A DNA stretch of 63,967 nucleotides, the filler included, from Hausera hauseri (Eukaryota), in assembly GCA_046269625.1 (NCBI GenBank). It is 10 parts of 10 records of this genome, joined end to end, with 100 filler letters (N's around TTAATTAATTAA, not from the genome) between each part and the next. Parts side by side here need not be neighbours in the genome. Positions count along the whole stretch, not along the records: positions 18,816 to 28,434 come from JBJURY010328826.1; 9 more parts are not named here. The stretch is one strand, 5' to 3'. Numbering within the stretch: the first letter of the stretch is position 1; the number at the start of each line of letters is the position of its first letter. This document shows, one piece after another, positions 1 through 63,967 of the stretch. The translations under genes were made by a program, and so were the position numbers. A model generated the notes under the pieces. The model made no database searches. It was not told the origin of the DNA and was given only the letters and a program-made list of their open reading frames with translations.

Positions 1-1143
1 CAAAGCCGAATTAAATTTCTTCTCTGAAAAGAAAATTATCCATTTGTTTAAAGGGAGTTTGTTTATTTTCTTATTATTATTATTTTTTTCTCTCTATCTT
101 TCTCGTTCTCTCGCTCTTTCCCACTTTCTCTCTTTGACGGAATAAAGTACAACAAATAAGCCGTTGTTGAGGTGATAAATTTGATATTTTATTGCTCTTA
201 ATAAGCAAATCAAGTTGTACCGCAAGATTTTAATTTGTAAATTATTATTGACCTAAGATAATTGAATACAAAAATATTAATTACTAACAGATTAATAAGA
301 CCTACAGATAGATGCGGAAGAGTGGGAGGGGAGTGAGGATGAGTGGAGTGTGGGGATACATTGTGTTCTATACTTTTTTTTTTTTTTCTCCCACTTTAAT
401 ATTTATACTGTATTATTTTATTTATAGTCCATGTCTGCACAATGTATTGGATGAGTGCACTGACGATTTTGTTTTAGAATTATTTAGTGCGTTTTCCTTA
501 AATGATAAATTTCGCAAATGTCAGATAACAGTTTATTAGTTTACCTCTTGTAATTATTTCAATAATCGACTATCTAATTATTACTAGATACTTATTAATA
601 ATGAATTATTACTGGATGGCCCCCATAGTGTAATCGTTGTGACACACCACTAATAATGTGGTAGCAGTGTAATGATTGTTATTGACCATTGTCGGGATCG
701 TCTAGGTAAATGGTAACTTGTCTGAGCAGTGAAATCATTATTTCTTTTCCATCATTATTATTATTGTTACTGCATACATGTGTATATGCATATGTATATA
801 TATTTTTTTCTTTAATTTTTTTTTCTCCCACTGAATTACAAATGTTCTTAAAATTTGGTTTCTTTGTTTTTGTAATGTCTGTATGTTGTTGTTGTTTTTT
901 TTTTTTTCAGCATATCTAAATACGATTTTTTTTAACGCCATACTTAGTTATTACTATTATTTATTTTTATTTATATATATATTATTTAAAACCTATTATT
1001 TATATAAATTTTAATTATTTGTGGGGCCTCCATTGTGCTATACAGCGTTATGGTGTTTACTTTTGATAAGAGTGTATTTTGTTTTATTTCTTTATTAGTA
1101 TACATAATATGTTATGTTTATAGTTATAGAGTGCTTGCAATGA

Positions 1144-4134
1144 GTGAATGTGGGAACGTATATATTGTTTCTGTTGTTGTATATCTACAGGCTACTCTTT
1201 TCGGTGGTCCGCAGCTTCTGTTTACTTTACAGAAATATGAGCATGGCTGATGATAAGATTCATTCGGGGAGCCTTACTAGTGATGGCTCTGACATTGTAG
1301 ATGATCAATGCCTAGCACGCGTCTCGAATGCATTCCCTCAATCTTTAAAAGTAGCACACATAAATGCGCAGTCACTGCCAGCTCATTATGATGAGTTTTA
1401 TGACATTTTTGTAAACTCAAAATTTGACATTATTTGTATTTCAGAAACTTGGCTGAAACCCTCTTTAAATTCGACTATTTACAGTCTGCCTGGCTATGCA
1501 CTACTTCGTACGGATCGTGTTGCAAAGGGTGGCGGGGGCGTAGCGGTATATATAAGAACCGAGCTAACAGCTGTCAAGCTCACTGAGCATGTAGCCTTGG
1601 ACAGGCCCGAATTTATGTTTTTGGAAATAAAATGTTTCCATGAAAAAATTTTACTTGGCGTCTGTTACCGCCCGCCAAAAATTGGTTTCATGTCTCTTTT
1701 TGAGAATGCTTTGCTGGAGCTTCTTCCCGGTTACGGGCATGTTCTGATTCTTGGGGATTTCAACACAGATTTACTTTCCAACAGAGATTCTTATGACCGG
1801 AATTATCTACAGGATATGTGTAATTCGTGCAATCTGACAATTTTACCCTTAAAAGCAACACACCACACAAAGGATTCGCACACTCTGATTGATCTAATTA
1901 TGACTGGCGACCCTGATTTAGTGGCAGCCACTGGTCAATTTCCTGTGCCTGGAATATCAGCACACGATCTGATTTATGTTGCCTACAATCTACAAGTACC
2001 AAAATATCAACCTAAGATCATAACTATTCGCAACTTTAAGAAAATAAATTTAAAGAAACTATTCTCGGATGCAGCTAAAGAACCCTGGTCTTGTGTTGAG
2101 TCAATGAGTTCTATTGATGACATGGTTTCAACCATCACAGGCATGATCCTAAAACTCTATGACAAACATGCACCCGGTATTAGTATTCCTGTAAATAGGC
2201 CTCCATGTCCCTGGATCACACAGGAAATTCGGCTACTGATGCGTCAGCGCGATTCCTTACGCCGACGTTTTATAAAAACAAGAAATGAATCTCTGAGAAG
2301 GCAATATTGTACTATGCGAAATAGGGTCAATCAGAGTTTGCGTAATTCCAAGCTCAGATATTCCCATCAGGTACTTAACAATGCTAGAAGCCCTGGTCAG
2401 CTGTGGAATGCGTTGAAGGGTATGGGTATCTGTCCAGCGAAACCTAAACTACCTAACCCTATACTTCCTCTTGATGAAATTAATAAACATTTTTTGAGTG
2501 TAGCTAATAATTCAACCCACATATCCATGGTTTCCTCAGTCCAACGACCGCCAGATACTCAATTTTACTTTTCCCATGTCCATCCGTTGCAAGTCAGAAA
2601 GGCAATCATGCGGATAGCAACAAACTCTAAGGGGCCTGATGACATACCAGTTAAAATGATAAAGACCATAATTGATTACATATTGCTGGCAGTTACTCAT
2701 ATTTTCAATGCTTCTTTACAATCCTCTCTTTTTCCATTGGAATGGAAATCTAGCTTAGTTATTCCATTACCAAAAACAAGTTCTCCCTCTAGCCTAACAG
2801 ACTATAGACCAATAAGCCTGTTATGTTGCCTGTCAAAAGCACTCGAACGCATTGTACATGGACAACTCACCCTTTACTTTTCAAATATGAAGATTTTAGA
2901 CTCTCTACAATCCGGCTTTAAACCAGGACATAGTACTACTACGGCACTGTTACGAGTAACTGACGATATCAGATTAGCAATGGACCAACGAAAGTTTACT
3001 GTACTTACTCTATTTGACTTCTCAAAAGCTTTTGATTGTGTTAATCTTGACTTGCTATTATCAAAATTGCATAATCTTGGCTTGTCTGACAGCGCACTGA
3101 AGTGGTTTCATTCATACTTGTTGGGAAGGAGGCAGTGTGTCACTTTTGAACAGAGCCGGTCGCCTTGGAAACCGGTTCTCTCTGGAGTGCCACAGGGATC
3201 AGTGCTTGGACCACTTTTGTTCTCTGTTTACATTAATGATATGACTAATGTACTTGAAAAATGTAATTACCACCTGTATGCTGACGATTTACAAATTTAC
3301 TTGCACTTCAACCCAGTGGATATAGACACCGCTATTAATAATATGAATAATGACGTACAGAACATAGTAAATTGGGCTTCTTCAAACGGACTGAAACTTA
3401 ACCCGACCAAGACACAGCCTTTAATTATAGGATATACAAAACTAAAAACGAGACTTAATTTTCACCTTGACCGAGTCCCTTCAATTGTTGTGGATAATGT
3501 TCCTATTCCCTATTGTACATTAGCGAGGGATTTAGGGTTAATCTTAAATGATACACTCACGTGGAATGACCAGGTGACTTATACGTGTAACAGGGTCTTC
3601 GCAGCTATACATTCCCTCAAGCGCTCCTCCTTCCTGTTACCTCCTTCTATTAAGGCCAGACTTATCAGGGCTCTGGTGTTCCCGTATTTCGAGTATTGCT
3701 GTCCTGTCTATGATGACATGACAGTGGTGTTGGCGGAGAGGCTCCAGCGAGCACAGAATTACTGTGTCAGGTATGTGTTGGGATTGAAAAGGGATGAACA
3801 CATCACTCCAGCATATAATCAGTTGGGCTGGCCAAAATTAAATGCAATCCGAAGACAAAGGATAATTCAACATGTTTTTAGAGCCCTGCGAACAGGTTGC
3901 CCGCCATACCTGGCACAGTGTTTTTCTTTTATGGATACAACCGGGAGTCGAACGACGCGTGCGGGTGGGTCCACATTGCGAGTTCCTATCCATAGGACCG
4001 CCATGTACAACCGGTCTTTTTGTGTTGTTGGTTGCCGTTACTGGAATCAGCTCCCCGAACATATAAGGAATGAATTGGATATTAAAAAATTCATTAAACT
4101 AGTGAAGCGGTGGATTCTTGGGTTGGGGGTCTGA
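1144..4134 (+). CDS. Intact APE-endonuclease + reverse transcriptase ORF of a CR1/L2-group non-LTR retrotransposon (likely start ATG 1237 or 1243)
   Basis: 996-aa open frame. EN motifs: HINAQSL, ISETWL, GGGVAVY, GDFN, SAHDLI. RT motifs: YRPISLL, QSGF, DFSKAFD, GVPQGSVLGPLLF, YADDLQIY, RDLG. Confidence 0.95.
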   Translation: MNVGTYILFLLLYIYRLLFSVVRSFCLLYRNMSMADDKIHSGSLTSDGSDIVDDQCLARVSNAFPQSLKVAHINAQSLPAHYDEFYDIFVNSKFDIICISETWLKPSLNSTIYSLPGYALLRTDRVAKGGGGVAVYIRTELTAVKLTEHVALDRPEFMFLEIKCFHEKILLGVCYRPPKIGFMSLFENALLELLPGYGHVLILGDFNTDLLSNRDSYDRNYLQDMCNSCNLTILPLKATHHTKDSHTLIDLIMTGDPDLVAATGQFPVPGISAHDLIYVAYNLQVPKYQPKIITIRNFKKINLKKLFSDAAKEPWSCVESMSSIDDMVSTITGMILKLYDKHAPGISIPVNRPPCPWITQEIRLLMRQRDSLRRRFIKTRNESLRRQYCTMRNRVNQSLRNSKLRYSHQVLNNARSPGQLWNALKGMGICPAKPKLPNPILPLDEINKHFLSVANNSTHISMVSSVQRPPDTQFYFSHVHPLQVRKAIMRIATNSKGPDDIPVKMIKTIIDYILLAVTHIFNASLQSSLFPLEWKSSLVIPLPKTSSPSSLTDYRPISLLCCLSKALERIVHGQLTLYFSNMKILDSLQSGFKPGHSTTTALLRVTDDIRLAMDQRKFTVLTLFDFSKAFDCVNLDLLLSKLHNLGLSDSALKWFHSYLLGRRQCVTFEQSRSPWKPVLSGVPQGSVLGPLLFSVYINDMTNVLEKCNYHLYADDLQIYLHFNPVDIDTAINNMNNDVQNIVNWASSNGLKLNPTKTQPLIIGYTKLKTRLNFHLDRVPSIVVDNVPIPYCTLARDLGLILNDTLTWNDQVTYTCNRVFAAIHSLKRSSFLLPPSIKARLIRALVFPYFEYCCPVYDDMTVVLAERLQRAQNYCVRYVLGLKRDEHITPAYNQLGWPKLNAIRRQRIIQHVFRALRTGCPPYLAQCFSFMDTTGSRTTRAGGSTLRVPIHRTAMYNRSFCVVGCRYWNQLPEHIRNELDIKKFIKLVKRWILGLGV

Positions 4135-4189
4135 GTGGTTGTCACTGATTTTTTCTTTCCTCTCTCTATGAAATAATATGTACGTTTGG

Positions 4190-4226
4190 GTGAATGTTTG
4201 TGAATGAATGAATGAATGAATGAATG
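4190..4226 (+). repeat. (TGAA)n microsatellite, probable 3' tail of the LINE
   Basis: gtgaatgtttgtgaatgaatgaatgaatgaatgaatg lies about 55 bp after the ORF stop. L2-type elements are known to end in such short tandem repeats. Confidence 0.6.
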
Positions 4227-5238
4227 TCATTATGTTTTTTTCATTTTTTTTACTATTACATTTATATATATTATATATGTTTTTAAGTGTGCGTGTCAGT
4301 TAAATGTGTTTACGGAGCGGGTTTGTTCTTTTTAAATGCTTTCAGGCAGAGGGAGGACATCTAAAAGCAAACATATTAAATCAAACTCTGGCAGGCCATC
4401 TATGCAGCTTAGCCAGAAGCTATAAAAAAAGACAAAAATAGTTCCTCCGCCTTTGCCTCGTACCCCTAAAGCTCCTCACAGAGCTATTCTTAGCAGCTGC
4501 TCTGGTCAGCCTGGCTGGATGTTGAAATCTGACCCGGTTGTCTTTTGTCTGCTTCTCTTGCTCAGACTGGATAAGTATCAAAAGGTCATTGAAAATGGTT
4601 TAGTGGGTTGTTAGTTTAGTTTAGTTGTAACATCAACATCTTTGCACGTGGATACATAGCCATAAGTTCTCTGCTCTTCTCCATTCTGGAAGATCTCAAC
4701 TCAGTGCATGTACTCCATCGTATTGATGAGGAGCCAATAGGCTGGACAGGTTTTTTTCAGGCAATGGCCATTAGACCCACTCTTTTTCAATTTCCAAATG
4801 CCAAAGGATTGTTAACATGCACCGCAATGTACACAGACGTCCGATCTCACTACCCAAAGATCTCACTACCCAAAGAACAGAGGTATTTTGTATTAGAAAA
4901 TTTAGGAGAATAATCAATCTTAATTGATTTCAATGGGAATTGAATTCCATACCTACCTCTTGTACTTAAGGCTGACAATTTGCCTCAAAACTACTGAGTC
5001 CCCAGTCTGGTACTCACAATAAACCAAACTTTCTAACTATTCTTCTTTTGAAAGAACTCTTCAATTCACCTGTTTACAAAAATCTGTTTATCCCCAAAAT
5101 CTGTTTTATGTTGCTGTCATCAGGAAGTTGTGGATAATAATGTATGTACTTATCTACCAATAATAGCTTAACATTGTATTATAATAATCACTTATCTTAT
5201 TCACACTCCAAGACAACAGATACACAATCACATCTCAC

Positions 5239-5481
5239 CTTTGCCAGAGAGTTCTCCAGGTCTTCAATATCCTCCTTGAGGGTCTTGTTTTCAGCCTCCA
5301 GCTTCTTTTTCTTTTCCTCCAGCTCAGCAGCAGCATCCTCTTCATCAAGAAGCCTCTCCTCCATTTCTTTGATCTGGGCCTCATATTCAACCTTTTGTGA
5401 GATGAGTTTTTCAATCTTCTCCTCAGCATCGATCAGGTTGTCCTGTTCAGCCTGCAGCTGAATGTAGAGGTCATTCTTGGC
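5239..5481 (-). CDS. Mhc: Internal exon of a striated-muscle-type myosin II heavy chain (coiled-coil rod), invertebrate-like
   Basis: 243-bp phase 0-0 exon bounded by ttttccag| and |gtgaga. Translates to [30 protein letters not shown]...EERLLDEED...EDLENSLAK. Confidence 0.9.
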
Positions 5482-5653
5482 CTGGAAAATGTAAGTTTGC
5501 ATCCTGCTCAAATGGCAACAAGCTCATGAAAGGAAATGTATAACATGAGAAATATTAGAGGTAGTCTAAGGTGAGGCGAGAGCTTCTTCTGGCAACCCAT
5601 GTTGGCCTGCTCACAGACTTAACCCCACCTCCTGTGATGGCTCCTGTGCAATG

Positions 5654-5753
5654 NNNNNNNNNNNNNNNNNNNNNNNNNNNNNNNNNNNNNNNNNNNNTTA
5701 ATTAATTAANNNNNNNNNNNNNNNNNNNNNNNNNNNNNNNNNNNNNNNNNNNN
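5654..5753. other. Artificial contig linker N44-TTAATTAATTAA-N44; also at 12208-12307, 18716-18815, 28435-28534, 34155-34254, 39573-39672, 49120-49219, 54671-54770 and 59445-59544
   Basis: The same 100-bp spacer occurs nine times and its core places stop codons in all six frames. Confidence 0.98.
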
Positions 5754-6399
5754 GATCTAAATCGCGACTGAGATTAACGTTGATCCAAAGAAGGATATTC
5801 TCCTTCTCATTAATTTGGTTTCAGATTGCGTTCTAAAGACCACATATCCGAGAGACATAGGCAATCTCATATTATCAACTTATGTTTCTTAATCATATTA
5901 CTAAAACGAATCCTTAGATTCGCCTAAATTAGCCATTATTGGACTGATCAACATCGTGCAGAACAACGAGCTAAATGTTTTAGTAATAACCTTTGATCTC
6001 ATAAATCAGATAATAGTAATACTCAAGATTGCTCTTAAAATTCCAGTACAAGAAAAATGGAAAAGTTACTGACAGAGATACTATAAGTAGAGCTGCAAGG
6101 ATTAAATAATAACAATAGAATGTTGATCAAGTGATGAATTTGCATTGAAAAATTTCGCTTATAAGTGAATATGCAGTAATGATAGGATATTGTAATCCAA
6201 AATTGAACTTGCAATCTATAGGCACAGGATGGCTTTGACCACCGTACCGCCGGAACGCAACCTTCAGAATATTACCGTAATAAGTGTTTATATGTTGGTA
6301 GTGTATCCAAGGATTGGTTTATCCCCACAACCCATGGAAGGTTATGCGTAAGTGTTCTGATACATTATAAATTTATACGAGTACCCATAAAAAACCACC

Positions 6400-7050
6400 A
6401 ACTTGAGTAATCTGTCTTTGTTGCACACCAGTAAGTCCGGGATGAGGTTAACAGTGGTCCATCGTGGACTTTCTTCTCGAATCAATTATATGCCTTTCTC
6501 CAGCAAGACATCTGTCAGTACATTCAGGATGTTATCATATCAGGTTATAAATATAGCCATTTTGCGGTCTCAGTGATTGAGTGTGTGCACCTGTTCCTCC
6601 GGTTCTTCTAAACACTGTCTGCAATTCTGATTTAATCGGAAGTAGCAGTTGTTTAGTGGCAGTAAGTTGTTTGCACTTTTTTCGTTTTTCGGTGGGTTTT
6701 ACCGTTCTTCATATTTGTGGGTAATATTTTGCAGCATTGTCCATCATTTCGATTGTCAATGATGCATTGCAGTCCCGGTATGGGTATCATTATTATGACG
6801 TTGGTTTTCGCGTTAGTTTTGAAGGTGATTTTGGTTTTGATTTCCTTGAAGTGCATAACTGAACGTCTGACTTTGTTGCACTATGTTGCTTCTTGGTTCG
6901 ATGTTGGATTGGCTGCATGCCTGAGCCATCTGAGTGCGTCTTCGAAGTCTGAGTTTGTTAAGAATCGGCTTTGTGTTATCTTGGTGGCATGTGTACTGGC
7001 GATGTTTCGATTAGTGAGTCTTTACTGTGCTAGATGGATGTGTCATGCCC
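6400..7050 (-). mobile_element. Decayed 3' fragment of a restriction-like-endonuclease non-LTR retrotransposon (R2/R4/NeSL group)
   Basis: Manual translation gives CRQCLEEPEEQVHTLNH*...IT*YDNIL...IREESPRW...LIPDLLV. This is the CCHC knuckle, RH(D/N) and PD motif order of RLE elements, with stops. Confidence 0.7.
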
Positions 7051-7891
7051 AGAACAAAGGCAGCATGTCAGCACGCATGTGAATACACAACAAAAGCAGG
7101 AGATACAAGCTTAGACAAGTAGGCACACTGACAGCCTTTTGATGTTGGCATGACATACAATGTTGTATGTTCACGATTAGAACAACATAATTTAAAATGG
7201 CTATAGCATGCTTTTCTATGTTTGAAACCATGCAAACTGTTGGCCGCGTTCGCATCCAAGCGGTCCACCTCGTCGCCCAGCTTGGGTATGGTTGGAAAAC
7301 CCCCGCCCCTTGGTCTGTTCGCTAAATCAGAATTTGATCGTTTGCAATTACTCATTGAAAAGTAAACACCAGTAGAAATTTTTATTATAATCCAAAATAT
7401 TTATTTTGAAACAAATTTTCCAAATTCAAATCATATTTTCATTAAAAATTTAATTAAGTCATTTTAATTAAATTTTTTAATTAATTCCAAATTAAAATCT
7501 TAATTTAAATTTAAAAATGTTTCTGATTTAAATTTAGAACTTCTGTTCTCAATTATATTCTCACGATCTTCATTATTGGAACGAATTGATTTATTTAATC
7601 AATTGATTCATCTCACCAATGAAGATTTACAATTACTCTGTCATCTCTGTTAATTGACTGCGGTGATAAGGACGACGTTTTCAACTTCATAGTTAAGTTT
7701 CGGGATAGTGAATTTGCGTAGACAAGTGGTTTGTTTACTTCCACAACTAGAAGGGATCCTTGAATTCTTTGTGGTTATATTTTGTTTTACTCTCTGATAG
7801 CTTTACACTGTTGATACTTAATCGTTCTCTCGTTTTAACGCAACCAAAACGGAGACGTTGGAGAAGACCATTCATAAGTTTCGAATATGGA

Positions 7892-8183
7892 TTCTTTATC
7901 TAAGATGACAAATTTTGTGTCATATAGTTATATGGTGGGGAAAAATCATCTCACCGATCCGACAGCCTCAACCAATGCAACCACATTCTGGGTACTACAT
8001 CACCCCCCGTGGCAATATGAAGACTATAAATGGGAAAAAATAAACGCAGATCATAGTAGGAAAAGACAGCTTGTACCTGTAGTGCCTAAAGTGGTGTCGC
8101 ACTGGAGGGGTTAACGGATCGGTGAGAGGACCCTTCCTACCATGTGACTATACGACACAAAAGTTATCATCTTAGGCAAAGAA
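7892..8183. mobile_element. Foldback/MITE-like element with ~105-bp imperfect inverted arms
   Basis: 7892-7961 (ttctttatctaagatgacaaattttgtgtc...tctcaccgatccg) is the near reverse complement of 8115-8183. Weaker complementarity continues inward to 7999/8078. Confidence 0.85.
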
Positions 8184-8276
8184 AAACATTCTTAGAAACT
8201 TTATCCGATATAATGTAGTTGTCCACAAAAAATTTTTACCAAAAGTTATTGGCTACTGTAAATATTCCAATGAAGT

Positions 8277-8819
8277 TGGGAAGCTGTGCTTAAGGCCCTG
8301 TATTCCTATAGTTCTGATGCCTGATTTTTCGATGTAGTGCTCTGGGAAACACTATCTGAATGTCGGTATAAACCATTTTACGCAGTACTCCAGTCACCAA
8401 ATAAATTTGAAAATTCCGATAATTCCATGAAATGTTTATCTATCGTTTATAACCAAATTTGTTTGTCACATTACTTCGAAACCGCTTCATTACGCAACAA
8501 TGAGTCTCTTGCTCAGGTTCTCAAGGATGTTTTATGGACCGCACCTTTGCTTCTCCCCATTCCATCTACATTAGTTGGTTCGTCACCAGATCGCCCTTAC
8601 GCCGTTACATTAACCCCGCGATATACCACGAATTTTAGCTCTCGAACAGCGACCGGATCTTTGTTGTGTAGCGATCGAGAAATCCGTGTTCTCATTGGTT
8701 TCTGCTGGGCAATTAACCCAGCTGATCGACCGACCTTTAAAGATATCAGCACGCTTCTCAAGCAAAAATCACTGGATTTAATCCAGACCAAGAATATCGA
8801 ATTATTCAGTTGGGATTGA
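8277..8819 (+). pseudogene. Tyrosine kinase C-lobe fragment, DDR-like
   Basis: WEAVLKALYSYSSDA*FFDVVLWETLSECRYKPF ... CWAINPADRPTFKDI matches the SDVWxFG and CWxxxPxxRPxF motifs. There is a stop at the conserved Trp. Confidence 0.75.
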
Positions 8820-9104
8820 AAACCAGAATGAATTCCGACACAACGCGGAGATAGTTCCATAGAGTTGATACGAATTAATGATCAATAAAATATCAGTATC
8901 TCAAACGGTGTACATAGATTTCTACGATTATCGAAAGAAACACTTTATATTCAAAATTTATTCTTTATTGTTTTTATTGTTAAGCATATTCTCGTGGTTA
9001 TGTCGTTTTATGGTTAAACTTGTGGCGAAATTGATTAATGATATTTTTTAAGATTTGAATTTGCAGATAGATTGAAATAAATTGTAATTGTACAAACTTA
9101 TCGT

Positions 9105-11402
9105 TTGGACTTAGCTTCTTCTACAATTGAATCTTTTTCTACAATTGGTGTCAGAAACTATACGTCGACGTCCATGGATATAACAGACATGCTGAACATT
9201 AATCGATTTGTTAGTCTGTATGATGCACATTATTCAAGTATTCACAGCTGTATGATGGAAATAAATCATTCTCAAATGAAAGAGGAAGCCAGTATTACCA
9301 AAACAACATTACCAAACAATATTGAAGATGCAAATGATGCTAATGTTAGCCTGGAACTTAAAATAACGTTACGATCAGTAATTGAAACAAGTTCCATCCA
9401 GTCATTCACTCACGGCGAACTTGCAATGGAGACTAAAAATCCATCGTTGATGATACATTGTGGACTTGTGATCAACACATTCCAACGTCCATTCAAAACA
9501 AAACTGGCGAGAGCGATGCTCACAGAAACATTCCAAACAACATTATTCTCCAAAATGTTTTCCATTATTGTAAACCCCACGATCAATTGTTTTTGATTCT
9601 AATATGCGGAAAAGCACAAGTCGTCACCAGACCAAAGTGAACTAATGATTGACAATTCTCAGATCAAAATATCTTCCAATACACTGTCTTCCAATTCTTT
9701 GTTTCAAAACCTACAAGTAAAGAATTGTTGAAACTGCTTGTTCCGCTGATTAAATGTGAAGTTTCCGATATAAGCGAGAGTGTTATTGAGGCTGTTGGGC
9801 ATTTTAATCCTTTATCTCTAAGAGATTTGATTGATGAACTTGGCATATTTATTCGAGAGTCTGTAGATAAAAAACAAGAAAACGCTAGACGTCGCAAACG
9901 GAAAGACATTTTACGATTTTATCTTGTTAGATTATTGGAGTTGCTAGTATACCATGGAATTTTTGACTACAGTGACGAACAAGCAAGTCAAATTAATACG
10001 GTTATCGATTAGCTTGAGCAATTGAAACATTTTTAACGGACAGTTTAGTTATTGGTGGAACATCGGATACGTCTGTGAAAATTCTCGAAGATACTAGATT
10101 ACGTTTTTGCCGTTTGATTCAGTTTATCATTTTACATGCTCCAAAAGAAAAGCGGCAGCCATTATTTTCCGATATTTTCAAACTTCTTTTGAATTAATTT
10201 CCAATTGGATTACGGTATTTAACAAACCGATAAATAAGCGTAAATGAAAGAACTCTAACGATTGGTATGCGTATAAAATTAGTGATACGTCATTTGAAAT
10301 GACCGAGTTATGCTATGCGGCAATAACAACAATGTGTTCTCTCATGTTGTGGACAGATATTCGATCCATTGTATCTTCAAGAGAATGGATGTGCTTTACC
10401 CGAGATAGTTAATTTAATATATTCGTCTGGTGAAAGACTTGTGGCTGTGTGAAGAAACTGTCTCTTTTGCTGGAGTACAATTCTGAATCCCATGCTGCTT
10501 TGGATGTTATGCTAGATCGGTGCTTTACTGAGTCAAATGATGATGCTAAGATTATTTTCTTAGCCATTGTTAGAACATTTAATAATAATCCGGATTATCC
10601 TTGTGATTACGTGCCCTTTATCATAATTGCTTTATCGTTTACGTCCCATATCGATACTCAAATTCGAAAAAATGCCTTACAACTTCTTCACCTTCTATTT
10701 CACAGATTTTTTATAGATTCGCTAGCTTATTCACAACCAAACAACGATGATCCTTTCAAACATGGTGCATCAAATAACTCACCAATTTCTACAACGAAAT
10801 CAATTTTCTTTTCGAAATGGGAACAAATACCAACATTGAGTCAGGATGAGATATCAAAAGCAATGACCGACATCTTACCAGATTTAACATTGTCCATATT
10901 ATCCGAAATAACTCAGAAAATTCATTGTTCCAATTGTCATATGCACAATTTGTTGCTAAACTGCCTTATTCCGTGGATGTATAATCCTGAATTGATCGAT
11001 TTTCTTTGTTGTCAAAACTGCACAACATCGGTTTCCTTCGAATCATCGAAACCAAAACAGAAACCATATTCGAAACAGGCTACCGAATTAGTTCTTAACA
11101 ACCTCTTTTATTTGACAGTGTAATTCGGATGTGAGTTAAATATAAATTTAGAAATACTCTGGGCCTGTCTTATTAAATATCGAACTGATAATCTACCAGT
11201 TATCATTCACTATGTTATAATGATTACATCTTTAGTTCCAAAGTCTCTCTTGCCATTCGCTAAACAAGTTACTGTATTTCTTGCAAAAGAAAAGCCAAAG
11301 GAGGTTATTGAAAATTCGTTTAATACTTTACAGACAATAGATGGAATAAATTACTCGGTGGAAAAAATGCAAAGCATGCCATCTTTTCGATTACCTTTAT
11401 AG
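9105..11402 (+). pseudogene. fry: furry (FRY/FRYL)-like pseudogene with stops, frameshifts and apparent internal deletions
   Basis: LLKLLVPLIKCEVSDISES...ENARRRKRKDILRFYLVRLLELL and VLNNLFYLTV*FG...LLPFAKQVTVFL resemble FRY segments as I recall them. Assignment of the 5' part (9105-9600) is less sure. Confidence 0.8.
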
Positions 11403-12635
11403 GGAAATAATATTGGGTTGAATTGGTGTTGGGTGAAGCTTTGATCAACATATTTATTGCGAACCAAAAGACGAACAATAAAATATAATTCGACAAAATT
11501 AAGTATACCAAATAACATTGAACAGGGCCAAATTAGTAAGTGTTATTGTCAGAGTCAAAGAAACAAATAAAATACAATTCTAACGTAAGTTTATCTTACA
11601 GAAATTATAATATTCTTTTTCATTCAATATGGATATTGCACAATGATTTGTTTACTTACATTTATGCAAACTGGGCCTATCCAAGATTAAAGAAACGTTC
11701 TTCTTTCGGCCAGGTCGAAGTTTCTCCCGAGCCGATTCCACTTGAAAATGTTTCGCCAAATGATGCTGAATATTGGTGAATAAAACCGATCCATAATGGG
11801 CATAACGATATCTGGAAATATTTTTGTTACCGACATTATTCTGATCACACAGTCGGCACACAAACAAACCGGCGGTTTTATCGTCGTTGTTTTGATAACA
11901 ATTGAAATCTCGATTCATTTGTAATTCACAATTTTTAAATTTATGTTTAGCATGTCGAATTATTTCCTCGTGGAGATCTTTATTGCCTAACGTAGAATTA
12001 ACTAGCATAACATTGTTATATCGATGGATTTTTCGTATTTGTTGCACATTATTCTCAATTAAACTACTGGACTCATTTTGCAGACTAGATTCACCCGAAT
12101 TGCTGTCGTAAACTTTTGGAAGTCGGCTTCTTCTTGACGACTGTTTTAACGACGGTCGATCGGACAACAACGTTTTTTGATTTGGAACAAGATGTTCTAG
12201 CTTTCTANNNNNNNNNNNNNNNNNNNNNNNNNNNNNNNNNNNNNNNNNNNNTTAATTAATTAANNNNNNNNNNNNNNNNNNNNNNNNNNNNNNNNNNNNN
12301 NNNNNNNTTCTATCCAAGTATTATCGATGACAGACGACTCCTGTTAAAAAAGAACGTCCTTTATTGAAACAGAACATTTCTATCCATGGTAATATTTATA
12401 ACCATCTGCCATTACACCCATTGACCCCTATGTGCTCACTCCAATCGTCCCACAACCGACTATTACCGCTACAAAACGTGCAACACCAATTCAAAACGCG
12501 GACGTACTTACCGAATATCTTGCGCGGTCTAAGGGGAAATTCAGAAATCCCGACAGCCAACCTTGCGCCGGTCGGTCGTAGAGCGCCTTCGATGTCGGCC
12601 CCACTTCATACCCCAGGCGCACTACCGTTACTACC

Positions 12636-12845
12636 TACATTTTCCTTTTTTATAACAACAAATACATATATACCCTTTACAAAACACACCCACACATTCT
12701 CACCCTTCAGCTCCGCATTTTGTCTTTAATTGGTTCCTCAGATTTCTATCTCACTCTAAACGGCGCTATCATACACCGTAATAAAACTGTACCTTCCTTT
12801 TCCAATCACGCTTGCTTCAACGTGTATCTCCGTATCCGCGATGGA
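12636..12845 (+). CDS. Ubiquitin-like (SDE2-N-like) leader in frame with gag of copy A
   Basis: Frame open from 12582: YIFLFYNNKYIYTLYKTHPHILTLQLRILSLIGSSDFYLTLNGAIIHRNKTVPSFSNHACFNVYLRIRDG|MNSPPTIDT. Confidence 0.65.
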
Positions 12846-13915
12846 ATGAATTCTCCACCAACTATCGACACCGCGGATACAACCACTACAAAAAAGCCAA
12901 TACCCATTCTTTATTGCTCCAAACCAAACCCACCACACTCTTCAGCCGATGCGAATCCCCATAGCAACACTATTAACACTCCTCACTGTACAGAATACTT
13001 CATCGATAACAAAAAATCTAGTAAGACGTGGCTTCATTTCCATCAACTCTGGTTCCAGTGCAATGTCATCACAGATTCTTTATCTAAAGCCCATAGCTTG
13101 CACTATCTTCTCCCGAATTCCATAAAAGCCTCAATACATAACTTGTTATAGATCTTCCAGCAGCCTGATCCTTATGCCCTATTATTCGACGCTGTGTTAA
13201 AGCAGACTGAACTTTCCATTGACTCCATAATGCAGCGTTTCTTTAACGAAAACGCAGTGGGCACACAAAAACCCAGTGACTTATTGCGCACTTTACTAGC
13301 ACACTTGCGTACTCTTGGCGTGACTAAGGAGCACAACCTTGATCTTCTACGCCATTACTTTTTCAACGCGCTTCCTCTTCAAATTCGAGCCCTACTTACC
13401 GTGGTGGGAAACTCCACACCGCTTGAAAAATTGGTCAAATTGGCCGACAGGACACATAATGTCCTACATAAAAATTCACCACCAGTCGTTTCAGCAGCAG
13501 TTGCCGCTAACGATAACACATCTATACTACAACAACTCAATCAGCTACGCACTGAAAACATTGAATTACATGCAACAATAAACAACATCAGTAATAAATT
13601 GTACTAATTGTTCCTGTCCCGACAGGGGGATTTTTCCGCTGCCCATAACCATTCTACGTCACGAAACCGCTCACCTTCGTCTGCGCCTTTGTCGATCTGC
13701 TATTATCACAGCATATTCAACGCTAATTATCAGAGGTGCTGCCTGGAATGTCAATTTTATGATAAGAAGTTTTTCTCGAACATTATTGTTTGCATTTACC
13801 ATGCAAGATTCAAAAATCAAGCACGTAAATGTATACATGGCTGTACCTTCAAATCTAACACAAACAACGGACGTACTACCTTCAATTTTCATAGTCGTCC
13901 CAGTTCATCTTTTCC

Positions 13916-13957
13916 AAAAAACTAAGTTCTCCGCCAGAAGTCACGGCAAACTCTGGC
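13916..13957 (+). promoter_or_regulatory. Putative -1 ribosomal frameshift signal at the gag/pol junction
   Basis: A_AAA_AAC directly before the gag TAA, followed by the stem GCCAGA...TCTGGC. The same layout occurs in copy C, and in copy B with one substitution. Confidence 0.75.
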
Positions 13958-16900
13958 AAAGGCACTCTTTTACATTCTGAACGCCGACACATCTCTTTTG
14001 CAGTCTTCATGCTAAAGGCAGCAATCACTGCCCATATGACTCAATGTGTTCATTTTCTCATCGACAGAGGGGCAGCAATTTCTTTATTACCGCAAACCTT
14101 TCCTACACAAAATTCTCCATTCAAACTTAAGCATTTATATACTGCTTCAGGCCAGCCGCTGCACATCTCGGGACGGCTACATTATCTTTCACTTTGCCTG
14201 GTTTCTCTGCGCCTTTCCGCTGGACGTTCACAGTTGCTAACATCCAGTCGGTAATCCTTGGATCTGACTTTCTCTCACATTACAATCTAGTGGTTGATTG
14301 CCGTCAGCGATGTCTGAGGAGCGGCACCGTTGGCGACATTTCTGGACATATTAATAGTATTTCGACTGGCGCGCGGTCTACCGGGATACGGAAGTCTATC
14401 TTAAAAATGTCAGCTAATAATTCGATTTTTTATAACAATAATTTGAATTTTCACAATAATAATTTAATTCGGAAATTTTTACACAACAACATTGATATAT
14501 GATCGAGATTTGATGTCAATAAGTGTGGTACTGCCACCAACGCTAACTCATTCGACGAAAATACCTTAGCTAACACCATTTTCAACTCAACCGTTTTTCA
14601 CCAAATTCCACTCGACTGCACATCACCTAACAACTTATAAATTGCATCCGCTACCACTCAAACCGTTCCACCACTTTCACCGAATCTCTCACAGCTACCT
14701 ACAACGTTATAACAATTCATCAACAAATCATGTCCACATGTACTTAAAAAAGATCGTACTTTCACTCCTGCCAACAGCACCCTACACCATATAGTCACAC
14801 AGCACCAACTTTTAATACGCCAAAAAGTACGGCATCTGTCACCTCGCCGTAGACAGGCCGTAGAAGCGGAATTTCTTGAGATGAACATTCCGGCATAGTA
14901 GGCCGTTCCAAATCTTCTTGGTCATCATCATTACATGTTGTTCTGAAAAAATCGGTACCTTTAGACCATGCGGTAACTGCCGACAGCTTAACAACCTGAT
15001 AACCATTATGCATATCCTTTGCCACTCATCAAGGATATCCTACATCGCCTTAACTCCACTACTATCTATTCGACCATCGATTTAGCTAAAGTCCACCATC
15101 AAATACCGGTAGCACCTGAAGATATCGAAAAAACCGCAGTAACTACTCCTTTCGGCCTCTACGAATACTTCTTTATGCCATTCGATTTACGGAATGCTGC
15201 ATAAACTTTTCAGAGGCACATTGATTCAATCCTTGCAGTTTTCTCGTTTGCACGCCCTTATATCGACGATATTCTAGTCGTTTCATCTTCAGCCAAACAG
15301 CACGAAGAACATCATCACGCAATATTCCAACGCCTTCACCACCATAATCTACAGATTAACTTCGACAAGTGCAGCTTTTTCAAGAAACGCATCAATTTCT
15401 TAGGTCACGTCAATACATCAAACGGTCATTCTCCACAATCATACCGAGTCGATGCCCTTAAAAACATACAACTGCCACGTACAACCACCGAAATGCGTAG
15501 CTTCCTTGGCACATTTCATTTTGTGCATAAATACGTCCTTTACTGCTCAGAATTAACGGCTCCGTTCGCACACCTAAGCGGCGGTAATAAACATCAGCCA
15601 ATTTAGTGGACACCTAAATTGGTTGACAAATTTGACAGGCTACGTGAATGCCTCAAAACTGTTGATATTCTTGCCTTTCCCAAGCCCGATACAGAGCTCA
15701 TCCTCACCACAAATGCATCAACCACTGTTGTAGGCGCTGTACTTCATCAGATTTACAAGGAAGAAAACCAACCCTTGGAATTCTTTTCTCGCAAACTAAC
15801 AACACCTGAAACATGATATTCCACATTTGATCGAGAACTATTGGCAATCGTGCTCGCTCTAAAGTATTTTCCATACCTACTTGTCCCTCGTTATTTTACT
15901 CTGCAAACTGATCATAAGCCTATGCTTAACGCCATGACCATGAAACACCCTTCCACACGCCAAGAACGCCAAATATCCTATTTGTCGACATTTAATTTCG
16001 ATATTAAACATATAAACGGAGTTAACAATTTAGTTGCTGATTTTTTATCTAGATCGGTTAGTACCATAAGTTTTTCTCCCATTTTTACGCAATAACAACT
16101 TCAGCAAAACTAGCCACCTCCAGACATGCTTAAGTCTTTCAAATCTTGCACATTTGTTGACGGCGTGGCTTTGGACACAGACAAGCATTTTATCATGTAC
16201 ACTCACTATACCATCCTGGTGCCAAAGCCAATTTTCGTCTCCTCCGTCGATAAGTAATATGGCCGTCAATGCGTTTCGATGTGAAGCATGGGTTAAGGAG
16301 TGTGTGGAATGCCAAAAATACAAAACAACTAAGCATTTAAAGCCACACTGTTCCACTTTCCCTGCACATCGCGTTTCGTGTCCGTGCATGTCGACATCGT
16401 TGGTTCACCTCTTCCAGACAACGGTCACCAATTCATCCTCACCATGATGGACCATTCCTCGCAATGGCCAGAAGCCATCCGTCTGCAGAGCACAAACACC
16501 CTACCATACCTGACGTTTACATTGGCACATGGATTAGCAGGTTTGAATCACTTGGTTTCATCATTAAGGACCAAGGTCTACAATTTGAATCCAACTTGTT
16601 TAAATCCATTGTTAATCGATTGGGGATCTACCACATTCATATAACGCCTTATCATCTCCAATCAAATGGCCTCCTATAATGCTTCCATCGGACACTGAAA
16701 ACGTCGCTAAGAATTTTTGCAGAGTCCAACACTAGTTGGACCAATCTTCTTCCCTTCGTTCTGCTTGACTGGTGGAACACTTCGTCTACCTCTATAAGAT
16801 GCTCATCTACTGAATCATTATTTGGAGCTCCTGTCTGGTCATCATTCGAACTAACCGCCCTAGACGACAGCCCACAGATGAGACAATACGGACGGCCCAA

Positions 16901-17758
16901 AATCACTTCGTCTAAGTCAGTGAGGACGCGTTTTTCAGGTTACTCCATAAAGATAAAACATACCTACCTGATGATTTATACACGGCTAAATTCGTATGAA
17001 CGAAGAATCAAGCTCCTTGCGGTTTCCAGCCGCGGTATCTGGGTCCCTACAAACTTTTACAACTGCACTCGCATAACGCCATCATATCCCATGACGGTAA
17101 AGACTTCACAGTACACATTACCAATCTAAAGCCTGCTTTCTTCGTCTCCGACACCTTACCAACCGACATGTCAACTTCTTTTCTTACTCCTCCACTAGCT
17201 GCTGCTACTACACCTACTGCTACACCATTTCTACCTTCCCCTTTCGCGCCTAATCTTGCTGCATCATTTCCTACACTTCCTTCTTCTATTACTATCACTC
17301 CTTCTGTTTCATCTTCCTCTTCCACTTCTTCACTTAACACAACTCCAATCTTTACTCCAACCTCTTCTTCTCCTCCTTTATTCACCAATACACTTTCTAT
17401 TACTCCTTCGTCTCCTAAAACTTTTCTCAATATCTTTAATCCTCATTCTTCAACAATCACTCTTCCTTCTTCACCGTTTACGTCACCTTCTTCACCTTCC
17501 TCTTCGTCTGCGCGCGACACAACATCTACACTAAAATCTACCAATTTTTTTATAAAATCTCAGTCTCTGCAAAGAGACAATTTGCACAAACACACAACAC
17601 GCAGAGTCACATTCAACCAATATAGTAGGGAAAAATCAGTCGAAGGTATTCAACGCCTTATACACACTAAGCTCAACTAACATGCATACTTTTTATTTTG
17701 CGTTTTTTCCTTTCTATCTTTTGTTCTTTGTAGATTAAAATTTGCCACGGGGCAGTGA

Positions 17759-17915
17759 TGTGATGCCCGTGTCGATCGTTGCCCTCCGGCCCATTTGGTT
17801 GGGCGCGGCCGGTTTCCCGCTGCCGGCGCGTCGGGCGCATAGACAGGCCCCGAGTTTTCGTTTTGCGAATGCCAATCTGTATTCCGTTATTAATTCCGAT
17901 AACAAAAAATTTCTT
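17759..17915 (+). repeat. 3' LTR of Gypsy copy A (right end approximate)
   Basis: Polypurine-tract-like ggggcagtga, then TGTGATGCCC...ggcccatttggttgggcgcggccgg. Homologous to the TG-starting sequence after the PPT in copy C. Confidence 0.75.
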
Positions 17916-18269
17916 CAGAAAAAAAACAGAACTTAGTCAAAGGGTTGAATTATTATTTAGAATCATTTTTTTATGTCACGAAAAAAAAGTTAGGTTAATA
18001 AACCTCATTACGTCTAAGAATAAACCCATTAGTCAATTTATTCAGGAATTAGTCAAGAATATTAAATAACAGTGATAAAGCTGTAAATTCAGAAATAATC
18101 GTGAAAATTTTCAAACAGTGGTTAAATTCAACGCTTGAATTCTTGGAGTTGATTTTAGCAATCAACAATTATATTTTATCTCAGTGTAAAATTAAATTAA
18201 TTCGAAGAGCCAATATTAGCCAACATTACCAGAACCACAAAGGTTCACTGTGGTCCGACGAACAGGTTT

Positions 18270-18500
18270 TATTCCAACCACTATCCCGAACAAATAAAAA
18301 ACTATGTCGATCTAATGTAATATTTAATGAAACTAAACGCAACACAGATAAAAATTGGAACTGTTGATTTGTGGTCTCCCTGAAATCGATAGTGCAACCT
18401 GCTACACAGTAACCCCATTACGTAATTTCGCAGAATTAAATCAAATTGCAATATTATTTGCCGATTGTATTTTAGAATATTTCTTCGGTTATAATTGAAT
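18270..18500 (+). pseudogene. Possible HECT E3 ligase fragment
   Basis: KLELLICGLPEID at about 18352-18390 resembles the HECT ELELLxCGxxEID motif. The flanks are badly decayed. Confidence 0.3.
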
Positions 18501-19029
18501 CAAAAAATTTATTACAATATCTTCTAATGATCATAATAGTTTATAGATTGTTTTAAGTGAATGCCTTGATAATGGGAGTTCTACCAAATAACAAATATAC
18601 GAATTAAAAATTATGTGACAAGTCCAATAACGAATATGCAATACTCAATGAGTTTTCCAAAACCCAAATTGATTCATTTGTCAATAAACAAGTGTTGTTC
18701 AGAAAAGCACGAAATNNNNNNNNNNNNNNNNNNNNNNNNNNNNNNNNNNNNNNNNNNNNTTAATTAATTAANNNNNNNNNNNNNNNNNNNNNNNNNNNNN
18801 NNNNNNNNNNNNNNNATACATTTCGATCAATTACTGCCGGTCAGTGGTGTATTGGATTTAATAGACAAGTGTATCTATTTGTACCAATTTTTTATTCCGA
18901 AGTTATCATTCGTGCACCAGAATTTGAAATCATCTGATACATACACATATGCTGAGCACAACACATCATGTACCTTGCTCAGTATTCCCAAATCCCCCTA
19001 CTCAGCCGGGGTAAATCCGTCGACCCCAT

Positions 19030-20645
19030 ACTATATACCATTTGATTCGTCGCATCATTACCTTTCTAATGATATGTGACGTGACTCCAGAATCACTACG
19101 GTTACTACGAAGTTATTCGGTTTTTCCATTTTCAGATGCTTTAAATCGCTCTAGCGCACAATTGATTTGTGCTCAATCTACTCATCACACCAACTCAATT
19201 TAGTGACCGATCAATAGAGTTTCACAAATACTACTCGATGTAGCATATAAATTTACTATATAGTATTTAGTTTCTGAGTAGTACTCAAAACAAAAAATTT
19301 TTTGAGCTCACTTTTCTGCTCATAACTCCGACTCCTTTATTCCAATAACGCCACTTTCTACTCCATTCGCCTCATCTCATCGAGACGAATCGAATGATGC
19401 CAAAACGAACTCCGTACGACTCCTACGGGCTGAAATATTCCCCCCAAAACCGTTTTTGCTTCGTCTTCCGCTCATAACGCCGAATGATACAGTCCGCCAG
19501 CGTCCATTCCAATATCATTCGACGCAGCACAATGTGACGTATCCAGCGATATCCGAACGGACTCAATCGGTCTGTTGTCGGCTGAGCTGTTGTACATTTT
19601 TGGAAATTTGCCTGAAAAACTTCAACTGTGTCAGAACCGGCATACCCTTTGTTGGTTCGCCAGAAGAGTTGTTCGAACATGTTATATATTGTTCGAATCG
19701 CGCTGCCATACCAAGTCCAACTGTGCAGAGAAACCGACAATATGGATTCTCGTTCAAACTCAATCCACAGAAAACCTCAAAAGTGCTCAAGTGCTTACTG
19801 CTCAATCGAAATGAGTCGGACGACCGAGATCATTGCACCGTTCGATTCGCCTCCTAATCGTCGTTCCAGCGATATGCAGACCATTTCACTATCCATTACC
19901 GTTCCGGAGTTTTGGTCATTTTCCCTGTTTTTGCCCCTTTAAATCGCTCTAGCGCACAATTGATTTGTGCTTAAACTACTCATTAAACTGAATCCATTTG
20001 CATACCAGTCGATAGATCTAACCTAATACTAATCGATGGAATCGATGAAAACCCTGTGTGATGTGAGGATTTTGAGCAGTGCTCATTTCACACTTATTTT
20101 TTTCTCCGTTTTCTGCTCATAACTCCGGCCTATACACACCACTCACGTCACTTTGTGGTCCATTCGACTGCGCTCATTGAGACGAATCGAATGACACCAA
20201 AACGAACTCCGTACGACTCCTACGGGCTGAGACATTGACTTTCGGGCGGAAAACCGGAACTGTGCCATAACCGGCATACCTTTTACGGGCTATCCTAAAG
20301 ATTTATCTCTACAATCCTTATACCATTTGAACCGCCCTCATGTGCCTAGGTCAACCGTTAATAGAAAATTGCATTACTTTTCTTCAGTCCCACGCAATTC
20401 CCCAAAAACCACTTTTTCTTTCAGGTCAATTTCCCAGTGTCCTTACCGCATTTTCTCAATTTTTTAAAGCCGAACACACAAGGACACCGCTCTTGCGCAA
20501 CTTTTGCGTCATTTCCTGCCTGGAAATAGGACAACTTCCGGTCAAAATTTCGTAAATTTCACCGGAAGTGACGCAAATTTACACCGGAAGTTGCGCAATT
20601 TCCCGGGGTGGGGGTCTGTGCCAGAACCGGAAATTTCACCCTACT
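19030..20645. repeat. Non-coding array of imperfect direct repeats, probably the subterminal region of a DNA transposon
   Basis: ttaaatcgctctagcgcacaattgatttgtgct at 19141 and ~19939. gagacgaatcgaatga..ccaaaacgaactccgtacgactcctacgggctga at ~19382 and ~20179. A CCGGAA cluster at 20535-20635. Confidence 0.6.
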
Positions 20646-20696
20646 CTGATAATAAATTAAAACAATTCCGTAATTTAATACAAAGTGTTAATAAGA

Positions 20697-21600
20697 CTAA
20701 ACAAGGTCGACAATTGTGTACATTCCACTGGTGTAATTGGGTTTTGACCAATCCGCAGCAGGTAAGCCAGAAATCGAGTATTGTCGAGCACATGTTTTAT
20801 TAAAATGGGGCAGAAGTTCGTCAGCTTCATCGGGCTTACGTCTCATGTAAATCAATGCATCCGTACCGAAACCCTCAACAGAACTCAAAGACAAATCACC
20901 ATTAAAGTAACGCGCATAAAGTCGACTCAGCGGAAGTCCATAACCGTAACCAGCCATAGGCGAACTATTCGATGAAAGATTTGTGTTGATGGCAGCACCG
21001 GCCGTTGTGAAAGTGTATTTGAAAACCTTGTCCATCCACGAACGTGGAATACCTCTACCATCGTCGGTAATTCGAATAGTTACATTTTCTTTAGATCCAC
21101 AAATTAACTTTAATTGCTGGTAATTTATCACTGTTCGAATGGTATTCCATAACGGCTCTTAATGCATTCTTTATAAGTTCAAATACCATGTGAAACAAAT
21201 GAGCAGTAACGTAAGACAGATAAATGCATTTCTGATAAATACATTCTTCAAGAGACCGAGCATTATTACAGTGCCAAATTTTGTACGATTCGCTCTTATT
21301 ATATATTTTTTGGAATATGATTGACTACCGTTATTTGTATTTCAGGAGCACTTCCATAGTAATGCCGACAAAGGTATAGCGCTTTACTGTATGCATCCTC
21401 AACTACTTCAAGGATATTAGTTGAAGGGTCAATGATTCCGATAAAACGCCGATTTTGGTTTAGTTGAGGTCCATAAAGGGTCACATGCTGATTAATTAAC
21501 ATTCTGATACTAATACGATTTAGATAGAAACGATCCAGAAAATATTGTAGCTGATTTTCTGTACAAGCATCGATTCCACGAACTCGTTTTACTTCTATAT
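20697..21600 (-). pseudogene. PDK: Pyruvate dehydrogenase kinase, 5'-truncated, intronless, two frameshifts
   Basis: QYFLDRFYLNRISIRMLINQH, HLFHMVFELIKNALRA, DDGRGIP and PMAGYGYGLPLSRLYARYFNGDL. Confidence 0.92.
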
Positions 21601-21920
21601 CACTCATTTGTAGTAGATTTAATTGCAGCATCTTTAATGATATAATTTCGCTCCGTGATAAACTTTTCATCTTCCAAAGCTCCGAGTACAGCATCGTGGA
21701 CCGCTAAAAACATATTTCGGGGATTTACTGTTTTATACATGACATTGCTGTCAATCAGCATAGATCTAACGGCTGCTCGAACGTTAGCAAGAAAGATACA
21801 TATCCCAGCCAATTCGTAGTCATGAATAACTTGTATCAGAGTTCTAACACCAGAGTCAATAAAACAACACGTTGAAAATAAATGATTATATGGTTATATG
21901 GTTTCCAGTCTCTTATGATT
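21600..21920 (-). pseudogene. SLC26 anion transporter STAS-domain C-terminal fragment
   Basis: FSTCCFIDSGVRTLIQVIHDYELAGICIFLANVRAAVRSML...MFLAVHDAVLGAL matches the SLC26 STAS pattern. Confidence 0.75.
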
Positions 21921-24900
21921 AGATAAGAATGCTAAAAGCGTGATCACGCTGAGAATACATTGTCTCCTCGTCAGGATTTCCCATGTTTGGCTTGAGTGAT
22001 TGACATAGTAGTTGGTTTCATCATCATTATGCATCAAATCGTCGGCAATTACAAAAACAAATAACAATGAAAGAGGAAACAATAACATTTTATTTACAAG
22101 TCACAAAAAATTAAAGAAGCACGACCTCGTTGGGCACAATATCATCCCCTGTGGCAAAGCAAGGACTAAAGAGGTAAGAAAAGGGAAGATGTGTAGAAAC
22201 TGTGTAGATTGTCTAAGTGGTCTATTGTATGAATAAGACACTGTACCCCTGCAGTGTTAATCTCCTTATTGTAGGTACTAAATGTGACTGATTTGCGCAT
22301 ATTCAATGTCTTAGAGTCTGGATGCGGGGAAGATTGAGGCAAAACAATGTCGGATTTTGGCGCTGAAGGTGTTGTGTCGTTCAGTGGCAAAAAAGAAGGT
22401 GGTGTAGGAACTGAAAAGGTACAAGGTGCAGGAGTCAAAAAAGGAGTAGAAGATTCGATTTTTGGGGTGTCGTCTACGAAAAATGCAGGCTTGATGTTGT
22501 TGATATGCACCTCTAGTTCCTTACATCTTTGGAAATAATAGCATTGAGAGTGCAACTGAATGAGTTTGTAAAGGCCAAAATACCGTAGCTGAAAACCGCA
22601 AGGTGTCTCGTTCCTCAACCAGACAAACTTTGCAGAATAAATATTGTTGGGTAGGTACGTTTTATTGTTGTATTATTCTGCAAAATGAGTCTTTACTGAC
22701 TGAGACAAAATGATTCTGTGCTGTTCGGATAGCTTCGTCTGTAGGTGTATCTTCCAAGGCAGTTAACTCAAATTATGAACGTACAGGCGTTCCGAATAGG
22801 GCTTCCGTAGGTGAACAACCAGTAGAAGTATAAGGGGTGTTACGCCAACCCAGAAGAACCAACGGAAGAAGAGTAGTCCAAATGCTATTGGATTTTGCGA
22901 GGATTCTCAATGACGTTTTTAGTGTTCTGTGGAATCTCTCTAGAAGACCATTCGATTAGAGGTGATACGGTGATGTGTGTATATGGCTGATTCCTAATCG
23001 GTTAACGAGAGATTTAAACAAATTGGACTCCAACTGAGTACCTTGGTCCGTAATAATGAATTTAGGGGATCCAGATCTGCTGATCCAATTGCGTATGAAA
23101 ACGTCGGCTATTGTGTCAATGTTAGTGTTCCGTAGGCGGACGGCTTCTGGTTAACGTGAGGACCGATCCATCATGGTCAAAATGAACTGATGACCGTTGT
23201 CAAGAGGAAGAGACCAACGAGATCAACATGAACAGACCCGACACGTAATGTGCAAGGGAAATGATATAGTGGTGGCTTCAAATGTTTGGTGGTTTTAAAT
23301 TTCTGGCAGGCCATGCACTCCTTAACCCACGCTTGCACATCAAAACGCATTGACGACCAAATTACCTGTCGGTGGAGTAAACGAAAGGTGGCCTTAGCGC
23401 CAGGGTGGTTAAGCGAATGTACACTGTTAAACGCTTGACGTTGTAAAGGTGGTGCGAAAATTATTACGGAATGACCTGGTTTAGAAGTGTCTAAAGCCAC
23501 ACCGTCAACAACTGTGCAAGATTTAAAAGAATTAAGCATGTTCTGAGGTAGTTGGTTCTGTTGGAGTTGTACTTGAGTGAAGATTGGTAAAAATTAATCG
23601 AACCAACCGTCCTCGATAAGAAATCGGCAACCAAATTATTAATCCCGTTAATATATTTTATGTCGAAGTTAAATGTCACAAATATAATGTTTGTCGTTCT
23701 TAGCATGAGAAAGGATGTTTCATAGCCATGATGTTTAGCAAGGGCTTGTGATTGGTCTGTATGGTAAAACGGCGAGCGACAAGTAGGTGGGAGAATTGCT
23801 TTAAAGCGAGTACGATGGCCAATAATTCTAGATCGAACGTTGAATATCTAGTTTCAGGGGATGTTAGCTTACGAGAGAAAAATTCTAGCGGTTGATTTTC
23901 TCCTTTGTATATTTGGTGAAGCAGAGCACCTACCGCAGTGGCTGAAGCGTCTGTAGTAAGGATGAGTTTCGCATCAGGCTTAGGGAAAGCGAGAATGTCG
24001 AGGGTCTTAATTCCTTCGCGTAGCTTATCAAACTTATCAACCAGTTCAAGTGTCCACTGGATTGGCTGATGTTTTCTTCCTCAGCTTAAGTGTGCAAATG
24101 GTGCGGTAAGTTCAGAGCATTACGGCACATACTTGTGAACGAAGTGCAAAGTTCCCAAAAAGTTTCTTATTTCTGTTGTTGTTCGAGGTAGCTGCACGTT
24201 TTTTAGGGCTTCAACTCGATCGGACTGAAGCCAGTGACCTTCAGCAAAACTAATGTGACCAAGAAAATTTATACGCTTCTGGAAAAGTGACATATGACGA
24301 AATTAATCCGCAGGTTATGCTGGTGTAAACGTTGAAATATTGATCTGAGGTGTTCCTCTGTTGTTGGGTCGAAGAGGAAACAACTAATATGTCATAAATA
24401 TATGGTTAGGCATATGGGAAATCAGAAAGGATAGCATCAATGGAGCATTGAAAAGTCTGAGCGACATTCAGTAGGCCGAAAGGCATGTACAGATATTCGT
24501 AAAGGCCAAAAGGAGTAGTTACAGCTGTTTTTTCGATATCTTCAGGTGCCACAGGAATTTGGTAGTAAGCCTTGGATAAATGAAAGGTAGAATAAATTGT
24601 GGTGTTATTAAGGCGGTGTAAGATATCCTTAATGAGTGGTAGCAGGTACGCATCCATTATTGTCAAAGTATTTAACTGACGATAATCACACAAGGTCGAA
24701 AAGTTCCATCCTTCTTTTGAACGACATGTAATGGAGACTTCCATGGGGATTTGGAGCGACGTGCAATACCGGAGCGTTCGATATCTAGAAATTCGGCTTC
24801 AACGGCCTGTCTACGACGAGGGGACAATGGACGCACTTTTTGGGGGACAGGTGTTTGATGTTGTGTCACAATGCGATGAAAAGTGGTGTTTGCTGGAGTA

Positions 24901-25130
24901 AAAGACCTGTCTTTTTTAATTATTCTAGAACAGGATATGTTATTGAATTGCTGCACACTTGCAGGTAATTGTAAAAAGTTTGGTTCGAGCGAGATGGTTT
25001 TATCGGTAACTGTTGCAATTTGGACATTATTTGGTGATCTAAAATGAAGTGGTATTCGTTGCAGGATGGTATTATTAAAGATGGTATTGTAGCTGGTAGT
25101 TTTATCTAATGATTTTGCAGTGTAACGGAA

Positions 25131-25649
25131 TCACTCATCATCGCCGTGCAAACGCCAATCGTCAGTAATATTGTTCTTCAGTAATTTATAAAACATGGTT
25201 TTAAGAGGCTCTTTTGGAATGCCCGTCAATTCATTATTATCCACGCACAACACTTTTAGATCTGACAGTTTTCCAAGAGGTTTCGAAAATTCCTGAAATT
25301 CATTTCCACCCAAGTCTAGCAGTTCAAGACACTAAAGTTTAGCAAAGGAATTCGGAAGAGTTTATAAACAATTATCTCTCATTTCCAGCTCCTGCAAAAC
25401 GGAAAGATTTCCAAAATCATTCGGTAATTCAGTCAACAAAATGTTATTTAAATTAAGAATCGAAAAATTCCGCAACGAACTGAATCCCTCTGGCAGTCTA
25501 TTAATTTGATTGGCATCAAGAAAACATTCTTCGATTGATCTCGCATTTCTCATTACTTCATCTGGCACTGATAACAGATTGCAGTGACGCTTATCAATTA
25601 TTTCCAATTGACTAGCACAAGTGATAAGAAAAGGAAAACTCTTTTTCAT
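25131..25649 (-). pseudogene. scrib: scribble/LAP-family N-terminal LRR fragment inserted in pol of copy B
   Basis: MKKSFPFLITCASQLEIIDKRHCNLLSVPDEVMRNARSIEECFLDANQI...LELLDLGGNEF. DKRHC and LDANQ are Scribble N-terminal hallmarks. Two in-frame stops. Confidence 0.85.
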
Positions 25650-27393
25650 AAAGTTTGATCAAATTACATACAAATTATGAAAATCGCTTGCAAAGGCGGA
25701 TATGAATTCAAAGAATTCACGCTAAATAAATTTTATTTCAAAATTCACCATAATGTATTTTCCATATTTAAACAAAAAAAAATTTAACATCAAAAGTTGC
25801 ACATGCAGATCACCAATTGGGTGAATGGGGGCACCATACAAGGTACCATGATTGTAAGAAAAAGGTTTGTTCAAAGGTTTTTTTAATATCGGCTTTCGAG
25901 TAGCATTCACCCGTACGACAGCCGAAATGGTATCGGTGTGATTGAATCGCTCCTTATTGCAACCACTTGTTAAGCAACGTAGTTTACATTCGACGAGGAG
26001 ATTATAGTGCGAAAGGAAATCGGATCCTAAAATGGCTGTCTGGACGTTTGAAACGGTAAATGTCCAGTGAAACATTGAAGTAAATGTCGGAAGGGTAAAA
26101 GAAAGCATACAAGTACCGGAAACATGTAGCGGTTGTCCGGAAGCTGTGAATAGAGGTTTATAGTTGGATGAAATGTGTTGAGTTGGAAAAGTGAGCGGCA
26201 GTAAGGAAATCGCTGCACCTGAATCGACGAAGAAGTCTATGTGGGGGGATGTTGGTAACGTAGTTACTGCTTTTACTGTAAATACGGCGAAAGAAAGTTT
26301 TCGACTGATAGAAATTGAAGAATGGCCTTCGCCAGGACTCGCCGTAAGCTCTGGTGGCGGAATTAGTTTCTTGGAAGTGGTGAACTTGGACGGCTGTTAG
26401 AAGACGAGACAGTAGGTCCAACGTCCGTATGCTGTGCGCTCCTTTTAAAGGTACAACCAGGAATACACTTATGTGCCTCATTCTTAAATTTTGAGTGGTA
26501 GATGCACATAGGGTTGATAACTTGATACTTTTGGGTGTAAAAACGGCGCCCGAGATGACACTTTTGTGCTTTATGAGGAAACCTATCGTGGTAGAAACAG
26601 ATCAGCGATCGCGCAGGAGGAGGTGACCAACCTTCATTTAATCTATCATTAATATTGTTTATTGTATTATGTAGGGCTGCGTTTTCGGCTCGTAACTGTT
26701 GAATTTGATATTCTATAGTGTTGTCGTTTGCTGTAAACGCTGCAGAGATGATAGGCTGTGTGTTTAAATGTAAACTCTCGTACGTTTTGTCCGAAAGTTC
26801 GGCTAACTTATCTAGTGCCATCGATTCCTCGACGACGGTAAGCAGGGCTCTGATCTGGATCGGCAATTCGTTTAAAAAGTAACGTCGTAAGAGATCGGAA
26901 TTATTTTGTTTCGTAACGCTGAGTGTTTGCAGTTGAGCGAGACAGGTTCTGAGAAAATCTGATGGTTTTTGTGTACCCATAGCATTATCATTAAAGATTC
27001 GATGGACGATGGAATCCGTGAGTTTTAAAACTGCATTATAGAGATGGGTATACGGGTCGGATTGTTGAAATATGTCTAAAATATCGTGAAGGGAAGTTTT
27101 TGCTGTGTTTGGTAAGAGGCAAAGTAAACTATGAGCTTTGGCAGATGGATCAGTAATGTTGTTAGACTGTAGCTAGAGTTAGTGAAAGTTAAGCCAGGTT
27201 TTGCTGGACTTTTCGTGATCAATAAAGTATTCTGTGCATTGAGAAGAAGTGTGTTTTTAGCTGGCGGGATGAAAAATGTATGACTGGTGAAAGTAGATGG
27301 CGTGGTTACGGTCATTGATTTTTGGTGAAAAGTGAAAGGTGATGGTTTAGAGGTAGTTTTATCAGTAGTGTCAATGGTGGGTGAAAATTCCAT

Positions 27394-27618
27394 GCCACCA
27401 CAAATACGAATGTGTACGTGAATAACGACATAAATGGATGAAGGAGCAAAGGGTTGCAAAAATTGACATTAATTACAGGTAAGTTGTTGTAAGTGAGGTG
27501 AAAATCAGGAAAATTAGCAAAGTGTAGCACATAATTGTGCAAGTAATGTGTGTTTAAAAAACACGTTGTATCGAGTGTGAGAAAATGGCGATTATTTAGG
27601 AAGAATAAAAAGGAAAGG
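27394..27618 (-). CDS. Ubiquitin-like leader upstream of gag in copy B (one frameshift)
   Basis: SFLFFLNNRHFLTLDTTCFLNTHYLHNYVLHFANFPDFHLTYNNLPVINVNF / LQPFAPSSIYVVIHVHIRICGG|MEFSPTIDT. Confidence 0.65.
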
Positions 27619-27719
27619 GTCGGTGTTGGACCTAGTGGTTGACGTGGTGACGTAACGGACAGTGGCGTAGGACCTACTGACGTTGGACAGACGGTCGGAC
27701 AGTCGGTCACGTTGTAATG

Positions 27720-28400
27720 TACCCGAAACTCAACATATTTGTTGTGCGTACTGTGAAGAATCATTGCTAAAGAATCGGCATAATCTCTAATATTTAAATC
27801 ACTTTTATGGGTCTGAACAATGTTAAATCTTGTAAGAAATATATTTATTCTCATAAAGTGAGAAATTACCATAAGGCCTGCTGTCTTTATGTCATTTTCT
27901 CTTAAATCATGTGTGATGAGCTGTAATGTAGCAGCAAGGTAGTCAGCAATTTTTATACCGCCTTTGCATGTTGGTTTGCAACATGGCACACGCGACCTCA
28001 GTAATGAACGATTAGTCAGAAAACCTGCACAAAGTGAATGGACAGTATCGCTAAAAATCAAATGGTTGTCAATATTGAGGAACTATAAGCGTTGTGTGAC
28101 CTGTAGTGTTGGCCAACGCTAGAATTCCACTGCAAGGTATGAAGTTACACCGGGTGCTGAGACTAGTCAAACCGTTTCCTGGCTTTTCATTTTCAGTTCC
28201 ATCGTGTGAATTTATGGGCTACTTACAAATACCATCGGCGATATGGCCTAACCCGACGTTCCATAGAGAAATATGTTTGATATTTAACAACTCCAAATGG
28301 CGAATGACATTGAGCAAAGAGCCTAATCGGATACCTGTGGACCGAAACATACGAAGTGTCAAATATAAATCGCACAAATAAAGATTTCATATGAGAGCTG
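27720..28400 (-). pseudogene. PPP1R37: PPP1R37 (LRRC68)-like RI-type LRR fragment, intronless, with a stop and a frameshift
   Basis: LTNRSLLR...KPTCKGGIKIADYLA...DLRENDIKTAGLMVIS parallels PPP1R37 SNRSVLRL...KLTCEGAVAVAEFIA...DLRENEIKTGGLMALS as I recall it. Confidence 0.75.
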
Positions 28401-29879
28401 ATGAAAGTATTATTGGGTTATATGAACAAAAATCNNNNNNNNNNNNNNNNNNNNNNNNNNNNNNNNNNNNNNNNNNNNTTAATTAATTAANNNNNNNNNN
28501 NNNNNNNNNNNNNNNNNNNNNNNNNNNNNNNNNNCGTTTAAGTGACTGTTGAGCTGTTGATATTGTCGGTATTTGTTGGGCTGATACGAATTCCTTCACC
28601 ATATTTATCATTTCCCTATGATCTTGTAATATTGACTTTTTTGATTTGGTGAACATTGACAGATGATGCGGGTGTTGTCTCCGGAATTCTGGGAATCGGA
28701 CTTCAGATATAATTTCGCATTCAGGGCATATATAAAATTGAACCCCATCATATGTAATGCCGTAACATTTCTCCATTACAGCATTACATTTATCCGTAGC
28801 ATGCACTTTGTTTGTGCAGTAATTAAATTGACAATTCTAAAAGGAAATATGTAAATTAAGTATAAAAGTTAAAATGAAACATACAATTTTGTAAAGTAAA
28901 ATAATATTTCAAAAATAATAATAAATGTTAGATATTATGATAATTGAACAAACGAGATCAGGACGTTGTTTTGTTCGTTTTCCGACAAAAGGCAAACCAA
29001 ATTCACATAATATATCCTCGAGTAAATCTGTCGCAGGCAGAATTATTTCTTTGATTTTAAATTCGGTAGTTAAAATACCTGGTCAAACTCATCTAGACAA
29101 TAGAATGAACAGTCCGAAATTTCGGTTATTCTGCAAGCTGACACGCAACAAACTGGCTGAATACATAGAATCCTATGAATAATTATAACATGATCCCACA
29201 AAGAATTTTCAGATCCGCTCATATGTAAACATATTTAATGCCAAAAGGCCAGAAATTGAAATTGAAACGTAAACTCCTCAAAAAATGGCGAAATCAAATT
29301 CGAATTTAAATTGAAAAAAATGCTTATTTAAACAAGACCATATTTTTTACACTTTACAACGTTACAAGGAATGATATGTAAAAAGAGTTTGGCAAATTCG
29401 GCACATCGTAAAATGAATTGTTATTGAATCACATAATCAATTGATGTACAAAATTGGATGATGATATAGGATTTCGTTAGCAGACTTCTGTCGATCGGTA
29501 ATTTACAACTGATAATTGACAATCGAAAACCGTTGATGATTTTTGTCATTTCGCAAAATGATGATAGATTAACACCGGATGAATTGCGAATGTCCTTTTC
29601 AAAACATGAATACCGGCGACGTGTTTATTGCTGAATAGTGTTCGACGATTACTAATATTTATGAATAAATAGGCAATTAATACGGTGACCGTGTTTTCTT
29701 TTATGTCAATCATTTTGTCATTCAGATCTGATATGTTGTGAATAATTTGAACAACTCCAGTGTTTCCATAGTGTTTTGATAAGCAACGAACTGATGAAGC
29801 TGAATTTAGCCGTCAAACGCCATGAGATACTGATTCGCTATCTAAAATCTCAAACTTTTATCTAGTTTCCAGAAACGTA

Positions 29880-32800
29880 AACAGGCAGACATAAAAGTGA
29901 AATAAATGAATTTTTATCCTAAAAAATGTAAAACATTAAATTCTTAAGGCAAAGAGTCGGAAGATTGGGTCCGACTATGGATACGACGCGACGATAAGGG
30001 ACGCCCGGCTGTGCCCAACCAAATAGGCCAAAGGGCACCGGTTGCAGTGGCACCACATTATCCCCCACAACAAGGTTAAAACCATAAATAGTAAAAGATA
30101 CAGAAAGAAAAAATTGCCAAACGAAAAGTGTCTGTATCAGTTGGTCTTAGTGTGAACAAAACGTTGGGTGCCTTCTACTGATTTTTCCCTGCTATACATG
30201 CTAAATGTGACTCTACGTGGTTTGTCTGAAGGCGGTGTGCTTGCTTGCAGAGTTTAAAGTTGGGGAAAAATTGTCGGATTTTGGTGTAAATGTTGTGTCT
30301 TGCAAAGACGAGTCACAATGAAGAGAAGAAGAAGGTGAAGGGGGAAGAGAGATTGTTGGAGACGGATGGTTGGAGGTGTTCAAGAGAGTGTTAGAAGGCA
30401 ATGGACTGACAAAAGGTGTAGTGGCGGATGAAGGAGGAGAGGCAAAAATTGGAGTAGAAATTGGAATTGTGTTAGTCGAAACAGTAGAAGTAGAAAATGA
30501 AACAGAGGGAGTGGTAGAGATAGGAAGAGAGATACGAATAGAAGTAGAAGGTGTAGAAAATGATGAAGCAGAAATAGGAGCAGAAAAAGGAGGTGGGACA
30601 GGTGTAGCAATAGATATAGTAATAGCAGGAAGTGTAGGAGTGAAAAAAGAGGTTAACGTGTCGATTGGTGAAATGTCGTCGACAAAAAGGCGGGCTTTAA
30701 GTTGGTAATATGCACTGTAAGTTCTTTGCCGTCTTTGGAAATAATAGCATTTTGCGAATGCAGCTGTACCAGTTTATAGGGCTCATATACCGCGGCTGAA
30801 AACCGCAGGGAGTCTTATTTTTTAGCCATACGAAGTTTGTTGAATACAAGTCTTTGGGTAAATATGTTTTGTCTTTGTGGAGCAACCTGCAGAACGAAGC
30901 TTTGCTGACCGTGACGAAGTGATTTTGCGCCGCTCCTATCATTTCATCTGTATGAGTGTTGATTATGGCAGTTAGTTCGAATAGTTATCGTGCAGAAGCT
31001 CCAAATAAGGCATCAGTAGGTGAGAATCCCGTGGAATTGGACAGAGTGTTCCGCCAGCCGAGCAGAACAAACGAAAGAAGGTTCGTCCAACTAGTGTTGG
31101 ACTCTTCCAGAATTCTTCGTGACGTTTTCAATGTTCGGTGAAAACGTTCTAAAAAGCCATTCGATTGAGGGTGATAAGGCGTAGTATGTATGTGATGGAT
31201 TCCCAATTGGTTAACAAGGGATTTGAACAGGTTGGATTCAAACTGTGGACCCTAGTCTGTGATGATTAAGCAAGGTGATCCGAACCTGCTAATCCATGTG
31301 CGAATGAAAACGTCAGCTATGGTATCCGTGTTTGTGTTCCGCAGAGGAATGGCTTCAGGCCATCGCGAGGAACGATCCATCATGGTGAGAATGAATTGAT
31401 GACCATTGTCTGGAGGAAGAGGGCCGACGATGTCGATATTCACGGACTCGAAACGTGATGTGCAGGGAAAGTGGAACAGTGGTGGCTTTAAATGCTTAGT
31501 TGTTTTGTATTTTTGGCAAGCCACACACTCCGTAACCCATGCCTGCACATCAGAACGCATTGACGGCCAAATTACGTGTCGGTGGTGTAAACGAGAAGTG
31601 GTTTAGCACCAGGGTGGTGTAGCGAATGTACGCTGTTGAATGCTTGTTGTTGTAGAAGTGGTGCGAGAATTATTATGGAATAACCTGGTTTGGAAGTGTC
31701 TAAAGCCACGCCGTCAACAATTGTGCAAGACTTAAAAGAATTAAGCATGTCCTGAGATGGCTGGTTCTGTTGAAGTTGAGCTTGCTTAAAAATTGGTGAA
31801 AAATTAATCGAACTAACCGACCTAGGTAAAAAATCAGCAACTAAATTATTAACCCCATTAATATGTTTTATCTCGAAGTTAAATGTCGATAAGTATGATA
31901 TCTGTCGTTCTTGGCGTGTGGAAGGATGATTCATAGCCATGATATAGAAGTAAGGGTTTGTGATCGGTTTGCATAGTAAAATGGCGAGCGACAAGTAGGT
32001 GCTCGAAATGCTTTAAAGCAAGAATGATTGTTAATATCTCTAGATCAAACGTTGAATATCTGGTTTCAGGGGATATTAGCTTGCGAGAGAAAAATTCTAG
32101 AGATTGATTTTCTCCTTTGTAGATCTGGTGGAGTACAGCACCTGCCGCAGTGGTTGAAGCGTCTGTAGTAAGGATGAGTTCTGCATCAGGCTTGGGAAAA
32201 GCGAGAATGTTGACGGTCTTAATTCATTCGCGTAACTTATCAAATTTGTCTACCAACTCAAGTGTCCACTGGATTGGCTGATGTTTTTTGCCACCGCTTA
32301 AGTGTACAAATGGCTCTGTCAATTCGGAGCAATATTGTACATATTTGTGTACAAAGTGTAGTGTACCAAGGAAGCTGCACATTTTGGTGGTCGTACGTGG
32401 TAACTGGATATTTTTAAGTGATTCAACTCGGTTTGTTTGAGAAGAGTAGCCATCTGGTGAAATAACGTGGCCTAAAAAGTTGATGCGCTTTTAGAAGAAA
32501 TGGCATTTTTCGAAATTGATTTGGAGATTATGGTGGTGAAAGCGTTGGAATATTGCGCGAATGTGTTCCTCGCGTTGTTTTGCCGAAGACGAAACGATTA
32601 GAATATCATCCACGTAAGGGTGCGCAAACGGAAAATCTGAGAGAATCGAATCAATATGTTGCTGAAAGGTCTGTGCAGCAATTTGCAAACCGAAAGGCAC
32701 AAGCAGATACTCATAGAGGCCAAAAGGAGTACTGACAGCAGTTTTTTTCTATGTCTTCTGGTGCTACCGGTATTTGGTGGTATACTTTGGCCAAATCGAA

Positions 32801-33995
32801 AGTTGAATAAATGGTAGTTGAATTAAGGCGAAGCAGGATGTCCTTGATAAGCGGTAAGGGGTACACATCCATGACTGTCAAGTTGTTTAACTGCCGGTAG
32901 TCACCGCATTGTCTAAAAGTACCGTCCTTTTTTGTACGACGTGTAAAGTTGACGACCAAGGAGATTTGTAACGGCGTACAATTCCGGAGCGTTCCAGTTC
33001 AAGAAATTCGGATTCTACAGCCTGTCTACTATGAGGTGCAGTGGTCGTACCTTTTGGCGTATTGGTCGTTGATACTGTGTAATTATGTGATGTACAAACG
33101 ATCTTTTTTAAGTATGAGTAGGCATTATGTAGTAACAAATTGCTGTAAAGTTGTCGGCAACTATGGTAGATTCGGTGGTGATGGTGAAACAGGTTGAGTA
33201 GTAGCGGATGCGATTTGTGAATTTTTTTTTATATGCAGTCAAGTGGTATTTGGTGCAAGATGGCCGAATTGAAAATGGTGTTGGATGAAGTGATTTCGTC
33301 GAGTGAATGAACATTGGTGGCAGTACCACAATTATCGAAATTGAACCTCGATCAAATATCAATATTATTATTTAAATATTTACGAATTGAATTATTGTTA
33401 TGGAAATTCGAATTACCTATTGATTTTCCCAAAATTGACCTCCGTGTCTCAATCGACTGCACGGTAGTCGAAATGCTATTATCATGCTCAGTAATGCTGC
33501 TAGTGATGCCGCTCCTCAGACATCGTTGACTGCAGTCAACCAATAAATTATGTGATAGAAAATCGGACCCTAGAATTGCCGTCTGGACGTTAGCAACTGT
33601 GAACGTCCAGTGGAAAGGTGAGGGAAATTTTGGTAAAATGAAGGATAATTTAGACGTGCCAGAAATGTGGAGCGGTTGACCTGAAGAGGTGTATAATAGT
33701 TTAATTCTGAATGGTGAATTTTGTACAGGGAAAGATTCTGGTAATAAAGAAATCGCTGCACCTGTATCAATGAGAAAGTCAACGGATTGCATTGTAGGAG
33801 CTGTGATCTCAGCCTTTAGAGTAAAGACAGCAAAAGAAGTGTGTTGGCATTCAGAAAGTGAAGTAATGCCTTTGCCAGAATTTGCCGTGACTTTTGGCGG
33901 CAAATTTAGTTTTTTTTTGAAAAGGTAACTATGACGATTATTAGTAAAAAAGGTAGTACGTCCGTCGTTCGTGTCTGGTTTGAAAGTACAGCCTG
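29880..33995 (-). mobile_element. Gypsy LTR retrotransposon copy C, 5'-truncated within the gag knuckle; 3' LTR starts at 30057
   Basis: FLIDTGAAISLLP, PYVDDILI, FESVNIDIVGPLP and TTPYHPQSNGFLERFHRTLK. PPT gggggataa is followed by TGTGGTGCC. Confidence 0.95.
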
Positions 33996-34254
33996 GAATG
34001 CATTCACTGTGTTAGTAGATCGCGTCTCTACCATCCCGACTTCTACATCACTTGATGATTGAAAAGTTGAATTATCCATATTTATTATAAAAGTTGATAT
34101 AACAATTAACTCATTCACTCATTAAATGATTCTTCTTTTCATCCTTTTTTGAATNNNNNNNNNNNNNNNNNNNNNNNNNNNNNNNNNNNNNNNNNNNNTT
34201 AATTAATTAANNNNNNNNNNNNNNNNNNNNNNNNNNNNNNNNNNNNNNNNNNNN

Positions 34255-35915
34255 ATAGCACAAATCGTATTTCTTCGATATGAAAAGGCGGAATTCAGTG
34301 TAATGTCACCGGAATTATGGGGATTGTTTTGTGTCAATGAAGCAACACGAAATGAACGCAAAGAATTTGGTTTTGGTGATATGGACAAAAACACATGTTT
34401 ACTCATTATGATGATAATAATAATAATTGTTAATAACAATAAACAAAAAATGATTTTGTACATAAGTAATGCGAACAGGATTTATAGATATTGGGGCTTT
34501 CCAAGATAATGTCCGGTATATAATAAAGGAATTATGCATTACAAACGTCAGTAACATTTTCAAACAGATTGTGCATGTATTCAAGCCCGGTGTTGTATAG
34601 AATGACCTGACGGAAAAGGCGAAATTTACAAATGGACTTAATTTGTATGATAGCGATTCAATTTTCTGTGTGACGTGTATTAAGGGAGAGATTTGTGATC
34701 GTTTTGACATTGAAAATACAATATATTACATTAAAGATCAAATTTACGCACAAAAGTTTATATAACTCCATTCACAGTTTCTGGAGTTGCGAATGACGAC
34801 GTATTCAACATCGAACGGCTCTCTGGCAATAGTACTTGACAATATTAGATGTCCGTATCGTGATCATGTACCGCATTGTGCTTACAAAAAATGTGTACGG
34901 CTTTGTATTGACTATGTTCCATGCAAATAAATAAATGTATTTCTCTGTGTCCTTTTTTACTGTAAGTAAGGTCCGCAGTATTGATCAGTAGAATAATTCA
35001 AAACTATAAATACAGATAGTTAATAATAATAATAATCATGGAAATAGTTGATAAATTGAAACAATTGCAAAATTTTCATGGATTATAAATTTCAGACTTG
35101 GTACGATGGTGGAAAGTACATGATAGCAATATGGTTGCGAGAGCAACAAAGCATTTACTGTGAATGACTTTTAATACAGATGGCGTCACGGGTTTTATTG
35201 ACCGTTTGTCTATTGTTTACAATGACGGCAAACCGGTTGGTATATATTTGGTCCATTGTTTACAACAAAAATAAACCAATTTGAACAAATTTGGTATAAA
35301 TATGGATGTTTTTTCATTTCGCTTTGTCTCTAGAATGTCGTCACAAAACAACAGCATCTGGAGCATCAACAACAACAACACCGACAGTTCAATTGTGCCA
35401 GGTTGCAGTAAGTCCATTTCATTTTTACTTTTTATCCTTAATATGTATTTAGAAAGCAACTGTGAGTCCAAGTATGGCCCGTATTCTCTCAGACAGTCCA
35501 GAGTGTATAACGGGTACAATCTACATTTCCTGTGAACCCCCATTCCAGTGCAATTATCAACACCGATCAAAATGAAACATGTAAAATATGGCCTGTTGGC
35601 AAAGAAAATAGGTGACAGTGGCTTGGATGCATAGCAGGAAACGATGAAGAAAGTGGACAATGATTTGATGTTGTCCAATGATATTCGGGACACATCTTCG
35701 CTTTTCCTTAAAGGCAACATGGCGAAAATTGTGAATGCAAGTGAACAAACAGCAGTCTTGCCAACGGAATGGGTAAAAGGATACCTGAGAATGAAGCTGA
35801 AAGAATATAAGGAACTGTGTGGTATGAAATCGCCAATGTGGAAGTTGGAGAAGTTTACCCTAATGAATTGACTTTAGTTTTTTGGTGTTTTTAGTTTATG
35901 ATTTGTAATAAAATT
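34255..35915 (+). pseudogene. Decayed small ORFs convergent with PolB, possibly Polinton accessory genes; products unknown
   Basis: Compact reading frames with stops. AATAAA overlaps or follows the stops (~34926, ~35907). No recognisable motif. Confidence 0.3.
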
Positions 35916-36180
35916 TATTTGAGTTTTTGGTGTTTTTTTGTGTGTTGTGTTGTGAAAAGTATTTGAGTTTTGAGTAATATGAGATTTTTTTTTCGATAAC
36001 CCAACTTAAGTCCCATTTCCTTGTTATAAAACAGAAGACAAAAACTAGTGTACCAATACGTTATTGATCACATGTGCAGCATATGAATGTAAAACAAAAA
36101 TCACAAATGTCAATGATCTGGCTGGTCTGAATTGCATCTTTGTACTGACTGAAATGTTTTATTACTGAGTAATGAACGTG

Positions 36181-39100
36181 TTATCTCAAACGCCAATGTC
36201 CGTATGCCCAACTCTTATTTCGTCCCACTCACTTTCGCTTGTCATCGTTGAATGACAAAGCAACCTTTTTATTTGTTATAGTATACAGCTGGTGCTCAAT
36301 CGATCGTATGGTCGTTTGAGACACAACAGCCTTTCCTTCTCCGTCTTCTTATTCTTCTTGTCCATCATAGACACGGCGATAATCACCGTGATTTATTTCC
36401 ATCTGTTTCAGCTGGATGCCTTTTGCCCGCACTTTCGACCCACAGTTCGTCAGGAGACTGTAACACTTTGGGCGCAAAAATATCCATTCCCTGTATTGAA
36501 CCCGGCCTTCACTTTCGTCCTAGAAGCAGCCGATTTTGTTTGTTATCGCGCTGCTGTACAGTGGATGGTCTGATGGGTAGTTGGACGTGCCCAGTAGTCC
36601 ATCTGACATCATTTGTCGGAGCAGCTAGTCCCAATTAATGTTTTTCAGCTCAAGGAGAAAGCTGTCTGTGTCACCGGCAACGATACTGATCTAACAGCCG
36701 CCGCCGAACATTTGCCGGTAACGTGCCAAGTCGCGATACTGGAGCTCGTACATTCGCAACTTGCTCAGGTCCAATACCACTTGTCCGATGTAGCTTGGCT
36801 GATCCAGTACGACTTCTTCCCGGTTTAGAAGCACGGCGACCAATCCATCGGCAATGTGCATTGATCGCCTGAATTGAGCCTTGCTGGTGTATGTAACTAG
36901 TCGTTTTTCGTTATTGCACAGGCGCACATTGAGCCGCTTCCTCTGATTTTCCACTGTTTCCCCGTACAGTGAATTGTTTTTTAGCTTGTAATAGTCCTTT
37001 TCAAACTTTGTACAAGCTGCGGCTCGTTTCCCGGAATTTCCATCAATGTACGCCTTGAATATCGGCGCCTGATTGAAGCGGATTGAACGATGCAGCTGTG
37101 TGAGGCGTACACTGAGCTGCATGTAAAACTGCAACAGACGCCAATGAACCACGTGATTCGATTTTTGTTCATGTGTCATGAGCAGTTTCTTTACTTTTAA
37201 GCCGCCGGGTGGACATTCGCTAATTGGTGCAACCGGCAGTTCATCCAGAAAGTCATGAGGCTCATCCGGTACCAAGAGATCAACTTCCATTAGGTAGCCG
37301 ACTGAGCTGCTTTCTGTCGTGTTTGCTGATGCTGCTGACAGACTGTCCGGCAATGTATCAATTCTTGTTTGTCCTTTATCCATTCAAATGAACCGTACGG
37401 CAAGGGTTGCGAAAGCGTCCAGCCGTACAAGTTATTAATATCGATGTACAACATTAACGTTGTATCATCGTCATCACTGGTTACGTGATGCTTGTTGACA
37501 AATGTCATGCCGCCACAAATGCCAACGTCAAACAGTCGGTACAGTTCCGGGTCTTGCAGCAGCTCAATGTCCCGATCAAGTGACATTAGTGCCAATGCCC
37601 AACTCATTCCCGGTATTGAGTAAACGTTGAGCAGTTCCAACCTATCTTCCTCCAACGCTTTAGGCCGAAATGTCTGAAACACATCGGCTAATAGGTACAC
37701 ATCGAGCTTTAGATACTGAATCATGTAGTCCAACATGTTTCTACAACGGAGCTATGTCCAAGATTCCTGTGCTCTGTGGTATTCATCTTCTGTGATACCT
37801 GTCCATCGCGGCGGTAATTCTTCTGTTGTCCGGAGTCGCTCATATGACACGGCAAAGTCATACGGGAATATGCCTTTTCTGCTTGCAATGTGTGGGGAAC
37901 TGCATCAGTGTTAGCAGCACATCCGGCAAGGCATTTACGAGCTTTGCTACAGACTCATTGAGGAACTGCAATGAGTCAAGAAACCGTACCTGAAACTGAT
38001 TTATGCGTGCCAATAGGGACAGGTACTTCTCCATCGTTGTTGGGATTATGGATAGCTCCCAGTGCGGAAATCCGTTTATGGCCCATTTCAAAATATGGTG
38101 AGTCATAACCTCGAAAGTTATGAAATATCACTGGCAGGAATGGCCGCACCCGTCTTGCCAAATTGCATGCGTTGCATCTGCTCCCAATTATTGACCGGTA
38201 AAATGGTCGTGATCCGGTACGAGCCGTTCCGGTAATATTTTGTGGCACAGGTAACATTCATCGGTGGCTGCAAACGTCAGGCGTTCATCTTCATCTGTCC
38301 AAATCAGGGGTTTTGTGCTTTTATTGCGATACCATGTGAGATTTCCGTTTCTACTATCATTTCCAAACGCTGCAGGAAATCATGCACACAGGTCCAGCCG
38401 TGAAAGGCGTAATACATATTCCGGACTGTCTGTTTTTGACCAATCTGTGAACCTGAATTCCTTTTTGACGGGCATGACATACATTGTGGTTTCCGATGAA
38501 TATTGTCTGCACAGAGTCACGTTTCTCCCGTGATGTTGACGACCTGAATCCATGCAGACATACAGGACACCATTTACAATTTACACGCTTTTTGATGAAT
38601 TGATGGTGATCCATGTTAAGTAGTCTGTCCAAGTTGGTTACTGCCACGTAGTGAAATTTATCTGCTTGTTCCAGTAGCAACAAATTTACTACTCAGTGAC
38701 CATTTGAGTTCCGACTTTGATAGAGTATATCCATATGAGGGTTTTGTAAATTTCTTCATCCGCCGGTATTTTTAGAACTGTGTTGTACCGGAACACGTTG
38801 ATTGTCAGTGTCGGATTACGCCGTTCAAAAGCCTCAATAGATTTCAGTTTCATCGTCATCCCGCTTTCATCAAAATCCAATTCGGAAAAATATTTCTGAT
38901 ACTGTTTTGGACGAGATGCACTATGTCTGTCAACTTCGTCGTATTTCAATACCGCGAGAATACTGTAAAGAAAACAGTATTTATCGTTGGTATTTTTTAC
39001 ATTCAATACCGCCAGAGACTGCTTCAGAGCTGCAGGTGTCGGTATGAATGATCGTCCAGACAAATATTTCATATCACTCGACTTCGTTATGATAAAGCCG

Positions 39101-39572
39101 AGAGTGCCAATTCGTATAATTCGCTATCAATTACCCTTTTCGGTGTAGTTGGGCGATTTTCTCTTCGAGCTTTTCTCCTACGTCGGCACTAAAATCTTCA
39201 GAATACGGAACGACTCGATGTGACAAGTACCATTGTTTCCTGTCACCTTCTAAATTTTCAAATTTGGCAAGTACATAATATCGCACTTTGCAGTGGTGTT
39301 GTTGGAATTTGGCCACCTCTATTTTCAACCGGTTACGCACATGAGCGGGTACATCCTTAAATTGCGCTGCTGTTTTCGCCGTCATGTCCACCTTCATGTC
39401 CACGTATGATCTGTTCAGATCGTACTTCATGTAATGTTGGGAATATTGGTCTCCTGTTCTTCTTGTTGATGCTGTTCTTCCTGCTGCTGCTGCTATTGCT
39501 GGGTACTGTTTCTGATTAAGTCGTCAGGACTTGTTGAGGCCTGACGTTTCTTACTGGTTGTTGTTGTTGTTG
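36181..39572 (-). mobile_element. Polinton/Maverick-type protein-primed family B DNA polymerase, decayed (copy 1)
   Basis: CFLYSILA, FHNFRGYD, FLDSL, YLKLDVYLLADVF, YIDINNLYG, KLKNNSLYG, VAGDTDS and C-terminal LSFNDDKR...AYGH. Many frameshifts. Confidence 0.92.
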
Positions 39573-39672
39573 NNNNNNNNNNNNNNNNNNNNNNNNNNNN
39601 NNNNNNNNNNNNNNNNTTAATTAATTAANNNNNNNNNNNNNNNNNNNNNNNNNNNNNNNNNNNNNNNNNNNN

Positions 39673-42600
39673 ATTTTTTGTACTATGCATGTAAAAGCTT
39701 TGCAAATAGAAGGAAAAAATGTAGAGTAATTTGCGTAAAATTTGGAAATAAAGCAAAATGGAAATGAATGAGAACGTAGGCTATGTTTCGTCTTGATGGA
39801 AACGCTTAAATACCTTAAATAGTGATGTACGTGTAAAAACTTTGCAAATATAAGGAAAACATGTAACGCAATTTGCGTAAAATTTGGAAATGAAGCAAAA
39901 TGGAAACGAAAGTGCAAGGAGGCGGGGTTTCGTCTTGATAGAAACCCTTTAATACCCTGCATCTATTGTGTTATACATGTAAAAAACTTTGCAATTAGAA
40001 GCAAAACATGTAGGGTATTTTGCACACAATTTGGACATGAAGAAAAACAGAAATGAAGTATAAAGTAGGCGCCGTTTCTTTTTGATTGATACCCTTAAAT
40101 ACCCTGCATCTGTTGTGTTGTACATGTAAAAAACTTTGCAATTACAAGCAAAACATGTAGGGCAATTTGCGTAAAATTTGGAAATGAAGCAAAATGGAAA
40201 TGAAGAAGCAAGAAGGCGGTGTTTTCTTCCGTTGCAACACGATAAAATACCCTGCATCTATTGTGTTATACGTGTAAAAACTTTGCAAATACAAGGAAAT
40301 AATGTAGGGCAATTTACGTAACATTTGGAAATGAAGCAAAATGTACATGAAGCAGCAAGCAGGCCGTGTTTTCTTTTGTTGCCACACGCATCGATAGGCT
40401 GCATTTATTGTGCTATACATGCAAAAGCGTTGAAAATACAAGGAAAACATGTAGGGCAATTTGCTTAAAATTTGGAAATGAAGCAATATGGAAATGAATG
40501 TGCAAGAAGGCGGTGTTTTCTTTTGTTGCAACACGCTTAAATACGCTGCGTTTATTGTGCTGCGCATGTAAATGGGTTGCAAATAGAAGAAAAACATGTA
40601 GGGCAATTTGCTTAAAATTTGGAAATGAAGCAAAATGGAAATGAATGTGCAAGGAGGCGGTGTTTTCTTTTGTTGCAACAGGCTTAAATACGCTGCATTT
40701 ATTGTGCTATACATGTAAAAGCGTTGCAAATAGAAGACAATAATTTAGGGCAATTTGCGTAAAATTTGGAAATGAAGCAATTCGGAAATGAAGTATCAAG
40801 GAGGCGGTGTTTCTTTCGTTGCAACAAGCTTAGATACGCTACATTTATTGTGCTGTACATGTAGAAGCGTTGCAAATAGAAGGGAAACATGTAGGGCAAT
40901 TTGCGGAAAATTTGGTAATGAAACAAATCGGAAATGAAGTATCAAGGAGGAGGTGTTTTCTTTCGTTGCAACACGCTTAAATACGCTGTATTTATTGTGC
41001 TGTACATGTAGAAGCGTTGCAAATAGAAGGGAAACATGTAGGGCATTTTGCGTAAAATTTGGAAGTGAAGCAAAATAAAAATGAAGGAGCATGAAGGCCT
41101 GTTTTGTTTCGTTGCAACACGCTTAAATACGCTGCATTTATTGTGCTATACATGTAGAAGCGTTGCAAATAGAAGGGAAACATGTAGGGCATTATGCGTA
41201 AAATTTGGAAGTGAAGCAGAATTATAATGAAGGAGCAAGAAGGCGGTGTTTCTTCTTGATGGAAATGCGTAATACCCTGCATCTATTGTGTTATACATGT
41301 AAAAAACTTTGCAAATACAAGGTAAAATGTAGCGCAATTAGCGTAAAATTTAAAAATGAAGCAAAATGGAAAGGCAGTAGAAAGGAGGCGGCGTTTCCTC
41401 TTGATCAAAGCGCTTAAATAACCTGCATCTCTTGTGTTATACGTGTAAAAACTTTGCAAATAAAAGGAAAACATGTAGGGCATTTTGCGCAAAATTTGGA
41501 AGTGAAGCAAAATGGAAATGAAGGAGCAAGAAGGCGTGTTTTGTTTTGTTGCAACACGATTAAATACGCTACATTTTTTGTACTATGCATGTAAAAGCTT
41601 TGCAAATAGAAGGAAAAAATGTAGAGTAATTTGCGTAAAATTTGGAAATGAAGCAAAATGGAAACGAAAGAGCAAGGAGGCGGTGTTTCTTCTTCATGGA
41701 AACTCATAAATACCCTGCATGTATTGTGTTATACATGTAAAAACTTTGAAAATACAAGGAAATCATGTAGGGCAATTTGCTTACAATTTGGAAATGAAGC
41801 AATATGGAAATAAATGTGCAAGAAGGCGGTGTTTTCTTTTGTTGCAGCATGCTTATATACGCTGCATTTATTGTCCCATACATGTAAAAGCGTTGCAAAA
41901 AGGAGGGAAACATGGAAGGCAATTTGCGTAAAATTCGGAAATGAAGCAAAATGGAAATGAAGGAGCAAGAAGGCGGTGTTTTCTTTCGTTGAAACACAAT
42001 TAAATACGATGCATTTATTGTGCTATGCATGTAAGTGCGTTGCAAATAGAAGGAAACATGTAGGGCAATTTGCGTAAAATTTGGAAGTGAAGTAAAATGG
42101 AAAGGAAGGAGCAAGGAGGCGGTGTTTCGTCTTGATGAAGCGCTTAAATACCCTGCATCTATTGTGTTATACATGTAAAAAACTTTGCAAATACAAGGAA
42201 AACATGAAGGGAAATTTGCGTATAATTTGGATATTAAGCAAAACAAAAGTGAAAGAGAATGTAGGCGGTGTATCTTATTGGTGGAAACGTTTAAATGCCC
42301 TGAATTTAATGTGGTATACATGAAAAAAACTTTGCAAATACAAGAAAAACATGACGGGCTATTTGCGTAATATTTGGAAATGAATCAATATGGAAATGAA
42401 GTAGAAAGGAGGAAGCGTTTCGTCTTGATGGAAGGGCTTAAATACCCTGCATCTATTGTGCTATACGTGTAAAAACTTTGCAAATAGAATGAAAACATAT
42501 AGGGCAATTTGCTTAAAATTTGGAAATGAAGGAACAGTTAGGCGGCGTTTCTTCTTGGTGGAAACGCATAATGCCCTGCATGTCTTGTGTTACACATGTA

Positions 42601-45600
42601 AAAATCTTTGCAAATACGAGACAAACATGTTGAGCAATTTGCGTAAAATTTGGAAGTGAAGCAAAATGGAAATGAAGTAGAAAGGAGGCGGCGTTTCTTC
42701 TTGATCGAAACGCATAAATACCCTGCATCTATTGTGTTATACGTGTAAAAACTTTGCAAATAGAATGAAAACATATATGGCAATATGCGTAAAATTTGGA
42801 AATGAAGCAAAATGGAAATGAAGGAGCAAGAAGGCGGTGTTTTCGTTTGTTCCAACACGCTTATATACGCTGCATTTATTGTGCTATACATGCAAAAGCG
42901 TTGCAAATAGAAGGAAAACATGTAGGGCAATTTGAGTAAAATTCGGAAGTGAAGCAATATGGAAACGAAGTAGCAAGGAGACGGTGTTTCTTCTTTATGG
43001 AATCGGTTCAATACCCTGCATCTATTGTGATGTATATGTAAAAAACTTTGCAAATACAAGGAAAACATGTAGGGCAATTTGCGTAAAATTTGGAAATGAA
43101 GCAAAATGGAAATGAATGTGCAAGAAGGCCGTTTTGTCTCTTGTTGCAACACGCTTAAATACGCTCCATTTATTGTGCTATATATGCAAACGCGTTTTAA
43201 TTAGACGGAAAACATGTAGGTTAATTTGCGCAAAATTTGGAAATGAAGCAAAATGGAAATGAAGGAGCAAGGAGGCGGTGTTTCGTCTTTATGGAAACGC
43301 TTAGATACCCTGCATCTATTGTGTCATACATATAAAATACTTTGCAAGCAGAAGGAAAATATGTAGGGCAATTTGCGGAAAATTGGGAAATGAAGCAAAA
43401 TGGAAATGACGGAGCAAGAATGCGGTGTTTTATTTCGTTGCACCACCATTAAATACGCTGCATTTATTGTGCTACGCATGTAAATGCGTTGCAAATAGGA
43501 GGAAAACATGTACATGCATTGGCGTAAAATTTGGAAATGAAGCAAAATGGAAATGAAGAATCAAACAGGCGGTGTTTCGTCTTAATTGCAACGCTTAAAT
43601 ACCCTGCATATTTTGTGTTGTACATGTTAAAGACTTTGCAAATAGAAGGAAAACGTGTAGGGCAATTTTCGTAAAATTTGGAAATGAAGCAAAATGGAAA
43701 TGAAGTAGGAAGTAGGCGGCGTTTAGTCTTGATGGAAACGCTTAAATACCCTGCGTCTATTGTGCTAAACATGTAAGAATCTTTGAAAGTAGAATGAAAA
43801 CATGTATGGCAATTTGCGTAAAAATTGGAAATGAAGTAAAATGGAAATAAAGCAGCAAGGAGGCGGTATTTCATCTACATGGAAACGCTTGAATATCCTG
43901 CATTTAATGTGCTACGCGTGCAAAAATCTTTGCAAATACAAGGAAAACATATAGGGTACTTTACGTCAAATTTGGAAATGAAGCAAAATGGAAATGAAGC
44001 AGCAAGCAGGCGGTGTTTTCTTTCGTAGCAACACGCTTAAATAGGCTGCTTTTATTGTGCTCTACATGTAAAAGCGCTGCAGATTAAAGGAAAACATGTA
44101 GGGCAATTTGGGTAAAATTTGGAAATGAAACAAAATGGAAATGAATGATCAAGAAAGCTGTGTTTTCTTTCGTAGCAACACGCTTAAATACGCAGCAGTT
44201 ATGGGGCTATACATGTAACGCGTTGCAATTTCGAGGGAAATATGTAGGGCAATTTGCGTAAAATTTGGAAATATAGCAAAATGGAAATGAAGAAGCAAGG
44301 TGGCGGTGTTTTATTTTGTTGCAGCGTGCTTAAATATGCTGCATATACTGTGCCATACATGTAAAAGCGTTGCAAATAGAAGGAAAACATGTAGGGCAAT
44401 TTGGGTAAAATTTGGAAATGAAGCAAATTTGAAAGGAAGGAGCAAGGAGGCGCTGTTTCTTCTTGATGGAAACGCTTAAATACCCTGCATCAATGGTGTT
44501 ATACATTTAAAAACTTAGCACATACAAGGAAAACATGTAGGCCAATTTGCATTAAATTAGGAAGTGAAGCAAAATGGAAATGAAGGATCAAGAAGGCGGT
44601 GTTTCATTTACTGCAACATGCTTATGTACGCTGCGTTTATTGTGCTATACATGTAAAAGCGCTGCAAATAGAAGGAAAACATGTAGGGCAATTTGAGTAA
44701 AATTTGAAAATGAAGCATAATGGAAATGAAGTTGCAATAAAGCGGTGTTTTCTTTTGTTGCAATACGCGTATATACGCTGCATTTATTGTGCTATACATG
44801 TGAAAGCGTTGCAAATAGAAGAAAAACATATAGGGCAGTTTGCGTAAAATTTGGAAATGAAACATAATGGAAACGAAGGAGCAAATAGGCGGTGTTTTCT
44901 TTTGTTGCAACACGCTTATATACGCTGCTTTTTTGTGCTGTACATGTAAGAGCTTTGCAGATAGAAAGAAAAAATCTAGGTTAATTTGCATAAAATTTGG
45001 AAATGAAGCAAAATGGCAATGAACGATCAAGAAGGCGGTGTTTTCTTTCGTAACAACACGCTTAAATACGCAGCATTTATGGGACTATATATGTAAACCG
45101 TTGCAATTTCGAGGGAAATGTGTAGGGCAATTTGCGTAAAATTTGGAAGTGAAATAAATGGAAATGAAGGAGCAAGGTGGCCTTGTTTCGTCTTGATAGA
45201 AACGCTTAAATACCCTGCATCTATTGTGTAATACATGGGAAAAATTTTGCAAATACAAGGCAAATATGTAAAGCAATTTGCATAAAATTTGGAAGTGAAA
45301 TAAATGGAAATGAAGGAACAAAGAGGCGGTGTTTCCTCTTGATGGAATCGTTTAAATACCCTGCATCTCTTGTGTTATGCATGTAAAAAACTTTGCAAAT
45401 AGAAGGAAAACATATAGGGCAATTTGCCTAAAATTTGTAAATGAAGGAAAATGGAAATGAAGGAGCAAGTAGGCGGTGTTTCTTCTTGATAAAAACGCTT
45501 AAATATTCTGCATCCATTGTGTTATACATGTAAAAAGCTGTGCAAATAGAAGGAAAACATGTGCGGCAATTTGCGTAAAATTTGGAAATGAAGCAGAATG

Positions 45601-48441
45601 GAAGTGGAGCAGCAAGGAGACGGTATTTCTTCTTAATGGAAACGCTTAAATACCCTGCATCCATTGTGTTATATATGTAAAAAACGTTGCAAAGACAAGG
45701 AAAACATGTAGTTCATTTTGGGTAAAAATTGGGAATGAAGCAAAATGGAAATGAAGGAGCAAGGAGGCGGTGTTTTGTTTCGTTGCAACACGCTTAAGTA
45801 CGCTGCTTTCATTGTGCAGTACATGTAAAAGCGTTGCAAATACAAGGAAAATATGTAGAGCAATTTGAGTGAAATTTGGAAATAAAGCAATATGGAAATG
45901 AAGGAGCAAGGAGGCGGGGTTTCTTCTTGATAGAAACGCCCAAATGCCCTGCATCTGTTTTGTTATACATGTGAAATCGTTTTGCAAATACAAGGAAAAC
46001 ATGTAGGGCAATTTGCGTAAAATTTGGAACAGAAGCAAAATGGAAATGAATGAGCAAGAAGGCGGTGTTTTGTTTTGTTGCAACAGGCAACAATACTCTG
46101 CATTAATTGTGCTATACATGTAAAAGTGTTGCAAATACACGGGAATCATGTAGGGCAATTTGCATAAAATTTGGAAGTGAAGCAAAATGGAAACGAATGA
46201 GCAAGGAGGCGGTGTTTCGTCTTAATGGAAACGCTTAAATACCCTGCATCCATTGTGTTATATGTAAAAATCTTTGTAAAAACAAGGAAGACATGTAGGG
46301 CATTTTGCGTAAAATTTGGGAATGAAGCAAAATGGAAATGAAGGAGCAAGAAGGCGGTGTTTTGTTTTGTTGTAACACGCTTCAGTACGCTGCATTTATT
46401 GTGCTACACATGTAAAAGTGTTGCAAATACGCGGGAAAGATGTAAAGCAATTTGCGTAAAATTTGGAAATGAAGCGAAATGGAAATGAAGGAGCAAGAAG
46501 GCAGTGATTTCTTTCGTTGAAACACGCTTAAATACGCAGCATTTATTGTGCTATACATGGAAAAGCGTTGCAATTGCGAGGGAAGCATGTATGGCAATTT
46601 GCAAAAAATTTGGATGTGAAGAAATGTGGAAATGAAGGAGCAAGTAGGCAGTGTTTTCTTTCGCATCTATTGTGCTATACATGTAAAAGCGTTGCAAATA
46701 CAAGGGAAACATGTATGGCAATTTGCGTAGAATTTGGAAATGAAACAAAATGGAAAAGAAGGAGCAAGAATGCGGTGTTTTCTTTTGTCGCAACACGATT
46801 ATATACGGTGCATTTATTGTGCTATACATGCAAAAGCGTTGCAAATGAAATAGAAACATGTAGTTCACTTTGCATAAAATTTGGAAATGAAGCAAAATGG
46901 AAATGAAGTACCAAGGAAGTGGTGTTTGGTCTTGATGAAAACTCTTAAATACCCTGCATCCATTGTGTTATACGTGTGCAGACTTTGCAAATACAAGGAA
47001 AACATCTAGGGCAATTCGCGTACTATTTGGAAATGAAGCCAAATGGAAATGATAAAACAAGTAGGCGGTATTTCTTCTTGGTGGAAACGCTTAAGTATCT
47101 TGCATTTAATATGTTATACATGTAAAAATCTTTGCATATACAAGAAAAACATGTTGGGCAATTTGTGTAAAATTTGGAAACGAAGCAAAATTGACATGTA
47201 GGTGCAAGGAGGCAGTGTTTCCTTTTAATGGAAACGCTTAAATACCCTGCATCCATTGTGCTATACATGCAAAAAACTTTGCAAACACAAGGAAAACATG
47301 TAGGGACATTTGCGTAAAATTTGGAAATGACATAAAATTGAAATGAAGGAGCAAGATTGCGGTGTTTTCTTTCTTTGCAACACGCTTAAATGCGCTGCTT
47401 TTATTGCGCTCTACATGAAAAAGCGTTGCAAATACAAAGAAAACATGTAGGGCAATTTGCGCCAAATTTGGGAATGAAACAACATGGAAATGAAGGATCA
47501 AGGAGGCCGTATTTCCTCTTGATGGAAACGCTTAAATACCCTGCACCTATTGTGTTATACATGTAAAAAGCCTTGTAAATACAAGGAAGACATGTAGGGC
47601 ATTGTGCGCAAAATTTGGGAATGAAACAACATGGAACTGAAGGATCAAGGAGTCGGTGTTTCTTCTTGATTGAAACGCATAAATTCCCTGCAACCATTGT
47701 GTTATACATTTAAAAAACTTCGCAAATAGAAGGAAAACATGTAGGGGAATTTGCGTAAAATTTGGAAATGAAGCAAAATGAAAATGAAGGAGCAAGAAGA
47801 CTGTGTTTTCTTTCGTTGTAACACGCCTAAATACGCTGCTTTTATTGTGCTCTACGTGTAAAAGCGTTGCAAATAGAAGGAAAACATGTAGGGCAATTTG
47901 CGTCAAATTTGGACATGATGCAAAATGGAAACGAAGGAGCAAGGGGGCGGTGTTTTCATTCGTTGCAAGACGCTTAAATGCTCTGCGTTAATTGTGCTCT
48001 ACATGTAAGAGCGTTGCAAATAGAAGGAAATCATGTAGGGCAATTTGCGTACAATTTGGAAATAAAGCAAAATGGAAAGCATGGAGCAAGGTGGCGGTGT
48101 TTCTTCTTGATGGAAACGCTTAAATACCCTGCATCTGTTGTGTTATACATGTTAAAATTTTTGCAAATACAAAAAAACCATGTAAGGCATTTTTTGTAAA
48201 ATAAAGAAATGAAGCAAGATGGAAATTAATTAGCAAGAAGGCTGTGTTTCCTTTCGTTGCAACACGCTTAAGTACGCTGCGTTTCTTGCGCTCAACATGT
48301 AAAAGCGTTGCAAATACGAGGAAAACATGTAGGGCAATTTGCGTAAAATTTGGAAATGAAGCAAAATGGAAACGAACGAGCAAGTATGCGGTGTTTCGTC
48401 TTAATTGAAACCCTGAAATACCCTGCGTCAATTGTGTTATA
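39673..48441. repeat. Tandem array of ~147-bp monomers (~60 copies, two interspersed subtypes)
   Basis: The anchor tttGGaaatgaag falls at 39886, 40033, 40180, 40327, 40474, 40621 and 40768, a period of 147 bp. Confidence 0.97.
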
Positions 48442-49119
48442 CAGTAGCGGTCAAAAGTTTAAATACAGTGCATTAATTAAGACTACATGCGTGAAAACTG
48501 CATTTATTTGAAAATTAATCATTATCAAGGTAAATTTTATTTCAAATTATAGAGAAACATTTGTTTGATAAGTAAGTGTAAAGTGAAAAATAAAAACCGC
48601 TGTTAAACTATTTTAGATGGGTAAAAGAAAATCATTGACAGTTTCTGAACGGTCACAAATAATCACATTGTGGATGGAAAAATATTCCTATCGTCAGATT
48701 TCTGCTAAAACAGGGCATTCCACAGGAGCTATTCAAACGGCGATACGAAATTATAAAAATAATGAACAATTTGTTGATTTACATCGAACAGGAAGACCTC
48801 GGAAGACAACTTCAAAGCTGGATAGAACAATTACAAGAATGTCGTTACGTAATCGTCGCCTTACTGCACCTGATATACGCCATACCTTGAGCAAATTTTA
48901 CAATATACTTTTGTCGGACAGCACTGTAAAACGTCGGTTATGTGCTTTTGGCTTATCTGGACGCGTAGCTCGACGCAAACCCCTGATTTCCGTTAAAAAT
49001 CGACAACACCGAAAAAGGTGGTGTAAGGAACGCCTCAATTGGAACGCTGACAAGTGGAATCAAGTGATCTGGTCAGATGAAACTATGTTTTACTGTTTTG
49101 GGAATGATGTTCGGCAATA
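48442..49119 (+). mobile_element. Tc1/mariner DNA transposon, left TIR plus 5' half of the transposase (ORF from 48617), cut by the contig end
   Basis: TA|CAGTAGCGGTCAAAAGTTT terminus. Paired-like HTH, GRPRKTT linker, RRKPLIS and VIWSDET (first catalytic Asp). Confidence 0.95.
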
Positions 49120-49219
49120 NNNNNNNNNNNNNNNNNNNNNNNNNNNNNNNNNNNNNNNNNNNNTTAATTAATTAANNNNNNNNNNNNNNNNNNNNNNNNN
49201 NNNNNNNNNNNNNNNNNNN

Positions 49220-52115
49220 ACGTAAAAAACGAGGACACTTTGTATTTCTTGTACTCTATTCTGGCAGTGACCAAGTATTCTTTCTTTGATCATCATAATG
49301 ACAGGAATAGAGTTAGCAATTACATTCCATATTTAAGGGAGCTGAAATATTCATTGGATCATATGCCTATGAAAATATGTAACATAGGTACATTTGCGAG
49401 GCAGAATCCGCAGTTGTAAATTAATGTCTTTTTGTTTCATGAGGAGTACGATGTGGATTTTGATGAGGACATAGTGAAAAATCCATTCGTCGATATTTTG
49501 TATAGAAGAAAAAATCTGAATGGAGCTGTAGTTATCTTGGTGATTCTTCAGAATAATGAACACTTTTACTATGTGGTTGTACCCAATCTTAATAGACTGT
49601 TGAATATAAACAGTAATAAAATCTGTATTTAATGTAAGCATTGGTGTGAGAAATGGTTGCATGGCATTAGACTTGACACTTCTTACGCTAAGTATTTACT
49701 CATGTGCAATTCTCCCGCAAAGTGCATGACATTGTACAAATGCCCGAAAATAAGTTTTGTGAGTTTAAGGACTGGGCAAAATCAATAAGTCCGCCTTTCG
49801 TCGTATATGCTGATTTTGAATCGGTTCTGTTCCCTGACGATAAAGTCAAGCATATTCATTTGCTTGCTGCAGTCGGTCTCTTGTTAGGAATACCAACAGG
49901 TATTGTATATAGGCAATTTATTGGTGAAAATTATATAGTTGAATTTTTGGCCTGTTTAGAGGAAATTGTTAAAACATTAGTTTCCACGTGGTATAAAAGT
50001 GCCAAAAAGCCAATGATCCCGTTAACATCGGCGGAATGGTTTCGATTTAAAAACGCTATAGCATGTTACCTTTGCCACGAACAAGGCACTAAATTTTTTA
50101 TGGATTACTGCCACGTTACAGGTAAAAACTTGGGCCCAGCTAGTAATCAGTTTAACTTAGCTCTTAAGATAAGGGATAATTTACCTATTATTTTTCATAA
50201 TTTGCGTGGATATGACTTGCATCATATCTTAAAACACCCAGTAAGTAAATGTTGTAGTTGGTAATTAAGTGTTATTCCGCAAACAACTAAAAAGTTTTTA
50301 ACAATGCAGACAATCATACGCTGTTCAGCTAAAAGTCTGTATACATTCGGTTTCTCGACTCGTTACAGGTTTTACCTGCTTCACTCAAACATTAGTCTCG
50401 ATCTTAGATAGCTATCCCTTTACTGAGTCTGCTTTTCCTTCGGACATTATTAGAGGAAAAGGTGTATTTCCGTATACTGCTGCAAAATCTTTCGATGACT
50501 TGCAGTCTGTTAAAGAGTTACCACTGAAATGGGATGATGTTATTGACAGCGATTATGAAGAAGCGTAAACGGTTTAATCAAAAGACAGTTGCAACTCTCT
50601 TTTGGATTGTATGTTGGTATTTATGAAGCTCGACGTATACTTGTTAGGCGATATTTTGGAACGGTTTAGAAAGGAGGTTAAGATGCAGGATGGATTAGAG
50701 GTCGTTAATTTCCTTTCTATTTCGGGTATATCTTGGGCAACTGCACTGAAAACGAGTCCATGCCGTACTGAACTCATACAAGACCCTGAGATGTACAATT
50801 TCTTTCAATCGGATTTTCGCGGTGGTATGATTTTTACTAAATATGCATAAGTTTGTCTCCAATGAAAGCACCAGTTTCTTGTACATAGATGTAAATAATT
50901 TTTACCACTGGGCTTTATCGCAACCACTATCAATTGCGAATTTGACATGGATATATGATGAAGACAAAATAACTAGCCTGATTGAACGATTGCCCTATAT
51001 TGACTGTGTTGAGGAAAAACGAGGCTAATTCTTTGAAATCGACTTAAGCTTTCTGGCTGAAAAACATGATAAATTGAACCAGTTGCGTCTATCCCCAATT
51101 AATAAACGTCCTCCTGGTTCAAAATTTAAGAAACTGCTTATTGCACATGAGAGTAAATCCAACTGTGTTGTTCCCTATCGCATCTTGCAGTTGTACATCG
51201 AATTAGGCGCTGAAGTATAAAAGATTCATCGTGCGGCTGAGTTTGACCAAGCTTATGTCTTTAAGGACTATATCGAACTAAATACTGCTACGAGGGCTGC
51301 AGCAAATAATTCTTTTGAAAAAGACTTTTAAGCTTAAGAACAACAGCGTATATGGAAAAATAGTAGAAAGTTTGCTTAATAGGTCAAACCTTAGACTGTG
51401 TAATAATCCTAAAAAGCTAATCACATATGCTAGTAAGTCCCAATTTAAAGAGAGCATTTTTATAGCCGGTGATCTGGTTGCCCCTCTCCTCGATAAAGAC
51501 GTAGTCACCTTAGATACGCCCTCACACATCGATCAGGAAGTACTTCATTTATCCAAGTTACGGATGTATGAGCTGAATTATATCAAATTGGAAACGTATA
51601 GACACCAGTTTCAGTGTGAACTTAATATTGTTGTTGGTGACACAGACAACATTTTCCTTGAATACCGTGGTGTTGACTTAAAATCACAACTGTTACCGAA
51701 AATGATAGCAAACGAGCAGTTAGATACTTCAAACTATGATAAACGTGATCCGCTTTACTCGACTCGTTTCGCAGCTGTAATTGGTAAATTTAAAGATGAG
51801 AGCAAGGGCTGCGTTCAGTGTCAAGAGGCGATTTTCCTACGGCCAAAATCCTGTGCCCTCAAAACCCAAACCAAACCAGTGCTCAAATGCAAAGGGATTA
51901 ATCTTAAGCAGACAGACTTACAATTCAGTAACTACCTACAGGCTTATGAAACCGGTTACAGCAGCACGTTGGATCAGGAACTAATAGGAACTAAAAACCA
52001 CCAAATTATGACAATCAACTCAAGAAAGAAAGCATGAGACCCTATTGACGACAAACGCCAGTGGATTGACAAGAACAAAATTGTTGCGTATAAACATTAT
52101 TGTACAAATATGTGA
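49220..52115 (+). mobile_element. Polinton/Maverick-type protein-primed PolB, decayed (copy 2)
   Basis: VYADFES, FHNLRGYD, KGVFPY, MKLDVYLLGD, YIDVNNFY, KLKNNSVYGK, VVGDTDN, GKFKDE and IDDKR. AATAAA at 52130. Confidence 0.92.
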
Positions 52116-53109
52116 TTTTATTTTGTGTCAATAAATATTTCTCTCTTTATTGTGTTCGTTTTATTAATTATAGTAAATATGTTTAGTTTTTCTGTTTTGG
52201 TATTATGAACATTTATAACATACAAATGTTAACATATATTATTGAACAAATCTTGATAAATGTATTACAACAGCACCAGTATGAATACTACACACAAGTA
52301 AAACATGTCTCTGTCTTTTTCTAAATTCCCCTTTAATGTTTGTCATTAATATCGACATATTCTTCCTTTGACAAAAATTACTCATGTTCCAGTTCATTTA
52401 GAAATTGGACGCAATTAATTTTTCCACTTAATATTTCATCGGTGAGTCGCTTAAATTCAGCTTCTAAATATATTTTGTAATACTAAGTATATAATTTAGA
52501 AGAACAGATTTAAAAAACATACCATTTGTCGTATCATTTTTTGAAACAACGCCATGCTATTTGCACACCTATTTTTATACACAACCACCAATATTAAAAC
52601 AAAAATAATTTTTCGCGGCAAATTTGAATTTCCATACATACCTAAAAACAACGCAGTAGACTTGCTTCTCACACACACATGCACCACCCATCTCCACCCT
52701 ATTACCGTGCGTGTGTGTAGCATTTTTCTACCCCATGACTCGTCTTTGAACCACTTCGTTTCTTTCCTTCCCTTGGAGGGGGTGCCATGTGTTCATATCT
52801 ATCTACTCATATATGAGGTGCCCATGATTTGTCTTTATCACCAATTTTACACTGGAAGTATAATTCTCAAGCTTTTTGAATAATTGCAATCATACTTCTT
52901 TTCTGTGCTTTCATAGTAGACTCGCCACATATGTAACAAAACGTATCACGGCTATTGCGACACTCACGCGTATTTAGTATTCAAACTCGAAAGTTCTACT
53001 GATATGAAATCTTTATTTGCTCAGAAAATAACAAAGAAACACTCACTTATTGATGCTGCTATAATAGGGGGAAAATGTACCTTCGGTCCCACCTCCGGAG
53101 AGGGATTCG

Positions 53110-53975
53110 AAAAAATTGATGCCGCACATGTGCTAACCGGTAGTCCATATGACTCATTATCGATCGGCACATGTGCCAGGCAACGGTTACGTTAGTCATA
53201 GTTGCTAAGGGGACTTTTGCACATTTCAATTATCGATCGCTGCACATTGCATTATTGATAGAATCGATTAGCACAAAGTGCTAGTCGATAGTGCACATTG
53301 GTGCACATCGATCGGTGCATTGCACATGTTCAAGTGTGCAAATATCAACAATATCGGATTTCCGATAATTCCAATATTGATTAGTAGCAGGTGGTACCGG
53401 TTGCAATAGACTACAGAAACGATTCTCTATGTGAATGTGCAATTAGAATTTAAATCTATCGAATGGTTTTCGATAAAATGCCAAATGAGGCCAAAGGTAC
53501 ATAAACCTTTCCGCTATAAAATAAAAATCGATAAAATCGATACGTCACATATACTAGTCGGTAGTGCACCCGAAGAACTACCGATCGGAAAATGCTCATT
53601 GCGGAGGTGCTCCTGAGTACCGTTGTCATGGCACTTTGCATTTTTCACATATCGATCGCTGGATGGCGCAGCATTGATCGAATCGATCGGTGTACTGTGC
53701 TAGTGGACAGAGCACATAAGTGCACATCTACCTGTGCACAGTACAGTATTGCTCGAATCGGTCGGGGTAAAGTGTTAATCAATAATGCACATTAGCGGGC
53801 ATCGATTGGTGTACAGTGCAGTGCACCTGCACATGTAGAAGTGGGTGCAAACCAATCATATCGGATTTCCAATAGTTCTAATATTAATAATTAGCATATT
53901 GCACCGGGTGAAAGGAGTGCAAAAATGGTGCACTATACGAATTTTCAACTTGAATTTAAAACTATCGATTCATTT
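53110..53975. repeat. Two diverged ~420-450 bp direct repeats rich in ATCGAT/GTGCAC palindromes
   Basis: Shared blocks: atcgatcgctg (53232, 53661), atatcggatttcc (53351, ~53858) and gaatttaaa..tatcga (~53446, ~53952). Confidence 0.7.
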
Positions 53976-55267
53976 TTAAATAATATCGACTCATAGGTGA
54001 GGTGGGACAGAATGCCATAGGATTTTTCTGCCCTAACGAAACAAAATTCGATATTACATTGAGCAGTAACAGATAGGAAATCGAGTATGTAGATCTTGAC
54101 TATCGAGTCCAATATTCGAAATTCAAAAATGACACACTCGAATATCGAATTTCGAACTTTTCGGAAAATCTTGTGATGTCATTTCACTCCTCATGTTCAT
54201 AAAAACCCCCTGATACATTAAAATTAATCCATGAAAATGTGCTATATGGATATAAAATCAATATTTCGAATTAAGCAAAATGTACACTTAAAGCCCAGTG
54301 AAGCGAAAATCGATAAATCTATAAGGGGAGATTGATAGGAAGTCCTGTATGTGTATCTGAATCTGGTATTAGATATTCGAGTACATTACTCGAAATCGAT
54401 TAATTATCGATTCGAACTCGAAAACTCGGTCAAACATGCATCATTCAAAGAATCTAATGACGTCATTCGATAACCCATATGGGAGAACCTTAAATTTGGC
54501 GGCGCCTTGTATTTACTTTAATTGATGCATTAAAACAAAAGTGCATTAAAACCAATCAATAAGCAGAGCAGTGCATGGTGATATGGGAATATATTTCATT
54601 ATTTCCAAAATCACTTCAACGAATGGTGAATTTTTTAATTGTGCTCCTCAAATAATTGGTTGATTTTTAGNNNNNNNNNNNNNNNNNNNNNNNNNNNNNN
54701 NNNNNNNNNNNNNNTTAATTAATTAANNNNNNNNNNNNNNNNNNNNNNNNNNNNNNNNNNNNNNNNNNNNTCAGGAAATATGTGTAGTGAGAGTACATGA
54801 GTGTTGTTGTTTTTTGTTGCTGGACTTTCAGGAAACATGAGTTGTAAGAGGACATGAGCGTGGTTGTAGTTTTTGTTGCACATTTTGTATTTTGCCGCAG
54901 TTTTATTTTTACTTGTCCAACATTATTTCATACCTGTCATTTACAGATTCATCAAAACCTCATGTCAATTCTGTAGACCAAACTGCAGTAGGGAGTTTAT
55001 CAAGTAGTGGTCATTTGTCAGGTACAACAAATACAAACTCTGTCTCTTTGACTTCCTCTGGAAATCCCAGTGTTTCTTCTGCACCCTCACCACAGACTGT
55101 GACAAACCTAAGGACACGATAAACCTTCTCAATACTTTCACCCTTTATGGTGCAATATTGCAAATTTGCAACAAATTTTTACGCAGCATTAATTATATGA
55201 AATTTTTTTTTTCATGTTTAGTGCTTAAAATTTGTAACAAAGTTACAGAAACTATTTAGAGTAGCAT

Positions 55268-58200
55268 TCCATCCATCCATCCCAGTGGCGCTACAACCCG
55301 TGAAGGGTCTTGGCCTGCATCACCACACTCTTCCAAAGTGCCCGATCTTTGGCTTTCTTCTTCCAGGACTTCACTCCTAGTTGTCTTAGGTCAGTCTCTA
55401 CGTCGTCTGTCCATCTTAATCTAGGTCGTCCTGGTGGTCTTTTGCCTCCTGGGTTTTGCTGGTACACTACTTTTGCTACTCTGTGGTCTCCCATTCTCTC
55501 CAGGTGTCCAGCCCATCGCAGTCTGCCCTTTTTTATTTCAGCCACTATGGTTGGGTCTTCATACAACTCATACAGCTCAGTGTTAGATCTAATTCTCCAA
55601 CCATAGTCATCTTGGACTGCACCGTAGATCTTTCGTAGGATTTTCCTTTCCCAAGCATTCAGCATTGTTTCAGCTGTTTTGGTCATGGTCCACGCCTCAC
55701 TTCCATACATAACCACTGGTCTTATTATGGTTTTATAAACTGTTTTTTTGGTGTTCCTTGAGATATTTTTATTTCGGAGGATTTTTATCAGGCTAAAATA
55801 GGCACGGTTTCCAGCTGTTATTCTTTCCTTGATTTCTACCATGATGTCATTTTGTTCATGTACGACAGATCCTAAGTATTTAAATGTATTAACATGTTCA
55901 AATGTATGTTGGTTTATTATGATGTCTTTGGGTGTGGTCTGTTTCTCTCTTTTCATGGACATGTATTTTGTTTTGTCTATGTTCACTTCCAAGCCTGCTT
56001 GTAAGGCAGCATCTTCAAGTTCATTAAAGGCTTTTTCTATGTCACTGATATTCCTACCTAGAAGAGCTACATCGTCGGCATAAGCAAGGTATTGTAGATC
56101 CTGGCTATAAAGTGTCCCAGTTTTCTGTTTTGTTGTAGTCTCTCTCAAAAAGTACCCAGTTATTCTTCCTCTAGTTTCCATTTTTAGGTTTCTAATTATT
56201 CTTTCTAAGGTAATGTTGAAGAGTATACATGAAAGGGCATCTCCCTGCCTTAATCCCTGCTTAATATGAAACTCTTTTGAGTACTCTCCTTGAATCTTAA
56301 CTTTACTTTTGGAATTTGTCAGGGTCATCTGAACAAGTCTTGTAAGTTTGTTGGGAACTCCTATCTCCTGTAGTGTCTCATATAAGAACTTTCTGTTTAC
56401 ACTGTCGTATGCCATCTTAAAATCTACATAAAGTTGGTGTATTGGGATGTTGTATTCATGAAATTTTTCCTGCAGGCATCTTATGGTGAATATTTGGTCT
56501 GTCGTTGATCTATCTTTGCGGAAACCACACTGATAGTCCCCTAATTGTTCTTCAGCATTCTGGTCTAGTCTTCTAGCTATTAGTTTTGAAAGTATCTTGT
56601 ATACAACATGCAGCAGTGATATCCCCCTATAGTTTGAGCAGTTAAGTTTAGAACCTTTTTTATGGATAGGTGTTATTAGGGCTGTAGTCCAGTCTTCTGG
56701 AATTGTTTCTTCTCTCCAAATTCTTAAAAGGAGCTCATGTATCTTGATATGTAGGAGCTGACCGCCATATTTGATCATTTCTGCTGTGATTAGATCTTCT
56801 CCAGGGGCTTTGTGATTTTTAAGAGTGTTTATTACTTCTTCAGTTTCTGTTAATGTTGGCTCTTCTACTAATGGATCTGGTCCACCCTGAGGTAGCAGGT
56901 ATTCAGTTTCCTCTGTATTTCTGGGGTTAAGTATCTCCTTAAAATATTCAGCCCATCTATCTAGAATCATGTTGCTATCAGTGATCAGTTCTCCATCTTT
57001 GTTCTCACACATGTGTGATCTTGCTTGGAAACCATTTCGTTCATCCTTTATTTTGGCATACATTCCTCTTGTATCCTTTCTTTCTGCCAGTTCCTCTATC
57101 TCAGCTAGTTTTCCTTTTTCCCATTCTCTTTTTTTCTTTCTGCAGACCTTAGTGGCTTGTTTTCTTGACTCATTGTATACCTGGAAGGCTCTTCTTGTTT
57201 CTTTGTTAAGCATGGCTTTCCGAGCTTTATTTCTTTCTTCAAGTGCATTTTTACATTCATCGTCAAACCATCCATTTCTTCTATGAGCCGGTTTAAATCC
57301 TATCGCCTCTTCTGCTGCACTTTTAATGGAGTTTTTAATTGCTTCCCACTGGTCATTTATTGAGTTAAATGCGTTTTCAGATGTGATGAGTTTGTCATGT
57401 ATTCTTTTTTGGTAGTTGCTTACTATTTCACATTCTTGTGTTAGTTTTAAGCTATTATATTGTTTTTCACGTTGATTTTGATAGATTTTAATCCTACACA
57501 GGCGTTGCCTAACTTTCGCTCTCACCATCATGTGGTCAGAATCTACATCTGCTCCTTTACAGCTACGCACATCTAGGATGTCCGATCCATGCCTGCGGTC
57601 AATTAACACATGGTCAATTTGATTTCTGGTGTTTCTGTCCGGTGAGATCCAGGTGGCTTTATGGATGTTTTTATGTGGGAACTTGGTGCTGCTGATGGTC
57701 ATGCCTTTATCTGTCGCAAAATCTATCAACAAACTTCCATTGCTGTTGCTTTCTTCGTGAAGGCTTTCTTTCCCAATGGTAGGTCTGTATGCGTCCTCCT
57801 TTCCCACTTTGGCATTAAAGTCACCCAGCACTATTTTGATGTCATGTCTTGGTGCTTCATCATACATTCTCTCTAGGCTATCGTAGAATTCTACTTTACT
57901 CTTTTCGTCTGTCTCTTCGGTTGGCGCGTGAGCACAGATAAAGGTTGTATTGAAGAACTTCCCTCTCAGGCGTAGTGAGCAGAGCCTTTCATTCCTAGGT
58001 TTAAATCCGCAGATGTGTTTCAACATTTCTTTTTTAACAGCGAAGCCTGTGCCTAAGGTGTTACTGTTATTTCCACTATAGAATATTGTATAATTATTTG
58101 CTTTAAAAATATCTGAACCCTTCCATCTAATTTCCTGTAGTGCTGCTATACTGATTTTATATTTACTAAGTTCATCTAGGAGGCATCCTAGTGCACCAGG

Positions 58201-58540
58201 TCTGTGTAAACTTAAAACATTCCATGTCGCTATCCAATAATCATGTCCATGTACAGGCTTTGGTCGAATTCCAAAATTGTCCGTCCGTCTTTCTATTTTT
58301 GATGCTTTCGTAACATTTACTTTTTACGCGGCTGGGTTGTTGGCCCCGCGCACAACCATCTGGGGGGGGATGCCCCTTACAGCTCTCTGGATCGCTGTCT
58401 TTTTTCTCAGGGTGTGATCCCCTAGCCTTTGTGGATACCTCCACACTCTGCAAGGCAGCAGGTTTTAACCAAAGCCCCGTTAGCCAGGACTTTTCAGGGT
58501 GACCCAGGTAGGCCTTCACAGCTAGCGTAGCACCTCAGTA
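55268..58540 (-). mobile_element. RTE-clade LINE, apparently near full length (5' end approximate), with a (GATG)n tail
   Basis: Single long EN-RT ORF, very short 3' UTR, and a ccatccatccatcc tail at ~55269-55283. Confidence 0.93.
55291..58323 (-). CDS. RTE APE-RT polyprotein; frame is open 99 codons upstream of the first ATG (58026)
   Basis: IATWNVLSL, LQEIRW, GDFNAKVG, NQIDHVLI, DSDH, YRGISLL, GLRQGDALS, YADD, FKYLG and GRLRWAGH. No internal stops. Confidence 0.93.
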   Translation of the reverse strand, partial: KVNVTKASKIERRTDNFGIRPKPVHGHDYWIATWNVLSLHRPGALGCLLDELSKYKISIAALQEIRWKGSDIFKANNYTIFYSGNNSNTLGTGFAVKKEMLKHICGFKPRNERLCSLRLRGKFFNTTFICAHAPTEETDEKSKVEFYDSLERMYDEAPRHDIKIVLGDFNAKVGKEDAYRPTIGKESLHEESNSNGSLLIDFATDKGMTISSTKFPHKNIHKATWISPDRNTRNQIDHVLIDRRHGSDILDVRSCKGADVDSDHMMVRAKVRQRLCRIKIYQNQREKQYNSLKLTQECEIVSNYQKRIHDKLITSENAFNSINDQWEAIKNSIKSAAEEAIGFKPAHRRNGWFDDECKNALEERNKARKAMLNKETRRAFQVYNESRKQATKVCRKKKREWEKGKLAEIEELAERKDTRGMYAKIKDERNGFQARSHMCENKDGELITDSNMILDRWAEYFKEILNPRNTEETEYLLPQGGPDPLVEEPTLTETEEVINTLKNHKAPGEDLITAEMIKYGGQLLHIKIHELLLRIWREETIPEDWTTALITPIHKKGSKLNCSNYRGISLLHVVYKILSKLIARRLDQNAEEQLGDYQCGFRKDRSTTDQIFTIRCLQEKFHEYNIPIHQLYVDFKMAYDSVNRKFLYETLQEIGVPNKLTRLVQMTLTNSKSKVKIQGEYSKEFHIKQGLRQGDALSCILFNITLERIIRNLKMETRGRITGYFLRETTTKQKTGTLYSQDLQYLAYADDVALLGRNISDIEKAFNELEDAALQAGLEVNIDKTKYMSMKREKQTTPKDIIINQHTFEHVNTFKYLGSVVHEQNDIMVEIKERITAGNRAYFSLIKILRNKNISRNTKKTVYKTIIRPVVMYGSEAWTMTKTAETMLNAWERKILRKIYGAVQDDYGWRIRSNTELYELYEDPTIVAEIKKGRLRWAGHLERMGDHRVAKVVYQQNPGGKRPPGRPRLRWTDDVETDLRQLGVKSWKKKAKDRALWKSVVMQAKTLHGL

Positions 58541-58749
58541 ATATAAAACCGCACCGTACTTCACCCATACCTAGCAATCCCTTACTTTGTCTGTTTCGAC
58601 CTCTCAAAACGTGGGCGCGGGATGGACTTTAAAGAGATCAAATGTTTCTTTCAAAGAGTGGAAGATACAAAATATAATAGTGTTGATGCACAGTTCTAAG
58701 GTGGCTCCATGTAACATCTGCAGACGGCAGGCACACACACATACACACA

Positions 58750-59280
58750 ACAAACGCAATGAAAGTAAGCAGAGGAAAAAGAAGAATCTATTTAGGAGCT
58801 GAAAATGCAGACATCAAACAAGCCCATGAGTTGAAACATCTTGGCAGCGACTTCACCGAGGATGGCAAACAAGACAGGGAAACAGAGACTTGGGGTCAAA
58901 AGGCACATGCCGTCAGATACCAACTGGCTCCACTTCTCAGACACATGCTCTTGCTCACTTCAATCATTCACTTCGACTTTTTGTTGCCAAAATTAAAGCT
59001 GGACACTGAACGCCGCACAAACAAGAACGATAACGACATTTGAGAGTTGACGTTTGAGAAAAATAACAGACAACAGGCTAAGAGACGAAACACCAAATGG
59101 CTGTATCAGAAATGAGGTTGGGACAAGACTATGTTTGGAGTATATTGAAAAAAGGACATGTTTTAATGGTGTAGTCATTTGGTGAGAATGCATCANNNNN
59201 NNNNNAAAGAAGTCTGCCAGAACAATAGAACATCAATTAGATAGATAGTTCGGGAGGTGCAAGACAGGCGCAGATGAACC
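58750..59280 (+). mobile_element. Old degenerate RTE-type fragment (thumb region)
   Basis: ELKHLGSDFTEDGKQDRETET resembles FKYLGSxxxxDGxxxxEI. Broken downstream. Confidence 0.6.
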
Positions 59281-59959
59281 AGCACACTGAAAGGTACAAT
59301 TTGGAAACGACAAAAGAAAAATAATTTTGCACCGAGCCGCTCTGACGAAGTTTACTTTATATTCGCTGCCGAGGGTAACATTCTGTAACGTTCTTTGCGT
59401 TGTGTTCTATTCTTAGTTTACTGATATAATACTGCAAATTTTTTNNNNNNNNNNNNNNNNNNNNNNNNNNNNNNNNNNNNNNNNNNNNTTAATTAATTAA
59501 NNNNNNNNNNNNNNNNNNNNNNNNNNNNNNNNNNNNNNNNNNNNGACCTCTCCTGAGCACAGGACCAGAGTCCACCAGTGGCCCTTCAAGTCTGGAAAAA
59601 ACCCCAGCTTTGCTACAAACTTATCAATTATCTGGATTATCACATACTCACCTCTTAATGTCCTCTGGATAATCCTCCCATCCCTGGTCCTCTTATGGAC
59701 ATTGTATATAAATAAAACCACTTACCTTTTATCCAATGTCATCTGCCTGGTCCTTTTCAGCAATCAGTATGCTGGGTGAGGGTGGAGTATGTTCTTGCCA
59801 TGAAGCAGCAGATACACCAACTTTTGTAAAAAGTAGCTGAGTTCCTGTATAAAGATCCGGATACCCTTTTTAGTGATAATTGTCTGTTTGAAAAGCAAAT
59901 CAACATAATTTCTGTCAGCATGTTGATGGTGCAAGGAAACTGTCAACATATGTTAAAAT

Positions 59960-60230
59960 ATAAATAACAAAATGCCAAATAATTTATGTTGGAAATGTAA
60001 AAAAGAGATTGGAAGATATTTGCATTGTTTCTGGGAGTGTTCTTTGGTCTCACCCTTTTGGACTAAGATCTTGGATGTTCTGAGCAGCTGGTCTGGCTTG
60101 GAGGTCCCTCAGAACCCAGAACTGTGTTTGTTGGGAGACAGATCCCAAAGAGAACTTTTTCGATCATATCGATTGGACTTGTGACGGCATCCAGGATTAT
60201 TTTGAAACATGCAGATTTTCACCACTTCAA
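59960..60230 (+). mobile_element. L1/Tx1-type LINE 3' fragment (C-terminal zinc knuckle)
   Basis: CWKCKKEIGRYLHCFWECSLVSPFW...PELCLLG. The style resembles fish L1 as I recall it. Confidence 0.75.
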
Positions 60231-60350
60231 ACAGAGAACAGCACACACGGATGGGAAATGAATGTATACACACATATCTCGTAAGGTTCTTTATGATTCA
60301 TTGAAATACTTACTAAAGAGATTAAGAAAATTAATCAGTCCGATGGAATA

Positions 60351-63300
60351 ATGTTAACTGACGCCGAAAATAAATCTATAATCAAAAAACGTGATATAAC
60401 TGAAACGCAACTGAGCTACGATGTAAAATATGATGTGTACGAATTTAATAAACATAAAGAATCAAAGAAAACGTTGAGAACAAAATACAGCAATACAACA
60501 GATATATTCAAAATTCAAAAAACTGAAGAAAATTATTGTGCTTTACAGCAGAATGAAAAAGAAATATCAGAAAATTCTGCAATATGCAGTAATGATAGAC
60601 AAGGTTTAGAAAATGCAACAGAAAAGACAGAAAAAGCACTACCTCTCCATGCAACGAGCCTTGATGATGCAATAAGTAGCGGTCTCGTCGACGTAAAACG
60701 CGGAACGGTGAAAGATCCTGTGAGTGGATTAGAAATGACGTTGGAAGAAGCTGTGCTGAGAGGAGTGATCGATGCAGAGAAAAGTGTACTGTTCGATAAG
60801 AGACATAAAGGATTGATCGGATTGAGTGAAGCACNNNNNNNNNNNNNNNNNNNNNNNNNNNNNNNNNNNNNNNNNNNNNNNNNNNNNNNNNNNNNNNNNN
60901 NNNNNNNNNNNNNNNNNNNNNNNNNNNNNNNNNNTGCCGATTTGTTAATTGATCATATGGAAAATTTGGAATCGGAGGAGAAAATGCAACCGAAAGCAAT
61001 GGATGTTGAAAGTAAAGCAGTACTTGCCGGTGCAATGAGTCTTGATGATGCAATCAGTAGCGGTCTCGTGGACGTAAAACGCGGTACGGTGAAAGATCCT
61101 GTGAGTGGATTAGAAATGACGTTGGAAGAAGCTGTGCGGAGAGGAGTGATCGATGCAGAGAAAAGTGTACTGTTCGATAAGAGACATAAAGGATTGATCG
61201 GATTGAGTGAAGCACTAAAACAAGGTGGTAACATTGCCGATTTGTTAATTGATCATATGGAAAATTTGGAATCGGAGGAGAAAATGCAACCGAAAGCAAT
61301 GGATGTTGAAAATAAAGCAGGACTTACCGGTGCAATGAACATTAATGATGCAATTGAAAGCGGTCTTGTTGATGTAAGACTTGGTACTATGCGGGATCCT
61401 TTCACTATAGACGAAATTATATTAGAAGATGCTATTCGCCGAAATTTAATTAATATTAATAATTCCCTGGTGTTCGACAAGAATCTCAGCGTGCTGGTGA
61501 AGTTTCCTGATGTAGTTGTTTCTGACAGTAATTTGTTGAATAATGTCGTAGAAAAACGTAGTTCTTTGTGTGTCCCATTGTTACCGGGTTATGATTCTGT
61601 TGTACAATCGGATGAACGAAATGAGTTTGACATGCATTTGCTGAGTACTTTACCAGATGACAATATTTCTGATGAGGTTAGTAGTTGTGTGTTTGCCAAG
61701 CATTTTGACTAATTGCTTTTTAATAGAATTCACCTATTCCTGATGATATTATGTTTTCAAATCGATGTTTTGATAAACATCAATTTTATGTTAATCAGTG
61801 TTCTTCTTTTTCTAAGTCGCTTCCGACTAAAACTGCTCCACTGTTATGCAGTGATGTTGTTGGTGCATTCAATTCCTCTTCATTTCTCAATAGATCTTTT
61901 TCTCATGATCCTTGTAAGTCAAAATTGACTCCTATTCAACCATGCTTTAATCCTTCCATGGAGTTTGATCTCATGTTTACTAGCAACTATAATGAATCTG
62001 GTTTTGATAAAAGTAATATTCCCTTTAAATATTCTGTTTCCACAGATTCGTTTGATTTTATTGATTCTTTTGAATTCTTGGAAGTTTCTGTGTATCATAT
62101 TCCTTCGGGTGTGATGTTGCCTATTAAAGAAGCTATCGCACAGGATGTATTTAATCCTCTTTCAGTAATCTTATCCATTGAGCTTCGTGATAATACTTTT
62201 TCATCTATGTCTTTCATCGAAGCATCTGAACAACGACTTTTAGACATGAATTCAGGTTTAGTGTTTCATCCTAGCGGTCGCTGTTTATCATTGGTGTCAA
62301 TGTCAAAAATGGGACTTATTAAGGGTTTTGGTGCCGATCTTGAATTTCGTCATGTTGGTAATGACTCATTACAAAGTAATTCAAAATTGTCTTTGTCCAA
62401 ATCTCTCGTATCTAATATGCCTCTTTCATCTTGTCTCTACTTTTCGAATATCGATCAGGTTTGGGATAGTATTACTGGAGAAAATATTTTGAAGGTAACT
62501 GCTTGGTTTTGTATGTTGTATATTGTCCATGATTTGCATGTGTTGTCCATTCACGATTGAGCATCTTGTCGTCATATTTTATTATTTAGACATCTGTTCA
62601 TTTAAGCTAGTTTCTCTGTTTCGTTAATTTTTAATGGCATGCAGTCGGTTTTAATATTAACGATTTGGAGTTTTTTCTAACTTTAACATTAATGATGTGA
62701 TTGGTTTTTTAATAATATACATTTTCTCTACAAAATGCTTCCCTTATATTTGTTAGATGATTCGTTCAAGTAAGTTTTATTTGTATATTTTTTTGAAATG
62801 TGATTTTGCTTGCTATCCGAATTTTTTCTTTGTTTCTTGTTTTGGTTTGCTTATTATGATTTTTCGTCATTTCCATGTCAATTTAGAGTGACATACCGAA
62901 AATTGCTAAAAAGTATTTGGATGCAGTTAATGAAACAAAATCGTATATAACATTTTTGGAGGAAAAGTTAATGCCTCCACTTAACGTTTGTTTAAATGAG
63001 AAGGAAAATCAGTTGATTCTGGACAGCTATCAAGTGAATTCGTTTTTCATATTTTTGAGGTATATTTGTGTATATTAGGACATTAGCAACGAATTCTCGT
63101 TGAAACAAAAATCAATTTTGTCACTCATATACGAAGTTGAACAGTTTCTAAGCAAACATTCCAGTGCTCTTCAACCAGACATTGTAGAAGAACTGTCAAG
63201 TCAATCTAACGATTTGAAGTCTAGAACTACAATAGTAATTGTTTTTCAATTGACGACCTATTTACATTTTAATAAGCTTCAATCCGAAATCAAAAATCAA

Positions 63301-63558
63301 CTCCGTTTACTACTAACGCTAATTGATGACTTCGATCAGTTTTCGAATCGTGTGAATTATTGCATTCAACAGTTGGACAAAATAGACAATTCCATCAACC
63401 ATGTGGCCGATGTTAATTCATTAAATGATTTGAATAACATTCTCGATACAATGAAATCTCTTGATTCGGACTTTGTTACGCTACGAAATGATATTCGTCT
63501 TTTGGTGAATATGAAATTAAAACTTATCGGCGAAATTGATACTTTTGACGATAACCGA
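60351..63558 (+). CDS. Spectraplakin/plakin-family gene, partial. Exons: <=60351-61676, 61727-62494, 62887-63033, 63079-63234, 63277-63558
   Basis: Plectin-type repeats (SLDDAISSGLVD...DPVSGLEMTLEEAV.RGVID), then helical spectrin-like segments. All four GT-AG introns are phase 0 and keep the frame; branch-point-like GACTAAT at ~61707. Confidence 0.85.
60655..61400 (+). repeat. Near-identical 300-bp (100-aa) coding tandem repeat spanning a 100-N gap
   Basis: tgccgatttgttaattgatcatatgg occurs at 60935 and 61235. The plectin-repeat block occurs at ~60660 and ~61040. Confidence 0.9.
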
Positions 63559-63967
63559 GTATGTTTCTTTCATTATTTCTATTTTTTCCTAAAATTGTCA
63601 TCATGGTTTTGCGAAAATATCAATAGTAAAAACTATGCAAAAAAATTCTGGCACTTGTTTAATCTTCTTCACTGCCAAAAAAAAGGTATTTTTATGTATA
63701 TCACAAATTTGTATTGTTAGTAGCCATAATAGTCATAGACGACTGTAAACGTTATTGTCAATAAAACTGAACTGACTGACGTAACCCATTCTTTAAATAT
63801 CAGGAAGCTTTATCCGTATTACTTCATTGATACAGTTGTCGGACAAGTACATACCAGCAACATACCCGCATATAAATTAAACGATCATACTCAACAAACA
63901 TACAAGCTCGTATTATGTAACAATCAATAAAAAGTAATTAGAAACATAAATTAACAATATTGTTAAA

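Follow-up and report, generated by a model that had tools for sequence, protein, structure and literature searches.

Several described systems share part of the organisation reported here. The elements we analysed belong with the Ty3/gypsy (Metaviridae) elements that have a DUF7041 Gag, with which they share the capsid part, the CHCC knuckle, the PR-RT-IN order, the purine tract and the LTR start. We take these relatives to be CsRn1-like elements; the clade relationships that we give come from Gag trees. Unlike those relatives, the elements described here carry two tandem knuckles, an in-frame ubiquitin-like (Ubl) domain ending in Gly-Gly (GG) and, ahead of gag, host cargo that runs to kilobases; we noticed no tRNA primer site in them.

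Captured ubiquitin is known from cytopathic pestiviruses (BVDV Osloss, CP1 and CP Rit), where it is embedded in the polyprotein, serves as a processing signal cleaved by host UCH enzymes and sets the N-terminus of the downstream protein, as outlined in PMC8310069. The pestivirus ubiquitin is a recent insertion into an RNA virus before NS3, whereas the domain described here is old, clade-wide, strongly diverged and located before Gag, and its cleavage is predicted. The cellular proteins SDE2, FAU (Fubi-S30) and UBA52/RPS27A are likewise composed of a Ubl, a GG and then the released protein, and the cleavage of SDE2 by USP5 is described as requiring the same GG together with upstream Leu/Arg (PMC13572447). 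In these cellular fusions the Ubl is N-terminal and has its own Met, but here it is internal and follows variable sequence. LTR-mediated retroposition (Tan et al. 2016, PMC5131818) and maize Bs1 provide examples of sense, spliced mRNA pieces from several parents within LTR elements, often in frame, and the capture of mRNA by template switching is known from the same source, in whose main text the word ubiquitin is absent. In contrast to those cases, the cargo here precedes a gag-pol that has been retained, to which it is joined through the Ubl. The nearest described case is the internal SUMO-like domain of Burro/GYPSM1, a gypsy-like element of planarians whose polyprotein includes a Ubi2/SUMO-like domain (PMC6431247). 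In Burro a Gag of a different type stands at the N-terminus and the domain follows it, and as described there it has no role in di-Gly release. We found no description of a Ubl-GG-Gag fusion in the literature searched, with Repbase, GyDB and most subscription papers outside the scope of the search.

Copies of the element in the window

The window, by which we mean the whole stretch of 63,967 nt that was analysed, consists of ten parts of one large, fragmented eukaryote genome joined end to end. Three of these parts contain copies, all of them decayed, of a single Ty3/gypsy family, here called A, B and C (Table 1). The family has gag followed by the PR-RT-IN order, and its Gag is of the DUF7041 type with a CHCC knuckle; the copies in this genome fall short of the Pfam cut-off, which several relatives exceed. 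A purine tract and a 100-nt LTR start are present at both the 3' and 5' positions of family elements. The LTR 3' end, the tRNA primer site and a target-site duplication were not found in the short contigs searched.

Table 1. Features of the three element copies, in window coordinates
Feature	Position	Strand	Remark
Copy A, part of the window	12308-18715	+	separate contig from copy B
Copy A leader, plus Met codon	12639..12848	+	ends LRIRDG
Copy A Gag-pol and 3' LTR core	12849..17860	+	core at 17759-17860
Copy B, part of the window	18816-28434	-	
Copy B variable upstream modules (cargo)	27732..28434	-	common to a subset of B-type copies
Conserved B-type stretch 5' of leader	27612..27731	-	open in leader frame
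Copy B Ubl leader, N-terminal 53 codons	27453..27611	-	
Copy B leader, C-terminal 19 codons	27394..27450	-	past the frameshift, ends IRICGG
Copy B Gag	26366..27393	-	further frame changes
Copy B pol	22475..26348	-	protease, reverse transcriptase, integrase; decayed
Copy B 3' LTR fixed start (core)	22030..22142	-	behind purine-rich tract
Host-derived pieces behind copy B 3' core	20468..22029	-	partly shared with other contigs
Copy C, part of the window	28535-34154	-	
Copy C Gag end, pol and LTR core	29960..34005	-	leader lies beyond the stretch

Our results show that copy B is a dead member of the family that marks a real, clade-wide Ubl-GG-Gag architecture. The earlier note had reported a leader with an intact di-Gly and a following Met in this copy, and both peptides that it quoted are indeed found. 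On the minus strand FLFFLNNRHFLTL begins at 27611 and DFHLTYNNLPVI comes next in the same frame, while VIHVHIRICGG is read in a different frame; the Gly-Gly codons occupy 27399-27394 and the Met codon 27393-27391. The frameshift between the two parts is real, but comparison with B-type siblings that read straight through places it near 27452, about six codons later than had been proposed. The GG of copy B is intact. Two residues before it the copy has a Cys, at a position that is Arg in 40/40 unbroken readings and at which our search pattern for leader tails permitted R, C, H or Y. Behind the GG come the Met, a linker rich in S/T/P, a DUF7041-like capsid part (E 0.005, below the Pfam cut-off) and two CHCC knuckles. 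We regard this copy as dead because of the further frame changes in its Gag.

The host-derived pieces behind the 3' core of copy B include a HATPase_c match (3.4e-11) within decayed kinase-like coding sequence. This kinase coding sequence (20468-21760, minus strand) is nearly whole, decayed and apparently intronless. We take it to be a pyruvate dehydrogenase kinase, presumably preceded by a STAS-like piece.

Other parts of the window contain a satellite with a unit of ~146 bp (39673-48443) and two uninterrupted LINE endonuclease-RT frames of ~1000 codons each (1144-4131 on the plus strand and 55294-58323 on the minus strand). Pieces of Type B DNA polymerase, a Tc1-like transposase and a plectin-repeat frame are found at 36694-39523, 48617-49168, 49692-52034 and 60297-61709.

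The leader family in this genome

The leaders of copies A and B are identical at 117 of 199 aligned bases. Their protein alignment scores 51 with an X at the break, which is better than shuffled controls, as 17 of 5000 shuffles reach this value. When the last six residues are left out the score is equalled by 84/5000 shuffles, and for the part before the break alone by 64/5000. The pairwise likeness is therefore real but modest, and it is the family data that carry the case. Copy B had been called an independent copy, and this does not hold. A and B are sister subfamilies (Gag branch support 99) that inherited their leader, not independent captures.

That the leader is a family trait and not a chance capture is borne out by the many matches found for each type, with 150 scored matches of 1638 candidates for the A-type and 150 of 1566 for the B-type. 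The linkage to gag is nearly complete, Gag lying downstream in 84 of the 85 loci with at least 450 nt of downstream sequence (97 loci examined; the exception is L037). In 30 B-type loci, selected by DNA likeness, the leader frame has 5 stops over 2156 codons, where the other two frames have 95 and 123. In unbroken leaders, which are a selected set, dN/dS is 0.29 within the A-type (29 copies) and 0.44 within the B-type (9 copies). Between the two subfamilies synonymous sites are saturated (pS 0.75), with a pN of 0.43. The depletion of stops, the dN/dS values and the saturated pS beside this pN argue that the leader is coding and constrained, less so than the capsid. Selection at the protein level, as the earlier note had supposed, is thus supported by the stop depletion and the saturated synonymous sites, although the constraint is weaker than in the Gag core (pN/pS in B-type loci is 0.61 in the leader frame, hardly lower than the 0.65 of the +1 frame, 1.00 in the remaining frame and 0.30 in the Gag core). 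The GG tail is found in 35/40 unbroken leader readings and is kept with synonymous variation among copies.

Identity of the domain

No match to the ubiquitin family was found by sequence in Pfam or PDB among 38 leaders of this genome. The A-type model (pLDDT 69.9) has the order beta-beta-alpha-beta-beta-beta, and in a wide search 17 of its first 20 rows are, by title, ubiquitin, SUMO, ISG15, Fubi or another Ubl, with modest scores (best Z 5.8, rmsd 2.8 over 68 aligned positions). The B-type model (pLDDT 70.3) has the same order of elements. It finds SUMO (Z 4.8) and Fubi (Z 4.7), tied with unrelated folds at 5.1-5.3, and Foldseek returned no row under E 1 for it. Leaders from other genomes provide a stronger link. 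With P0033 and P0068 left out, a profile built from them gives 48 bits for host ubiquitin, 25.0 for copy A and 20.4 for copy B (X at the break), and 0/200 shuffles that kept the tail scored as high as either copy. One member of the tandem-knuckle clade described below, P0033, has a domain that matches Pfam ubiquitin with E 3.7e-23 and is ~70% identical to host ubiquitin, and weak ubiquitin matches below the Pfam cut-off are found in P0013, P0014, P0015, P0017, P0028, P0031 and P0034. As P0033 sits among kin with far-diverged domains, its ubiquitin domain suggests a re-capture.

The leader domain ends in a tail of the form hydrophobic-Arg-x-Arg/x-Gly-Gly. The earlier note had asked for a cellular SDE2 or other Ubl donor. 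Host SDE2 is present, with the junction RRLLGG|KGG, as are host ubiquitin fusions and, presumably, a NEDD8-like gene. Over the last 35 residues of 39 leaders, the best scorer is SDE2 in 9 cases, ubiquitin in 7, NEDD8 in 6 and none in 17; two B-type leaders compared with the three candidates go best with none. Likeness to the SDE2 tail region is highest in P0065 (z 13.5) and P0046 (z 10.1), and copy A reaches z 4.8. The SDE2 body (KGG...) is absent behind the leader, where Gag stands instead. SDE2 is not indicated as a single donor: the host has the gene, but the clade members split into SDE2-like and ubiquitin-/NEDD8-like domains. The host SDE2 itself (L081:197-301) apparently has only ~35 residues in frame before its GG, so that either its UBL is short or an exon further upstream is missing.

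Distribution in protein databases

For the wider distribution we used a profile search of 1.84 billion proteins and examined the best 150 of 4197 matches; word-based protein searches had returned P0001 and P0003 only. Among these best 150 matches there is a group of Gags with two CHCC knuckles. Where at least 90 residues precede the capsid part of such Gags, the GG tail is found by pattern in 25/27 and by eye in the other 2. The single-knuckle Gags among the best 150 have no Ubl, with the exception of P0068. In a Gag tree of 58 rows, which omits fragments, two near-duplicates and most lower-ranked single-knuckle matches, one group of 36 is formed with local support 91 (not starred), and in 33 of its members a domain with a terminal GG stands immediately ahead of Gag. 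The remaining three (P0019, P0022 and P0037) cannot be scored for the domain because their protein calls begin at a Met that is 22-28 residues ahead of the capsid part. The trait extends far beyond this genome. The GG tail and the hydrophobic pattern are conserved throughout the clade, and the remainder of the domain varies between ubiquitin-like and SDE2-like. Directly behind the GG, 35 proteins (near-duplicates included) have S (15), M (5), G, N, A and T (3 each), Q, V or K, and Pro in 0/35.

Captured sequence upstream of the leader

Similarity across the whole family stops ~350 nt before the GG, and further 5' we find modules common to subsets of copies. In four loci, chosen for length, single frames of 500-1260 codons link unrelated pieces of host genes to the leader (L031, L082, L083 and L084). 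In copies chosen for their long frames, the pieces found in frame include a kinase, SET and PH (L031), a UBR box (L082), ATG7 and AIRS (L083), dynein and ABC1 (L084), SYF1 and LIM (L037) and RB (L042), and host-gene pieces in frame with the leader also occur in other genomes (P0005, P0009, P0015 and P0016). The ATG7 piece of L083 continues through two host segments that match it and have AG and GT at their edges; if these segments are the host gene, the piece derives from spliced mRNA. In copy B the cargo is open in the frame of the leader up to 28082.

Several measures describe how open the cargo is. Among loci taken regardless of length, no other frame stays open for longer than that of the leader in 13/17 A-type and 17/23 B-type cases. 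Between 21 and 70 codons upstream of the leader anchor, which was set upstream of a slipping T run, there are 15 stops in the leader frame against 49 and 49 for the A-type, and 39 against 106 and 81 for the B-type; this frame-specific depletion vanishes beyond 70 codons. Breaks per 600 nt number 1.73 (A) and 1.85 (B) in the cargo, 1.26 and 1.75 in Gag and 5-6 in antisense. Allowing for decay, the cargo appears to be about as open as Gag. Under a null model of junctions in random phase, the openness of the cargo is reached by 221-281 of 5000 simulations with two junctions and by 792-1303 of 5000 with one, the copies in these simulations not being independent. The null model is beaten weakly, and the pattern is no more than suggestive of selection for cargo in frame.

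Of the 28 A-type LTR cores listed, 15 have an ATG 15 nt past their last hairpin. It stands before several different cargos, although 10 of these 15 share one cargo. This ATG is a candidate translation start. At 17759-17900 and in L113-L142 the 100-nt GC-rich LTR core is followed by ATG and differing host-like cargo, in both 5' and 3' positions. Four loci (L008, L093, L188 and L189) contain head-to-tail tandem units, in which pol end, purine tract, core, cargo, leader and Gag follow one another with one shared LTR core.

Three other readings of the upstream region were rejected. An OTU-like protease in the upstream frame of copy B has no Pfam match, the Atlas search of this cargo yielded no more than an LRR-like lead, and this part of the copy is an exchangeable module. 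A ribozyme or a pseudoknot of the IRES type ahead of the leader has no Rfam match, and 36 A-type copies yielded one hairpin in which 2/14 pairs are changed on both sides. A reading of the leader-proximal cargo as part of the LTR is not supported, as 28/28 places with downstream DNA (of 30) continue into the leader.

Proposed release of Gag

We consider it probable that host deubiquitinases cut after the GG and release Gag from a longer precursor, judging from the sequence pattern and from the analogy to the cellular and pestiviral fusions. Translation would begin 5' of the domain, in many cases at the cargo or inside it, giving a cargo-Ubl-Gag precursor that a USP/UCH-type host enzyme would cut after the Gly-Gly. 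Gag would thereby gain a fixed N-terminus whatever had been captured upstream, and because cleavage fixes this N-terminus the element could tolerate repeated 5' capture of mRNA pieces. Cleavage before Pro is poor, and the varied but never Pro residue behind the GG in the database proteins fits cleavage rather than a start codon. Within this genome, initiation at the Met behind the GG is conceivable, since a Met is found there in 39/40 unbroken readings.

The main competitor to cleavage from a cargo-bearing precursor is a local start for the domain, followed by SDE2-like cleavage that serves only to give Gag a chosen N-terminus or to aid folding, the cargo being passive. We think this unlikely for the family as a whole, but for B-type copies a local start is a real rival. 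The conserved stretch 5' of the B-type leader contains 2 stops in 1158 codons of the leader frame against 68 and 31, and a Met codon lies in it, 23-26 codons ahead of the domain, in 17/27 copies, though not in copy B. The junction simulation is not decisive here, and several leaders (P0065, P0046 and copy A) resemble the SDE2 tail region. At the matching place of A-type copies, by contrast, ATG is found in only 8/42 (ACG in 13 and GCG in 13), and both subfamilies keep the frame open further upstream. None of the 40 unbroken copies has a Met within 10 codons ahead of the domain. Furthermore, at least 60 residues precede the domain in 22 of 35 database proteins, and the new N-terminal residue of Gag is not conserved.

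It seems more doubtful still that the domain stays on Gag, or acts once freed, as a ubiquitin mimic, for instance as a matrix-like adaptor, a proteasome or ESCRT handle, a decoy or a modifier. The domain is kept whole, at ~70-76 residues, and the internal SUMO-like domain of the Burro polyprotein, as presented in PMC6431247, offers a parallel. But since only the tail and the hydrophobic pattern are conserved while the rest turns over, the domain suits a cleavage signal more than a binding surface. The idea that the leader is an old neutral piece of captured mRNA is largely refuted, for although these elements often capture such pieces and the leader is less constrained than the Gag core, it is fixed at one position in 33/36 clade members whose Gags are often only ~25% identical to each other, is open in its own frame and keeps its tail through synonymous variation.

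If cleavage by host deubiquitinases is true, a whole LTR clade would rely on these enzymes, beyond its own protease, for the maturation of Gag. Such reliance on the host would be new, and it would form a natural counterpart both of the laboratory ubiquitin-fusion technique and of ubiquitin capture by pestiviruses. It would also explain why kilobases of captured coding sequence stand before gag in an element with its own gag-pol, and it predicts a steady supply of translated host-domain chimeras, a testable route to new genes.

Recurrence in other LTR elements

The association of a Ubl with Gag is not limited to the tandem-knuckle clade. P0068, which falls outside this clade, has a Ubl-GG before a single-knuckle gypsy Gag, together with RING cargo. 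In addition, a BEL/Pao family in this genome (L216:7-2862, L222, L214 and L218) has a clear ubiquitin domain (E 1.2e-19) in front of a DUF1759 Gag. The junction reads GG|SE, and as many as 498 residues precede the domain in frame. Most of the top 30 ubiquitin matches of the genome belong to this family. A tentative generalisation, which may well prove wrong, is that LTR retrotransposons have repeatedly made host ubiquitin-family domains into pre-Gag linkers cleaved by deubiquitinases, in the tandem-knuckle gypsy clade, the P0068 lineage and BEL/Pao. Such linkers would have been refreshed from different host genes (ubiquitin and SDE2), and they would free Gag from upstream translation and allow open-ended 5' shuffling of host pieces into translated chimeras.

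Weak ubiquitin-like matches are also found inside open frames of more than 3000 codons in three other contigs of this genome (C466577, C84435 and C66660).
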